The position numbers and the translations under genes were made by a program. The notes beneath the pieces are model-generated. The model had not been told where the DNA came from. It saw nothing but the letters and a program-made list of their open reading frames with translations, and ran no database searches. A stretch of DNA of 59,939 bases, taken from positions 5,610 to 65,548 of the forward strand of contig CAZVYU010000001.1 of assembly GCA_964631645.1 (NCBI GenBank), in the 5' to 3' direction. Below, piece after piece: positions 1 through 59,939 of the stretch. Each line of letters begins with the position of its first letter. The first letter of the stretch is position 1. Source of the stretch: an uncultured Actinomycetes bacterium. GTDB lineage: Bacteria > Actinomycetota > Actinomycetes > S36-B12 > GCA-2699445.

Positions 1-144
1 GTGGAGGCCACCGAGGTGACCGCGCAGGTCGTGGAGCGTGTCGTGTGCCGCTGGTGTGGTGCGAGCGATCGGATCGAGATCGTGCCCCGGCCGACCGGTG
101 ACGCTGCAGCGCCGGGCGAGCCCGGACTCGGGGGAACTCCCTGA
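1..144 (+). CDS. 3' end of a CDS entering from the left window edge, unknown function
   Basis: Frame 1 is open from base 1 to TGA 142-144 with G/C-dominated third codon positions. It is too short for the ORF track. The tail reads ...VVCRWCGASDRIEIVPRP... and has no domain I recognise. Confidence 0.3.
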   Translation: MEATEVTAQVVERVVCRWCGASDRIEIVPRPTGDAAAPGEPGLGGTP

Positions 145-173
145 CCCGGTCCGACGAACGCGCTCGTCCCTCC

Positions 174-407
174 GTGTCGGACCCTCCTTCTACGGTCCCC
201 GACATGAGCACGTCTTCGCCGTTCACCATCGACTGCACGACCTGTCCGGTCCGCGATATCGCGTGCCACGACTGTGTGGTCACCGCCGTGCTGGGGCCGA
301 CCGAGTTGGACCTGGACGCGGACTCGGCCGCCGCGCTGGTGGTTCTGGCGGAACGCGGACTGGTGGCCCCACTGCGGGATCCGCGGGAACGACGCACCGC
401 GGGGTGA
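174..407 (+). CDS. Small Cys-rich protein (CxxC-x6-CxxC), unknown function
   Basis: 77-aa ORF with the motif DCTTCPVRDIACHDC. The stop at 405-407 lies just upstream of the GT87 gene. The start could be GTG 174 or ATG 204. Confidence 0.5.
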   Translation: MSDPPSTVPDMSTSSPFTIDCTTCPVRDIACHDCVVTAVLGPTELDLDADSAAALVVLAERGLVAPLRDPRERRTAG

Positions 408-423
408 CGGCTACGGTGGCCGG

Positions 424-1608
424 GTGGCGCCACCGACTCACTCCGCGGCTGCGGACCCCCGTCGGCCCGGGCGGACGGCCCTGGGGTGGGTGGCCGCGAT
501 CGGATGCTGGGCCGCGGCCCTCGCGTTCTTCTGGTGGCAGTCGGGAATCTGGGCCTCGGCCAGTCTGGACGTCGGGATCTATCGCGAGGCGGCGGCGGAA
601 CTATTGGCCGGCGGTGACGTCTACGACGGGTCGTACGGCGCCACCGGACTGCCGTTCACCTACCCGCCCTTCGGGCTGCTGCTCCTCGTTCCGCTGGCGG
701 TCATCCCGCAGGCGGCGGCCGGGGCCGTCATGTTCGCCGGCAGCGCGGCGGCGCTGGTCGGGTGCCTGCGTCTGGCCGGGCAGTACGCGTGGCCCGGGCG
801 GTTCCTGCCGTGGTGGGCCGCAACGGTTGCGGCTGCGTTCGTGGCCGTGGTCGTCGAACCGGTGCGGGTGACCCTCGGCCTGGGACAGATCAACCTGCTC
901 ATCCTGGTGGTGATCCTGGCGCTGGACGCGGGCGCCAGGCAACGGGTGCGGGGGATCGGGGCCGGTGTCGGCGCGGCGGTCAAGGTCACCCCCGCCCTGC
1001 TGGTGGCCGCTCAACTCGGGCGCGGGGACCTACGCGCGTTCTTGCGCGGAGTCGCCGCTTTCGCGGCCTGCACCCTGGTCGCCGCACTGGTACTTCCCGC
1101 CGCCACCGGTCGCTATTTCACCGGACTGCTGTGGGAGTCCGACCGCCCGGGAACGCTCGCCTATGCGGGGAACCAGTCCCTGCGGGGGATGGTCGAACGG
1201 ATCGTCCCGGGCTCGACGGCGGCCTGGCTGATCACTGTGGTGGCGGTGCTGGCGTTGGCCGCGGTCGGGGTGCACCGGCACCGGAGTGACCCCTGGTTGG
1301 CGCTGACGGTCGCGGCCGTCGCAGGTCTGCTCATCTCACCGGTCTCCTGGAGCCATCACTGGGTCTGGGTGCTGCCGGTCGCCGCCGTGTCAGCCCGGTA
1401 CTGGCGGCGGCGACCCTGGTTGGCCTGGTCCGGCGTGGTGCTGGTCGCGGCCACCAGCCTGCTGACCGGACCCGCGGTGGGACTGGACTACTCCTGGCTG
1501 GCGGCCCTCTGGGCCCCCGCCGGCGAGAATGCGTACGTGCTGGCGGCGTTGGTGTGGTTGGGTGCGGCCGGGTGGCGGATCAGGCGTACAGCCCCTCCAC
1601 CTCCGTAG
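424..1608 (+). CDS. GT87/DUF2029-type polyprenol-phosphate-mannose-dependent mannosyltransferase (Rv2181-like), polytopic membrane protein
   Basis: Many hydrophobic segments. GLPFTYPPFGLLLLVPLA resembles the GT87 signature. Its position next to fadD15 matches M. tuberculosis. The track ORF starts at 274, but that part overlaps the upstream small ORF, so GTG 424 is my preferred start and remains uncertain. Confidence 0.7.
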   Translation: MAPPTHSAAADPRRPGRTALGWVAAIGCWAAALAFFWWQSGIWASASLDVGIYREAAAELLAGGDVYDGSYGATGLPFTYPPFGLLLLVPLAVIPQAAAGAVMFAGSAAALVGCLRLAGQYAWPGRFLPWWAATVAAAFVAVVVEPVRVTLGLGQINLLILVVILALDAGARQRVRGIGAGVGAAVKVTPALLVAAQLGRGDLRAFLRGVAAFAACTLVAALVLPAATGRYFTGLLWESDRPGTLAYAGNQSLRGMVERIVPGSTAAWLITVVAVLALAAVGVHRHRSDPWLALTVAAVAGLLISPVSWSHHWVWVLPVAAVSARYWRRRPWLAWSGVVLVAATSLLTGPAVGLDYSWLAALWAPAGENAYVLAALVWLGAAGWRIRRTAPPPP

Positions 1609-3379
1609 CGAACTCCTTCATGACGACATTGCGCTTCAGTTTGAGCGACGGGGTCAACTCGCCGCCCTCCTCGGTCCAGTCCACCGGAAGGATCTGGAAC
1701 TTCCGGATCGACTCCGCCTTCGACACTGCCTTGTTGGCGTCGTCCACGGCGCCTTGGATAGCGGCCACCACGTCCGGATCGGTCGCCAGATCGGCCACCG
1801 GGGTGTCGGTCGCCTTCCCCTGCGCCGTGAGCCAGGCAGGCAATGACTCCACGTCGAGGGTGACCAGCGCGGCGATGTACGGCTGGCCGTCGCCCACGAC
1901 CATGCACTGGCTCACCAGGGGATGGGCCCTCAGCCGGTCCTCAAGTACAGCGGGGGCCACGTTCTTGCCGCCCGCGGTGACGATCAGTTCCTTCTTGCGG
2001 CCCGTGATCCGCAGATAGCCCTCGGCATCGATCTGTCCGATGTCGCCGGAGTGGAACCAGCCGTCCGCCTCGATGGCCTCCTTGGTGGCCACCTCGTTGT
2101 TCCAGTAACCGCTGAAGATGTGCGGACCGGCGATCATCACCTCGCCGTCCTCGGCGATGCGGATGGACGTGCCGGGGATGGGCCGCCCCACACTGCCGAC
2201 CTTCAACTCACCAGGGCGGTTCACCGTCGCGGCGGCAGAGGTCTCGGTCAGGCCGTACCCCTCGAGAATCGTGACGCCGATGCCGCGGAAGAAGTGCCCG
2301 AGTCGCTCCCCGAGAGCGGCCCCACCGGACACCGCATGGGTGACCCGACCACCCATCGCCTGACGGAGTTTGCCGTAGACCAGCCGGTCGAAGAGCGCGT
2401 GCTTGAGCCGCAGGATCAGTCCGGGACCGCCGTTATCGAGCGCCCGGCTGTAGTCGATAGCAGTGGCGGCGGCGGTGTCGAAGATCTTGCCCTTGCCGTC
2501 TGCGGCCGCCTTGGCCTGGGCCCCGTTGTAGACCTTCTCGAAGACCCGCGGGACGCTGAGCAGGAAGGTCGGCTGGAACGAGGCCAGGTTCGGGAGCAGG
2601 TTTGCCACGTCGGCGGTGTGGGCCAGGAGGATGCGGCCCCGGATGCAGGCGATCTCGATGACGCGGCCGAACACGTGGGCCAGGGGTAGGAACAGCAGGG
2701 TGGACTGACCGGGAGCGAACACCTCGGGGGCGCCTGCGATGGTGGCGTCGACCTCGAACATGAAGTTGCGGTGGGTCAAGGTGCAGCCTTTGGGGCGACC
2801 CGTCGTGCCGGACGTGTAGATGATGGTGGCGACGCTGTCGGGCGTCACGCTGGTGCGCCGCTCGTCGAGGGCATCGTCGGTCACCTCTGACCCGGCGGCA
2901 CGCAGGGCATCGACGGCTCCGTCGTCGAACACCCAGCGTCGGGTCACCGCGGGGAGGGCTCCGGCGACCTGATCGACGACGGCAACATGGCGCTCTGATT
3001 CGAGGAACACCCCGACCGCGCCGGAGTCGCCCAGGATCCATTCGACCTGTTCGGCGCTGGACGTCTCGTAGATCGGGACGGGAACGGCACCGGCGTACCA
3101 CAGGGCGTAGTCGACCAGGGTCCACTCATAGCGAGTGCGCGACATGATGCCGACCCGTTCGCCGACCGCCACCCCGGAGGCCACGATGCCCTTGGCGACG
3201 GCCCGCACGTCGTCGGCGAATTCGCGGTACGTCAGCGTGTGCCAGCCGCCGTCGCGCGGCAGGGCGATCGCCGCGGTGTCCGGCGCCGTGCGTTCGCTGT
3301 CGAGCAACTGATCAGACAGGCTTCCCGTCACGGGGGGCGACACCAATTCCGGCTCGGTGAACTCCTGGATCGCGGTCAT
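1580..3379 (-). CDS. fadD15: Long-chain fatty-acid--CoA ligase (AMP-binding enzyme, FadD15-like)
   Basis: AMP-binding motif IIYTSGTTGRPKGC, with YGLTE and GWFHSGD motifs. The track ORF (to 3757) has an implausible Arg/Ser-rich N-terminus. The homologous part starts at MTAIQEFTEPE, ATG at 3379. Confidence 0.85.
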   Translation of the reverse strand: MTAIQEFTEPELVSPPVTGSLSDQLLDSERTAPDTAAIALPRDGGWHTLTYREFADDVRAVAKGIVASGVAVGERVGIMSRTRYEWTLVDYALWYAGAVPVPIYETSSAEQVEWILGDSGAVGVFLESERHVAVVDQVAGALPAVTRRWVFDDGAVDALRAAGSEVTDDALDERRTSVTPDSVATIIYTSGTTGRPKGCTLTHRNFMFEVDATIAGAPEVFAPGQSTLLFLPLAHVFGRVIEIACIRGRILLAHTADVANLLPNLASFQPTFLLSVPRVFEKVYNGAQAKAAADGKGKIFDTAAATAIDYSRALDNGGPGLILRLKHALFDRLVYGKLRQAMGGRVTHAVSGGAALGERLGHFFRGIGVTILEGYGLTETSAAATVNRPGELKVGSVGRPIPGTSIRIAEDGEVMIAGPHIFSGYWNNEVATKEAIEADGWFHSGDIGQIDAEGYLRITGRKKELIVTAGGKNVAPAVLEDRLRAHPLVSQCMVVGDGQPYIAALVTLDVESLPAWLTAQGKATDTPVADLATDPDVVAAIQGAVDDANKAVSKAESIRKFQILPVDWTEEGGELTPSLKLKRNVVMKEFATEVEGLYA

Positions 3380-3539
3380 CGGCTGCTCCTCACATCGGGT
3401 CCGATTACCATACGACGGCTGCCCGGAACCCGCACTGCGACACACGTCAACCGATACCTGATTAACTCTGCGTATAACCGTGCTCACGCAGGTGTCGGAC
3501 TGTGGGCGTGAGAGCGCAGCGGTGCGGCAGTATGGGGAC

Positions 3540-3953
3540 ATGCCCGTCGTGGATCTTGTGGACGAGACGTTCATCGTCGCGCCCCCGGCCGCCCTCGCCG
3601 CAGTCGTGGCCGACCGCCACCGATGGCGCCAATGGTGGCCCGACCTGACGTTGACCGTGTTCATGGACCGCGGGGAGAAGGGGATCCGGTGGTCGGCGAC
3701 GGGGGCGTTGGTCGGATCGGTCGAGCTCTGGCTGGAGCCGTTCGGCGACGGCGCCATCGTGCACTACTACCTGCGCGCCGACCCGACAGTCGGCGAATCC
3801 GCCGCTGAACCGCGCAGCCTGCCGGACTCTCCCCGCGGGCGCCGTACCGCCGACCGGCTGCGGCGCCGACATGCGCTGGCCTGGAAACAGTCCGTGTGGG
3901 CGTTGAAATACGAGATGGAAGGCGACCGGGCGCCGGGATCGGGTCAGTGGTGA
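3540..3953 (+). CDS. SRPBCC (START/polyketide-cyclase-like) family protein, TB16.3/Rv2185c-like
   Basis: About 137 aa with the W-rich pattern ...RHRWRQWWPDL...IRW...VELWLEP... typical of small SRPBCC proteins. Start chosen at ATG 3540 (MPVVDLVDETF). Confidence 0.65.
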   Translation: MPVVDLVDETFIVAPPAALAAVVADRHRWRQWWPDLTLTVFMDRGEKGIRWSATGALVGSVELWLEPFGDGAIVHYYLRADPTVGESAAEPRSLPDSPRGRRTADRLRRRHALAWKQSVWALKYEMEGDRAPGSGQW

Positions 3954-4327
3954 CGCCTCCGGCCCCGCCGCAGCGGTGTCGGACCTGCGGCGCCGTGGTG
4001 GCGGCGAACGCCGACTGGTGTTCGTTGTGTCTGACCCCGGTGGCCGAACCGCAGGACACCGGGTCTGCAGCTTTGGCGCTGCCACCGCCCCGTGATCCTC
4101 CGACTGCCCCCGCCACCCCGCCGCCGTCCGCGGCGGAGCGGCCCCTACCCGCGGGCATCGATCCGGACGAGTGGGCGGCCCGACTGGCCGCCGAGGAGGG
4201 GCACGCGGGACGCCTCGCGCCGCTGACCAACCGGTCCACCCGAGTGGCCATCATGGTGGGCGGTGCCCTGGCGATCATCGTGGTCCTCGGGCTCGGCATG
4301 CTGGTGCTGTCCCGGATCGCCGGCTGA
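3947..4327 (+). CDS. Zinc-ribbon protein with a single extreme C-terminal transmembrane anchor
   Basis: CRTC-x9-CSLC near the N-terminus, a Pro/Ala-rich linker, and the only hydrophobic stretch (VAIMVGGALAIIVVLGLGMLVLS) in the last ~30 residues. GTG 3947/3950 overlaps the upstream stop (GTGGTGA). Confidence 0.6.
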   Translation: MVTPPAPPQRCRTCGAVVAANADWCSLCLTPVAEPQDTGSAALALPPPRDPPTAPATPPPSAAERPLPAGIDPDEWAARLAAEEGHAGRLAPLTNRSTRVAIMVGGALAIIVVLGLGMLVLSRIAG

Positions 4328-5094
4328 TGAGGCTCCATGTCGTGTCCGACGTCCACGACCGGGTCGCGGGGCTGGCCGAGGCCGGGCGGGACTGTGACGT
4401 GTTCGTGTGCCTCGGCGATCTGGTCCTGTTCCTGGACTACGACGATCCGAGCAGCGGCATCTTCGCGCAGATGTTCGGCGCCGCCAACGCCGCGCGGTAC
4501 ATGGAACTGCGCTATCAACTCCGGTTCGACGAAGCGCGGGCGTTCTCGCGGGAACTGTGGGAGGCGGTGGGCGCCGAACCCTGGACGGCCATCTCGCAAG
4601 CGGTCGGTGCGCAGTACGAACGGCTGTTCGCGGCTCTGCCCGGCGGTCTGTTCACCTACGGCAACGTCGATATCCCGGCGCTGTGGGCCGACTACCTCAG
4701 GCCCGATCAACACGTGCTCGACGGGGAGGTCGTCGAACGCGGCGGGCTGCGACTGGGCTTCGTGGGCGGTGGCCTGCGTACGCCGATGCGGACGCCGTTC
4801 GAGATCAGTGACGAGGAGTTCGCCGCCAAGGTCGAGCGGCTCGGTGCGGTCGACATCCTGTTCAGCCACATCCCGCCGGCGGTCCCCGAGGCCACCTACG
4901 ACGTCGTCGCCCGGCGGCTGGAGCGAGGCAGTCGGGTGCTGCGGGAGTACATCGGCGATGTGCAGCCCCGGTTCGCGTTGCACGGGCACGTCCACCAGCC
5001 CCTGGTGCCCCGAGTCAGTATCGGCCGCACTTCGGTGGTGAATGTCGGTCATTTCCGATCCCGGCAGCGGCCGTACGTGCTGACGGTCGAGTGA
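4327..5094 (+). CDS. Metallophosphoesterase
   Basis: MRLHVVSDVHD, CLGDLV, GNVD and HGHVH metal-ligand motifs. ATG 4327 overlaps the upstream TGA (4325-4327). Confidence 0.8.
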   Translation: MRLHVVSDVHDRVAGLAEAGRDCDVFVCLGDLVLFLDYDDPSSGIFAQMFGAANAARYMELRYQLRFDEARAFSRELWEAVGAEPWTAISQAVGAQYERLFAALPGGLFTYGNVDIPALWADYLRPDQHVLDGEVVERGGLRLGFVGGGLRTPMRTPFEISDEEFAAKVERLGAVDILFSHIPPAVPEATYDVVARRLERGSRVLREYIGDVQPRFALHGHVHQPLVPRVSIGRTSVVNVGHFRSRQRPYVLTVE

Positions 5095-5123
5095 CCTCGT
5101 CCGCGCCCGCGATAATCTGACTC

Positions 5124-5564
5124 ATGGCCGAACGCACCCAGGCGGAGCTCGAGATCGCGGCGACGCCGGCGCGGATCATGGCCACCATCGCCGATATCGA
5201 TCAGTATCCGACCTGGTGCCCGGGGGTCAGTTCGGCGCGCGTCCTGGCCGAGTTCCCCGACGGTCGCCCGCGCGAGGTCGAGATGATCTTCGACTCGGGC
5301 CCCATCCACGACACGCACGTCTACCGCTACGACCTGTGGGGTGACCGCGAGGTCCGCTGGCATCTCATCAAGGGGGAGACGGTGACCGGACTGTGGGGGG
5401 TGTACTCCTGTCACACGCTGGAGCCGCGCCGCACGTTGGTGGCCTACCGGCTGGCCATGGATCTGGCGGTGCCGATCATCGGAGCGCTCAAACGACGGGC
5501 CGAGAAGGTCATCGTGCGCACCGCACTGTTGGGCCTGCGCGATCGGATCGAGTCCGCTCCGTGA
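5124..5564 (+). CDS. SRPBCC family protein (polyketide cyclase/dehydrase-like)
   Basis: 146 aa. The N-terminal pattern ...EIAATPARIMATIADIDQYPTW... and its size are typical of this fold. Confidence 0.7.
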   Translation: MAERTQAELEIAATPARIMATIADIDQYPTWCPGVSSARVLAEFPDGRPREVEMIFDSGPIHDTHVYRYDLWGDREVRWHLIKGETVTGLWGVYSCHTLEPRRTLVAYRLAMDLAVPIIGALKRRAEKVIVRTALLGLRDRIESAP

Positions 5565-6727
5565 CCCGGGTTCTGCTGTTCACCGGCAAAGGCGGGGTGG
5601 GGAAGACGACACTGTCGGCGGCCTCGTCGGTTGCCTGCGCGGACCGCGGCCTGCGGACGTTGGTCATGTCCACCGATCCGGCCCACTCCCTGGCGGACGT
5701 GCTGGATGCGCCGGTGACCGCGGGCGAGGCGGTCCCCCTGGCCGACCGGTTGTGGCTCGAACACATCGACGCCCGACAACTGCTCGAACGGTCCTGGGGC
5801 ACGGTGCAGGACTACCTGCTCGGCGTCCTGTCATCGGCTGGGGTGGACAGTGTCGCCGCGGAGGAACTGACCGTGCTGCCAGGTGCCGAAGAGGTGCTGG
5901 CGCTGCTCGAGGTGCGCGACAAGGTCCGTTCGGGCGACTACGACGTGGTCGTGCTGGACTGCGCGCCCACCGCCGAGACGCTGCGCCTCCTGGCCCTTCC
6001 CGAGGCGCTGGACTGGTACATGCGGCGCATCTGGCCGTTCGAGCGTCGGGTGGTCACGGCGCTGCGGGCACCGTTGTCGAAGGCCACGCGCGTCCCGTTA
6101 CCCGACTCCGGGGTGATGGATGCCGTGGAACGACTGCACGGCGACCTGGCCGACGTGCGCGAGGTACTGACCTCCCCGGATGCCTCCGTGCGGTTGGTCA
6201 TGACGCCCGACTCGGTCGTCCTCGCCGAAGCTCGGCGCACCCTGACGTCGCTGTCGCTGTACGGGTACCGGGTCGACGCCGCCCTGGCCAATCGGGTGTT
6301 CCCTCCCGGCCGCGACAAGTGGCGTGCCGGGTGGGCCAAGGCGCAGCAGGGACGGATCACGGCGGTCCGGGCGGATCTGGACCCGGTACCCCTGATCACC
6401 GTGCCGTACGCCGACCACGAACCCGTCGGTCTGGCGGATCTGCGGACGCTCGGGACCGGGCTGTATCCCGACGGCGACCCATTGGGACTGCCCACCGTCG
6501 AACCACCGCTGCAACTGGAGCGGTTGGGGGAGCAGATCGTCCTGGTGCTGCAACTGCCGCTCGCCGCCAAGGGCGACGTCGACCTGGCGGAGCGGGGCGG
6601 GGAGTTGATCATCACCGTGGGTGCCTACCGGCGGGTGCTGGCCCTTCCCGGGGCGCTGTTGCGGTATCGGGTGGCCGGGGCCGGCCTGGTGGACGGTGTG
6701 TTGCGGGTCCGATTCACGAAGGAGTGA
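5561..6727 (+). CDS. ArsA/Get3-family P-loop ATPase with C-terminal HSP20-like domain (Rv2184c-like)
   Basis: The P-loop FTGKGGVGKTT is followed by STDPAHSL. LDCAPTAETLRLL corresponds to the ArsA DTAPTGHTLRLL motif. The C-terminal beta-rich segment ends ...LRVRFTKE. GTG 5561 overlaps the upstream TGA (GTGA). Confidence 0.8.
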   Translation: MTRVLLFTGKGGVGKTTLSAASSVACADRGLRTLVMSTDPAHSLADVLDAPVTAGEAVPLADRLWLEHIDARQLLERSWGTVQDYLLGVLSSAGVDSVAAEELTVLPGAEEVLALLEVRDKVRSGDYDVVVLDCAPTAETLRLLALPEALDWYMRRIWPFERRVVTALRAPLSKATRVPLPDSGVMDAVERLHGDLADVREVLTSPDASVRLVMTPDSVVLAEARRTLTSLSLYGYRVDAALANRVFPPGRDKWRAGWAKAQQGRITAVRADLDPVPLITVPYADHEPVGLADLRTLGTGLYPDGDPLGLPTVEPPLQLERLGEQIVLVLQLPLAAKGDVDLAERGGELIITVGAYRRVLALPGALLRYRVAGAGLVDGVLRVRFTKE

Positions 6728-6733
6728 GACGCC

Positions 6734-7201
6734 ATGAACGACGATCCCTGGTGGCACGACCCCACTCGTGACCCGGATGCCGCTGACGCCATGGGGGCGG
6801 CCGCGGGAGAGGCCGGCCGCTTGTTCGAGGCTGTGCGCGACCGGATGTTGTCGGATCCGGCCACCCTGCGGGCCGGGATGCGGTTGATGGAGACCTTCGC
6901 GGTGCTCCGGGGCGGCGGTACGCCGGTGGCGCCGGGGGAGGCGCCCGAGTGTGCCTACTGCCCGGTCTGCCAGGCCATTACCCGCGCCCGATCGATCGAC
7001 CCCGAGTCGGTCGAACGGCTCACCGGGGCAGCGATGGAGTTCGCCGAAAAGGTACGCGGCATCGTGGGCCAACCGCCGTCGGAGGATTCCGGGGTGCGAC
7101 ATGTGCCCCTGGACGACGACCTGGTCGACGCCGAACCCGCCGCCGAGACGGAGGACTTCGACGGCTGGCCGGCCCCGCGGGATCCGGACCCGGACGCCTG
7201 A
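6734..7201 (+). CDS. Conserved acidic protein with a CAYCPVC motif (Rv2183c position)
   Basis: 155-aa ORF starting 6 nt after the ArsA-like stop. It has a CxxCxxC motif and an Asp/Glu-rich tail. I recognise no family. Confidence 0.6.
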   Translation: MNDDPWWHDPTRDPDAADAMGAAAGEAGRLFEAVRDRMLSDPATLRAGMRLMETFAVLRGGGTPVAPGEAPECAYCPVCQAITRARSIDPESVERLTGAAMEFAEKVRGIVGQPPSEDSGVRHVPLDDDLVDAEPAAETEDFDGWPAPRDPDPDA

Positions 7202-7205
7202 CGGG

Positions 7206-8354
7206 CTACTTCTTGGGAGTCTTGTCGGCCACCGACGGCGACTTCTTCATCGCAGCCGACTTGGCGGCGGCAGTGCTGGTCTCGACGGCCTTCGCCACCT
7301 TGGCCGCGGAACCGGCGGCAGCAGCGACGGCCGCCTCCTTCTCGGCCGCCACCGCGGACCGGGCCGCTGCCGGGCGGACGACCTCGGGTCGGGGCCCGTG
7401 ATCGCGGGCCAGGTCGGCTGCCCCGACGATCCCGGCCAGATTGCCCAGACCGGCGGCCACGATGTCGGTCATGGGTCGTTGTGCCCGGGCCACCAACTGG
7501 GTCGCGTACTCCCGCTTGGTCGGGGTCAGCAACAGGTCGCCGGCCTCCACGACCCCACCGCCGATGACGAAAGCGTCAGGGTCCAGCAGCGTGGCGACCT
7601 CCACCATGCCGCGGGCCAACCAGGCTCCGACGATCTCGAACGCCTCGATGGCGACCTCGTCCCCTCGTTGGGCGGCTTCCGTGACATGCGGACCCTGGAC
7701 CCCTTCCGGGGTGCCGTCGCCCAGTCCCAGCAGGACACCCGCCTCGGGACGTCGCTCCGAGGCGAGGCCGCGCGCGGTGCGGACCAGGGCGTTGCCGCTG
7801 GCGTACTGCTCCCAGCACCCGTGGCGGCCACATCCGCACAGCCGCCCGTCGGGGACCAGGCGCAGGTGTCCGAACTCGGCCCCGACGCCGTTGGCGCCGC
7901 GCTGCAGTCGGCCCCCGAGCACGATGCCCCCGCCGATGCCGGTTCCGACCGTGACCATGACCAGATCGGTGCGCCCTCGGCCGGCGCCGAACCGGAACTC
8001 GCCCCACGCGGCCGCATTCGCGTCGTTCTCGATGACGGTCGGCAGGCCCACGGCGCGTTCGACCTGCTGGCGCAGTGGTTCCTCCACCCACCCCAGGTTG
8101 GGCGCGAAGATCACCCGGGACCGGGTGGAGTCGACCAGCCCGGCGACGCCGATGCCGACGGCCTCGATCTCGTAGCCGTCGAAACCGTCGAGCAATTCGA
8201 CGATGACTTCCTGCACGGCGTCGGGATCACGCACCGGGGTCGACTTGCGCGCACTGTCGACCAGCTCCCCGTCGGGTGACACGATGCCGACCGCGATCTT
8301 GGTGCCCCCGATATCCACCCCGGCGGTGTACGCCCCGCTCTTCTTCTTCGCCAC
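7206..8354 (-). CDS. glk: ROK-family glucokinase with a ~62-aa Ala/Lys-rich C-terminal extension
   Basis: GVDIGGTKIAVG ATP motif and the ROK zinc motif CGCGRHGCWEQYASG. Homology ends near ...GAADLARDHG, then a low-complexity tail follows that ends ...KKSPSVADKTPKK. Confidence 0.85.
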   Translation of the reverse strand: MAKKKSGAYTAGVDIGGTKIAVGIVSPDGELVDSARKSTPVRDPDAVQEVIVELLDGFDGYEIEAVGIGVAGLVDSTRSRVIFAPNLGWVEEPLRQQVERAVGLPTVIENDANAAAWGEFRFGAGRGRTDLVMVTVGTGIGGGIVLGGRLQRGANGVGAEFGHLRLVPDGRLCGCGRHGCWEQYASGNALVRTARGLASERRPEAGVLLGLGDGTPEGVQGPHVTEAAQRGDEVAIEAFEIVGAWLARGMVEVATLLDPDAFVIGGGVVEAGDLLLTPTKREYATQLVARAQRPMTDIVAAGLGNLAGIVGAADLARDHGPRPEVVRPAAARSAVAAEKEAAVAAAAGSAAKVAKAVETSTAAAKSAAMKKSPSVADKTPKK

Positions 8355-8439
8355 GACTACCTCCCGCAGTTGTTCCGGAGGTTAGCGGGGTCGGGCGCCT
8401 GATTCGATGTCGACGAGCGATCGCTGCGCGATCGGTGGC

Positions 8440-9690
8440 TCAGCTCGGGGCCTCGGACAGGGTCCGCCGGTACTCGGGCACCAACTCCAGCGCGAGCTGT
8501 TCCACGAAGAGGCCGATGTCGGTGACCACCCCCACCGCCTGCGCGGAGCCGCGATCGGACAGTTTGGTGACGGTGGCGGGATTGATGTCGACACACACGA
8601 GCGGGATGGAGGCCGGCATCAGGTTGCCGGTGGCGATCGCGTGCAACATGGTGGCCACCATGATCGAGTAGCCGACGTCGGTCAGTGCGGCTCGCATGGC
8701 GCGCTGGCCGTCGATCACATCGGTGTAGACGTCGGGGAGCGGGCCGTCGTCCCGTACCGATCCGACCAGGACGAACTCCTTGCCCTCCGTCACCAGCGCA
8801 TGCATGATCCCGCCGGTGATGACCCCTTCCTCGACCGCCGCCTTGATCGACCCGGCCCGGCGCACCCGGTTGATCGCCCGTAGGTGATGTTCATGGCCGT
8901 GCTCGACGCCCGTGGCGTCGGACAGGTCGACCCCCAGGGAGGTCCCGTACATGTTGGACTCGATGTCGTGGGTGGCCAACGCGTTGCCGGCGAACAGCAC
9001 GTCGACATAGCCGGCTTTGATCAGAGCCACCATGGCCGGCCCCGACCCGGTATGGACGATCGCCGGCCCGCCGACCCAGAGGATCTTCTTCCCCTGGGCT
9101 TTCACCCGGCGGAAGTCGTCGGCGATGATCCGCACCTGCAACGCCTGTGGTTTCTCGCTGGACACCACCGAGTTCATGAACTCGAAATGGCTGTCGTCCG
9201 GGTTCATCTTCAGCGGTTCGGTGATGACCCGCACGCCGCGCGGTCCCACGATGACCCGGTCGCCGACCTCGATGTCGGCCATGGGTCGGGTGCGCGGCAC
9301 CCCGTCCTCGATGACGATGCCGCAGTCCATCTCGGGGTTCTCCACCGTGACCCACTCACCGTCGATCATGACCTCGGTCTCGAAGTTCGTGGAGGAGTAG
9401 AAACCGAGCGGCAGGCTGCCGGCGACGTCGGCCTCGACGATCTCCGGTTCGCCGGGGTCGAGCAGGTTGGCGCCGAACTCCTGCAACCGGTTCACGACCT
9501 CGCGCAGCAATTCCACGGAGTCGGCCGAGACCATGATCTGCACCCACGACTCGTCCTTGGGCAGCTTGCCGATCTCGAAACGTTCGATGACGAAGTCGCC
9601 CCCGCCCTCGAGGATCTCGTTCAGCACACGGGGCAGCTCGCCTGTGTCCAGGATGTGGCCACGCATCTCGATACGGTCGCTGATGGGCAC
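8440..9690 (-). CDS. TIGR00300 / LOR-SDH-like family protein (ornithine-cyclodeaminase-type, function unverified)
   Basis: 416 aa. The overall pattern (MPISDRIEMRGHILD..., ...WVGGPAIVHTG..., ...FAGNALATHD...) matches my memory of the TIGR00300 family. The assignment needs an HMM check. Confidence 0.55.
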   Translation of the reverse strand: MPISDRIEMRGHILDTGELPRVLNEILEGGGDFVIERFEIGKLPKDESWVQIMVSADSVELLREVVNRLQEFGANLLDPGEPEIVEADVAGSLPLGFYSSTNFETEVMIDGEWVTVENPEMDCGIVIEDGVPRTRPMADIEVGDRVIVGPRGVRVITEPLKMNPDDSHFEFMNSVVSSEKPQALQVRIIADDFRRVKAQGKKILWVGGPAIVHTGSGPAMVALIKAGYVDVLFAGNALATHDIESNMYGTSLGVDLSDATGVEHGHEHHLRAINRVRRAGSIKAAVEEGVITGGIMHALVTEGKEFVLVGSVRDDGPLPDVYTDVIDGQRAMRAALTDVGYSIMVATMLHAIATGNLMPASIPLVCVDINPATVTKLSDRGSAQAVGVVTDIGLFVEQLALELVPEYRRTLSEAPS

Positions 9691-9771
9691 GGAGGGGTCC
9701 TTTCGCCGGGTCGGGTTCAGCCTGCCAGATCGGCGGCCCCGTTGGGGGGCCGCATCCCGTCCGTCGGCCCG

Positions 9772-10353
9772 TCAGACCACGGCGCCGTCGTCGGGACCGT
9801 CGTCGTGCCGATGCCGTTCCTCCATCCGGAAGACCAGCGTGGCGAACCCTCCGATGAACAGTGCCAGCCCCGCTGAGGTCAGGATGCCGGGGAGGCCGAG
9901 CAGCGGAACCAGGATCAACAGCAGTGGCCCGATCAGCACCGCTGCCCATGCCCCCCGCGAGATCCGGTCCCGCGGCCGGGGGACCGGGGGCGGGGGCGGT
10001 GGGACGAACGCCTCACTGTCGTCCTCGGGATGGTCGGCCAGCGGGTCGGCGTAGCCGAACGTTCTGGTGCCGTCGACCAGGCCCCCGGGCAGCCCCGGTA
10101 CCTGGGGCTCCTCCTCGGTGCGCACCAGCCGCCGCGACAGCGGCCCGCCGGTGTCGGTCCGGTCGAGCAGGTGGGGCAACACCAGGCCGATCACCGCCCG
10201 CGCGTGTTCTTCGTCGGCGGCGGCGACGAGGACGTCGGTCGGGGCCTCCGGTTGGGCCTGGATGTCGCTGGTCAGACCCGCGTCGTCGAGGAGTTGCCGG
10301 ACGTGTTCGACCAGCCCGGGCTCGACCGAGCACAAGACCCGCGGGTCGTCCAC
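9772..10353 (-). CDS. Hypothetical membrane protein (small N-terminal alpha/beta domain, poly-Pro linker, two C-terminal TM helices)
   Basis: The start is set at GTG 10353, 1 nt after the upstream TGA (10357-10355). The sequence upstream of that in the track ORF overlaps the hydrolase gene. Contains a PPPPPPVPRP linker and the TM stretch AWAAVLIGPLLLILVPLLGLPGILTSAGLALFIGGFATLVF. Confidence 0.5.
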   Translation of the reverse strand: MDDPRVLCSVEPGLVEHVRQLLDDAGLTSDIQAQPEAPTDVLVAAADEEHARAVIGLVLPHLLDRTDTGGPLSRRLVRTEEEPQVPGLPGGLVDGTRTFGYADPLADHPEDDSEAFVPPPPPPVPRPRDRISRGAWAAVLIGPLLLILVPLLGLPGILTSAGLALFIGGFATLVFRMEERHRHDDGPDDGAVV

Positions 10354-10354
10354 G

Positions 10355-11101
10355 TCAGGAGAGTCGCTCGACGAATGCCAGGCTGTCGGAGAACACCCGG
10401 GCGGCGTCGTTGTCCAGTGTCGCGACGTGGTAGCTGTCGGGCAGCAGTTCCTGATGCCGGTCGATGCTGTTGACGTGTTCCAGGATGTAGTCGGAGTTCT
10501 CCGGTTCGACGACGTGATCGTCCACACTGGTGAAGACCAGTACCGGCTGGTTGATCCGGCCGAGGTCCGGTTTGACGATCGCCCACAACTGGCTCAGGGA
10601 GTAGGCGGCCTTCAGCGGGATCTTGTCGTAGGCCAGTTCGCGCTCCCCGTCGGGCTTCTTGATGTCGTTGGAGATCCCGGGCCACACCGGAACGACCTTG
10701 GACAGGTACGGCAACAGGTGCCGGTCCGGCCGGGTGGTGTAGACCGACGGGTTCAGCAGGACGACGCCGGTGATCTGGTCGCCCCGCTCCTCGGCCAGGC
10801 GCAGGGTCAGGGTGCCGCCCATCGAGAACCCGAAGACGAAGACCCGTTCGCAGGTGTCGCGTAATGCGTCGAACGCGCGGCAGACCTCGGCGTACCAGTC
10901 GGAGTAGGTGGTGCGATTACATTCGGCCAGCGTGGTCCCGTGTCCGGGAAGGCGGGGGACCGACACGGTGTAGCCGGCTTGGGCCAGGTACTCGGCCCAT
11001 GGCCGCATCCCCTGGGGGGTCCCAGTGAACCCGTGCACCAGCAGGATTCCGGTGTCATTCCCTTCGACCGTCATCGGTTCGGCTCCGTCGAGCAGCGGCA
11101 T
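10355..11101 (-). CDS. Alpha/beta hydrolase (monoacylglycerol lipase/carboxylesterase-like)
   Basis: HGFTG oxyanion motif, GFSMGG nucleophile elbow, and a C-terminal ...DSYHV... histidine. Confidence 0.8.
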   Translation of the reverse strand: MPLLDGAEPMTVEGNDTGILLVHGFTGTPQGMRPWAEYLAQAGYTVSVPRLPGHGTTLAECNRTTYSDWYAEVCRAFDALRDTCERVFVFGFSMGGTLTLRLAEERGDQITGVVLLNPSVYTTRPDRHLLPYLSKVVPVWPGISNDIKKPDGERELAYDKIPLKAAYSLSQLWAIVKPDLGRINQPVLVFTSVDDHVVEPENSDYILEHVNSIDRHQELLPDSYHVATLDNDAARVFSDSLAFVERLS

Positions 11102-11205
11102 ATGTCCTCCTCGCCCTGTGGCCCCTTATGGTGGCATGACACGCCGGAGGAACCGCTAAGGTCCCGAGGGAAGGCTGCTCGGCGGCGACAGGAGGGAACG
11201 GCACG

Positions 11206-11901
11206 ATGTTGTACTGGTTCCTCAAGAAGTTCCTACTGGGTCCTTGGCTACGGGTGCTGTTCCGCCCCTGGATCGAGGGCGAGGAGAACATCCCGGCCGA
11301 CGGCCCCGCGCTGTTGGTGAGCAACCATCTGTCGTTCTCCGACTCGATCTTCCTTCCCCTCGTCCTGAAACGTCGGGCCACGTTCCTGGCCAAGAGCGAC
11401 TACTTCACCGGAACCGGCCCCAAGGGCATGCTCAGCCGGCTGTTCTTCGGCGGCACCGGACAGGTCCCGATCGACAGGTCCGGCGGGAAGGCGTCGGAGG
11501 CGGCGCTGACCACCGGGCTGCGCATCCTGGGCAAGGGCGAACTGTTGGCGCTCTACCCCGAGGGCACGCGGTCCCACGACGGGAAGCTCTACCGCGGCCG
11601 TACCGGTGCGGCCCGGATGGCGCTGCACGCCGAAGTGCCCGTCATCCCCGTGGCGATGATCGGGACCTTCGAGGCGCAACCCACCGGCCAGATCAAACCC
11701 CAACTGCGGCGCATCGGCGTGCGCATCGGCAAACAGATCGACTTCTCGCGCTACTACGGCATGGCCGAGGATCGATTCGTCCTGCGCTCGGCCACCGACG
11801 AGATGATGTACGACCTGATGCAACTGTCCGGCCAGACCTACCAGGACATGTACGCGACAGCGGCCAAACAGCAGGCTCGCGAAGCAGCTGCCGGCGCCTG
11901 A
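11206..11901 (+). CDS. plsC: 1-acyl-sn-glycerol-3-phosphate acyltransferase
   Basis: NHLSFSD (HX4D) and YPEGTRS motifs. Syntenic with Rv2182c. Confidence 0.85.
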   Translation: MLYWFLKKFLLGPWLRVLFRPWIEGEENIPADGPALLVSNHLSFSDSIFLPLVLKRRATFLAKSDYFTGTGPKGMLSRLFFGGTGQVPIDRSGGKASEAALTTGLRILGKGELLALYPEGTRSHDGKLYRGRTGAARMALHAEVPVIPVAMIGTFEAQPTGQIKPQLRRIGVRIGKQIDFSRYYGMAEDRFVLRSATDEMMYDLMQLSGQTYQDMYATAAKQQAREAAAGA

Positions 11902-11939
11902 CTTTGGCGCCCCGGGCCGCCGGGCCGTAACCTGCCACC

Positions 11940-13262
11940 GTGACCCTCACCTGGCCGGATCTGCCCGTCGCGCAGGCGATCCCGTGGCCCGACGGCGACG
12001 AGGTCGCGGCTGTGTCGCAGGTGTTGCGGGGGGTCCCGGGTCTGGTGCAGCCCGCCGACTGCCACCTGCTCACCCAGCGGCTCGCGGCCGCGGAGCGCGG
12101 CGAGGCTTTCGTCCTCACCGCCGGGGACTGCGCGGAGACCTTCGCGGCGAACACCGGCGCGTCCATCCGGGCCCGGCTGCGTACGGTCCTGCAGATGGCG
12201 GTGGTCCTGACGTACGGTGGCTCGCTGCCCGTGGTCAAGATCGGCCGGATGGCCGGGCAGTACTTCAAGCCACGCAGCAAGCCTGTCGAGATCCGAGATG
12301 GCGTGGAACTGCCGTCGTACTACGGCGACGCGGTGAACGCTCTCCCGTTCGAGGCGGGCACCCGGCGCCCGGACGCGCACCGCCTCCTGCGGGTGTACCA
12401 GTCCAGCGGCGCGGCCCTGAACCTGATCCGGTCGTTCATGCAGGACGGAAGTGCCGATCTGCGCCAGGTGCACGCCTGGAACCGGGACTTCGTCCGCTTC
12501 TCGCCCGCCGGTCAGCGCTACGACAGCCTGGCCGCCGACATCGACCGGGCGCTGGCGTTCATGAGTGCCTGCGGCGCGGATCCCGAGGAGTTCCGCAGCG
12601 TCGAGTTCTTCGTGGCGCATGAGGCGCTGTCGTTGGACTACGAGCGGGCGCTGGTGCGCGCCGATCCGCTCACGGGGCAGTTGGTGGGCACGTCGGGTCA
12701 CTTCCTGTGGGTGGGGGAGCGGACGCGGCAACCCGACGGTGCGCATGTCGACTTCGCGGCCCGGATCGCCAACCCGGTCGGCGTGAAGATCGGTCCTAAC
12801 GCCCACCCCGATGACGTGCTGGCGCTGGTGGAGCGGTTGGACCCGCATCGGACCCCCGGCCGGCTGACGATCATCGCCCGGATGGGCGCCGGTCTGGTGA
12901 CCGAACGGCTGGGCGACATCGTCGCCAAGGTGACCGCGGCCCAGCATCCGGTGGTGTGGGTGTGCGACCCGATGCACGGGAACACCCGCGAATCGCCCTC
13001 TGGTTTCAAGACCCGTTCCTTCGACGATGTGGTCGCCGAGGTGAAGGGATTCTTCGCCGTCCATCGTGCCCTCGGGACCCATCCCGGCGGGCTGCACGTG
13101 GAACTGACCGGCGACGACGTGACCGAGTGTGTCGGGGGCACCGAAGGGGTCGCCGAAGCAGACCTGGCCGACCGGTACGAGACCGCCTGTGACCCACGCC
13201 TGAACCGCGAGCAGTCGTTGGAACTCGCGTTCACCGTCGCCGAGATGCTTGCGGCCGACTGA
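11940..13262 (+). CDS. aroG: Class II 3-deoxy-D-arabino-heptulosonate-7-phosphate (DAHP) synthase
   Basis: ...GEAFVLTAGDCAETF... and ...WVCDPMHGNT... are hallmarks of type II DAHPS (Rv2178c-like). GTG start at 11940. Confidence 0.9.
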   Translation: MTLTWPDLPVAQAIPWPDGDEVAAVSQVLRGVPGLVQPADCHLLTQRLAAAERGEAFVLTAGDCAETFAANTGASIRARLRTVLQMAVVLTYGGSLPVVKIGRMAGQYFKPRSKPVEIRDGVELPSYYGDAVNALPFEAGTRRPDAHRLLRVYQSSGAALNLIRSFMQDGSADLRQVHAWNRDFVRFSPAGQRYDSLAADIDRALAFMSACGADPEEFRSVEFFVAHEALSLDYERALVRADPLTGQLVGTSGHFLWVGERTRQPDGAHVDFAARIANPVGVKIGPNAHPDDVLALVERLDPHRTPGRLTIIARMGAGLVTERLGDIVAKVTAAQHPVVWVCDPMHGNTRESPSGFKTRSFDDVVAEVKGFFAVHRALGTHPGGLHVELTGDDVTECVGGTEGVAEADLADRYETACDPRLNREQSLELAFTVAEMLAAD

Positions 13263-13263
13263 G

Positions 13264-14289
13264 TCAGGTCCCGCGACCCATCACCGCTGCCAGAGCGGCC
13301 AACGACTGGGACAGATCGCCCAGGTCGTCGGCGGTCAGGGCCTGGGGGCCGTCGCACAGCGCGGTGCGGGGGTCGGGGTGCACGTCGATGATCACGCCGT
13401 CGGCTCCCACCGCCACTGCGGCGCGCGACAACGGGGCGACCAGTTCGCGGCGACCGCCGGAATGGCTGGGGTCGACGATGACCGGGAGGTGGGACAGGCC
13501 CTGGACCACCGGGACGGCCGAGATGTCCAGCGTGTTGCGGGTCGCGGTCTCGAAGGTGCGGATGCCCCGTTCGCACAGGACGATCTCGAGGTTGCCGCGT
13601 TGGGCGATGTATTCCGCGGCCATGAGCCACTCCTCGATGGTGGCGCTCATGCCGCGCTTGAGCAGCACCGGTTTGCCGACGGAACCGAGCGCCTGCAGCA
13701 GCGCGAAGTTGGCCATGTTGCGGGTGCCGACCTGCAGCATGTCGGCGTAGTCCGCGACGACGTCGATGTCCTCGGCGTCGACGATCTCGGTGACCACGGG
13801 CAGGCCTGTCTCGGCCCGGACGTCGGCCAGGATCCGCAACCCCGCCACCCCCAGTCCCTGGAAGGCGTAGGGCGAGGTTCTGGGCTTGTAGGCGCCGCCG
13901 CGCAGGATCGTGGCGCCCAGGGTCATCGCCAGTCGTGCCGCGGCGAGGGTCTGCTCGGGCGTCTCGACCGCGCAAGGACCGGCGATCGTGGTCAGCGTCG
14001 CGGGGCCGATCGGCACCCGGTGGCCAGCCGGACCGACCCACACGGTCGAACGGGCCCGGTGGTGGTCCCGGGACACAAGTTTGAAGGGGGTGGAGATCCG
14101 CACGGTCTCGGCGACGCCGGGCAGGTTCTCGATGTTGAGGTCCAGAAACCGTTCGATGTCCCCGACCAGTCCCACGATGGTCCGCTGTTCCCCCCGGGAA
14201 ACGAAGGCGTCGCCGCCGGAGTCGTTCACGAGGGCCACCACGGCGTCGATCTGTTCGTCAGACGCAGCGGCGTCCATGACCACAACCAT
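13264..14289 (-). CDS. Type I-beta DAHP synthase with N-terminal ferredoxin-like/ACT-like regulatory domain
   Basis: The catalytic-barrel motifs GAYKPRTSPYAFQGLG, LQVGTRNM and IVDPSHSGG are present. They are preceded by a ~70-aa domain (MVVVMDAAASDEQIDAVVALV...) as in Thermotoga-type enzymes. Confidence 0.85.
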   Translation of the reverse strand: MVVVMDAAASDEQIDAVVALVNDSGGDAFVSRGEQRTIVGLVGDIERFLDLNIENLPGVAETVRISTPFKLVSRDHHRARSTVWVGPAGHRVPIGPATLTTIAGPCAVETPEQTLAAARLAMTLGATILRGGAYKPRTSPYAFQGLGVAGLRILADVRAETGLPVVTEIVDAEDIDVVADYADMLQVGTRNMANFALLQALGSVGKPVLLKRGMSATIEEWLMAAEYIAQRGNLEIVLCERGIRTFETATRNTLDISAVPVVQGLSHLPVIVDPSHSGGRRELVAPLSRAAVAVGADGVIIDVHPDPRTALCDGPQALTADDLGDLSQSLAALAAVMGRGT

Positions 14290-14307
14290 GGGTCAAGGCT
14301 ACGCGGA

Positions 14308-16200
14308 TCAGAAGATGCTCAAGGTCACCGTGCTGCCGACGGCGACGCTGGTCCCCGGCGCCGGATCCTGCGAGTAGACCCGGCCCAACGGCGTGACGAT
14401 TCCTTCGTCGGCCTTGACCTTCAGTCCCAGCGCCTTGAGCTGGGCGATGGCGGCGTCCTTGGGCTGGTCCACGACGTTGGGCATCGTCACCGGTGGCGGA
14501 CCTTCCGATACCACCAGCTGCACGGTGTCGCCCCGGAACACGGTGGTGCCCGCTCCCGGATCGCTGCTGATCACGAGCCCCTTGGCCACGGTCTTGGACT
14601 CGCGGGTCGTCACGGAGTACTTCAGACCGTCGGCCGACAGCGTCTGCTGCGCGGTCTCCTGGCCGACTCCCGCCAGCTGGGGGACCTGCACCGGCGCCGG
14701 TCCTTTGCTCACCAGAAGCGTGACGGCGGTGTCGCGCTTCACCTCGGTCCCCTGCTCGGGGGACGTGCCCACCACGGTGCCCTCGTCGATGGCGTCGTCA
14801 TAGACCGACTTCTCCTTGCCGACCTGCAGGTTGGTGGCCGTCAGTGTCGCGGTGGCGTCGGCGGGGGACTGGCCTTTCACCTTGGGTACCGCGTACCGCT
14901 CCGGTCCCAGCGACACGACCAGGTCGACCGTGGAACCGGTGGCGGCACTGCTGCCGCCGCCCGGGTCCGACGAGATCACCACTCCGGACGGGACTTCTTC
15001 GGAGAACTGACGCTCCGCGACCGCCACCTCGAACCCGACGGCGGCCAGCGAGCTGGTCGCCCTGGCCTCCTTGGCGCCGACCACCTCGGGGACATCCGTG
15101 CGATCGAACGGGTTCCCCCCTGCCAGCACCCACCCGGCGCCGGCCGCCAGTAATGCCGCCACCAGCAGCACGACGGCGCCCACGATCCATGGCCGCCGCG
15201 GGTGGCCACCCGCCCGTTCAGTTGGGACCGGCGGGGGCGGGTCCTCGACGCGGACATCCAGAGCGGGCGTGGGAGAGTCCTGCGGGCGTTCCAGGGCAGT
15301 GGTGGTCGTGTCCGGGACGATGACCGTGGTCGGGCTCGGGAACGGTGCCGGGGGCGGCAACGTCGCCCGCAACGTGCGGATGCGGCTCAGGAACTCGGGC
15401 ACCGACGCGATGCGCAGGTCGCGGTCGCGCGCCGTGGCGTCGGCGACCACCTCGGCGATGCCCGGCGGGACGTCGGGACGCACGGAGTCGAGCCGCGGTA
15501 CGTCCGTGTTCACGTGCTGATAGGCCACCGCCCACGGGGTGTCGCCGGAGTGGGGCGGCGCTCCGGCCACCATCTCGAACAGCAGCACCCCCGCCTGGTA
15601 GACGTCGCTGCGTTGGTCACTCTCACCTTCGCTGACCTGCTCCGGGGCCAGGTAGGCCGCAGTTCCCAGCAGGACCCCCTGAGTCGCTGGGGACGGAGTC
15701 TCCAAGGCCCGGGCGAGGCCGAAGTCGGTGACCTTGATGGTGCCGTTGTCGGACACCAGGACGTTCTCCGGTTTGATGTCCCGGTGCATGAAGCCGGCCT
15801 CGTGGGCGGCGGCGATGGCTTGCAGGGCCGGGTCGAGCACGCTCAGCGCCTGCTCACACGACAGTGGTCCGACCTCGTGCATCAGGTCGCGCAGCGTGCG
15901 CCCGGAGACGTACTCCATGACCAGGTAGACCAGGCCATCGGAATCACCCTGGTCGTAGACCCCCACCACATGAGGATGGGAGAGCCGGGCCGCGGCCCGA
16001 GCCTCGGTCTGGAACCGGGCCACGAACTCCGGGTCCTCGGCCAGTGGCGCCTTCATCACCTTGAGAGCCACCGGTCGGTCGAGCCGGAGATCGGTGGCAC
16101 GATAGACCGTGGCCATCCCGCCGGCCGCCAGCCGGGCGTCGACGCGGTAGCGCCCGGCCACGGTGCGGCCGACCAAACCATCGGCGACCATCGTTTCCAT
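14308..16200 (-). CDS. pknL: Ser/Thr protein kinase with four extracellular PASTA repeats (PknL/PknB-like)
   Basis: VALKVMK, HRDIKPENVL, DFGLA and APE motifs, one TM segment (IVGAVVLLVAALLAAGAGWVLA), then four ~65-aa PASTA-like repeats. Start taken at ATG 16200 (METMVADG...). ATG 16191 is equally possible. Confidence 0.9.
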   Translation of the reverse strand: METMVADGLVGRTVAGRYRVDARLAAGGMATVYRATDLRLDRPVALKVMKAPLAEDPEFVARFQTEARAAARLSHPHVVGVYDQGDSDGLVYLVMEYVSGRTLRDLMHEVGPLSCEQALSVLDPALQAIAAAHEAGFMHRDIKPENVLVSDNGTIKVTDFGLARALETPSPATQGVLLGTAAYLAPEQVSEGESDQRSDVYQAGVLLFEMVAGAPPHSGDTPWAVAYQHVNTDVPRLDSVRPDVPPGIAEVVADATARDRDLRIASVPEFLSRIRTLRATLPPPAPFPSPTTVIVPDTTTTALERPQDSPTPALDVRVEDPPPPVPTERAGGHPRRPWIVGAVVLLVAALLAAGAGWVLAGGNPFDRTDVPEVVGAKEARATSSLAAVGFEVAVAERQFSEEVPSGVVISSDPGGGSSAATGSTVDLVVSLGPERYAVPKVKGQSPADATATLTATNLQVGKEKSVYDDAIDEGTVVGTSPEQGTEVKRDTAVTLLVSKGPAPVQVPQLAGVGQETAQQTLSADGLKYSVTTRESKTVAKGLVISSDPGAGTTVFRGDTVQLVVSEGPPPVTMPNVVDQPKDAAIAQLKALGLKVKADEGIVTPLGRVYSQDPAPGTSVAVGSTVTLSIF

Positions 16201-16254
16201 CCCCCCGAGTGTACGGGCGGGCGCCATCCCGGCCCGACTTCGCGAAGGAGAACC

Positions 16255-16560
16255 GTGACCTATCTGTTCGTCCTGGCCTTCATCATCGTCGGCAGCTGTT
16301 GGCTCGAGTTCGTCCTGCGCACCAACGTCTTCCGTCGGTGGCGGCGTCTCCTGGTGACCCTGGTCTGTGCCATGACGCCGTTCATCCTGTGGGATCTGTA
16401 CGCCATCGCGCGAGGGCAGTGGTGGTTCGATTCCGGACAACTGATCGGACTGACCCTGCCCGGCGGGATGCCGCTGGAGGAGTTGCTGTTCTTCCCGGTC
16501 GTGGGGCTGGCCGCGGTGCTGACGTTGGAGGCCGTCCGGTCGGTGCGGGACACCCGATGA
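16255..16560 (+). CDS. crtYc: Lycopene cyclase domain protein, heterodimeric cyclase subunit
   Basis: ~101-aa three-TM protein ending ...PLEELLFFPVVG..., typical of CrtYc/d-type cyclases. GAAGGAG lies 4 nt upstream of GTG 16255. Confidence 0.7.
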   Translation: MTYLFVLAFIIVGSCWLEFVLRTNVFRRWRRLLVTLVCAMTPFILWDLYAIARGQWWFDSGQLIGLTLPGGMPLEELLFFPVVGLAAVLTLEAVRSVRDTR

Positions 16561-16955
16561 GTTACACCGCCATCGCCATCGTCACGGCAATCGTCGTCAT
16601 CGGGATCGATCTGTTCGTGCTGCGCACCCGGATGCTGCGCCGGCGCGAGTTCTGGCTGGCCTACGCGATCATGATCGGCTTCCAGTTCCTGACGAACGCG
16701 GTCCTGACCGGGACCCAGACGGTGCAGTACTCCGACGACACGATCGTGGGGGTCGGCAACGACGTGGCGCCGCCGCCGTTCCTGGGATCGGGCCGGTTGT
16801 TCTTCGCGCCGGTGGAGGATGTCGCCTTCGGGTTCGCGATGGTGCTCCTGACGCTGGCGGTCTGGCAGTTCGCGGGATCCCGGGGGTTGCAGCCGACGCC
16901 GCGCAGTGGCCCGCCGCTGTGGCGCCGCGCCGGCAGCGACACGGCCGCGTCCTGA
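16557..16955 (+). CDS. crtYd: Lycopene cyclase domain protein, second subunit
   Basis: ATG 16557 overlaps the crtYc stop (ATGA). Hydrophobic 132-aa protein with ...FFAPVEDVAFGFAMV..., a PxE(E/D)-type cyclase motif. Confidence 0.7.
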   Translation: MSYTAIAIVTAIVVIGIDLFVLRTRMLRRREFWLAYAIMIGFQFLTNAVLTGTQTVQYSDDTIVGVGNDVAPPPFLGSGRLFFAPVEDVAFGFAMVLLTLAVWQFAGSRGLQPTPRSGPPLWRRAGSDTAAS

Positions 16956-16959
16956 TCTT

Positions 16960-17904
16960 TCAGGGGATGGCGACCGTGCGGCCGCTGCCGTACTGCCGTC
17001 GAGCACGACGGGCCCGACGCCAGGCGGCAGCGGCGACGCGGGCGCGCTCACGGCGGGGGACCCGGGCGCGGGCGCTGAACACCTCGTAGTCGATGGCCGC
17101 CACCTGATCGGCGATGCCGCAGTACAGCACCCGGGCCGTCTCGATGCAGTCCCGGGCCGCAGGATGCAGCAACCCCACCGACGGCTCCGCCTGGCGAGCC
17201 AGTTGGCGCACGTGGTCGACCTGGTACGCCAGCGCGGCGCGCACGTCGTCGTCCACCACCCGGCGCCGGAGCCGTTCGGGCGTAACGTCGAACTCCGCGA
17301 GTTCGGCCAGCGGCAGATAGATCCGCCCCCGGTCCAGGTCCTCGCCGACGTCGCGGATGAAGTTGGCCAACTGGAACGCCTCACCCAGTGCCATCGCACC
17401 CGTCCGCGCGGCTTCGGTGTCGCTCGGTTCCAGGATCGGCAGCATCTGCAGCCCGATCACGGCCGCCGAACCGTACATGTACCGCTGCAGGTCGGCGAAC
17501 GTGTCGTAGTGGTCGACGTCCAGGTCCATGGCCATGGAGTCGAGAAAAGCGTCGAAGGTGTCCTTCGGGATCTGCCAGCGCCGGGCGGTGTCCAGCACCG
17601 CGGCGATCACCGGGATGTGCTGGGTCTGGTCGGTTGCCACCCAGGCCCGCTCGAAGTCACGGCGCAGCGCGTCCAACCGCTGTCGCCGGCCGGCGACCCC
17701 GTCGGCTGCCGGAGCGTCCACGATCTCGTCGGCGTAGCGGGCAAAGCCGTACAGGGCATGGACGAACGGGCGCTTCGCGGGAGGGAGGAGCAGGGTCGCC
17801 AAGTAGTAGGTCCGACCGTGCTCGGCATTGAGCCGCCGACACTCGTCGTAGGCGGCCCGCAGAGCGGGATCGCTGATCCCCCCGGCCGCCGACTCCCTGT
17901 TCAT
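16960..17904 (-). CDS. crtB: Phytoene synthase
   Basis: YGFARYADEIVD and FIRDVGEDLDRGRIYLP squalene/phytoene-synthase signatures. Start at ATG 17904 (MNRESAAGG...). Confidence 0.9.
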   Translation of the reverse strand: MNRESAAGGISDPALRAAYDECRRLNAEHGRTYYLATLLLPPAKRPFVHALYGFARYADEIVDAPAADGVAGRRQRLDALRRDFERAWVATDQTQHIPVIAAVLDTARRWQIPKDTFDAFLDSMAMDLDVDHYDTFADLQRYMYGSAAVIGLQMLPILEPSDTEAARTGAMALGEAFQLANFIRDVGEDLDRGRIYLPLAELAEFDVTPERLRRRVVDDDVRAALAYQVDHVRQLARQAEPSVGLLHPAARDCIETARVLYCGIADQVAAIDYEVFSARARVPRRERARVAAAAWRRARRARRQYGSGRTVAIP

Positions 17905-18006
17905 CGCCGTGATTGTGGCACGCCCCGGGAATCCTGCGGCAATCGTGTGTGATCCCGTGGCACCACCGCTGCGCGCGTGCCACGATGCCGCCAGAGAGGA
18001 GTCCTG

Positions 18007-18609
18007 ATGCCCGACGTCCCCCACGAATGGATCGACACCCTCCGCGGTGGCGGTGTTGTGCGGCTTGGCGCGTCCGATGTCGCCGACAGCGATCTCGAGT
18101 CGTGGGCCGCCACCACTGACCGCGCCGTGCTGACGCTGGATACGCAGGACTGCAGCACCGAATCAGAGTTGCTCGCGACGCTCGGTGCCGTGTTCGGACT
18201 CGACGAGGACACCGACGCGGAATGGGACACGATCGACGACTGCTTGGCCGACTATGACGTCGGACCGGCCGGCGGACTGGTGATCGTGTGGACCGGCTGG
18301 GACGGACTGGATGAGGACGCCGAGGACGCCATGCCCACAGCCGTCGATGCCTTCGCCACCGCGGCTCAGACATGGACCGATGAAGGACGACCGTGGGCGG
18401 TGCTGGTCGTCGGTGACGGACCGTCCTGGCAGTTGCCCTGGCTGGGGGCGGGGCCACCCCCATGGGAGGACGACGCCGCGGACCTCGACGAGCTTGGCGA
18501 TGCCGAGGACGATGACGACGAGGAGTGGGACACCGACGACGCCGAGATCTCCGACGAGTCCTACACCTTTGACGAGGAGCGGGCGGGCGACCCCGTCAGC
18601 CCGTGGTGA
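18007..18609 (+). CDS. Barstar-like (RNase-inhibitor fold) protein with a long acidic C-terminal tail
   Basis: ...SELLATLGAVFGLDEDTDAEWDTIDDCLADY...GLVIVWTGW... parallels barstar ...[29 protein letters not shown]...LVLEWRQF.... GAGAGGAG lies 5 nt upstream of ATG 18007. The tail is about 50% Asp/Glu. Confidence 0.55.
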   Translation: MPDVPHEWIDTLRGGGVVRLGASDVADSDLESWAATTDRAVLTLDTQDCSTESELLATLGAVFGLDEDTDAEWDTIDDCLADYDVGPAGGLVIVWTGWDGLDEDAEDAMPTAVDAFATAAQTWTDEGRPWAVLVVGDGPSWQLPWLGAGPPPWEDDAADLDELGDAEDDDDEEWDTDDAEISDESYTFDEERAGDPVSPW

Positions 18610-18613
18610 GGCG

Positions 18614-20167
18614 TCAGCGCACGATGATGCAGGCCTCGGCCCGGGCCTCGGCCTGCGGGTCCTCCGGATGAAGGCCGTGTGACCCCGGGTCCTTGAGGAC
18701 CAGTCGACGTTCGCGCGGACTGGCCAGCAGGATCAGCGCGACGATGGCCAGCGCGAATGCGATGGCGACCAGGTCGGTGAGTTCGAACAGGGTGTCCGAG
18801 GTCGCGCTCGATTCCGCCATCCCGTGAACGGCGAACGCCGCCGTCAGCAGGATGGTCCAGCGCAGTTGCACCTCGGTCAGTCCCGTGACCGCGAAGAGCG
18901 GAAGAACCCACAGCAGGTACCACGGCTGGATCACCGGCCCCAACAGGACCACCGCGCCGAACGCCAGGGCACACCCTCGGACAGCGCTGCGGCCCTGCGG
19001 GCGCAGACACAAATAAGCCACGATCGCCAGCGAGGCGAACAAACCGATGATGCGACAGACGGCGACGGCCCCATCGTTGGACGGTGCCAACCCCAACGCC
19101 TGCAGGATTCCCCCGATGATCATGCCCAGGGCGGTGGGCGGGGACAACCAGGTCTTGACCTCGCCAGGGGCAGACAGAGAGGAGATCCACCCGGCTCCGG
19201 TGCCCGCCAGCAATGACGTCAGGACGAAGACCCCGCCTGCCGCCAGCGTCACCGCGATCCAGTCCACCACGCGCCGCCCGAACGTGGACACGGTGCCGGC
19301 CCGCAACAGTCCGACGAACGGCAGCGCCAGCAGGGCGATCGGTTTGACCGCGGCCGCGAGCCCCACCAGCCCGGCGCCCGCCAGCGCCAGCGCGGGCGAG
19401 CGGCCGGCCAGCGCGAGGCCCGCCAGGAGCAGGCCGACCATGAGGGCGTCATTGTGGGCGCCGGCCAGGAAATGCATGATCACCAGCGGGTTCAGCACCG
19501 TCAGCCAGACCGCCTTGGCCGGATTGATCCCGTGCTGCTGGGCCAGTTTGGGAACCGCCCACAGCATGAGCAGCAGACCGAGCACCGCGATGAGCCGGAA
19601 CATCAGGGCACCCAGGTAGGCCTGGCTGCCGCTGAAGGCCGCCACGCCGCGCGACAACAGCAGGAAGAACGGGCCGTACGGCGTCGGCGTCTCCCCCCAC
19701 ATGGGGTCGGCGCCGAAGGTGAACCAGCCGGGCAGCACGGACACCCCGGTGGTGTACGGGTCATAGCCCTCGAGCAGCAACCGCCCCTGCCCGAAATAGC
19801 TGTAGACGTCGCGGCTGAACAGTGGCGGCGAGATGGCCAACGGCGCCCCCCACACGCCCACCAGGGCGGCGATCCGGTCGGTTCCCCAGGGGCGCCCCGA
19901 CAGCAGGTCGTAGCCGACCACCAGCCACGTCTGCAACAGGATGGCGACCCCCGCGAAGATCATGAGTCGCGACAGGATCAGGCCCGGCGAGGTGTCGCGC
20001 AGAACCGCGACCAGCGGCCAATCGTGGACCACCGTCTCCAACGGCAGCCAGCCGACCCCGAAAGCGCCGACGGCGATGAGGATGGTTCCCAGGGCGCCCG
20101 GCAGGCCGTACCGGGCGAGGAACTCGCCCCAGGGATCCGCGGCGGGGCGCACGGGTCCATCGGTCAC
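18614..20167 (-). CDS. mptA: Polyprenol-phosphate-mannose-dependent alpha-(1->6)-mannosyltransferase (MptA-like GT-C membrane protein)
   Basis: Polytopic membrane protein with ...SRDVYSYFGQGRLLLEGYDPY.... Its position next to idsA matches Rv2173/Rv2174. Confidence 0.7.
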   Translation of the reverse strand: MTDGPVRPAADPWGEFLARYGLPGALGTILIAVGAFGVGWLPLETVVHDWPLVAVLRDTSPGLILSRLMIFAGVAILLQTWLVVGYDLLSGRPWGTDRIAALVGVWGAPLAISPPLFSRDVYSYFGQGRLLLEGYDPYTTGVSVLPGWFTFGADPMWGETPTPYGPFFLLLSRGVAAFSGSQAYLGALMFRLIAVLGLLLMLWAVPKLAQQHGINPAKAVWLTVLNPLVIMHFLAGAHNDALMVGLLLAGLALAGRSPALALAGAGLVGLAAAVKPIALLALPFVGLLRAGTVSTFGRRVVDWIAVTLAAGGVFVLTSLLAGTGAGWISSLSAPGEVKTWLSPPTALGMIIGGILQALGLAPSNDGAVAVCRIIGLFASLAIVAYLCLRPQGRSAVRGCALAFGAVVLLGPVIQPWYLLWVLPLFAVTGLTEVQLRWTILLTAAFAVHGMAESSATSDTLFELTDLVAIAFALAIVALILLASPRERRLVLKDPGSHGLHPEDPQAEARAEACIIVR

Positions 20168-20213
20168 AGCGGAACTCTACTGCCGCCCGGTGACCCGTCA
20201 CGCCGCCGAGCGG

Positions 20214-21695
20214 TCAGCGGCGCCCGGCCGGGCCGGCGATCCGTTCGGCGGCCAACCGGCCCGACACGAGGACCATGGGCACCCCCACCCCCGGTCGCGT
20301 TCCCGAGCCGGTGAACACGATGTTGTCGCCCCACAGGTTGCCCGGCCGGAAGGGGCCGGTCTGGAAGAAGGTGTGCGCTGAGGCGAACGGAGCTCCGGCC
20401 GCCATGCCGCGCTCCTGCCATTCGGCCGGGGTGGTGACGTGCTGGACCTCGATCCCCGAACCGAACCCGCTGTAGCCGCGGGCCTCGAGCACTCGTAGCA
20501 CCTCGTCGGTGTAGCGCGCCGTCTCGCGGCTCCAGTCGATGTCGGCGGTGGCATTGGGGGTCGGGAACAGCACGTAGTAGGCGTGCCGCCCCGCCGGTGC
20601 CAGCGACGGATCGTCACGGCTCAGGTGGGTGACCATCAGGCTCGGGTCGGACATCAACTTCTTGTCGTCGATCAGTTCGGCGAAGGTGCGCCGCCAGGCC
20701 GCCCCGAAGTGGATGTTGTGGTGCGCGGCGGCGGGGTAGTCCCGATCCGAGCCGGCCAGCATCACGAAGGCCGACGGCGAGTACCGCAGCCGGCGCAGTG
20801 TCCAGGGGTTGTGATCCAGCAGGTCTCGGTGCGCCACCGGCAGATCGGCGTTCACCACCACCACGTCCGCCGGGATCCGTTCGCCGGCCGCGGTGATGAC
20901 CGCAGTGGCCCGCCGCCCGGAGCGTTCGATGCGCGCCACCTCGGTGCCGTACCGCAGCTCGACACCGTGTTTGGCGGCCGCGCCGGCCATGGCGACCGGG
21001 ATCTCGTGCATCCCCCCACGGGGAACGCTGACCCCGGCCACGGAGTCCATGTACGAGATGATCCCGTAGATCGCCAGGGCCGAGAACGGGGAGACCCCGG
21101 CGTACATCGCCTGGAACGACAGGGACCGGATCGTGCGCGGGTCGTGCAGGAACTGGCGCACCTTGGTGTCGAGCCGCCGGAACCCGCCCATGCGCACCAG
21201 CCGCGCCAGGTTGGGGGTCAGCAGGTTCCAGGGGTAGTCGGTGTTGCGGTCGATGAAGTCGCCGAACTCGGCGTCGTACAGCTCGGTCAGGAAGTCCACG
21301 TACCGCAGGTAGCCAGCCGCTTCGTCGGGCCCGATGACCGTCTCGATCTCCGCCGCCATGCGAGCGGGATCGGAATGGACGTCCAACTGCGACCCGTCGG
21401 GGTAGTACGTGCGGTAGATGGGGTCCAGCGGCATCAGGTCGAGCCAGTCGCCCAACTCCTCGCCGACGGCGCCCAGGGCGTCACCCACCAACTCCGGCAT
21501 CGTCAGCACGGTGGGGCCGGTGTCGAACGTATAGCCGGCGTCCACGATCCGGCCGGCCCGCCCGCCCGGAATGTCCTCGCGTTCCAGCACGGTCACCGTG
21601 CGCCCGGTGCCCGCCACATGCAGGGCGGCCGACAGGCCGCCGAGGCCGGCGCCCACGATCACGACGTGTTCGGTGTTCCCGCTCACTGTCTTCAT
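20214..21695 (-). CDS. crtI: Phytoene desaturase
   Basis: N-terminal FAD fold VVIVGAGLGGLSAAL, CrtI-length protein, and a C-terminal ...FTGSGTRPGVGVPMV... signature. Confidence 0.9.
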   Translation of the reverse strand: MKTVSGNTEHVVIVGAGLGGLSAALHVAGTGRTVTVLEREDIPGGRAGRIVDAGYTFDTGPTVLTMPELVGDALGAVGEELGDWLDLMPLDPIYRTYYPDGSQLDVHSDPARMAAEIETVIGPDEAAGYLRYVDFLTELYDAEFGDFIDRNTDYPWNLLTPNLARLVRMGGFRRLDTKVRQFLHDPRTIRSLSFQAMYAGVSPFSALAIYGIISYMDSVAGVSVPRGGMHEIPVAMAGAAAKHGVELRYGTEVARIERSGRRATAVITAAGERIPADVVVVNADLPVAHRDLLDHNPWTLRRLRYSPSAFVMLAGSDRDYPAAAHHNIHFGAAWRRTFAELIDDKKLMSDPSLMVTHLSRDDPSLAPAGRHAYYVLFPTPNATADIDWSRETARYTDEVLRVLEARGYSGFGSGIEVQHVTTPAEWQERGMAAGAPFASAHTFFQTGPFRPGNLWGDNIVFTGSGTRPGVGVPMVLVSGRLAAERIAGPAGRR

Positions 21696-21705
21696 GCCAA
21701 TGTCC

Positions 21706-22767
21706 TCACGATCCGCGTCGCACTGCGACGTCCACGAGTTGGGCCAGGACCTCGGCCGCCTGCGGATCGAGCGGCGCTTCGGTGAGCGCGGCCCGCGCAG
21801 CGGCAGCTTCGGTTGCGATCAGATCCTCCATCTGCGCCCGGGCCGATGTGGTGTCCAGCAGTGCCCGCAGCCGGGGGATGTCGGCGGGATCGCCGGACTC
21901 CAGACCGGCTGCGAACCTGTCCCGATCGGCGTCGCCCAACTCGGCCAGCGCCAACGTGACGAGCACCGTTCGTTTGCCCTCGCGCAGGTCGTCGCCGGCC
22001 GGCTTCCCGGTCTCGCGCGGATCGCCGTAGACCCCCAGCAGGTCGTCGCGCAGTTGGAACGCCCGCCCCAGGGACACCCCGTAGTGACGCAGGGCCTCGA
22101 TCGCGGCCGGTGCCGCCCCGGCCATGGCGGCACCCAGATGGAGCGGCCGCTCGATGGTGTACTTCGCGGACTTGTAGGTGGCGACCTGCAGCGCCGCCTC
22201 GACCCGGTCGTTGCGTCGCACCTGCTCCAGCATGTCCAGGTACTGACCGGCCATCAGTTCGGTGCGCATCACGTCGTAGACGGGTTTGCCGCGGCTCAGG
22301 CCGTCGGCGGGCAGGCCACTGGCCAGCAACAGTTCGTCGGCCCACGACAGGCACAGGTCGCCGATGAGGATGGCGGCGGCAGCGCCGAAGTCCGCCGAAC
22401 CGCCGGCCCAGCGGGTGGCTTCGTGCAGCGACTCGAACTGCCGGTGGATCGCCGGGCGCCCGCGCCGCGAGTCGCTGCGGTCCATGACGTCGTCGTGCAC
22501 CAAGGCGCAGGCCTGGAGAAACTCCATCGCGGCGGCGGCGGACACGATCTCTTCGCCATCGGGGCGACCGGCGCTGCGCCAGCCCCAGTACAGGAACATG
22601 GCCCGCAGCCGTTTGCCACCCGCCATAAAATCGCCCAGCGGGTCCAACAGCGCACCGACATCGGGGCTGATGTCGTCCAGGATCACCCGTTGTCCGCTGA
22701 GGAATTCAGCCACCCGTTTGCCCACGCGGTCGCGGACTCCCGCCACGTCCCAGGGTGATTCAGCCAC
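21706..22767 (-). CDS. idsA: Geranylgeranyl diphosphate synthase (polyprenyl synthetase, IdsA2/CrtE-like)
   Basis: First Asp-rich motif LVHDDVMDRSDSRRG and second motif FQLRDDLLG. The track ORF extends to 23595, but that part is antisense to metF. Start set at GTG 22767 (uncertain within ~20 nt). Confidence 0.85.
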   Translation of the reverse strand: MAESPWDVAGVRDRVGKRVAEFLSGQRVILDDISPDVGALLDPLGDFMAGGKRLRAMFLYWGWRSAGRPDGEEIVSAAAAMEFLQACALVHDDVMDRSDSRRGRPAIHRQFESLHEATRWAGGSADFGAAAAILIGDLCLSWADELLLASGLPADGLSRGKPVYDVMRTELMAGQYLDMLEQVRRNDRVEAALQVATYKSAKYTIERPLHLGAAMAGAAPAAIEALRHYGVSLGRAFQLRDDLLGVYGDPRETGKPAGDDLREGKRTVLVTLALAELGDADRDRFAAGLESGDPADIPRLRALLDTTSARAQMEDLIATEAAAARAALTEAPLDPQAAEVLAQLVDVAVRRGS

Positions 22768-22848
22768 CCTTCGAGGGTAGAGGGGACCGCCGCGACCACA
22801 AATCCGACAGCGCCGATGTGCGTCGGGCCGGTGGGTTAGCCTTCTCGA

Positions 22849-23772
22849 ATGCCCCCCAGCCATCCCCTGCCCAGCCCCGCGCTGAGCAGCGTGCTGTCCG
22901 CGGGGGAGCGCTCCTTCTCGTTCGAGTTCTTCCCCCCGCGTACCGATGCCGGCGAGCAGTTGCTGTGGCAGGCCGTCCGCGAACTCGAGGCACTCCATCC
23001 CACATTCGTGTCCGTCACCTATGGCGCCGGCGGTTCCACCCGGGACCGCACGGTCCGGTTGACCCACCAGATCAAGGAAGAGACAACGGTCACTCCGGTG
23101 GCCCATCTGACCTGCGTCGCCGCCAGTTCCGCGGACCTCCGTTCGGTGATCGCCCAGTATGCGGACGCCGGCGTGTCGAACGTGCTGGCCATCCGGGGCG
23201 ACCCGCAGGGGGGGCCCGGGTCGCCCTGGGAGCCGTACCCCGGCGGCTTCGACCATGCGGTGCAGTTGGTCGCCCTCCTGAAGGAACTCGGTAACTTCAC
23301 CGTCGGCGTGGCGGCATTCCCCGAGGGTCACCCCGACGCCAAGGATCTGGTCAGTGACGTCCACGTCCTCAAAGCCAAGCAGGACGCGGGGGCGGACTTC
23401 GCGGTCACGCAGTTCTTCTTCGACGCGGCCGACTACTTCCGGCTCCGGGACCGAGCCGCCGAGGCGGGAGTCACGATTCCGATCATCCCTGGGATCATGC
23501 CCGTCACCAACGTGGCGCAGATCGAACGGTTCGCCCAACTGTCCGGGGCGGTCTTCCCCGAGGGCCTGGCGCGCCGCTTCCACCAGGTCGCCCACGACCC
23601 GGACGCGGTCGCCGACCTAGGTGTTGCGGTCGCCACCCAGATGTGCCAAAAACTGCTGGCGGGGGATGCCCCCGGGCTGCACTTCTACACGTTGAACCGG
23701 TCCACGGCCACCCGTGAGATCTACTCCGCCCTGGGGCTGCAGCACCGCCTGCCCTCCGGTGCGACCGTCTGA
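22849..23772 (+). CDS. metF: Methylenetetrahydrofolate reductase
   Basis: ...FSFEFFPPRT...VTYGAGGSTR...AFPEGHP... are MTHFR motifs. Syntenic with Rv2172c. Confidence 0.9.
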   Translation: MPPSHPLPSPALSSVLSAGERSFSFEFFPPRTDAGEQLLWQAVRELEALHPTFVSVTYGAGGSTRDRTVRLTHQIKEETTVTPVAHLTCVAASSADLRSVIAQYADAGVSNVLAIRGDPQGGPGSPWEPYPGGFDHAVQLVALLKELGNFTVGVAAFPEGHPDAKDLVSDVHVLKAKQDAGADFAVTQFFFDAADYFRLRDRAAEAGVTIPIIPGIMPVTNVAQIERFAQLSGAVFPEGLARRFHQVAHDPDAVADLGVAVATQMCQKLLAGDAPGLHFYTLNRSTATREIYSALGLQHRLPSGATV

Positions 23773-23811
23773 CACCACTCCGCCGGGGTCCTTGACTGGA
23801 AGACTGCACAG

Positions 23812-25296
23812 ATGGACCTCGATGGACTCGCCCTCGCCATGGTGGCGTCGGCGGCCGTGGTCCTGCTGGCCGTGCTGGGGGTCCGGTTCGCCGGCCTGAT
23901 CGGGGTCCCGGGCCTGCTGTTGTACCTCGGCCTCGGGCTGGTGCTGGGCTGGCTCTTCCCGGCCCTGGAGGTCCAGGACGCCCAACTGGCGACGGTGCTG
24001 GGGTACGGCGCCCTGGTCGTGATCCTGGCCGAGGGCGGTCTCACCACACAGGTGAAGGACCTGCGACCAGTCCTGTGGCCGGCGCTGACGTTGGCCACGG
24101 TCGGGGTCGCTGTGAGCATCGCCATCGTCACCGGTGCCCTGCTGCTGTTCACCGACGTCGACCTGCGCGTCGCGCTGCTGATCGGTGCCGTCCTGGCCGC
24201 CACCGACGCGGCAGCCGTGTTCTCGGTTCTGCGGCGGCTCCGGTTGCACCCGCGGTTGCGGTCGCTGCTCGAAGCCGAAGCCGGGTTCAACGACGCTCCG
24301 GTGGTAGTGCTGGTCGTCGTGCTCTCGGCCGGCACCCTCGAACCCGCCAGCGCCTGGCAGATCCCGCTGATCGTCATCGCCGAGCTGGTGGGGGGCATCG
24401 CTTTCGGGTTCGCGGTCGGTCTGGGAGCGCGCTGGGCGCTGCCCCGACTGGCGCTGCCGTCGGTGGGTCTGTACCCGATTGCCGTCATGAGTGTCATGGC
24501 CTTGGCCTACGGTGCGGCCGCTGTGGTGCACGCCTCGGGCTTCATGGCCGTCTATGTGGCCGGTGTCCTGGTGGGCAGTGCCGAGGGCCTCCCCCACCGC
24601 AGGTCGGTGATCGGGTTCGCCGAAGGACTGGCGTGGGCGGCCCAGATCGGACTGTTCGTCATGTTGGGCCTGCTGGCCCAGCCGGAGGAGGCGGTGACGA
24701 GCCTGGTGCCGGCGGCGGTGGCCGGCACCGCACTGGTCCTGTTCGCGCGACCGTTGTCGGCGCTGGTGTCCCTCTCGCCCTTCCGCGTGCCGGGCCGCTG
24801 GGTGGCCTTCGTGTCGGTCGCGGGTCTGCGGGGCGCCGTACCCATCGTGTTCGCGGCCATCCCACTGGGCCTGGGGGTCCCGGGCGCGAGTGTGGTGTTC
24901 GACGCGACTCTGGTCATCGTGGTGGCACTCACCCTGCTGCAGACCCCGCTGCTGCCCTGGGCCGGCCGCCGACTCGGGGTGGACGTCGGGTGGAAGGCGA
25001 CCGAGCTGCAGGTCGAGTCGGCCCCCATGGACCGCATGGGCGCGTCGTTGTTGGGGGTGGACGTCGATGACACGTCCCGCATCGCCGGGCTCTACGTCAT
25101 AGACCTGCGTCTGCCCGAGGGCGCATCTGTCTCCTTGGTGGTGCGGGACGGAGCCGGGTTCGTCCCCGACGCGCTGACCCGGTTCCGGCCGGGTGATCAG
25201 TTGCTCATCGTGGCGACCGACCCCGTCCGGCGGGCCGCCGTCAAACGGCTCCGGCTGGTGTCGAAAGAGGGGCGGCTGGCGGGCTGGCGGACGTGA
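23812..25296 (+). CDS. nhaP2: K+/H+ (CPA1) antiporter with C-terminal TrkA-C/RCK-C domain (NhaP2-like)
   Basis: About 12 TM segments with an ...ATDAAAVF...EAGFNDAP... exchanger motif. The soluble C-terminal domain reads ...LPEGASVSLVVRDG...RPGDQLLIVA.... Confidence 0.75.
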   Translation: MDLDGLALAMVASAAVVLLAVLGVRFAGLIGVPGLLLYLGLGLVLGWLFPALEVQDAQLATVLGYGALVVILAEGGLTTQVKDLRPVLWPALTLATVGVAVSIAIVTGALLLFTDVDLRVALLIGAVLAATDAAAVFSVLRRLRLHPRLRSLLEAEAGFNDAPVVVLVVVLSAGTLEPASAWQIPLIVIAELVGGIAFGFAVGLGARWALPRLALPSVGLYPIAVMSVMALAYGAAAVVHASGFMAVYVAGVLVGSAEGLPHRRSVIGFAEGLAWAAQIGLFVMLGLLAQPEEAVTSLVPAAVAGTALVLFARPLSALVSLSPFRVPGRWVAFVSVAGLRGAVPIVFAAIPLGLGVPGASVVFDATLVIVVALTLLQTPLLPWAGRRLGVDVGWKATELQVESAPMDRMGASLLGVDVDDTSRIAGLYVIDLRLPEGASVSLVVRDGAGFVPDALTRFRPGDQLLIVATDPVRRAAVKRLRLVSKEGRLAGWRT

Positions 25297-25311
25297 GCGT
25301 CGACTACCCGG

Positions 25312-26769
25312 TCAGGCGCGGCCGATGAGGTCGGCCACGATCTCGGCGCCCATCCCGACCAGCGGCAGCCCGCCGCCCGGGTGGGCGGTGCCACCGACCT
25401 GGAACAGGCCGGTCAACGGGCCCTGGTTGTGCGCGCGGCGCAAGACGGACATGGCCCCGTGGGATGCCGTGCCGTAGATGGCCCCGTCGGTGCTGCCGTC
25501 GCGCGCGCCCAGGTCGGCCGGCGTCTGCAGGATGCGCCACCGCACCCGATCCCGGATGTCCATCCCCCGGGCGGCCAGCAGGTTCAGGATCGTGTCGGCG
25601 TAGGCCTGGTTGGCCGACTCGTCGGACCAGTCGTGCCCGTCGGGTGCCCCCGGATCGTGGCGCGGGGCGTTGACGAGGATGAACCACGCCTCGGCACCGG
25701 GCGGCGCCATGGTGGGGTCGTCGGGCCGGCAGACGTAGATCGCCGGGTCGGACAGGGGCCGTCCCGCCGCGAGTTCCCGGAACTCGGTGGCGTACTCGTC
25801 GGGGAACCACACGGTGTGATGCCGTAGGCCGGGGGTGGGCTGGTCGACGGCCGCCATGATCGCGAAGCCGCCGTACGACTGTTCGACATCGGCAGTCGTA
25901 CCGGACTCGCCCAGGAGCTGTGGCAGTTTCCGCGAATCGCCGGCCGAGATCACCAGGTCGGCGGGGACGTGGTCGCCGGCCACCGTCGTGACCCCGGTCA
26001 CTGCACCGTCGGCGTGGGTGATCCGCTCGATGCCGGTGCCGAGCTTGAAATCGACGCCGGCCTTTTCGCAGCGTCGGTACAGCGCGTCGGCCAGCATGCC
26101 CTGACCGCCGCCGATGTGCCACAGCCCGAACGTCGTCTCGACGAAGGGAATCGTGATCAGGGCGCCGGGGGCGCGGGTGGGCTGCGAGCCGCTGTAGGTG
26201 GCGTAGCGGTCGAGGACATCCCGCAGCCGGGGATCCGACAGCGATGTCCCCATGTCGTGCAACGACTTCCACGGCGCCACGGTCCGCAGCGCGCGGGGTC
26301 GCGACAGCGACAGCAACTGCCGGGGTCCGGTCACGGCGGTTCCCAGCACATCGGTGCGGGTCAGGGTCCAGATGTCGGCGGCGCGGGCCATGAGGTCGCG
26401 CCACTCGGCGCCCGCCCGGTCGCCGAACTGGCTGCCGATCGCGGCCGTCGTGCGGCCCATGCTCGATCCAGGCAGACCCAGGGTGCTGCCGTCGGCGAAC
26501 CGGTACTCGAAGCCCGGTTCGCACTCCTGCAGATCGACCTCGTGTTCCAACGGCGGCCCGGTCTTGAGGAACAGGTCGCGGTAGACCGCGGGGAGGGTGA
26601 AGAGGCTGGGTCCGGCGTCGAAGGAGAAACCGTCGCGGCGGATGGTGCGCAGTTTGCCGCCGACCTGGTCCGAGGCGTCGAAGACCGTGACCTGATGTCT
26701 CTTGGCACCCAGCCGGGCAGCCACCGCCATTCCGCCGGCGCCTGCGCCGATGACGACGATCCGAGCCAC
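25312..26769 (-). CDS. CrtI-family FAD-dependent carotenoid desaturase (CrtD-like)
   Basis: IVVIGAGAGGMAVAARL dinucleotide fold, ...DAGPSLFTLP..., and a C-terminal ...GGTAHPGGGLPLVGMG.... It is a paralogue of the crtI at 20214-21695. Confidence 0.8.
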   Translation of the reverse strand: MARIVVIGAGAGGMAVAARLGAKRHQVTVFDASDQVGGKLRTIRRDGFSFDAGPSLFTLPAVYRDLFLKTGPPLEHEVDLQECEPGFEYRFADGSTLGLPGSSMGRTTAAIGSQFGDRAGAEWRDLMARAADIWTLTRTDVLGTAVTGPRQLLSLSRPRALRTVAPWKSLHDMGTSLSDPRLRDVLDRYATYSGSQPTRAPGALITIPFVETTFGLWHIGGGQGMLADALYRRCEKAGVDFKLGTGIERITHADGAVTGVTTVAGDHVPADLVISAGDSRKLPQLLGESGTTADVEQSYGGFAIMAAVDQPTPGLRHHTVWFPDEYATEFRELAAGRPLSDPAIYVCRPDDPTMAPPGAEAWFILVNAPRHDPGAPDGHDWSDESANQAYADTILNLLAARGMDIRDRVRWRILQTPADLGARDGSTDGAIYGTASHGAMSVLRRAHNQGPLTGLFQVGGTAHPGGGLPLVGMGAEIVADLIGRA

Positions 26770-26788
26770 GGGGCCAGCCTAGTCCGGC

Positions 26789-27913
26789 TCATTCAGTGGC
26801 GACGGCGCGGCCGCGCCACCGCAGGGTGCCGCGCCGCCGGCGGAATCCCGACACGGCGGTCAGCGACCACAGGGCCACCATGGCGAGCGGATGGGTGGGC
26901 GCCGACAGGACCGGCCCGCCCGTCGCCCGGGCGGCGATGACCCGGTTGACGACGGCCGCCGCATAACCGACCCTGGCCACCGACCGCAGCGTGGGATCGC
27001 GGCCGATCGCCGCGTAGGTCGGGGGGATCAGGTACACCGCGGCCAGGGCAGCGGTGACCGCGACCCCACGGGCGGGTCCGCCGAAAGCGCGCCACAGCGA
27101 TTTGGTGTAGCCCTCGACCACCGCGGCGTCGTCGGCGTACATGAGGCACCGAGCCACGGCAGACGCGTCGGCGACCATGCTGCGCCCTCCGCTGCGACGC
27201 ACCTGCCGGGCCAGGGCGATGTCCTCCAGTACCTCGCCGGCGACCGCAGCGTGGCCCCCGCACCGGACGTAGCCCGCCCGGGTCAGTACCAAGAACTGAC
27301 CGTTGGCCACCGCCAAAGAGGCGCGGTCGGTGGCCCGGTGGAGGGGAGTGGTCGTCAGCCACGACCACTGCTGCAACGGCTGGACCAGCCACGCCAAAGG
27401 GGTGGTGGCGAGTTGCCGAGGCCACGCGCTCAACAGATCGGCGCCGGACCGGCCCAGCTGGTCCACGGCCGTAGCGACGGCGTGGGGGTGAAGACGGACA
27501 TCGGCGTCGACGAACACCAGCACCGCGCCGGTCGCCGCGAGCGCCAACTGGTGACAGGCGTAGGGCTTGCCGAGCCAGCCGGCGGGGGGTTCCCCGGCTC
27601 CTGCCAGGAGGTGCACCCGCGGGTCGCTGCGGGCGTGTTCGGTGATCCGTGCGGCAGTGGCGTCACCGGACCGGTCGTCCAACACCAGGATCTCGAGGTC
27701 GGCCACGCCGCGTTGGGCACGCACCGACGCCAGGCAGTCATCGATCGTGGCGGCCTCGTCGCGCGCGGGGATCAGCACCGACACGCGCGATGAGGGGCCC
27801 GCCGGTGCTGATTCGGGGCGCAGGTGCGGCAGGTGCCGTCGGTTGGTGGCGGCATGGACGGCGCCGGCGATGGCGAGTGCCGAGGTCACCAGCACAGCGG
27901 TGCGCATGCTCAT
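26789..27913 (-). CDS. Family-2 glycosyltransferase, membrane-anchored (CruC/CrtX-like carotenoid glycosyltransferase candidate)
   Basis: VSVLIPARDEA, LDDRSGD and VDADV (DXD) motifs, with C-terminal TM segments. ATG 27913 overlaps the cruF-like stop (ATGA). Confidence 0.8.
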   Translation of the reverse strand: MSMRTAVLVTSALAIAGAVHAATNRRHLPHLRPESAPAGPSSRVSVLIPARDEAATIDDCLASVRAQRGVADLEILVLDDRSGDATAARITEHARSDPRVHLLAGAGEPPAGWLGKPYACHQLALAATGAVLVFVDADVRLHPHAVATAVDQLGRSGADLLSAWPRQLATTPLAWLVQPLQQWSWLTTTPLHRATDRASLAVANGQFLVLTRAGYVRCGGHAAVAGEVLEDIALARQVRRSGGRSMVADASAVARCLMYADDAAVVEGYTKSLWRAFGGPARGVAVTAALAAVYLIPPTYAAIGRDPTLRSVARVGYAAAVVNRVIAARATGGPVLSAPTHPLAMVALWSLTAVSGFRRRRGTLRWRGRAVATE

Positions 27914-28680
27914 GTCGCGGTTACTGCGTCGGATCGGGGTGACGCTCCGCGCAGCCCGCGCAGCGCCACGGCCATCGGGATCCCCATGCCGATGGCACCG
28001 ATCACGGCCACTGCGGGGCGGCCGAAGAACACCGCGTTCGCCAGGATGTTGGAGCAGTACACCCAGGCCAGCAGGACGACGGGAACCGACCAGAGGTCGG
28101 GTGGGCGGAGGGGTGGCCCGGCGAGAGCATCGGCGATGACCATCATGACCGTCGCCGCGATGATCCAGCCGATGAAGTTGGACAGTGGGATCCCGGGGAC
28201 CCCGGGCAGGGCGGGTTGCGGGTCGGCGAACGACCAGTGCCCTTCGGACACCATCTGGGGGTCCAGAAACAGATCCCAGCTGGCCAGCAGTCCGGCTGCC
28301 AGGGCGATCCGCCCGAGGCGGCTGCGGGTCGCCCGGGCGGCCACGACGTAGCAGGGGTAGCCCATCATCGCCCAAGCCAGTGGGATCACCGCCGGCACCG
28401 GTCCGAGTGCCGGCCCGAGTCGATCGGCATAGGAGTAGTCCCCGAACGGCACTCCGGTGGTGGTCCCCACCGCCTCGACGAGCCAGCCGAACCCGAGCGC
28501 GACGGCGAAGAAGGTGGCGGTCCAGGCGGGGGGTTGGGTCGCCAGCGAGTGGGTCAGCGAGGCGAGGAAGAACAACACGACCCCGGCGATGGTGAACCAG
28601 TCCCGGGTGGCACCGGACACCAGGACCCACAGGATCTGACTCCCGATCGTGCCGGCAGCCAGGAGTGGGGACAGCCGCAT
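27910..28680 (-). CDS. cruF: Carotenoid biosynthesis membrane protein of the CruF (carotenoid 1,2-hydratase) family
   Basis: Seven-TM-like protein with ...GVPFGDYSY... and ...DLFLDPQMV...W.W... patterns recalled from the Caroten_synth/CruF family. ATG 28680 overlaps the upstream TGA by 1 nt. Confidence 0.65.
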   Translation of the reverse strand: MRLSPLLAAGTIGSQILWVLVSGATRDWFTIAGVVLFFLASLTHSLATQPPAWTATFFAVALGFGWLVEAVGTTTGVPFGDYSYADRLGPALGPVPAVIPLAWAMMGYPCYVVAARATRSRLGRIALAAGLLASWDLFLDPQMVSEGHWSFADPQPALPGVPGIPLSNFIGWIIAATVMMVIADALAGPPLRPPDLWSVPVVLLAWVYCSNILANAVFFGRPAVAVIGAIGMGIPMAVALRGLRGASPRSDAVTAT

Positions 28681-29156
28681 CACGACTGAATCGTGGATGC
28701 TCCGCCGGAGCGGGGCAACTCCCCGACCTCGGCCGCGGTGCCCGCCGTGATGCGCAGTAGTTCGCTGTAGGTCGTGGGGAAGGAGTAGCCGTCGGCGCCG
28801 GCAGGCACCCAGATGCGGCGCCACCGGGCCAGGTTGATGCCGATGACGATGGTGACGGGGCGGGCGTGACCGACCGGGGCGATCGCGTCGGGGTCCTGTC
28901 CGGTCCACAGCGTGGCCACCGGCGGCGGGACCGGACGGACGGTCATGGCCCCCAGGACGCCGGCCAGGTCGACCGGATCGGCATGACCGTCGCAGACGAC
29001 CAGGACCGGTCGCCCGTCGGCCTCGAAGATCTCGGTGGTGACCAACGCTTCATCCGGCGCGGTCGGCGGCTCGGGAGAGGCTTGGGGGACACCCGCAGCG
29101 CCCAGTCCGGCCAGTTCGGCACCGACCCGGGTGACGGGTCCGGGGAGGTCGGCCAT
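28680..29156 (-). CDS. YbaK/EbsC-like (aminoacyl-tRNA trans-editing fold) protein, catalytic Lys not evident
   Basis: 158 aa. The layout ...GRPVLVVCDGHADPVDLAGVLG...TGQDPDAIAPVGH...VTIVIGINL...YSELLRIT... resembles YbaK domains. This is a weak, by-eye call. Confidence 0.45.
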   Translation of the reverse strand: MADLPGPVTRVGAELAGLGAAGVPQASPEPPTAPDEALVTTEIFEADGRPVLVVCDGHADPVDLAGVLGAMTVRPVPPPVATLWTGQDPDAIAPVGHARPVTIVIGINLARWRRIWVPAGADGYSFPTTYSELLRITAGTAAEVGELPRSGGASTIQS

Positions 29157-29204
29157 GCCCGCAGCGTAGTCGTGCGACGTCCGTGCGAACGGGCTGTTGA
29201 CGGC

Positions 29205-29226
29205 TGTCGGATCGGAGTCGTAACGT
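29205..29226 (+). promoter_or_regulatory. RecA-NDp-like (PafBC-type) DNA-damage promoter motif
   Basis: TGTCGgat-N8(cggagtcg)-TAacgT matches the mycobacterial consensus tTGTCRgtg-N8-TAnnnT. It lies 52 nt upstream of GTG 29278. Confidence 0.45.
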
Positions 29227-29234
29227 GCTTGTTA

Positions 29235-29250
29235 TCGAACAGATGTTCTA
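29235..29250. promoter_or_regulatory. LexA (SOS) box
   Basis: TCGAAC-AGAT-GTTCTA matches 11 of 12 positions of the actinobacterial consensus TCGAAC-N4-GTTCGA. It sits just downstream of the putative -10, in an unusually AT-rich patch. Confidence 0.7.
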
Positions 29251-29277
29251 AAATTTCCAGGGAAGGTCCGGGAATCC

Positions 29278-29583
29278 GTGAGTCGACTGTACGCCCAACC
29301 CGTCCACGTGCGGATGGATGCCGAGGGTGTGCCGGAGACGATCCGGTGGCGCGGCCGGACCTATCAGGTGGACGAATTGTTGGGGCGATGGATCGAGGCC
29401 GGTGCCTGGTGGCCCGCGGCCCGGGCGGCGGTGTTCACTGCCGGGACCCCGGACCAGAACACCCGGCCCCAGGCCACCGAAGCCGTGGTGTGGCGGGTCG
29501 AGGCCAGACGTGGTGACACCACCGCGGTGCTCGATCTGTGGCAGCGAGCCGACGGATGGCGGGTCCATGCGATCGCCGACTGA
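29278..29583 (+). CDS. Small Trp/Arg-rich protein, DUF6504-like
   Basis: 101 aa: ...IRWRGRTYQVDELLGRWIEAGAWW...VWRVEARRGD...LDLWQRADGWRVHAIAD. GTG start preceded by GGGAAGG. The family name is from memory only. Confidence 0.55.
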   Translation: MSRLYAQPVHVRMDAEGVPETIRWRGRTYQVDELLGRWIEAGAWWPAARAAVFTAGTPDQNTRPQATEAVVWRVEARRGDTTAVLDLWQRADGWRVHAIAD

Positions 29584-29652
29584 GCCCGGACTGACAACAG
29601 ACCTCGGCCACCGGGTCGACCCGATCGGCGTGACGCCACAGAGAGGAACCCC

Positions 29653-30054
29653 ATGAAGGCACATCAGACCCCGATTCCGGTGGCCAGCGTCGAATTACTG
29701 GCCTCCGCCGTGGTGGAGATCGAGCAGGCGGTGAGTCGGCCCGGGGCCGGCGACCGCTATGTGAGTGGGCATCTCGGGGCGCGACGGGCGGCGGCGGCGG
29801 TACTCGCGGCCCGAGCGCGACCGGACGGGGCCGGAACTCCTCGGGATGTGTGGACGGTCCTGCCGGCGGTGGCCCCGGAACTGACGGAATGGGCCCGGTT
29901 CTTCGCCGCCGGGACCGGTCGACGGATAGCCGTCGAAGCGGGACTGACCCATGCCGTCACCGTCCGGGAAGCCGACGATCTGGTCCGTGACGCCCACAAT
30001 TTCCTCACTGTCGTCGCCGGGCTGCTCATCGGCCACGGCCGGCGAGTGGGGTGA
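29653..30054 (+). CDS. HEPN-fold protein of the SAV_6107-like family (no Rx4-6H motif seen)
   Basis: 133-aa all-helical pattern: ...RYVSGHLGARRAAAAVLAARARP...VWTVLPAVAPELTEWARFFAAGTGRRIAVEAGL...VTVREADDLVRDAHNFL.... AGAGAGGAA is the RBS. Confidence 0.55.
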   Translation: MKAHQTPIPVASVELLASAVVEIEQAVSRPGAGDRYVSGHLGARRAAAAVLAARARPDGAGTPRDVWTVLPAVAPELTEWARFFAAGTGRRIAVEAGLTHAVTVREADDLVRDAHNFLTVVAGLLIGHGRRVG

Positions 30055-30060
30055 GGCGCC

Positions 30061-33000
30061 GTGGCCGGCGGTTTCGCCCATCTGCACGTGGCGTCGGGGT
30101 ATTCGTTGCGCTACGGCGCCTCGACGCCGGCGGATCTGGTGCGCCGGGCGGCGGAACTGGGGCAGACGACGCTGGCGCTGACCGACCGCGACGGACTGTA
30201 CGGCGCGGTGCGGTTCGCCCTCGCCTGCCGGGCCGAAGGAGTCGGGGCCGTCCTGGGGGTGGATCTGGCGGTCCGCCCGATCGTGCCGGAAGGGCCGACC
30301 GGCACGACAGGAACTGCCCAGACCTCATCGCGCCGCAGCCCCGCCCGAGGTGGCGTCGTGCGTCGGAGCGATCATCTGCCCCGGGTCGTGCTGTTGGCCC
30401 GGGGACGACGGGGATGGGCGTCGTTGTGCCGCCTGGTGTCGGCGGCACATCTCGGCGGGGAGCGAGGTGCCCCGGTCACCGACCTGGATCAGGTGGCCGC
30501 TCACCACGATGGGCTGGTGGTCTTGTTGGGTCCCGAGTCGGAGTGTGGCCGGGCGTTGGCCGCCCGCCGCCCCGACGTCGCGCGCCAGGTGCTGCGCCGG
30601 TGGCAGGAGGTCCTGGGCGGTGATGTCCGGATCGAGGTGGTGTGCCAGTGGGCGGCCCCGGCCGACCGGGTCCCGGACCGGCCCGAGATCAGCGGGTTGT
30701 CGTTGCCGGTCGCGGCCCGGATGTACCAGTTCGCCCGGGACACCGGCGTCGAACCGGTGCTCACCAACGCCGTGCGGCATGCCGAGCGGGGTCAGGCTCG
30801 GGTGGTCGATGTGCTCGATGCGATCCGACGGCTCGTGCCGATCGACGGTCGGCACCTGGACCGCGGCAACGGCGAGGGATATCTGAAGTCGCAGGACCAG
30901 ATGACGGCGGTCGCCGACCAGATCCTCACCGCTGCCGGGTCTCCCGACGGTCGCCGGGACGCCATCGCCTGGGTCGCACACACCGGCCGGTTCGCGCGCT
31001 CCTGTGTGCTGGACCCCGAGTCGGACCTGGGCATCGGATCGATCCACGTCCCGGAGTTGTCGGTCCTGAGACCGCAGGCCGCCCCCGGCGGAGCCGACGG
31101 ACTGCTGCGACAACGCTGCGAATCGGCCCTCGCCCATCGACCGGGACCGGTCGGCCCGGCGCGACGGCGGCTGGACGAAGAACTGGCCACCATCACGACG
31201 CTGGGTTTTGCCGGCTACTTCCTTACCGTCGCCGAGGTGGTGGATCTGATCCGCGACGCCGGGGTCCGGGTGGCGGCCCGCGGGTCGGGGGCGGGCAGCC
31301 TGGTCAACCACCTGCTGGGGATCTCCGGGGTGGATCCCCTGGCTCACGGACTGATCATGGAACGGTTCCTGTCCCCACTGCGCCGAGCGCTGCCGGACAT
31401 CGACATCGACGTCGAGTCGGACCGGCGCACCGAGATCTACGAGCGCATCCTGCAGCGGTTCGGCGGCGACCGGTGCGCCTGTGTGTCGATGATGGACACC
31501 TACCGGGTCCGCCATGCGGTGCGCGACGTGGGGGCAGCACTGGCCTTCCCGCCCGGGGACATCGATACGTTCGCCAAGGCGTTCCCCCATATCGCGGCCC
31601 GCGACGCGCGGGCCGCCGTGCAGGACCTGCCCGAGGTCCGGCAGTCCACCCTCGGCCGGCTGGCCGTCGACGGGAAACTCGACACGTTCCTGGATCTGGT
31701 GCAGTCCCTCGACGGACTGCCCCGACATGTGGCCCTGCACCCGTGTGGGGTGCTGCTCTCCGATGCCGCACTGCTGGACCGGACCCCGGTCGAGGCGTCG
31801 TGGCTGGGGTTCCCCATGAGCCAGTTCGACAAGGACGACGTCGAAGAACTCGGTTTCCTCAAGCTCGACGTCCTGGGGATCCGGATGCAGTCGGCGATGG
31901 CGCACGCCGTGGCCGAGATCGGCCGTACCGAAGAGGTGCAGGTCGACATCGACACGGTGCCCCGAGACGATCCGGCCACGTTCGACCTGATCCGCAGTTC
32001 CCGGACCCTGGGGTGTTTCCAGATCGAGTCGCCCGGCCAGCGGGAACTCATCGGAAAGTTCGCTCCCGAGACCTTCGACGACCTCATCATCGACATCTCC
32101 CTGTTCCGGCCGGGTCCGGTCAAGAGCGACATGATCACCCCGTTCCTGCGGGCCCGGCATGGCTGGGACACCGCCGAGTACCTGCACGACGATCTGCGTC
32201 CGGTCCTCGCCGAGACCGCCGGAGTGGTGGTGTTCCACGAACAGGTCATCCGGATCATCGCGGTGATCACCGGCTGCTCCCTGGCCGAGGCCGACGAGAT
32301 GCGCCGCACCCTGGGCAGCCCCGACGGTCAACGCCAGGTCCGGGCGTGGTTGTATCCGGCGGCGCTGGCCCGCGGCTACGACCTCGGCACGGTGGAACAG
32401 GTGTGGGACGTCCTGCGGGCCTTCGCCTCGTTCGGGTTCTGCAAGGCGCACGCGGCGGCGTTCGCGTTGCCGACCTATCAGTCGGCCTGGCTCAAGGCGC
32501 ACCATCCGGCTGCCTTCGTGGCGGGGGTGCTCACCCACGATCCCGGGATGTATCCCAAACGGTTGATCCTCGATGACGCGCGCCAGCACGGGGTGGCGGT
32601 CCTGGGGCTGGACGTCAACCGATCCGATCGGCAGTACCGGGTGGAACGAGCCGGATCCCGATGGGGGATCCGGCTGCCGGTCAGCGAGGTCAAGGGCATC
32701 TCGGCGGCGGAAGAGGTAGGAATCGTCGCTGCCCGTCCGTACACGTCGTTGGGCGACTTCTGGCAGCGCGCGGGAGTGGCGCGGCCCACCGCGGAGAACC
32801 TGATCCTGGCCGGGGCCTTCGACGAGTTGCACGGCGTGGGGGGAAGGCCGCGGGTGCACCGGGTGACCCGGCGCGACCTGTTGCTGCATCTGACCGACCT
32901 GGAACGGCACAGTCGTTCACTACAACGAGGCCGGGGGGTCCGGGCCGCCGCCCGCGCCGAGCGGATCGATCGCGCCCTGGCCGATCCCCGCGATCCGGCG

Positions 33001-33804
33001 CAGGCGGCCCGGCGCCAGTCGCAGGCTCCGGCGGCGGTGTGTGCCCCGGAGGACCTGACGGCCCAACTCACGCTCGAGTTGTCCGACGCCCCGACCCTGG
33101 TTCCCAGCGGACTGCCCGAGATGAGTCCCGCGGAGCAGGTCCGCGCCGAGGTCGAGATCCTGGGACTGGACGTCAGCGCCCATATCGTGTCGTTCCACGG
33201 CGACATGCTGAACCAACTCGGGATCGTCCGCTCACAGGATCTGCTGGGGTGCCGCTCCCGCGCCGAGGTGCTGGTCGCCGGGGTCAAGGTCGCCACCCAG
33301 ACCCCGCCGGTGCGCAGTGGGCGCCGGGTGGTGTTCCTGACCCTCGACGACGGCACCGGCCCGGTCGATGTCACGTTCTTCGAGGACGTCCAAGGGGCCT
33401 ACGCCACCACGGTGTTCCACTCGTGGTTGCTGTTGGTGCGCGGCCACATCCGACGCACCGGACCGCGGGGGTTGTCCCTGCGCGCCACCGGGTGCTGGGA
33501 CCTCGGTGAGATCCGGCAGAAGTGGCAAACCGGCGGATCGGCGGCGATCCACCGGTTGCTGGCCGAGGCACCGGTTCCGGACCCCGGCGCCGGGGTCGGT
33601 TCTTCCCCCGCGCCCCACTCGGGTGCAGCCGGCGGGATGCGGCAGCGCCGGGTGCTGGTGCACGCCAGTGGCTTCAAGGTGTCGCCCTACGCCGATGTAA
33701 AACCCGCCGGTGCCGCGGGTCCACCCACCCGGCAATCCGACGATCCGACCCCCGATGCGCCGGCCAAGTTGTGGCACTCCTCACCGGGGAGCCCCGGATG
33801 GTGA
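30061..33804 (+). CDS. dnaE2: DNA polymerase III alpha-subunit family protein, DnaE2-like (error-prone type)
   Basis: The N-terminus GASTPADLVRRAAELG...LALTDRDGLYGAVRFA resembles DnaE2, not DnaE1. Polymerase core, HhH and OB-fold (VLVAGVKVATQTPPVRSGRRVVFLTLDDGTGPVDVTFFEDV) are present. An SOS box lies upstream. 1247 aa, including a ~100-aa low-complexity C-terminal extension. Confidence 0.75.
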   Translation: MAGGFAHLHVASGYSLRYGASTPADLVRRAAELGQTTLALTDRDGLYGAVRFALACRAEGVGAVLGVDLAVRPIVPEGPTGTTGTAQTSSRRSPARGGVVRRSDHLPRVVLLARGRRGWASLCRLVSAAHLGGERGAPVTDLDQVAAHHDGLVVLLGPESECGRALAARRPDVARQVLRRWQEVLGGDVRIEVVCQWAAPADRVPDRPEISGLSLPVAARMYQFARDTGVEPVLTNAVRHAERGQARVVDVLDAIRRLVPIDGRHLDRGNGEGYLKSQDQMTAVADQILTAAGSPDGRRDAIAWVAHTGRFARSCVLDPESDLGIGSIHVPELSVLRPQAAPGGADGLLRQRCESALAHRPGPVGPARRRLDEELATITTLGFAGYFLTVAEVVDLIRDAGVRVAARGSGAGSLVNHLLGISGVDPLAHGLIMERFLSPLRRALPDIDIDVESDRRTEIYERILQRFGGDRCACVSMMDTYRVRHAVRDVGAALAFPPGDIDTFAKAFPHIAARDARAAVQDLPEVRQSTLGRLAVDGKLDTFLDLVQSLDGLPRHVALHPCGVLLSDAALLDRTPVEASWLGFPMSQFDKDDVEELGFLKLDVLGIRMQSAMAHAVAEIGRTEEVQVDIDTVPRDDPATFDLIRSSRTLGCFQIESPGQRELIGKFAPETFDDLIIDISLFRPGPVKSDMITPFLRARHGWDTAEYLHDDLRPVLAETAGVVVFHEQVIRIIAVITGCSLAEADEMRRTLGSPDGQRQVRAWLYPAALARGYDLGTVEQVWDVLRAFASFGFCKAHAAAFALPTYQSAWLKAHHPAAFVAGVLTHDPGMYPKRLILDDARQHGVAVLGLDVNRSDRQYRVERAGSRWGIRLPVSEVKGISAAEEVGIVAARPYTSLGDFWQRAGVARPTAENLILAGAFDELHGVGGRPRVHRVTRRDLLLHLTDLERHSRSLQRGRGVRAAARAERIDRALADPRDPAQAARRQSQAPAAVCAPEDLTAQLTLELSDAPTLVPSGLPEMSPAEQVRAEVEILGLDVSAHIVSFHGDMLNQLGIVRSQDLLGCRSRAEVLVAGVKVATQTPPVRSGRRVVFLTLDDGTGPVDVTFFEDVQGAYATTVFHSWLLLVRGHIRRTGPRGLSLRATGCWDLGEIRQKWQTGGSAAIHRLLAEAPVPDPGAGVGSSPAPHSGAAGGMRQRRVLVHASGFKVSPYADVKPAGAAGPPTRQSDDPTPDAPAKLWHSSPGSPGW

Positions 33805-33823
33805 CATACGGTGCGAGGCAACC

Positions 33824-35053
33824 ATGAGCAGGAGCCAGATCGACCGCCCCAGCGCGGTTCAGCCGATCGGGGCCGACGATCACGACTGCCCGATCCTGCA
33901 TGTCGACATGGATGCGTTCTATGCCTCGGTGTCCCTCATCGACCGGCCCGAACTGGTCGGGAAACCGGTCATCATCGGCGGGTCGGCCCACCGGGGGGTG
34001 GTCCTGTCCGCCACGTACGAGGCCCGGGCTCTCGGGGTCCACTCCGCGATGCCGATGGGCCGGGCCCGGCGCATCGCCCCGGGGGCAGTTGTGATCGAGC
34101 CGGACTTCCGCCGCTACACCGAGGCCAGCGCGGGCGTTATGTCCCTGTTCCGGTCGTTGACCCCGATGGTGGAGCCCCTCAGCCTGGACGAGGCGTTCCT
34201 GGATGTGTCCGGGGCACGTCGACGGCTGGGCTCTCCTCGTCAGATCGGCCAGGTGATCCGCGACCGCGTACACGACGAACAGGGCATCACCTGTTCGGTG
34301 GGAATCGCTGCGAGCAAGTTCGTGGCCAAACTTGCCTCGACGCTCAGCAAACCGGACGGACTGTTGGTGGTCCCCCCGGATCGGGTGGTGGAGTTCCTGC
34401 ACCCGTTGCCGGTCAGTTCCCTGTGGGGCGTAGGCGACAAGACGGCCGAGACCCTGCACCGACTCGGTCTACGCACCGTCGCCGATGTCGCCGCTACCCC
34501 CGCCGACACCCTGTGCCGGTTGCTGGGACCGTCGGCCGGTCAGCACCTGGCCGACCTCGCCTGGGGTCGGGATCCCCGCCCCGTGGTGGCGCACGAACCC
34601 GATCGCAGCATCGGGGCCGAGGAGACCTTCGGGACCGATGTGGACGATCCGGCCGTCGTCACCCGGGAACTGCTGCGGCTGAGTGAGAAGGTCGCGGCGC
34701 GGCTTCGTTCCCGGGGGTATGTGGGCCGCACCATCTCGCTGAAGATCCGGTTCGCCGACTTCACGACCATCACCCGGTCGCGCACTGTGTCCGATGCCAC
34801 CGATGTGGCCAAAGAGATCTACACCGAGGCGGCCCGGTTGTTCCACGCCCTGGGACTGCAACGGGCCCGGATCCGGCTGGTGGGGGTCCGGGTGACCGGT
34901 CTGATCGACGAGGCGACCGCTCCCCGGCAACTCCTGCTCGATGACACCGCAGCCGACTGGCGCGGCACCGAACAGGCAGTCGACCGCATCACCCAGCGGT
35001 TCGGCTCGGGGATGGTGCGTCCGGCCCGACTGCTCGAGCCGCCCGGCTCCTGA
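33824..35053 (+). CDS. dinB: DNA polymerase IV (Y-family, catalytically intact)
   Basis: ILHVDMDAFYASVS and SLDEAFLDVSG catalytic acidic motifs. GAGG RBS. The gene starts 19 nt after the dnaE2-like stop. Confidence 0.9.
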   Translation: MSRSQIDRPSAVQPIGADDHDCPILHVDMDAFYASVSLIDRPELVGKPVIIGGSAHRGVVLSATYEARALGVHSAMPMGRARRIAPGAVVIEPDFRRYTEASAGVMSLFRSLTPMVEPLSLDEAFLDVSGARRRLGSPRQIGQVIRDRVHDEQGITCSVGIAASKFVAKLASTLSKPDGLLVVPPDRVVEFLHPLPVSSLWGVGDKTAETLHRLGLRTVADVAATPADTLCRLLGPSAGQHLADLAWGRDPRPVVAHEPDRSIGAEETFGTDVDDPAVVTRELLRLSEKVAARLRSRGYVGRTISLKIRFADFTTITRSRTVSDATDVAKEIYTEAARLFHALGLQRARIRLVGVRVTGLIDEATAPRQLLLDDTAADWRGTEQAVDRITQRFGSGMVRPARLLEPPGS

Positions 35054-35705
35054 TCACCACCGCCAGTCCCACCGCCGACACCGCCAGGACCCACCCGAAC
35101 CCGAACAGCCATCCGCCGACCACATCTGCCGGCCAATGGACTCCCAGCACGAGCCGGCTCGGCGCCATGGCCACTCCCCACAGCATCAGTGCCACGGCGA
35201 CCACCCGGGCCCAGCTCCGGGGGACCAGGAACAGCACAATCACGCCGTACACCACCCAATTGGTGATCCCCGCCAGCGAATGACCGGACGGGTAGGAGAA
35301 CCCAGAGGCCAACGAATAGGGATCCGGCCACACGGGACGCTCTCGGGCGATCAACGTCTTGACCGACTCCGAGATGAGGGCGCCCCCGAGGGCGGTGGCT
35401 GCCAGGTAGGCCGCCCAGCCCCACCGCCGGGTCACCAGGAGCAGCACGACCACCGAGGTGGACACGATGGTCACGAAGACCGGACCACCGGTGATCCGCA
35501 GGATCCGGGACAGGTCCAACAGCAGCGGATGGCCTCGTACCGCGTCATGGATCGCCGTGTCGATCACCAGGTCGGTGGGGTCCGTGACCCCGGCCGCCAC
35601 GGCGACCGTCAAGGCCACTGCGCCGAGGAGGCATACCGATGACAACAGCAGACAGATCCACGCGCCCCGGACTCCCGGGAGGCTGCGGGCATCTGCGACC
35701 GACAT
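34989..35705 (-). CDS. PAP2-family phosphatase (phosphatidic acid / undecaprenyl-diphosphate phosphatase-like)
   Basis: KTLIARERP, YPSGH and SRLVLGVHWPAD (KX6RP / PSGH / SRX5HX3D) motifs, plus several TM segments. Its 3' end overlaps the dinB 3' end by 65 nt. Confidence 0.8.
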   Translation of the reverse strand: MSVADARSLPGVRGAWICLLLSSVCLLGAVALTVAVAAGVTDPTDLVIDTAIHDAVRGHPLLLDLSRILRITGGPVFVTIVSTSVVVLLLVTRRWGWAAYLAATALGGALISESVKTLIARERPVWPDPYSLASGFSYPSGHSLAGITNWVVYGVIVLFLVPRSWARVVAVALMLWGVAMAPSRLVLGVHWPADVVGGWLFGFGWVLAVSAVGLAVVIRSRAARAVGPDAPSPSRTAG

Positions 35706-35777
35706 CAGGACCTCTCAGACAGTTGGGGCGAACCGGGCTTCCATGCTGCTGGGAGCCGGCCTGCTGGGTAACGTCGG

Positions 35778-35800
35778 GGTGCCACCAGTACGGTGGCACC
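35778..35800. other. Perfect 9-bp inverted repeat GGTGCCACC-agtac-GGTGGCACC in a divergent promoter region
   Basis: Read directly from the sequence. No U/T tract follows it on either strand, so it is not a typical intrinsic terminator. Confidence 0.5.
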
Positions 35801-35899
35801 GCCAAGAACAGTCGACAATCGAATATCCGGACGATTCCCGACTTTCCACGTCCGGCGGCCGCGCCTATTGTGGAATCCTAGGACGAAGGAGGTGTCAGC

Positions 35900-36301
35900 G
35901 TGCCCCTGTCAGACCACGAGCAGAGACTGCTCGAGCAGATGGAACGGGCTCTGTACGCAGAGGATCCCAAGTTCGCCGACTCCCTGCGCAAGAATCGTCG
36001 TCCTTCCGTGAACCGCAAGACCCTGGTCCTCGGTATCGCGGGTGCGTTGGCCGGGTTGGCCGTGCTGGTGGCCGGAGTGGCGACATCGGTCCCGTTGGTC
36101 GGACTCCTGGGTTTCCTGGGGACGGTCGCCGGGGCGTTCGTGGCCTACCGGGCCTACACCACTGCCACGCCGGCGGACGAAGCCGCGACCGCAGCTCCGG
36201 CCGGCCCGGCTCCCCGGGGGGCCAGCACCGGTGACAGCGGTTTTATGGACAAACTCGAGGATCGCTGGCGCAAACGCCGCGACGAGCGCGACCAGTTCTG
36301 A
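35900..36301 (+). CDS. DUF3040-domain membrane protein
   Basis: The N-terminus PLSDHEQRLLEQMERALYAEDPKFA is the characteristic DUF3040 opening, followed by two TM helices. GAAGGAGG RBS before GTG 35900. Confidence 0.75.
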   Translation: MPLSDHEQRLLEQMERALYAEDPKFADSLRKNRRPSVNRKTLVLGIAGALAGLAVLVAGVATSVPLVGLLGFLGTVAGAFVAYRAYTTATPADEAATAAPAGPAPRGASTGDSGFMDKLEDRWRKRRDERDQF

Positions 36302-36310
36302 CGCACCGGT

Positions 36311-37138
36311 TTGGATTCCGTCGCGCTCAACAAGGTCTTTCACGACCATGAGTGCTCTTATTACGACGAACGTTTTGGCATCGTCCACGACGAGTCCAGC
36401 GCCGCTGCGGCCGAATCCGAAGTCACCACCCTCCTCGGTCGTGCTCTGCGTCCCGGCGAGATCGTCCTGGATGTCGGATGTGGGACCGGCTGGTTCGCCG
36501 CTGGTCTTCAGCGGGCCCGCCCCGATCTGACGGTCCTGGGTCTCGACCTTTCGGCAGGCATGCTCAGCAAGGCTCGCGCCGCGGGAGCCGGCGACCTGGT
36601 TCAAGGCGATGGGACGGGCTTGCCGTTCGCCGACGCCACGTTCGACGTCGTCGTCGGACGGGGCGTATTGCATCACCTGCCCGATCCGCTCTCCGCACTG
36701 ATCGAGTGGCGCCGGGTGATGCGTCCCGACGGAGCGGTGGTGCTGTCGTCGGAACCCACTCCCATCGTCGAGACCCACGGCGCCTGGTTGCTCAAGGGGC
36801 TGCTGGCGCTGCCCGGGATGCGCGGCGGGCTGCCGCCGGAGGACGAGTTCTGGGAGTTGGCCGCCATGGCTGCCAACCTGCACACCTTCACCGCCGCCGA
36901 GCTGATCGGCCTGTGCCGCGACGCCGGCTTCGGAGAGATCGAGATCGCCACGTCCGGCTTCGCTGAGACCTTGGCGATGACGGCGTCGTACGCCACCCAT
37001 GGTCACAATCCCGCGCTCGCCCGCCGGGTTCCCTGGCGTCGGATCACGTCCGCCGGAGCGCGCGCCGATGCGTGGGTCTGGGACCGGGTCCTCCCCAGCC
37101 GGTGGCGGCACACGCTCACCGGCCGACTCCAGCCCTGA
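36311..37138 (+). CDS. Class I SAM-dependent methyltransferase
   Basis: VLDVGCGTG motif I, LDLS, and ...FDVVVGRGVLHHL.... TTG 36311 is the first in-frame start; the true start is uncertain. Confidence 0.8.
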   Translation: MDSVALNKVFHDHECSYYDERFGIVHDESSAAAAESEVTTLLGRALRPGEIVLDVGCGTGWFAAGLQRARPDLTVLGLDLSAGMLSKARAAGAGDLVQGDGTGLPFADATFDVVVGRGVLHHLPDPLSALIEWRRVMRPDGAVVLSSEPTPIVETHGAWLLKGLLALPGMRGGLPPEDEFWELAAMAANLHTFTAAELIGLCRDAGFGEIEIATSGFAETLAMTASYATHGHNPALARRVPWRRITSAGARADAWVWDRVLPSRWRHTLTGRLQP

Positions 37139-37211
37139 CACTCACGCGCGTTTTTCTCGAAGTTGCTCCTTCCGGTGACCGGAGGAAGCGGGGGGGCCGT
37201 TCGGGTTGACG

Positions 37212-37278
37212 GTGGGGTATAGGGGAGTAAAGTGGGGCGCTGTGGAGCGAAATGCTCGCTCGTGGAGTGGAGGTGGGC
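37212..37278 (+). promoter_or_regulatory. Helically phased GTGG(G/A)G direct repeats: candidate MraZ operator / dcw promoter region
   Basis: GTGGGG 37212, (G)GGGAG 37222, GTGGGG 37232, GTGGAG 37242, GTGGAG 37262 and GTGGGC 37273. The first five start sites are spaced in multiples of 10 nt; the last is offset by 11. They lie immediately upstream of mraZ. Confidence 0.5.
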
Positions 37279-37281
37279 GCG

Positions 37282-37713
37282 ATGCTGCTGGGCACCCACA
37301 CCCCTCGTCTCGACGACAAGGGCCGCGTCGTCCTCCCGGCGAAGTTCCGCGAGGAGTTGGCGGACGGCATCGTCCTGACCAAAGGGCAGGACCGGTGTGT
37401 CGTCCTGTGGCCCGCGGCCGAGTTCGAGAAGTACGCTGCCCGGCTGAATGAGGCCTCGCGTGCCGACGCATCGGTCCGCTCCTACCTGCGTGTCTTGTTC
37501 TCCGGTGCGTTCGACCAGGTCCCGGACAAGCAGGGACGGATCGGACTGCCCGCCGCGCTGCGGGACTACGCCGCCCTCGACCGCGACGTGGTCATCGCCG
37601 GGAACGGGACCACCGCCGAGATCTGGGACGTCCCGGCTTGGGACGCCTACCTGGCCGTCCAGGAGCAGTCATTCTCCGAACTCGGTGAGGAGGTGGTCCC
37701 GGGACTGTTCTGA
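37282..37713 (+). CDS. mraZ: Transcriptional regulator MraZ
   Basis: MLLGTHTPRLDDKGRVVLPAKFR and a second DxxGR repeat (DKQGRIGLPAALR). GGAGGTG RBS before ATG 37282. Confidence 0.9.
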   Translation: MLLGTHTPRLDDKGRVVLPAKFREELADGIVLTKGQDRCVVLWPAAEFEKYAARLNEASRADASVRSYLRVLFSGAFDQVPDKQGRIGLPAALRDYAALDRDVVIAGNGTTAEIWDVPAWDAYLAVQEQSFSELGEEVVPGLF

Positions 37714-37776
37714 GTCGTGCTCTGAGGCCTCCGCCCGCCCCGACCGGCCGCACTTCCCCGGCGACCGGACGATGCG

Positions 37777-37831
37777 CCCTCCCAGGCCATGCACCCGATG
37801 CCCCTTCCCTGGCATCGGGACTGCGGGAGGG
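37777..37831 (+). promoter_or_regulatory. Structured element in the mraZ-rsmH spacer, candidate mraW RNA motif
   Basis: Nested helices CCCTCCC (37777-83)/GGGAGGG (37825-31) and CCCGATGCC (37794-802)/GGCATCGGG (37811-19), with loop CCTTCCCT. Actinomycetales are known to carry a conserved RNA motif upstream of mraW. Confidence 0.45.
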
Positions 37832-37882
37832 GACCTGACAGCACGGTCAGTGACGTTCCGGGACCGCCGCCAGGAGGTGGTC

Positions 37883-38854
37883 ATGACCGAGTCCGCGCAT
37901 CACGACCCCGTGTTCCTGGACCGCATCTGCGAACTCCTGGCCCCTGCTCTGGCCGACGGTGGCGTCATGATCGACGCCACCGTGGGACTGGCCGGCCACA
38001 CGACAGCCGTGCTCGAGCGGTTCCCGGGTGCTCGGGTCGTGGGGATCGACCGTGACCCCGAAGCGCTGCGACTCGCCCGTCAGCGGACCAGTGCCCATCC
38101 CGGGCGCTTCGTCGGCCATGCAGCGGTGTTCGACGACATCGAGGGTGCCCTGGCAGCGGTCGAAGCGGACACGGCCGACGCGGTCCTGTTCGACCTCGGC
38201 GTGTCCAGCCTGCAGTTGGACAGTGATCGGCGGGGGTTCGCTTACAGTCGGGACACCGTCCTGGACATGAGGATGGACGCCACGGCAGGGGTCACAGCCG
38301 CGGACGTGGTGAACGAGTACAGCACCGAGGAGTTGACGCGGGTGTTCCGGGAGTACGGCGAAGAGCGGTTCGCGCACCGTATCGCCCGTGCCGTCGTCGC
38401 TGCCCGAGGTCGGTCCCCCCTGCGTACGACCACTCAACTGGCGGAGTTGTGCGACAACGCGGTGCCCTTGGCCGGTAGGCGCAAGGGCCACCCGGCCAAA
38501 CGGGTGTTCCAGGCGTTGCGGATCGAGGTCAACGACGAACTCGGGGCCCTGCGGGTCGGCTTGGACCGGGCGGTGCGGGCCACCAAGGTCGATGGCCGGG
38601 TGGCCGTGTTGTCCTACCACTCGCTCGAGGACCGGATCGTCAAGCGTGCCTTCGCCGCGGGGATCCAGCCACCGGTCCCGCCGGGACTGCCCATCATCCC
38701 GGACACCGCTCGCCCTTTCCTGCGGCCGCTGACCCGAGGCGCAGAGAAGCCGACCGCCGCCGAGATCGCCGCCAATCCTCGGGCGGCGTCTGCCCGACTG
38801 CGGGCCGTGGAGAAGATCCAGCCGGTCATCCCCGGCTGGGAGGTGGCCGCATGA
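37883..38854 (+). CDS. rsmH: 16S rRNA (cytosine1402-N4)-methyltransferase
   Basis: HDPVFLDRICELL...IDATVGLAGHT...DLGVSSLQLD...SYHSLEDRIVK motifs. CAGGAGGTGG RBS before ATG 37883. Confidence 0.9.
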   Translation: MTESAHHDPVFLDRICELLAPALADGGVMIDATVGLAGHTTAVLERFPGARVVGIDRDPEALRLARQRTSAHPGRFVGHAAVFDDIEGALAAVEADTADAVLFDLGVSSLQLDSDRRGFAYSRDTVLDMRMDATAGVTAADVVNEYSTEELTRVFREYGEERFAHRIARAVVAARGRSPLRTTTQLAELCDNAVPLAGRRKGHPAKRVFQALRIEVNDELGALRVGLDRAVRATKVDGRVAVLSYHSLEDRIVKRAFAAGIQPPVPPGLPIIPDTARPFLRPLTRGAEKPTAAEIAANPRAASARLRAVEKIQPVIPGWEVAA

Positions 38855-39489
38855 CCACCGCAACTCCAGCCCGGCCCCACGCCGCTACCAGGATTCGGGT
38901 CCCGCGGGTCGCCCGATCCCGTCCGCGCCCGCGCGTGAGTTCGCTGCCGTTCTTGGCGCTCATCGCCGGATTGCTCGGCGCTGCGCTCATCGCGCTGCTG
39001 CTGATCAACAACAGCCTGGCGGCGGGGTCATTCGAGCAGGCGCGCCTGAAGGGCGACCAGATCCTGTTGGGGGAACAGGAGCAGGCGCTGAACCAAGAGG
39101 TCGAACGACTGTCCAGCCCGACCCGGTTGCGCGAGGCCGCGCGCCAGGCGGGCTTGGTCGCGGCCGCCACCACCGCGTACATCGACCTCACCACGGGCGA
39201 GATCCTCGGTGTGCCCAAGCCGGCGACCGCCGGCGGTGCGGCGCCTGGCTTGACCCCGGCGGAACCGCTGACGCCGGGAGCAGCGGCGCCCTCCCCGGGC
39301 GCAGCCCCCACCACCGCTCCCACCGCCCCCACAGCTCCCACCGCTCGCACGGCTCCCACCGCTCCGGCTCCGGCCGCTCCCGGTGCTGCGGCCACCACCC
39401 CGGCGCCCGACGGGTCCGACGGGGCGGCCGTCAGCCCGGGCGGGGTGACCGCCTACGACCGGGCGGTCGTCAGCGGAGGTGGCCGATGA
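38851..39489 (+). CDS. ftsL: FtsL-like cell-division protein (TM + coiled coil) with a Pro/Ala/Thr-rich tail
   Basis: Position between rsmH and ftsI. The ATGA start overlaps the rsmH stop. TM segment LPFLALIAGLLGAALIALLLI is followed by a heptad-like segment. Confidence 0.65.
   Translation: MTTATPARPHAATRIRVPRVARSRPRPRVSSLPFLALIAGLLGAALIALLLINNSLAAGSFEQARLKGDQILLGEQEQALNQEVERLSSPTRLREAARQAGLVAAATTAYIDLTTGEILGVPKPATAGGAAPGLTPAEPLTPGAAAPSPGAAPTTAPTAPTAPTARTAPTAPAPAAPGAAATTPAPDGSDGAAVSPGGVTAYDRAVVSGGGR
39313..39366 (+). repeat. Degenerate 9-nt (ACC GCT CCC; Thr-Ala-Pro) coding tandem repeat inside the ftsL-like gene
   Basis: It encodes TAPTAPTAPTARTAPTAP. Read directly from the sequence. Confidence 0.6.
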
Positions 39490-41309
39490 GTGCCCCCGCC
39501 CCGGAACGCCCCCGCGTCGTCCGTCGCTCGGGCGGTCCGCCTCCCACCAGCAAACCGTTCCGCCTGGCATCGTCCCGCCGCCGGGTCCACGTGATCGTCC
39601 TGGTGTTTGCCTTCGTGCTCACGCTTTTCGCCGCCCGGCTGGTGGAACTGCAGGCCCTGCGCGGGCCGGATCTGGCTGAAGCGGCGCTCAATCAGCGCAT
39701 CATGACCCAGGCCATCCCCGCCACCCGCGGCGAGATCACTGACGTCAACGGTCGACCGCTGGCGACGACCATCGAGGTCCGCGACATCACCACCGACCAG
39801 ACGCTGGTGACCGACCCCGCGGCGACGGCGCAGGTGCTGGGACCGATCATCGGGATGCCCGCCGCTCAACTGCAGCCGCTGCTCACCGGTGACCGTCGGT
39901 TCGTCTACCTGAAGAAGGCCACCGATCCGAGGGTCTGGCGCGCGGTGCAGGCCTGGCGCGAGGACCCGGCCAACGATCCCACCGTGCTGCAGGCGATCTT
40001 CTCGGAACGCCGCACCATCCGCGATTACCCCAACGGCCCGTTGGCGTCGAACATCATCGGCTTCACCAACGCCGAGGGACACGGGGCCGTCGGACTCGAG
40101 TCGGGCATGGACACCCTGTTGGCCGGGAAGCCGGGCAGTGTGACCTTCGAGCAGGCGGCCGGAGGGACCGAGATCCCGACGTCGGACGTGCAGCAGGTCG
40201 ACCCGGTGGCCGGCAGCAGCGTCAAGCTGACCATCGATTCCGATCTGCAGTGGGCGGCTCAGCAGGCGGTCGCCAACGAGGTCCGGGCCTCCCACTCCGA
40301 CTTCGGCACCGCCGTCGTCCTCGAGGTCGGCACCGGACGGATCCTGGCCATGGCCACGGCACCGGCGTTCGACCCCAAGAACCCCGACACGGTGAAGCCG
40401 GACCAGTGGGCCAACAAGCCCGTCACCTGGGCGATGGAGCCGGGATCCACCGCCAAACTCATGTCCCTGGCGGCCGTCCTCGATCAGGGCAAGATGAAGC
40501 CGAAGTCGCAACTGTCCGTACCCGGTGCCCTGTACCGAGGGGGACAGTGGTTCAAGGACTCCCACGAACACGGGGGGCTGCAACTGACGTTGGCGGGGGT
40601 GCTGGCGGAATCCAGCAACATCGGCACCGTGCTCGCGTCCGAGAAGATCGGCGGCAAGAAACTCTACGAGTACCTGAAGAAGTTCGGGGTCGGCGAACCC
40701 ACCGGCCTCGATCTGCCCGGAGAACAGACCGGGTACATCCCGCCGCCCGAGGAGTGGTCGGACACCACGTTCCCGACGCTGGCGTTCGGGCAGGGAATGT
40801 CGTTGACAGCGATCCAGATCGCCAACGCCGCAGCCACCATCGGTAATGACGGTGTTCCGGTCCAGCCCCGGATCGTCGACAGCGTCACCGCGCCCGACGG
40901 GACCACCGAGACCACGAGCCCGGTCGAGGGCGAACCGGTCATCAAACCCGAGACCGCGCAGACGATGCAGCGCATGATGCAGATGGTCGTGGGTGAAGGC
41001 GGGACGGCCAAGGTCGCCGAAGTACCGGGCTACCTGGTCGGCGGTAAGACCGGAACCGCCCAGCGCTACGACGAGAGTTGTGGCTGCTACAGCGGCTACA
41101 CGGCCAGTTTCATGGCGATGGCGCCTGCCGACGACCCGCAGCTGGTGGTGGGAGCCTGGTTCGACAACCCGCAGGGCAGCTACTACGGCGGTGACGTGGC
41201 CGCTCCGATCGTCCAGAAACTGATGACCACGGCCCTGGCCGCACACAACGTCCCGCCGACCGGTGGGAAGCGGGCCAACTTCCCGCTGACCTGGGGCGGC
41301 GTGTCCTGA
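39486..41309 (+). CDS. ftsI: Penicillin-binding protein (FtsI/PBP3-type transpeptidase)
   Basis: N-terminal TM segment, then SxxK (GSTAKL), SSN and KTGT motifs. ATGA overlap with ftsL. Confidence 0.9.
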   Translation: MSAPAPERPRVVRRSGGPPPTSKPFRLASSRRRVHVIVLVFAFVLTLFAARLVELQALRGPDLAEAALNQRIMTQAIPATRGEITDVNGRPLATTIEVRDITTDQTLVTDPAATAQVLGPIIGMPAAQLQPLLTGDRRFVYLKKATDPRVWRAVQAWREDPANDPTVLQAIFSERRTIRDYPNGPLASNIIGFTNAEGHGAVGLESGMDTLLAGKPGSVTFEQAAGGTEIPTSDVQQVDPVAGSSVKLTIDSDLQWAAQQAVANEVRASHSDFGTAVVLEVGTGRILAMATAPAFDPKNPDTVKPDQWANKPVTWAMEPGSTAKLMSLAAVLDQGKMKPKSQLSVPGALYRGGQWFKDSHEHGGLQLTLAGVLAESSNIGTVLASEKIGGKKLYEYLKKFGVGEPTGLDLPGEQTGYIPPPEEWSDTTFPTLAFGQGMSLTAIQIANAAATIGNDGVPVQPRIVDSVTAPDGTTETTSPVEGEPVIKPETAQTMQRMMQMVVGEGGTAKVAEVPGYLVGGKTGTAQRYDESCGCYSGYTASFMAMAPADDPQLVVGAWFDNPQGSYYGGDVAAPIVQKLMTTALAAHNVPPTGGKRANFPLTWGGVS

Positions 41310-41344
41310 CCCTCGACTCCCGGCCCCGGCCTCAACCCCGGCGG

Positions 41345-42793
41345 TTGGCGCAGGCGCCGTCCTTGGCGACGGCGGAGGTCCCGGCCGATCTCGAGATCTT
41401 CGGGGTGACGCTGGACTCGCGGGCGGTGCGCCCGGGAGATCTCTACGCCGCCTTGCCGGGTGCCACCACGCACGGCGCTCGATACGCCCAGGACGCTGTC
41501 GCCGCCGGTGCTGCCGCCGTCCTCACCGATGCGCCGGGCCGGACCCTGATCGGCGACACGTCCGTCCCGGTGGTGGTCGTCGCCGATCCGCGGGCGGTCC
41601 TGGGGGAGTTGTCCGCGTGGATCTATCACGAGCCCGCCCGCGACCTGCTGGTCGTCGGCATCACCGGGACCAACGGCAAGACGACCATGACCTACCTGCT
41701 CGCAGCGGGGTTGGCGGCCGCCGGTGACACCACCGGGATCATCGGGACCATCGGGATCCGCGTGGGCGACCGGGCGCTTCCGTCGGCTCGCACCACGCCG
41801 GAAGCTCCCGACGTCCACGCCGCCCTGGCCGTCATGGTGGAACAGGGAGTCAGCGCGGTCGTCATGGAGGTGAGCAGCCACGCACTCGTGCTGGGCCGGG
41901 TGGCGGGTTTGCAGTTCGACGTCGCGGTGTTCACCAATCTGAGCCAGGACCATCTCGACTTCCACCACGACATGGAGGACTACTTCCGCGCCAAGGCGTC
42001 CCTGTTCGAGCCGGTCCGCTGTCGACGTGCGGTGGTGTGCACCGACGACGACTGGGGCCGACGTCTGGCCGCCGCCACCACGGTCCCCACGGTCACCTAC
42101 GCCCGCGACCAAGCAGCGGACTGGGGCCTGCGGGACGTCGTCACCCGGGGCGACGGCGGCTGGTCCGGCCAAGCCGTCGGACCGGTCACCGTGCCCCTCT
42201 CCGGGCGGCTGCCCGGTGCCTTCAACCAGACGAACGCGCTGGGGGCGCTGGCCGCCGCGGTCGCCGCCGGGCGGCCCGCCGAGGCCGTCGCGCAGGGGCT
42301 CGCGGACTGCGCCGGAGTCCCGGGTCGCATGGAGCCCGTGGGTCGTGCCCAGTTCTCCGCGTTCGTTGACTACGCTCATACTCCGGACGCCGTAGCCCGC
42401 GCCATCGCCGCAGTGCGTACGTCATCCGCCGGACGGGTACTGGTCGTGCTCGGCTGCGGGGGCGACCGGGATCGGCAGAAACGGCCCCTCATGGGGTCGG
42501 TGGCTGCCCGGGGCGCCGACGTCCTGATCGTGACCGATGACAACCCGAGATCGGAGGACCCGGCGATGATCAGGCAGGCCATGCTCGTCGGAGCCCGGTC
42601 CGAACACGCGGCCACGGTGCTGGAGATTCCCGACCGGCGCGCGGCGATCCGCGAAGCCGTCGCCACCGCCGATCCGGGCGACGTGGTCCTGGTGCTGGGG
42701 AAGGGTCACGAACAGGGTCAGGAGATCGCCGGGGTCGTCGCTGCCTTCGACGACCGGGTCGAAGTGGCCCGCGCCATCAAGGACCTGGCGTGA
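41345..42793 (+). CDS. murE: UDP-N-acetylmuramoyl-L-alanyl-D-glutamate--2,6-diaminopimelate ligase
   Basis: GITGTNGKTT P-loop and a DNPR motif (VTDDNPRSEDP), which suggests the meso-DAP type. TTG 41345 is the only upstream start in frame. Confidence 0.9.
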   Translation: MAQAPSLATAEVPADLEIFGVTLDSRAVRPGDLYAALPGATTHGARYAQDAVAAGAAAVLTDAPGRTLIGDTSVPVVVVADPRAVLGELSAWIYHEPARDLLVVGITGTNGKTTMTYLLAAGLAAAGDTTGIIGTIGIRVGDRALPSARTTPEAPDVHAALAVMVEQGVSAVVMEVSSHALVLGRVAGLQFDVAVFTNLSQDHLDFHHDMEDYFRAKASLFEPVRCRRAVVCTDDDWGRRLAAATTVPTVTYARDQAADWGLRDVVTRGDGGWSGQAVGPVTVPLSGRLPGAFNQTNALGALAAAVAAGRPAEAVAQGLADCAGVPGRMEPVGRAQFSAFVDYAHTPDAVARAIAAVRTSSAGRVLVVLGCGGDRDRQKRPLMGSVAARGADVLIVTDDNPRSEDPAMIRQAMLVGARSEHAATVLEIPDRRAAIREAVATADPGDVVLVLGKGHEQGQEIAGVVAAFDDRVEVARAIKDLA

Positions 42794-44172
42794 GACCGCT
42801 CACGCTGGCCGAGGTGGCCGAGGCCGTCGGGGGCACCGTCAGCGGAGACGCCACGGTCGAGGTCCGAGGCGCGAGCGCTGACTCCCGGGCAGTGGCCGCG
42901 TCCGATCTGTTCGTGGCCATCCCGGGCGAGCGGGTGGACGGGCACGACTACATCGACCAGGCCGCCGCAGCCGGTGCGGCCGCCGCACTGAGCACTCGAC
43001 CATCGACCCTGCCCACCGTCGTCGTGACCGACCCGGTGACCGCCTTGGGGTCGCTGGCGCGGTGGCTGGTGGCGGGCCTGCCGGATCTGACGGTCGTGGC
43101 GGTGACCGGCTCGTCGGGCAAGACCTCGACCAAGGACCTGCTCGCCGCCGTCATGGCGCGGCGGGGCCCGGTAGTCGCCCCGGCCGGCTCCATGAACACC
43201 GAGGTAGGGCTGCCCCTGACCGCGCTGCGCTGCGACCGGGACACCCGCTCCCTGGTCGCCGAGATGGGGGCCCGCGGCACCGGGCACATCGCCTACCTGT
43301 GTGAACTCACCCCGCCCGACATCTCGGTCGTACTCAACGTCGGCACCGCCCACCTGGGCGAGTTCGGTTCCCGCGAGGCGATCGCTGCCGCCAAGGGCGA
43401 GATCGTGGAAGCCCTGCGGCCCGAGGGAGTCGCCATCCTGAACGCCGACGACCCACTCGTCGCCGCCATGGCGGAGCGGACCAGCGCGACTGTCCTGACT
43501 TACGGCGCGTCGGCAGGTGCCGATCTGCGTATCCAGGACCTGACGCTCGACGCGCTGGCCCGACCGTCGTTCACGCTGACCACGGCCACCGAGGCCGCCG
43601 CCGTGACCATGAAAGTGAGTGGCGAACACAGCGCCTGGAACGGCGCAGCGGCGGTGCTGGCCGGGGTCGCGGCGGGAGTGCCGCTGGCCGAGGCTGCGGC
43701 CGCACTGTCGGCCGCCGAAGCCGTCAGCCGCTGGCGGATGGAGATCACGACGACGGCCGACGGGGTCACGATCGTCAACGACGCCTACAACGCCAACCCG
43801 AGTTCGATGGCCGCGGCGCTGAAGTCGTTGGCCGAGATCGGCCGCGCCGGTTCGGGCCGTACTTGGGCCGTCCTGGGGGAGATGAAGGAGTTGGGGCCGG
43901 ACTCAGCCACCGAGCACGACCTCATCGGACGCCTGGCGGTGAGGCTCAACATCGGCCGTCTGGTGGCGGTCGGTGACGGCGCCCGGCCGCTCCACCTGGG
44001 TGCGGCCCACGAAGGGTCGTGGGACGGGGAGTCGGTGTGGGTGGCCGACAAGGACGCTGCCGTGGCGTTGCTGCGGGCCCAGGTCGTCCCCGGTGACGTC
44101 GTTCTCGTCAAGGGATCGCGCAGCGTGGGTCTGGAGTCCGTGGCCGAAGCGCTCCTGGACGGGTCGGCCTAG
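42790..44172 (+). CDS. murF: UDP-N-acetylmuramoyl-tripeptide--D-alanyl-D-alanine ligase
   Basis: VTGSSGKTSTKD P-loop. GTGA overlap with the murE stop. Confidence 0.9.
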   Translation: MRPLTLAEVAEAVGGTVSGDATVEVRGASADSRAVAASDLFVAIPGERVDGHDYIDQAAAAGAAAALSTRPSTLPTVVVTDPVTALGSLARWLVAGLPDLTVVAVTGSSGKTSTKDLLAAVMARRGPVVAPAGSMNTEVGLPLTALRCDRDTRSLVAEMGARGTGHIAYLCELTPPDISVVLNVGTAHLGEFGSREAIAAAKGEIVEALRPEGVAILNADDPLVAAMAERTSATVLTYGASAGADLRIQDLTLDALARPSFTLTTATEAAAVTMKVSGEHSAWNGAAAVLAGVAAGVPLAEAAAALSAAEAVSRWRMEITTTADGVTIVNDAYNANPSSMAAALKSLAEIGRAGSGRTWAVLGEMKELGPDSATEHDLIGRLAVRLNIGRLVAVGDGARPLHLGAAHEGSWDGESVWVADKDAAVALLRAQVVPGDVVLVKGSRSVGLESVAEALLDGSA

Positions 44173-45251
44173 TGCCCCTCATCATCCTTGCCGGCGGCAT
44201 CGCGATCGTCGTCACCCTGCTCGGCACGCCCTTGCTGATCCGTCTGCTGCAGAAGCACGGCTACAGCCAGGCCATCCGCATGTCCACCGATGACATCCAG
44301 TACCCCGAGCACACCGGCAAGGTGGGGACACCGTCCATGGGCGGGGCCGCGATGATCATCGGTATCGTCCTGGCCTACGGGATCACCCACGTGGTGTTCT
44401 GGTCATGGCCGTCGGTGTCGGGGCTGCTCGCGCTGTGGCTGGTGCTCGGACTGGGTGCCGTCGGTTTCGCCGACGACTACCTGAAGATCTTCCGGCAGCG
44501 GTCGACCGGGATCCGGGCCCGGACCAAGCTGATCGGTCAGGCCTTCGTGGCACTGACGTTCGCGGTCGCCGCCGTCAACTTTCCCGACGCCCAAGGCTAC
44601 ACCCCCGCCAGCCAGGCGATCTCTTTCGTGCGCGACACCCCATTGGTCCTCCCGATGGGCCTGTTCGTCCTGTGGGTGTGGTTCCTCATCACCGCCACGA
44701 CCAACGGGGTGAACCTGACCGACGGGCTGGATGGCCTGGCCACGGGCGCTGCGCTCGCCTCGTTCCTCGCCTACACCGTCATGACCGTGTGGCAGTTCAA
44801 CCAGTCGTGTGGCGCGACCGCGGCGGTCAACTGCTACCAGGTCCGCGACCCGCTGGACCTGACCGTCTTCGCCTCGGCCTGCGCCGGCGCCTGTTTCGGC
44901 TTCCTGTGGTGGAACACCCATCCCGCTCGCATCTTCATGGGGGACACCGGTTCCCTGGCGCTGGGCGGCGGCATCGCCGGACTGGCGATCATGAGCCGCA
45001 CCGAACTGCTGCTGGCACTGACCGGCGGCCTGTTCTTCCTCATCACGGTCTCGGTCATCATGCAGGTCGGATCGTTCAAACTGACCGGCAAACGGGTCTT
45101 CCGCATGGCTCCGCTGCACCATCACTTCGAGCTGCTCGGCTGGCCCGAGATCCTCATCGTGGTGCGGTTCTGGATCATCCAGGGGCTGTGTGCCGCTGCG
45201 GCGCTGACCCTGTTCTTCGGCGAGTGGGTGGTCCCGTGGTCCAACCAGTAG
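44172..45251 (+). CDS. mraY: Phospho-N-acetylmuramoyl-pentapeptide transferase
   Basis: ...TPSMGG...NLTDGLDGLA...FMGDTGSL...PLHHHFE... motifs. GTG 44172 overlaps the murF TAG by 1 nt. Confidence 0.9.
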   Translation: MPLIILAGGIAIVVTLLGTPLLIRLLQKHGYSQAIRMSTDDIQYPEHTGKVGTPSMGGAAMIIGIVLAYGITHVVFWSWPSVSGLLALWLVLGLGAVGFADDYLKIFRQRSTGIRARTKLIGQAFVALTFAVAAVNFPDAQGYTPASQAISFVRDTPLVLPMGLFVLWVWFLITATTNGVNLTDGLDGLATGAALASFLAYTVMTVWQFNQSCGATAAVNCYQVRDPLDLTVFASACAGACFGFLWWNTHPARIFMGDTGSLALGGGIAGLAIMSRTELLLALTGGLFFLITVSVIMQVGSFKLTGKRVFRMAPLHHHFELLGWPEILIVVRFWIIQGLCAAAALTLFFGEWVVPWSNQ

Positions 45252-45283
45252 CTCACCTGGGTCGACACGACGACTGGTCCGGG

Positions 45284-46675
45284 GTGACCGTGTGCGTGGC
45301 GGGGATCCGCGTGGCCGGTGCTGCGTGTGCCCGAGCCCTGGCCGGGCTGGGAGCCGCGGTCATCGCCGTGGACGGCGGCACCACCCCGGAGCACGAAGAA
45401 TGGGCCGCCGAACTCACCGCGGCCGGCGTCACGGTGCGACTCGGCGACGGTGACGGGTTGCCGGACGACGTCGACCTGTTGGTCGTGTCGCCGGGGTTCC
45501 CTCCCACGGCGCCGATCATCCAGGCGGCGTTGGCACGCGATGTCGCGGTATGGGGTGAACTTGAGCTGGCCTGGCGCCTGCGCTCCGACCGCCCGGCGGC
45601 CTGGCTGGCGATCACGGGAACCAACGGCAAGACCACCGCCACGCTGATGCTCGAGTCCATGCTGCGAGCCGCTGGACTGCGGGCGATCGCCGCGGCCAAC
45701 ATCGGGGTGTCGCTGGTCGACGCCGTCCTGGGCGACGACCTGGACGCCATCGCCGTCGAGGTGGGCGCGCCACAACTGCCGTTCTGGCACACCGTCAGTC
45801 CGCTCGCGGCCGTGTGCCTCAACGTCGCCGAGGACCATATCGATCACTTCGGGACGTTCGACAACTACGCGGCCGCCAAGGCCCGCATCTACGACCGGTG
45901 CCAGGTGGCGGCCGTCTACAACCGCCAGGACGAACGGACCCGCGCCATGGTCGCCGACGCACAGTTGGGCCCGGACTGTCGCACTGTGGGATTCACCCTG
46001 GGCACCCCCGCGCCCGGTGAGCTCGGGGTCGTCGAGGACCTGTTGGTCGATCGGGCCTTCGTGGCCGATCCCACGCAGACCGCGGTCGAGATCGCGGCTG
46101 TCGGTGATGTGCGACCAGCCGCGCCGCACAACGTGGCCAATGCCCTGGCCGCCGCCGCCCTGGCCCGGGCCTACGGCGTCGCCGAGGAACACATCGCCGC
46201 CGGTCTGCGCGACTTCACTCCGGCGGGCCACCGCATCGCCACCGTCGGCACCGTCGCCGAAGTGGCCTACGTGGACGACTCGAAGGCCACCAACGCCCAT
46301 GCCGCCCTGACCTCCCTGCGGGCATATGACCGAGTGGTCTGGATCGCCGGGGGTCTGGCCAAGGGCCAGGAGTTCGACGAACTGGTGGCCGCGACCGCCG
46401 ATCGGATGGTCGGGGTCGTGCTGCTGGGCCGGGATCAGGACGTCGTCGCAGCGGCTCTGGCCCGACACGCGCCGGATGTGCCGGTCGTTGCGGTGAGCAG
46501 CACGGACACTGGGGCGATGGCCGAGGTGGTTGCTGCCGCCGCGGCCATGGCCGGGCCAGGCGACACCGTCCTGCTGGCACCGGGTTGTGCGTCGTGGGAC
46601 ATGTTCGACAGTTACGCGCAGCGCGGTGACCGATTTGCGCAGGAGGTCGCTCTGCTCGGTCCGGGCCGTGATTGA
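45284..46675 (+). CDS. murD: UDP-N-acetylmuramoylalanine--D-glutamate ligase
   Basis: ITGTNGKTTAT P-loop. The track ORF (from 44405) runs out of frame through mraY. The first plausible start after the mraY stop is GTG 45284; GTG 45290 is an alternative. Confidence 0.85.
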   Translation: MTVCVAGIRVAGAACARALAGLGAAVIAVDGGTTPEHEEWAAELTAAGVTVRLGDGDGLPDDVDLLVVSPGFPPTAPIIQAALARDVAVWGELELAWRLRSDRPAAWLAITGTNGKTTATLMLESMLRAAGLRAIAAANIGVSLVDAVLGDDLDAIAVEVGAPQLPFWHTVSPLAAVCLNVAEDHIDHFGTFDNYAAAKARIYDRCQVAAVYNRQDERTRAMVADAQLGPDCRTVGFTLGTPAPGELGVVEDLLVDRAFVADPTQTAVEIAAVGDVRPAAPHNVANALAAAALARAYGVAEEHIAAGLRDFTPAGHRIATVGTVAEVAYVDDSKATNAHAALTSLRAYDRVVWIAGGLAKGQEFDELVAATADRMVGVVLLGRDQDVVAAALARHAPDVPVVAVSSTDTGAMAEVVAAAAAMAGPGDTVLLAPGCASWDMFDSYAQRGDRFAQEVALLGPGRD

Positions 46676-46688
46676 GCTGAGGAGCAGG

Positions 46689-47912
46689 ATGTCTGACACG
46701 CAGCACCGCGAGGGCACCGCCGCAGACTCGCAGTCGCTGACGCTCAAGGAACGCCTGACCAGTCACCCGGCGAGCATCTACTACCTGATGCTGGGAGCCA
46801 CTCTGTTCCTGCTCCTCCTGGGGCTGATCATGGTCTGGTCGGCGTCGGCCATCGAGAGCATCCGGGACACCGGCGGAAGCACCGATCTGGTGGCCAAGCA
46901 GGCCCTGTTCGCCATCATCGGTCTGGCCGCGTTGTATTTCGCCTCCCGGCTGCCCACGTCGACCGTCCGCGGCCTGGCCTGGCCGGCCATCGGGGTCGCG
47001 GTCCTCCTGCTCCTCCTGGTGCTGGTCCCCGGCATCGGGGTGGCGGTGCACGGCCAGCAGAACTGGATCGATCTGGGCGGCCCCTTCCGACTGCAGCCCT
47101 CCGAGATCGCCAAGCTGGCGCTCGTCGTGTGGGGCGCCGACGTCCTCACCCGCAAGTACCGGCCGGTCACCGACTGGCCGACGCTCCTCATCCCGTTGGC
47201 GCCCGTGGGTGGCGTTATCATGTTCCTGGTCACGCTCGAGGGTGACTTCGGCAACGCCATGATCATCGCCTTCATCCTGATGGGGCTGTTCTTCGCGGTG
47301 GGGGCGCCACTGCGGTTGTTCGCGGCCTTCGCGATCCTGGGAATCAGCGCCGTCGCAGTCATGTCGTTCGGGGCGGAGTACCGGGTCCGTCGGTGGACTT
47401 CGTTCCTGGACCCCAACGCCAACGCGCTCGACGGTGCCTGGCAGGTCACCCAGGGCACCTATGCCCTGGGAACCGGAGGCTGGTTCGGTACCGGGATCGG
47501 CGGTTCCCGCGAGAAGTGGGGCAGCCTCCCGGCGGCCCACACCGACTTCATCTTCCCGGTGATCGGCGAAGAGTTGGGACTCATCGGAACCATCACGGTC
47601 CTGTCGCTGTTCGCGGTGCTGGTGTACGCGATCCTGCGGCTGGCGAAGGAATCCCCGGACCGCTTCACCCGCTTGCTGGCCGCCGGGACCGGCACGTGGA
47701 TCATCATCCAGGTCATCACCAACGTCGGCGCGGCGCTGAAGATGCTGCCCATCACGGGCGTGGTGCTGCCCATGGTCTCCTACGGCGGATCGTCGCTCGT
47801 CCCGTTGCTCGTGGCCATCGGGCTGCTTCTGGGTGCCGCCAAACGGCACCCCGCCCGGCTCGAACAGCATCGGCGCGACCAGGCCACAGAGACGATCGAG
47901 TCCGACGTCTGA
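46689..47912 (+). CDS. ftsW: SEDS-family peptidoglycan polymerase FtsW
   Basis: A 10-TM SEDS pattern, with ...PSEIAKLALV... and ...TDFIFPVIGEELG.... GAGGAGCAGG lies directly upstream of ATG 46689. Confidence 0.9.
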   Translation: MSDTQHREGTAADSQSLTLKERLTSHPASIYYLMLGATLFLLLLGLIMVWSASAIESIRDTGGSTDLVAKQALFAIIGLAALYFASRLPTSTVRGLAWPAIGVAVLLLLLVLVPGIGVAVHGQQNWIDLGGPFRLQPSEIAKLALVVWGADVLTRKYRPVTDWPTLLIPLAPVGGVIMFLVTLEGDFGNAMIIAFILMGLFFAVGAPLRLFAAFAILGISAVAVMSFGAEYRVRRWTSFLDPNANALDGAWQVTQGTYALGTGGWFGTGIGGSREKWGSLPAAHTDFIFPVIGEELGLIGTITVLSLFAVLVYAILRLAKESPDRFTRLLAAGTGTWIIIQVITNVGAALKMLPITGVVLPMVSYGGSSLVPLLVAIGLLLGAAKRHPARLEQHRRDQATETIESDV

Positions 47913-48988
47913 TGGGTCTGCGCGTGGCCCTGGCCGCCGGCGGGACCGGCGGCCACATCGAACCGGCCCTAAACCTGGCCGACGAACTGCTGCGTCGTGA
48001 TCCGACCACCGACATCATGGTGATCGGTACCGCCAAGGGCCTCGAGACGGATCTGGTGCCTGCGCGCGGCTACGACCTCGAACTCATCGATCCCGTCCCG
48101 CTGCCGCGGCGGCCCGGACGGGAGTTGGTGACGTTGCCCGGGCGCCTGCGCACCTCGGTGCGGCAGGCACGCGACACGATGGCGGCCCGGGGCAGCCAGG
48201 TGGTCGTCGGGTTCGGCGGGTACGTGTCGCTACCGGCCTATCTGGCGGCGCGGCGCCGGCTGCCGGCGGTCATCCACGAGGCCAACGCCAAGCCGGGGCT
48301 CGCCAACCGGGTCGGGGCGCGGCTGTCGCCCTGGGTCGCCGAGAACTATGCGGGGTCGTTGCCGCACGCCCGTCGGCTCGGGTGCCCGCTGCGTCATGCG
48401 ATCGAGACGTTGGACCGCGCGGCGCAACGGGCAGCGGCCCGGGAACACTTCGGACTGTCGTTGACCGCCCCGGTCCTGTTGGTCTTCGGCGGTTCCCAGG
48501 GGGCTGCCTCCGTCAACGCCGCATTGGCCGGCGCCCTGGACCGGTTGCTCGCCACCGGGATCCAGGTCGTGCACGCGATCGGTCCGCGGCAAGCGGAGCA
48601 GATGAGGCCCCGCGCCGGGTACCACCCGCTGCCGTTCATCGACCGGATGGATCTGGCCTACGCGGCGGCCGATCTGGCGGTGTGCCGTGCCGGTGCCATG
48701 ACCTGCGCCGAGGTGGCCGCCGTCGGATTGCCGTGCCTCTACGTGCCCTATCCGATCGGCAACGGGGAACAGCGGTTCAACGCGGAACCGGTGGTGGCGG
48801 CAGGCGGTGGCATCATGGTGGTCGATGCCGATCTGACCGCCGGGCGACTGGCCGCCGAGGTCATCCCGCTGATCACCGACGACCGTCGGCTGGCCGACAT
48901 GGGCGCTCGCGCTGCGGCCTACGGCATCCGCGATGGGGCCGCCCGGTTGGCCGACATGGTGACCCGCGCTGCGGAGGAAGGCCGATGA
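47912..48988 (+). CDS. murG: Undecaprenyldiphospho-muramoylpentapeptide beta-N-acetylglucosaminyltransferase
   Basis: AAGGTGGHIEP motif. ATG 47912 overlaps the ftsW TGA by 1 nt. Confidence 0.9.
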   Translation: MGLRVALAAGGTGGHIEPALNLADELLRRDPTTDIMVIGTAKGLETDLVPARGYDLELIDPVPLPRRPGRELVTLPGRLRTSVRQARDTMAARGSQVVVGFGGYVSLPAYLAARRRLPAVIHEANAKPGLANRVGARLSPWVAENYAGSLPHARRLGCPLRHAIETLDRAAQRAAAREHFGLSLTAPVLLVFGGSQGAASVNAALAGALDRLLATGIQVVHAIGPRQAEQMRPRAGYHPLPFIDRMDLAYAAADLAVCRAGAMTCAEVAAVGLPCLYVPYPIGNGEQRFNAEPVVAAGGGIMVVDADLTAGRLAAEVIPLITDDRRLADMGARAAAYGIRDGAARLADMVTRAAEEGR

Positions 48989-50394
48989 CCGAACTGACGC
49001 TGCCGCAGTTGCGCCGGGTCCATCTCGTCGGCATGGGTGGGGCGGGGATGAGCGGCCTGGCCCGGCTGATGATCGACCGCGGCGTCGCGGTCTCGGGCAG
49101 CGACATGCGCGATTCCGCCCGGCTCGAGACCCTGCGCCGGCAGGGCGCCGACGTCTACATCGGGCACGATGCCGCTCACGTCGCCGCCGACGTCGATGTG
49201 GTCATCGACACCCCGATCATCCCTGCGGACAACCCCGAAGTGGCGGCCGCCCACGACCGGGGGATCCCGGTCCTGGCGCGCTCCGAGGCGCTCGCCCTGG
49301 TCATGGCCGACCGCACGGTCATCGGGGTCGGTGGGACGCACGGGAAGACGACCACGACGTCAATGATCACGGTCGCGCTGCAGCGGTGTGGTGTCGATCC
49401 GTCGTTCGCCATCGGCAGCGAGGTCAACGACTTGGGCAGCAACGCCCACACCGGACAGGGCGATTTTTTTGTGGTCGAGGCGGACGAGTCCGATGGGGCG
49501 TTCCTGCACATGCACCCGGCGGTCGTCGTCGTCACCAACGTCGAACCGGACCACCTGAACCACTGGGGCACCTTCGAGGCGCTGGAAGCCGCCTTCGACG
49601 AGTTCGTCGATCTGGTGAACCCCAACGACGGCTTCGCCGTCATCTGCGCCGACCAGGTGGGCAGCCGCGCCGTCATCGAGCGCGCTCGCGCCCGGGGGAC
49701 TCACGTGGTCACCTACGGCACCAGCGCCGACAGTGACTACCGCCTGGTGATCCTGGGCAGCGAACACGCCGGATACCGCTTCGATGTGATCCATCGGGGC
49801 GTCCGCCTGGGCGACATCGTCCTGCAGGTGCCCGGACGCCATAACGCACTGAACGCCACGGCGGCCCTGGCAGCGTGTCACGGGCTCGGCTTCAGCACCG
49901 CGGAGATCCGCGCCGGTCTCGAAGCTTTCAGCGGGACCCGGCGGCGGTTCGAGTTCCGCGGCGAGGCCGGGGGAGTGCGGGTCTACGACGACTACGCCCA
50001 CCACCCGACCGAACTCGAGGCCACCCTGACCGCCGCCCGCGAGTTCCTGGGCGAAGGGCCGCGCTTGGTCGTCGCCTTCCAAGCTCACCACTACTACCGC
50101 ACCGCCTTGTTCAGCCGGGAGTTCGGCGCGGCGCTCGGCCTGGCCGATGATGTCGTCGTCCTGGAGGTCTTCGCCCCGGGCGAGGAACCCATCCCCGGTG
50201 CCAGCGGGCAGGCGATGGCCGCCAACGTCCCCCTTCCGCCCGCTCATGTGGTCTTCGAACCTTCGTGGTCGAAGGTGGCGGGTCATCTCGCGGCCCGTGC
50301 CCGTCCCGGAGATATGGTGATGACGCTGGGCGCAGGGGACATCTCACTCCTGGGTCCCGAGGTGCTGGCACTGCTGCGGGAGGGAGACCGATGA
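48985..50394 (+). CDS. murC: UDP-N-acetylmuramate--L-alanine ligase
   Basis: GMGGAGMSGLA and GVGGTHGKTTTTS motifs. ATGA overlap with murG. Confidence 0.9.
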   Translation: MTELTLPQLRRVHLVGMGGAGMSGLARLMIDRGVAVSGSDMRDSARLETLRRQGADVYIGHDAAHVAADVDVVIDTPIIPADNPEVAAAHDRGIPVLARSEALALVMADRTVIGVGGTHGKTTTTSMITVALQRCGVDPSFAIGSEVNDLGSNAHTGQGDFFVVEADESDGAFLHMHPAVVVVTNVEPDHLNHWGTFEALEAAFDEFVDLVNPNDGFAVICADQVGSRAVIERARARGTHVVTYGTSADSDYRLVILGSEHAGYRFDVIHRGVRLGDIVLQVPGRHNALNATAALAACHGLGFSTAEIRAGLEAFSGTRRRFEFRGEAGGVRVYDDYAHHPTELEATLTAAREFLGEGPRLVVAFQAHHYYRTALFSREFGAALGLADDVVVLEVFAPGEEPIPGASGQAMAANVPLPPAHVVFEPSWSKVAGHLAARARPGDMVMTLGAGDISLLGPEVLALLREGDR

Positions 50395-51176
50395 CCACGC
50401 TGTCCGCCCCGGCCCAGTCGACGACGGAACCGGCGGGCCCGGCCGATCCCGGACCCCGACGGCGGCGCCCCCGCCTGAAGGTGCGACTGGTGATCTTCGC
50501 CGTTCTGGCCGTCGTGATCGCCGGCGTGTTCGCCTGGCTGCTGTCGTGGCAGTCCCCGGTCCCGGTCCGGACCGTCACGGTGACCGGTGCCGCCCCGGAC
50601 AAGCAGGCCGAGGTCAAGGCCGCTGCCGCCATCGTCGAGGGCACGCCGATCCGCGACCTGGCGGTCGATCAGATCGTCAGCCGAGTGGGTTCCGTTCCGG
50701 GCATCGAAGGGGTCGAGGTCGTCCTGCAGCGTCCGTGGACCATCGATCTCGCGGTCGAGCAACGCGTCCCCTTCGCGGTCACCGGATCCGCTGATCAGTG
50801 GACGGTCGTCGACCGGCGCGGCCAACCCATCACCCAGTCCGCTGCCCGGCCGGCGGCGCTCCCGCAGGTGACGACCGCCGGCGCCGCCGGCCCGGCCGGA
50901 GCCCTGGCCGCGTTGGCCGCACTTCCGCCGGAGCTCAGGGCCAAGGTTCGGACGGCGGCGGTGGATGCACCGGGCACCATCACCCTCACCCTGAACTCCG
51001 GGGTGGTGGTGGCGTGGGGTCTGCCTGGTCAGGAGGCGGCCAAGGCGAAGGCCGTGGTGGCGGTGTCCTCCTACAAGCCGACGCGTATCGATGTGTCCGT
51101 GCCGCAGCGGCCAGCGCTGAGTGGACCGCTGAAGCTGCCCCAGCGCAACCAACAGCAGGAAGAGCCGGTTCAGTAG
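50391..51176 (+). CDS. ftsQ: Cell-division protein FtsQ (POTRA domain)
   Basis: ATGA overlap with murC. Basic N-terminus, one TM segment (LVIFAVLAVVIAGVFAWLL), then a POTRA-like ...VRTVTVTG... domain. Confidence 0.8.
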   Translation: MTTLSAPAQSTTEPAGPADPGPRRRRPRLKVRLVIFAVLAVVIAGVFAWLLSWQSPVPVRTVTVTGAAPDKQAEVKAAAAIVEGTPIRDLAVDQIVSRVGSVPGIEGVEVVLQRPWTIDLAVEQRVPFAVTGSADQWTVVDRRGQPITQSAARPAALPQVTTAGAAGPAGALAALAALPPELRAKVRTAAVDAPGTITLTLNSGVVVAWGLPGQEAAKAKAVVAVSSYKPTRIDVSVPQRPALSGPLKLPQRNQQQEEPVQ

Positions 51177-51238
51177 ATCACCGCGCGTCCCGCGATGGTC
51201 ACCGATAGCGTTCCCTCGTCGCCTAACGAGGAGTGGAC

Positions 51239-51781
51239 ATGACTCGCCGAAACTTGACCGTCGCAGCCGGATTGTCCGGAGTAGCCCTGGTGGCCGTGGG
51301 ATGCAGCAGCAGTTCCACCCCGGCGGACAGCGTGACCGTGACCGCCACTCCCACCGAAGCCACGGCCGCGGCGCCCACTCCCACCGCCACTAAGACCAAC
51401 TCAGGCTCTGGTGGGGCGACCCTTCCGAAGCCACCCGCGGGATCCACCAAGGTGGGCGGCTCGAGCAACGGCGCCGAGCAGTACGCCCGGTACAAGAACT
51501 CGCAGAAGAGTCCGCAGAAGATCGTCAACAGCTACAAGAAGAAGGCCCAGCAGACCGGCTACACGATCAAGAACTCCGGTGGCAGCGGCGGTGGCTGGGG
51601 CGGCTACGGCGGTTCGAACTACGGTCTGACCGCTGAGAAATCAGGCTCCTACCTGGACGTCCAGGCCGGTGGCGAGAACAGCGGCCCGACCTACTTCGAA
51701 GTGTGTGTCGGACCTGACAACGGGGCTCGGGAGCACTGCGAGAACTCCAGCCAAGAGGATTCCCGCTCCAACGCGAGTTGA
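51239..51781 (+). CDS. Putative lipoprotein, unknown family (Thr/Pro linker, Lys- and Gly-rich C-terminal domain)
   Basis: Signal peptide with a lipobox-like LVAVGC. GAGGAG lies 6 nt upstream of ATG 51239. Its composition is visibly Lys-richer and less GC-rich than its neighbours. Confidence 0.6.
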   Translation: MTRRNLTVAAGLSGVALVAVGCSSSSTPADSVTVTATPTEATAAAPTPTATKTNSGSGGATLPKPPAGSTKVGGSSNGAEQYARYKNSQKSPQKIVNSYKKKAQQTGYTIKNSGGSGGGWGGYGGSNYGLTAEKSGSYLDVQAGGENSGPTYFEVCVGPDNGAREHCENSSQEDSRSNAS

Positions 51782-52662
51782 TGCGGCTGCTCACCCGTCG
51801 GGAACATCGGTTCCCGGCGATGGGCACCCGCTGCCATGTGGTCGTGGTGGGCGGCGACTCGCAGCTGCCCGCCGGCGCCGAGGCGCGGATCCGGGAACTT
51901 CAGGGTCGCTGGACGCGCTTCGAACCCGACAGCGAGATCAGCCGACTGAACGCGCTGGGTTCGGCCACGTTGAGTCCGGACAGTTGGCGGCTGCTCGCCG
52001 CCGGGGTCGTGGGCCGGGCGCTGACCGACGGCCGGTTCGACCCGTTCCTGGAGCGGCAGATCGTCGCCGCGGGCTATGACCGCGATTTCGCGGAGCTCAC
52101 CGACACGCAGCCGACCGGAACTGCGCGCGCGGCGGTGGCCCGACCCATCCAGTCATGGGATCGACGACGCCGTTGGGTCCGATTGGCGCCCGGGGCCGCA
52201 CTCGACTCGGGCGGGTTGGGCAAGGGACTGGCCGCTGATCTCGTCAGCGCAGAACTCATGGCGGCCGGCGCGGTGGCGTGTCTGGTGAATCTGGGGGGCG
52301 ACCTGCGGGTACGGGGCGACAAAGGAACGCCGTGGGAGATCGGGATCGACCGCGAGTCCGACGGCGAGTCGCTGTCGGTGCGGCTCACCGCCGGCGGACT
52401 GGCGACCAGCAGCGTCAGCAGACGGCGCTGGGGGACTGCCGACGGCGGGCACGCGCACCATCTGCTCGACCCCCGGACCGGTCGGCCACTGCGGGGGCGC
52501 TGGGTGGGCGCCACCGCCATCGCACCCCAGGCCTGGCTGGCGGAGGTGCTCAGCAAGGTCCTGCTCCAGGTCGACCAGCGGCGAGGCGCACGACTGCTGG
52601 CCCGGCATCGCGGCGGCGGTGTGATCCAGGGTCCGGAAGGTCAGGTGGTCACCCTCGGCTGA
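51781..52662 (+). CDS. apbE: FAD:protein FMN transferase (ApbE family), no signal peptide evident
   Basis: The ApbE patterns FPAMGTRCHVVV, LDSGGLGKGLAAD and NLGGDL are present. The start overlaps the lipoprotein TGA by 1 nt (TGATG). Confidence 0.8.
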   Translation: MRLLTRREHRFPAMGTRCHVVVVGGDSQLPAGAEARIRELQGRWTRFEPDSEISRLNALGSATLSPDSWRLLAAGVVGRALTDGRFDPFLERQIVAAGYDRDFAELTDTQPTGTARAAVARPIQSWDRRRRWVRLAPGAALDSGGLGKGLAADLVSAELMAAGAVACLVNLGGDLRVRGDKGTPWEIGIDRESDGESLSVRLTAGGLATSSVSRRRWGTADGGHAHHLLDPRTGRPLRGRWVGATAIAPQAWLAEVLSKVLLQVDQRRGARLLARHRGGGVIQGPEGQVVTLG

Positions 52663-52878
52663 CCCTGGTCCAGCCATCGATCTTGAGTTGAGGTCCAGAC
52701 TTTCGTAGGGAATCGGTCACGAATCTGCTTGCTGGCCGGATCACCCGCTCATAGCCTTCACCTGATCGAACACCGGGGAACTGATCCGGGCCGAGAACCC
52801 TCGAGCCCAGGTCGAGGTGATCGAGTGGGTGGGAAAACACTAGGACCGCCGTCGAACGACGGTGTGGGAGGGAATCTC

Positions 52879-53999
52879 GTGGCTGCTCCGCAGAATTACT
52901 TGGCCGTCATCAAGGTCGTCGGCATCGGCGGCGGGGGTGTCAACGCCGTCAACCGCATGATCGAGGTCGGCCTCAAGGGCGTCGAGTTCATCGCGATCAA
53001 CACCGACGCACAGGCCCTGCTCATGAGCGACGCCGACGTCAAGCTCGACATCGGCCGGGACCTCACGCGCGGACTGGGCGCGGGCGCCAACCCCGACGTG
53101 GGCCGTCAGGCCGCCGAAGACCACGGCGACGAGATCGAAGAGGTCCTCAAGGGTGCCGACATGGTGTTCGTGACCGCTGGCGAAGGGGGCGGCACCGGGA
53201 CCGGCGGCGCACCCGTCGTGGCTCGCATCGCCCGCAGCCTCGGCGCCCTGACCATCGGCGTCGTCACCCGCCCGTTCGGATTCGAGGGACGCCGGCGCGG
53301 CACCCAGGCCGAGGACGGCATCGAGTCGCTGCGCGGCGAGGTCGACACGCTCATCGTGATCCCCAACGACCGACTCCTGTCGCTCACGGATCGGCAGATC
53401 AGCGTCATCGACGCCTTCAAGCAGGCGGACCACGTCCTGCTGCAGGGTGTCTCGGGCATCACCCGGGCCTGATCAACCTCGACTTCGCCGACGTGAAGAG
53501 CGTCATGCAGGGGGCCGGCAGCGCTCTCATGGGGATCGGCTCCTCCCGCGGTGGCGACGACCGTGCGATCACAGCGGCCGAGGGCGCCATCAACTCGCCG
53601 CTGCTCGAGGCGAGCATCGACGGCGCCCACGGTGTGCTGATGTCGATCGCAGGTGGCAGTGATCTGGGGCTCTTCGAGATCAACGAAGCCGCTCGGCTCG
53701 TATCGGAGGCCGCCCACCCCGACGCCAACATCATCTTCGGCACGGTCATCGACGACACCCTCGGCGACGAGGTGCGCGTCACCGTCATCGCGGCCGGCTT
53801 CGACGGCGGACTGCCGACGACCCGCGAGACCGCCGAGGTGCGCGTCCCCGAGAGCGAGACCGTCTCGGTGCGCCCCGCGGCGCGACCGCAGGGTGCCGTG
53901 GCGCAGCCGGTCGGCGGGGGTACTCCCGTGGAGCCGCAGCGCACGGTGTTCGACGACTCCGACGATGACGGCATCGACATCCCCGACTTCCTGAAGTGA
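52879..53999 (+). pseudogene. ftsZ: ftsZ interrupted by a frame change at ~53463 (N-terminal part 52879-53472 in frame 1, C-terminal part continues in frame 3 to 53999)
   Basis: Frame 1 gives the [10 protein letters not shown] tubulin signature and ends ...[11 protein letters not shown]. Frame 3 reads [27 protein letters not shown]...DIPDFLK. Base 53463 is shared by the last good codon (ACC) and the first codon of the continuation (CCG). The conserved DLITT between GIT and PGL is missing. GGGAGGG RBS before GTG 52879. Confidence 0.85.
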
Positions 54000-54742
54000 C
54001 CGCCGCGCCGCGCGGGCAGTCACCCGCTCGGTCGGATCAGTGGCATCGGGTGGTCTTCACCGGTCGGTCCGGGGGAGTGAGCACCGGGGCGTTCGCTTCG
54101 TTGAACCTGGGCGACCACGTCGGTGACGACCCCGGGGCGGTCACCGCCAACCGCGCCACGCTGGCCGCCTTCGCGGGACTGCCAACGGATCGACTCGCCG
54201 TCATGAAGGCCGCCCACGGTCGGGATTCGGCCGTGGCCGATCGGCCGGGGACCTACGAGGACGTCGACATCCTGGTCACCCGCGACCCGGAGCTGGCGGT
54301 GGTCGCCCTGGCGGCCGACTGTGTGCCGATGGCGCTGCTGGATCCCGGAGCGGGCGTGGCTGCGGCCGTGCACTCCGGGTGGCGCGGTGTTGCTGCGGAT
54401 GCCGCAGGAGCCGCGGTCGCGGCCATGGTCGCCCAAGGGGCACAGCCCGAGCGCATCAGCGCCCGCCTGGGGGCCGCCATCTGTCCCGCTTGTTATGAGG
54501 TCTCCGAAGACGTGCGCCACGACGTCGCCGCCTCCGCCCCGGACGCGTTCGCCGTCACCCGGTCCGGAAGGCCCGCGGTGGCCCTGCACCCAGCGGTACG
54601 GCAGCAACTGCGCCGGGCGGGCGTCACCGAGATCACCGCCGACCCCACGTGCACCTTCGAGTCGCAGGCGTTCTTCTCGCACCGGCGCGACGGGGTCACC
54701 GGTCGCCACGGCGTCGTGGTGCGCCTTCCGGAGTCAGCGTGA
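53996..54742 (+). CDS. pgeF: Peptidoglycan editing factor PgeF (YfiH/laccase-domain protein)
   Basis: ...ADCVP...HSGWRG...CPACYEV... motifs. GTGA overlap with the ftsZ stop. Confidence 0.85.
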   Translation: MTAAPRGQSPARSDQWHRVVFTGRSGGVSTGAFASLNLGDHVGDDPGAVTANRATLAAFAGLPTDRLAVMKAAHGRDSAVADRPGTYEDVDILVTRDPELAVVALAADCVPMALLDPGAGVAAAVHSGWRGVAADAAGAAVAAMVAQGAQPERISARLGAAICPACYEVSEDVRHDVAASAPDAFAVTRSGRPAVALHPAVRQQLRRAGVTEITADPTCTFESQAFFSHRRDGVTGRHGVVVRLPESA

Positions 54743-55440
54743 GCGATCGCACCGAACAGTTGCGGCACGGCCTGGCGGTGGTGCGTACTCGCATCGCCGC
54801 GGCCGCCGATGTGGTCGGTCGGGATCCTGATTCCGTGACACTGATCGTGGTGTCCAAGACCTGGCCGGCCGACGACGTGCGTCGCCTGGCGGACCTCGGG
54901 GTCACCGATGTCGCGGAGAACCGGGACCAGGAGGCGGTCCCCAAGGTGCAGGCGTGCGCGGACCTGGACCTGACCTGGCACTTCGTGGGGCAGCTCCAGC
55001 GCAACAAGGCCGCCTCGGTGGCGCGGTACGCCGACGTGGTGCAGTCGGTCGACCGGGAGGCTCTGGTGGCCGCCCTGGACCGGGGGGCCGCACGAGCGGG
55101 CCGGCGCCTGGGCGCATTGGTCCAGGTGGGCCTGGATACCGGCGCAGATGCCCACCGGGGCGGCTGCGCTCCCGTCGATCTGCCCGCCGTGGCGGGGGCG
55201 ATCGACGACGCCGAACATCTGGAGTTGCTGGGCCTGATGGCGGTGGCGCCGCTGGGGGCGGACCCGGCACCCGCCTTCGCCCGGCTGGCTGGCCTGCGCG
55301 ACGACTTGGTGGCCCGGTTCCCGGGCGCGGACTGGATGTCCGCGGGGATGAGTGGCGATCTGGAACAAGCGGTCGCAGCCGGCGCGACACACGTGCGTGT
55401 CGGCAGCGCAGTGCTCGGGGGGCGCCCGGATGTCAGGTAA
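54739..55440 (+). CDS. yggS: YggS-family pyridoxal-phosphate homeostasis protein (YlmE)
   Basis: ...VTLIVVSKTWP... (PLP Lys), ...WHFVGQLQRNK..., ...SAGMSGDLE...VRVGSA.... GTGA overlap with pgeF. Confidence 0.85.
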   Translation: MSDRTEQLRHGLAVVRTRIAAAADVVGRDPDSVTLIVVSKTWPADDVRRLADLGVTDVAENRDQEAVPKVQACADLDLTWHFVGQLQRNKAASVARYADVVQSVDREALVAALDRGAARAGRRLGALVQVGLDTGADAHRGGCAPVDLPAVAGAIDDAEHLELLGLMAVAPLGADPAPAFARLAGLRDDLVARFPGADWMSAGMSGDLEQAVAAGATHVRVGSAVLGGRPDVR

Positions 55441-55638
55441 CGTCAGTCCACGAGCCACCACCTCGACCGGCGGCGCTCCTGGGGGCCCCTCCGGGACACC
55501 GCGTCAGACCTCGGGTCTCCGGACGACCGGCAACGGTCCCCGGCCCCGGGAACAACACCGAACACAACACAGGATCAGAGACGCAGGATCACACTGGTGG
55601 TGGTTCAAGCGCCTCACTTCCCCGTCAGAGGAGCGGAC

Positions 55639-56160
55639 ATGGCAACAGCGATGAAGCGACTGGGTGTGTACCTCGGTCTGGTCGAGGACGACCCCAACTA
55701 CCAGTACGACTATGGGCAGCCCGGCACCACCGGCACGACCGGCTCCACCGGTACCGCGCGGAGCCCGGAAGCCGGGGCGACCAGCGCCACTGCTTCGGTC
55801 TCCACGCTCCCGCGTCGGGACGCCGACACCGCCGCCCGGCCGGTCGTCAGTGCGACGGCCCCGGCCGCGGGGACCGTCGATCCCTACGCCATCCACACCA
55901 TCCATCCGCGCTCGTACAACGACGCCCGCCGGATCGGTGAGCAGTACCGGGCCGGCTCGCCGGTCATCATGAACCTGAGCGAGATGAACGACTCCGACGC
56001 CAAGCGGATCGTGGATTTTGCGGCCGGCCTGGTCTTCGCCATGCACGGCAGCATCGAGCGGGTGACCCAGAAGGTGTTCCTGCTGTCCCCAGCCAACGTC
56101 GACGTCCGCGACGCCCCCGCGGTGCAGCAGGCGCGCGACGGATTCTTCAACCAGAGCTGA
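55639..56160 (+). CDS. sepF: Cell-division protein SepF
   Basis: N-terminal amphipathic MKRLGVYLGLVEDD and a C-terminal core ...PRSYNDARRIGEQYRAGSPVIMNL...RIVDFAAGLVFAMHGSIERV.... AGAGGAG RBS before ATG 55639. Confidence 0.85.
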   Translation: MATAMKRLGVYLGLVEDDPNYQYDYGQPGTTGTTGSTGTARSPEAGATSATASVSTLPRRDADTAARPVVSATAPAAGTVDPYAIHTIHPRSYNDARRIGEQYRAGSPVIMNLSEMNDSDAKRIVDFAAGLVFAMHGSIERVTQKVFLLSPANVDVRDAPAVQQARDGFFNQS

Positions 56161-56166
56161 TCTCTG

Positions 56167-56466
56167 GTGGGCGCGTTCCTGGGTTTCCTGGCCACGCTCC
56201 TGTGGGTGTACTGGCTGATCCTGATCGGTCGGCTCATCCTGGACTGGGTGCAGGTGTTCTCCCGGGACTGGCAGCCCAAGGGGCCGCTGTTGGTGATCGC
56301 CGAGGCGATCTACACGGTCACCGACCCACCGCTGCGCCTGCTGCGCCGCTTCATCCCGCCGTTGCGGCTGGGTCAGGTGGCCCTCGACCTGTCGTTCCTG
56401 GTCCTGATCCTGGGGATCGGCATCGCCATCTCGGTGCTCTCCGGAATGGCCGCCTCCGCGGGTTAG
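56167..56466 (+). CDS. yggT: YggT-family membrane protein (YlmG)
   Basis: 99-aa two-TM protein with ...YTVTDPPLRLLRRFIPP..., typical of YggT. Confidence 0.8.
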   Translation: MGAFLGFLATLLWVYWLILIGRLILDWVQVFSRDWQPKGPLLVIAEAIYTVTDPPLRLLRRFIPPLRLGQVALDLSFLVLILGIGIAISVLSGMAASAG

Positions 56467-59400
56467 ATCCGCTCCACCCAGATGTGGAACTGATCGTCCT
56501 TGCCCGGGAAGCGTTGTCCTCGGCCTGGTCCCGGCGCCACCTCGACAGCCAGCACCTCGGCGGCGATCAGGTCGGCGTGTTCCACGATCGCGTCGGCGGT
56601 CTCGAGGTCGTCGGACTGCCACGACAGGATCACGCGATCACTGACTGAATAACCGGACGCCTTGCGGGCCTCCTGCACGACGCGGATCACCTGGCGCGCC
56701 AATCCGAGCCGTACCAGCGACGGTGTCAGGTGCAGGTCGAGAGCCACGGTGGCGCCCTCCGCCGAGGCCACCGCCCACCCTTCGCGCGGGGTCTCGGTGA
56801 CCACCACGTCATCGGCGGTGATGGTCACCGCCCCCAGTGTGTCGACATGAACCGAGGCGCTCCCATCCGGGCCGCGCAGCTGGGCGACCACCCCCACGGG
56901 GTCCAACGCCGTGATGGCGGCCGCGACCTGCGGCGTCTGTTTGCCGTGGGTTCGCCCGAGGGAACGGAAGTTCGGTTTGACCGATACCTCGATCAGGTCA
57001 CCTGCCGCGTCGGTGAGCGATTCCAACGACTGCACGTTCAGCTCGTCGGCCACCTGCCGGCGCAGGTCGTCGGGCAGTTGGTCCCACCCAGGTGCCGACA
57101 CCGCGGCGGCGGTCAATGGCTGCCGGGTGCCGACGCCGGCCTCACCCCGGGCCGTGCGCCCCAGATCGACCAGTCGACGCACCAGTGCCATGTGTTCCTC
57201 AAGAGCCTCATCGCGCACGACCGGGTCCGGTTCGGGCCAGTCGTTCAGGTGCACCGACGGCCGGCCCTGCGCTGCGAACAGGTCCTGCCACACCCGTTCG
57301 GTGATGAAGGGGGTGAACGGGGCCATCGCCACGGTCAGCAGGCGCAGGCATTCGTGCAAGGTGCTGAGCGCCGCCGGGTCGCCGTCCCAGAACCGGCGCC
57401 GCGACCGGCGGACGTACCAGTTGGACAGGTCGTCGATGTAGCGCGCCAGTTCCCGACCGGCGGCCTGGGTGTCGAACCGCTCGAGCAGTTCGTCGACCTG
57501 CTGGGTCATGCCGTGTGCCCGCGACAGTGCCCACCGGTCCAGCACATGATCCGACGGCGTCAGCGTGGCCGGATCCCACTGCGACGCCTGGGCGTAGAGC
57601 GCCTGGAAAGACACGGTGCTCCAGTACGTCGACAGCGTCTTGCGCCACACCTCTTCGATGGCCTGATGCCCCACACGCCGGGCCTGCCACGGTGAACCGC
57701 TGGCCAACATGAACCAGCGGACCGAGTCCGCCCCGTGGGTGTCCATCAACTCGAACGGGTCGAGGACGTTGCCCAGGTGTTTGCTCATCTTGCGGCCGTC
57801 GGCGTCCAGGATATGCCCGAGGCACAGCACGTTGCGATAACTCGACTCGTCGAACACGAGCGTCCCGATCGCCATCAGCGTGTAGAACCAGCCGCGGGTC
57901 TGGTCGATCGCCTCGCAGATGAAGTCGGCGGGGTAACTGGCGGAGAACTCCTCGCTGTTGCGGTGCGGGTACCCGAACTGGGCGAACGGCATGGCACCGG
58001 AGTCGTACCAGCAGTCGATGACCTCGGGGACCCGTGTGGCCGTCAGCCCGCAGGAGGGGCACGGCAACGTGACATCGTCCACGAAGGGGCGATGGGGATC
58101 GAGTTCGGACACGTCCCGGCCGGCGTACTCGGACAGCTCCGCCAACGATCCGATCGCCGTGAGGTGCCCGTCGGAGCAGCGCCACAAGGGCAGGGGGGTG
58201 CCCCAGTAGCGGTCACGGCTGAGCGCCCAGTCGATGTTGTTGCGCAGCCAGTTGCCGTAGCGACCCCACTGGATCGTCGGCGGGAACCACGAGGTCGCCT
58301 CGTTCTGGTCGAGCAGTTCCTGCTGCCGAGCGGTCGTACGGATGAACCACGACGGCTGCGCGTAGTAGATCAGGGGGGTGTGGCAGCGCCAGCAATGCGG
58401 ATAGGAGTGTTCGTAGGGCACATGTCGCACCAGCAGTCCGCGCGAGGCCAGGTCCGCCACCAGCACCTCGTCGGCCTTTTTGAAGAACAGTCCGCCCACC
58501 AGCGGCACCTCAGGTTCGAATGTCCCGTCCGGACGCACCGGGTTGATCATCGGCAGGTCGTAGCCGCGTGCTGCGTTCAGGTCGTCCTGGCCGAACGCGG
58601 GAGCGATGTGGACGAGCCCGGACCCGTCGTCGGTGGTCACGTAGTCGCCCCGGATGACGTAGTGGGCGTCCGGCACCTCGACCAGATCGAACGGCGCCGC
58701 GTACGGCAGCCCCTCCAGCACCGATCCGGACAGCGTCTCCAGCACCTCTGGTTCTTCGCCCGGTAGCGCCGTGTCGACCAGGCCTGCGGCGACCACGAAC
58801 AGGTCGCCGGTACCGGTGCGCACCACCTGGTAGTCGGCCGCCGGCTGAACCGCGACCGCGACGTTGGACACCAGGGTCCACGGCGTGGTCGTCCAGACCA
58901 GCAGCGCCACCCCGGGATACCGATCCGCGAGATCGCCCCCGGTCACCGGGAACCGGACGAAGACGGACGGATCGACGACGTCCTCGTAACCCTGAGCCAA
59001 CTCATGATCGGACAACCCCGTCCCGCACCGGGGACAGTACGGGCTCACCCGGTGATCCGACACCAGCAGCCCGGCTTCGAAGATCTGCTTGAGCGACCAC
59101 CACACCGATTCGACGTAGTCGCTGTCCATGGTCCAGTAGGCGGCATCCATGTCGACCCAGTAGCCCATCCGTTCGGTGAGCCGCGCGAACTCGTCGACGT
59201 GCCGCACCACCGACTCCCGGCACCGGGAGTTGAACTCGGCGATTCCGTACGCCTCGATGTCCTGCTTGCCGTTGAACCCGAGTTCCTTCTCGACGGCCAA
59301 CTCGACCGGCAGCCCGTGGCAATCCCAACCCGCCTGGCGCGGGACGTAGTACCCCTTCATCGTTCGATGCCGGGGGAACACGTCCTTGAAAGCGCGCGCT

Positions 59401-59582
59401 TCGATGTGATGGGTGCCGGGGCTGCCGTTGGCCGTGGGGGGTCCCTCGTAGAACACCCATCGGGGAGCGTCGGCACGCTGCGCGAGGGTGGCGTCGAAGA
59501 TCTCGTGCTCGCGCCAGAAGTCGATGATGCCGGCTTCCATCTCGGCCGGGTTGTCGATCCGAGCGGGGACCTCGCGGTACAT
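56463..59582 (-). CDS. ileS: Isoleucine--tRNA ligase
   Basis: A HIGH-type motif (PGTHH in PTANGSPGTHHIEA), the KMSKHLG (KMSKS) motif, and CP1 editing-domain length are all present. 1039 aa. The ORF overlaps the yggT stop convergently by 4 nt. Confidence 0.95.
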   Translation of the reverse strand: MYREVPARIDNPAEMEAGIIDFWREHEIFDATLAQRADAPRWVFYEGPPTANGSPGTHHIEARAFKDVFPRHRTMKGYYVPRQAGWDCHGLPVELAVEKELGFNGKQDIEAYGIAEFNSRCRESVVRHVDEFARLTERMGYWVDMDAAYWTMDSDYVESVWWSLKQIFEAGLLVSDHRVSPYCPRCGTGLSDHELAQGYEDVVDPSVFVRFPVTGGDLADRYPGVALLVWTTTPWTLVSNVAVAVQPAADYQVVRTGTGDLFVVAAGLVDTALPGEEPEVLETLSGSVLEGLPYAAPFDLVEVPDAHYVIRGDYVTTDDGSGLVHIAPAFGQDDLNAARGYDLPMINPVRPDGTFEPEVPLVGGLFFKKADEVLVADLASRGLLVRHVPYEHSYPHCWRCHTPLIYYAQPSWFIRTTARQQELLDQNEATSWFPPTIQWGRYGNWLRNNIDWALSRDRYWGTPLPLWRCSDGHLTAIGSLAELSEYAGRDVSELDPHRPFVDDVTLPCPSCGLTATRVPEVIDCWYDSGAMPFAQFGYPHRNSEEFSASYPADFICEAIDQTRGWFYTLMAIGTLVFDESSYRNVLCLGHILDADGRKMSKHLGNVLDPFELMDTHGADSVRWFMLASGSPWQARRVGHQAIEEVWRKTLSTYWSTVSFQALYAQASQWDPATLTPSDHVLDRWALSRAHGMTQQVDELLERFDTQAAGRELARYIDDLSNWYVRRSRRRFWDGDPAALSTLHECLRLLTVAMAPFTPFITERVWQDLFAAQGRPSVHLNDWPEPDPVVRDEALEEHMALVRRLVDLGRTARGEAGVGTRQPLTAAAVSAPGWDQLPDDLRRQVADELNVQSLESLTDAAGDLIEVSVKPNFRSLGRTHGKQTPQVAAAITALDPVGVVAQLRGPDGSASVHVDTLGAVTITADDVVVTETPREGWAVASAEGATVALDLHLTPSLVRLGLARQVIRVVQEARKASGYSVSDRVILSWQSDDLETADAIVEHADLIAAEVLAVEVAPGPGRGQRFPGKDDQFHIWVERI

Positions 59583-59585
59583 GGC

Positions 59586-59785
59586 ACTCCTCGTGACAGG
59601 TCACGAAGGGACGACGGCCCCGGTCCGGGACTGCCGCGGTACCACCCTCCTTGCCGTCCGGGGACGACCGCTCGGTTAGCCCGCTGCCGGTTCTACTCCG
59701 CGCTGAACGCGGTTCCTCCGGCGACTCGGGAGTGATGTCCGGCCGGGCTGACCACCGGACTCGCACCAGTCTCCGGCTCGCTTCG
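59586..59785 (-). promoter_or_regulatory. T-box riboswitch leader of ileS (Ile specifier AUC)
   Basis: On the minus strand, the T-box sequence AAGGAGGGUGGUACCGCGG lies at 59652-59634. Stem I candidate: GCGAGCCGGAG...GUCCGG...CCGGAC-AUC-A-CUCCCGAGUCGC, with AUC at 59736-59734 followed by a purine. The SD GAGGAG (59592-59587) lies just downstream of the discriminator. Confidence 0.75.
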
Positions 59786-59872
59786 GTCAGGTCCCGCGGT
59801 CGGCGCGTCTCCGTCAGCGTCGTTGCGGCCTGCCCAGACTACCCGCACCACGCGTTGGCTGCCGCCCCGCTC

Positions 59873-59939
59873 CGCGGGGTGAGTGCCGCCGCAGCGCCCA
59901 CCTTCCGCGGGGTGAGTAGCCGCCGCAGCGCCCACCTTC
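59873..59939. repeat. Two tandem copies (33 and 34 nt) of CGCGGGGTGAGT(A)GCCGCCGCAGCGCCCACCTTC, running into the window edge
   Basis: Copy 1 spans 59873-59905 and copy 2 spans 59906-59939. They differ only by one inserted A. The array may continue beyond the window. Confidence 0.6.

Follow-up and report, generated by a model that had tools for sequence, protein, structure and literature searches.

A 16-nt gap private to one actinobacterial metagenome record splits ftsZ and is probably an assembly or consensus artefact

Does a broken ftsZ within an otherwise intact dcw cluster mark an actinobacterium that divides without canonical FtsZ, or a fault in one deposited sequence? The first-pass annotation of this DNA framed the locus as a choice between an artefact and a genuine loss or split of the gene. 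We examined the lesion in the window, that is, the whole 59,939-nt stretch of DNA that was analysed and whose positions are used throughout, and compared it with related sequences in public collections. The locus comprises the following features.

52879 to 53472, plus strand: N-terminal ftsZ fragment of 197 aa with a GTG start, ending in GVSGITRA and a stop; GTPase domain and most of helix H7
53462 to 53463, plus strand: lesion junction, where 16 nt that read CGACCTCATCACCACG in conspecifics are absent
53463 to 53999, plus strand: remainder of ftsZ in frame 3, with the T7 loop, the C-terminal domain, the linker and the C-terminal peptide DIPDFLK
53465 to 53468, plus strand: two substitutions private to the window, G against C at 53465 and C against T at 53468, 3 and 6 nt from the junction
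53470 to 53472, plus strand: premature TGA in frame 1, made by the frameshift and seen by direct reading
53493 to 53507, plus strand: in-frame restarts, GTG at 53493 (168 aa) and ATG at 53505 (164 aa)

Direct reading and Pfam searches on both ORFs bear out the initial description of a frame 1 that stops at TGA 53470-53472 and a frame 3 that carries on from 53463. The product of 52879-53469 matches the Tubulin/FtsZ GTPase domain (PF00091, E 1.6e-46, profile positions 2-188 of 190), and the frame-3 product matches FtsZ_C over its full length (PF12327, E 4e-34, profile positions 1-95 of 95). The frame-3 part corresponds to residues 197-378 of FtsZ by tblastn, ends in DIPDFLK as in all relatives, and has its stop codon at 53997-53999. 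Together the two halves sum to 373 aa, five fewer than the 378 aa of the nearest database proteins, and protein alignment identifies DLITT as exactly the residues absent from the window. Since the N-terminal half, DLITT and the C-terminal half joined in this order equal a database FtsZ (P0240, 378 aa) residue for residue, the split pattern is not a product of chance.

At the nucleotide level, 16 nt are absent after base 53462 relative to every relative, namely the codons for DLITT plus one base. The window reads ATCACCCGGGCCTGATC at the lesion where nine conspecific contigs read ATCACCGACCTCATCACCACGCCCGGTCTGATC, with GGGCATCAC to the left of the junction and CCGGGCCTGATC to its right. In a DNA alignment with one of these contigs (L081, 99.0% identical), this single 16-nt gap is accompanied by no other indel across 3.9 kb. 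DNA and protein alignments therefore agree with the earlier estimate that DLITT and about 16 nt are missing. The further proposal of one C too few in a C-run is too simple: compared with the conspecific haplotype, the window carries a 16-nt gap plus the substitutions at 53465 and 53468. We conclude that ftsZ in the window is broken by a 16-nt gap, a result that we regard as confirmed.

Alignment to solved FtsZ structures, in E. coli numbering, assigns the lost residues to the last turn of helix H7 and the first residue of the T7 loop. The original placement of the lesion within core helix H7 was correct as far as the last turn goes, but the damage also reaches the T7 loop. In E. coli FtsZ this loop spans residues 202-209, and its GxxNxD motif enters the nucleotide pocket of the neighbouring subunit and triggers GTP hydrolysis (PMC8456036). 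In the window, the frame 1 stop at 53470-53472 comes ahead of the T7 loop, and the frameshift leaves the N-terminal product without any of the loop and without the C-terminal domain; no continuous polypeptide joins the two FtsZ domains through H7 and the T7 loop (GxxNxD). The intact conspecific protein P0240, to which the window sequence is identical outside the lesion and which is encoded in the same dcw cluster, aligns end-to-end with FtsZ chains in the PDB (4E6E; 1RLU from Mycobacterium tuberculosis) at E values of 2e-165 to 6e-158, including the segment GITDLITTPGLIN(L/V)DFADV. The gene is an ordinary actinobacterial ftsZ, but unlike in P0240, 4E6E and 1RLU its reading frame breaks, as it stands in the window, where H7 meets T7, and so it lacks the unbroken H7-T7 link that defines an FtsZ.

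The dcw genes of the window run in the order mraZ, rsmH, ftsI, murE, murF, mraY, murD, ftsW, murG, murC and ftsQ, followed by two extra genes and then by ftsZ, pgeF, yggS, sepF and yggT. As had been claimed, the cluster is otherwise intact: sepF, ftsQ and ftsW, like every mur gene, are complete and conserved, and the intact conspecific ftsZ is found in the same cluster. The two extra genes (51233-52662) separate ftsQ from ftsZ. The first is a 182-aa ORF, rich in Thr, Ala and Gly and with no Pfam match, that possibly encodes a secreted protein or lipoprotein; the second encodes an ApbE-family flavin transferase. This two-gene insertion is common to all conspecific contigs and to a relative with ~78% nucleotide identity (L082). 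Elsewhere in the window, carotenoid-type genes lie on the minus strand at 16960-18099 and 26789-28686 (phytoene/squalene synthase, a Caroten_synth family protein and an adjoining family-2 glycosyltransferase), and a gene at 5552-6727, whose product is an ArsA/GET3-like anion-transporting ATPase ending in an HSP20-like domain, adjoins one for a polyketide-cyclase/SRPBCC protein (5121-5564).

If the gap were a property of the lineage, it should recur in related genomes. Nine conspecific metagenome contigs from nine samples or assemblies (L081, L204, L211, L212, L213, L214, L215, L216 and L217) span the site at 98.6-99.4% nucleotide identity, and all nine encode an intact 378-aa FtsZ with the haplotype ACC GAC CTC ATC ACC ACG CCC GGT. 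Scanning public metagenome contigs for the same flanks, we found no match with a spacer of 0-12 nt and at least 120 contigs with a longer spacer. Among the related contigs fetched, with spacers of 0-40 nt allowed between the conserved flanks, the spacer was exactly 22 nt and coded TDLIT(T/S)PG in 130 of 130 matches; the window spacer is 6 nt. Because a scan of the GTDB representative genomes found no close relative (best hits at 78% identity along the entire length and at 87% within the core), they are no guide to the ancestral state, which was shown instead by the protein database and by exact-protein look-ups. The truncated 197-aa product (P0121) occurs once in a collection of 15 billion proteins, from one NCBI contig that also yields P0243, a 164-aa C-terminal fragment starting at ATG 53505. 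The lesion is present in this deposited public record, presumably the source of the window, and nowhere else; it is private to the record rather than common to related genomes, and a lineage-level loss of ftsZ is refuted. Of the two options posed at the outset, the pairing itself was apt, but the intact gene in the 9 conspecific and 130 of 130 wider contigs speaks against the genuine-loss branch, and a functional split or recoding finds no support. A separate oddity was seen at the same spot in a 1,023-nt ENA contig outside the window, whose FtsZ prediction (P0122) looks chimeric: it reads ...GITDLITTPGLIN and then jumps back to about residue 41, probably by a mis-join via a short shared ATCAAC-type repeat.

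The gap also leaves no trace of decay in the rest of the gene. Compared codon by codon, the repaired window ftsZ differs from those of L081, L203 and L204 by 3, 5 and 7 synonymous codons, respectively, and the sole non-synonymous difference in this three-gene comparison stems from an allele that is private to L081 rather than to the window. Outside the gap there is no amino-acid difference from P0240. Against P0240 and the three conspecific genes we found neither extra non-synonymous changes nor further lesions that would point to relaxed constraint. With no decay of ftsZ, the lesion is therefore evolutionarily instantaneous. Long-standing pseudogenisation is excluded, and the intact ftsZ is kept under purifying selection in the species population.

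We next consider the quality of the contig itself. Conspecific contigs cover 34154-59937 of the window (25.8 kb), and in this interval the ftsZ gap is the only frame-breaking indel. The other indels, an 18-nt one at about 39324 and another of 9 or 18 nt in sepF, are in frame, and two 1-nt differences from L211 and L212, at 59903 and 59934, fall at the divergent window end. The indel at about 39324 consists of 18 extra nt in the window, within a small gene upstream of ftsI (ORF 38851-39489); that in sepF lies in the low-complexity linker at about 55727-55740, where contigs that are ~99% identical show in-frame length differences of 9 or 18 nt. A crude codon-usage gene finder, combined with Pfam searches on suspicious abutting ORFs, found no second split gene in the 60-kb window, and every suspicious pair proved to have complete, distinct domains. 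A generally indel-ridden assembly is ruled out by this single frame-breaking difference and the absence of another split gene. Apart from indels, the SNPs between conspecific contigs L203-L217 are tightly clustered over 48954-59937 of the window (for example at 52155-52200, 55206-55368, 56646-56652 and 58410-58485), which suggests a mosaic, recombining population.

Several clues to the origin of the gap lie at the junction. Where 4 or more conspecific contigs cover the window (13,451 positions), it has 7 private SNPs, and 2 of the 7 are those at 53465 and 53468, a few nucleotides from the junction and private with respect to all 9 covering contigs. They turn the conspecific CCC GGT into CCG GGC, an allele common in other actinobacterial species. 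The flanking haplotype of the window, with the 16 nt present, occurs in 13 non-conspecific contigs; one of these 13 (L085), although only 83% identical across ftsZ, agrees exactly with the window for 42 nt on the left side of the junction and 47 nt on its right. Among the loci fetched, 243 of the 1090 ftsZ 31-mers of the window are common to other species. Because 12 conspecific contigs from other assemblies break inside the gene (L205-L210, L223 and L229-L233), ftsZ is a recurrent graph breakpoint for this species. Six of them end at 52914-53081 (one at 53081 and, at 52914-52937, five Logan contigs that come from different runs), and six start at 53564-53780 (one at 53564 and five Logan contigs at 53742-53780).

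Inspection by hand, with ACC CCG GGC assumed as the ancestral allele, gives a junction microhomology of just 2 nt (CC). Slippage between direct repeats was rejected as the source of the junction: the ATCACC repeats are spaced by 12 nt and the CCTGATCA repeats by 18 nt, so that slippage between them would yield in-frame deletions of 12 or 18 nt and not what is observed. Hairpin-mediated deletion was likewise rejected, the intact DNA having only a weak 5-bp inverted repeat, CGGGC/GCCCG. The intact DNA folds no better than shuffles (z = +1.35), and the window holds no other close match to act as an ectopic template for the junction.

Taken together, the gap is probably an assembly or consensus artefact of one deposited metagenome contig and not a property of the organism, and we infer that its cause is technical and that no real DNA molecule was mutated. 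Co-occurring actinobacteria have ftsZ cores with almost the same nucleotide sequence, a situation in which assembly graphs would tangle. The contig path through such a tangle may have incorporated a short segment with the allele that is common in other species, and a mis-join along the same path may have dropped the 16 nt; the true gene of the organism would then be the intact 378-aa ftsZ of all conspecific contigs. We favour this reading because the lesion is private, is compound and sits in a recurrent contig-break zone common to other species. It accounts for the uniqueness of the lesion, for the adjacent alleles of other species and for a position where other assemblies break. It is established that when a gene is essential and present in one copy, a null allele of it cannot be what most cells of a free-living bacterium with a cell wall carry. 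Published work has shown assembly errors to be behind many of the frameshift pseudogenes that public assemblies contain (Cooley and Wright 2024, PMC11017572). Our case resembles those spurious pseudogenes in that one assembly carries a frameshift in a conserved gene that is intact in near-identical genomes. It differs in being a single 16-nt gap in a clean contig, with a technical cause that we infer, whereas theirs were many small indels in poor assemblies.

Some observations nevertheless speak against an artefact. Each k-mer of a contig from a pure de Bruijn assembly comes from at least 1 read, and some molecule or library product probably carried the junction. The rest of the contig is very clean: about 26 kb are free of stray 1-nt indels, and this speaks against a consensus that is sloppy throughout. 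As spontaneous mutations go, the loss of 16 nt at a 2-nt microhomology is perfectly ordinary, and the two neighbouring synonymous third-position substitutions could be natural strain polymorphism.

These points lead to the main rival explanation, one that we hold to be unlikely, in which the gap is a genuine, private and very recent null mutation in a sampled molecule or sub-clone, caught by a low-coverage assembly as a dead-end, non-functional allele. The 16-bp deletion could have arisen, for example, by error-prone end joining or by replication slippage with the 2-nt microhomology. Such an event would be compatible with a junction that exists in the deposited public record (P0121 and P0243) and not in the window alone, with the accuracy of the surrounding contig, and with two adjacent substitutions that are synonymous in the intact frame, as natural alleles would be. 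The names of the conspecific contigs, moreover, give ~2.5-9x coverage, at which single molecules can decide the consensus. It must be set against the absence of the deletion from all 9 conspecific and all 130 wider contigs, the lack of any sign of relaxed selection in ftsZ, and a prior for a fresh null allele in an essential gene that is far below that for a technical error in a graph tangle. Finally, the gap is clustered with two private SNPs that match other species, and this clustering points to a chimeric origin.

It is much harder to credit that FtsZ is truly split or missing in a living cell of this kind, whether with its N- and C-domains made as two polypeptides, through a recoded frame, with a second ftsZ elsewhere or in an ftsZ-dispensable lifestyle like that of Streptomyces; we consider this highly improbable. 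All that can be said for it is the presence of the lesion in the record and the scope of the search for a second ftsZ, which found none and covers the window alone. Programmed frameshifting and recoding are familiar from dnaX (-1) and prfB (+1), and the window resembles such sites in that the ftsZ halves lie in different frames and a shift of -1 is required between them. The resemblance ends there. Direct reading of ATC ACC CGG GCC TGA reveals no X XXY YYZ slippery heptamer, and the downstream RNA is less stable than its shuffles (53455-53560 folds at -37.9 kcal/mol, whereas the shuffles average -43.4; z = +1.54), so that neither a slippery sequence nor a stimulatory structure is in place. Orthologues do not conserve the shift either, all 9 conspecific and 130 of 130 wider contigs being in frame, and unlike at a recoding site five conserved codons are also gone. 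Programmed frameshifting was rejected, as was transcriptional slippage, for which the site offers no homopolymer.

Translational reinitiation fares no better. From 52821 up to 53493, frame 3 is free of start codons, and both GTG 53493 and ATG 53505 lie downstream of the T7 loop. It had been noted correctly that a restart at GTG 53493 falls past this loop, but it is not the only restart, since ATG 53505 exists and is used in the public call P0243. Neither has a convincing Shine-Dalgarno sequence, the nearest candidate being a purine-rich GAAGAG ahead of the ATG. Reinitiation was rejected. Either restart would lose the T7 loop, and even a frame-restored product would still be without five invariant residues at the H7/T7 boundary. 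It is very unlikely that the broken ftsZ still works.

Bacteria without FtsZ, or able to dispense with it, include the Chlamydiae, some Planctomycetes and Mollicutes, L-forms and Streptomyces ftsZ nulls. The window is like them in that no functional FtsZ is expected from its sequence. The difference is that theirs is a loss or tolerance at the level of the lineage, whereas here the species population keeps an intact ftsZ, with sepF and ftsQ intact as well. The frameshift is common to no conspecific or wider relative, and ftsW and the mur genes stand complete in a window that holds no second ftsZ. That the deletion is fixed in a viable strain of an uncultured Nanopelagicales-like actinobacterium, which would divide without canonical FtsZ by means of a second ftsZ, another divisome or the separate fragments, is scarcely believable.

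Were the lesion genuine, the essentiality of FtsZ would come into question, since an actinobacterium that lives freely and has a cell wall would be carrying a null ftsZ in an otherwise intact dcw cluster. With an artefact as the preferred reading, the practical use of the finding is as a curation flag: the ftsZ of this record should be treated as an error or a pseudogene call pending read-level checks. More broadly, the case illustrates the highly conserved ftsZ core as a recurrent weak spot in metagenome assemblies.
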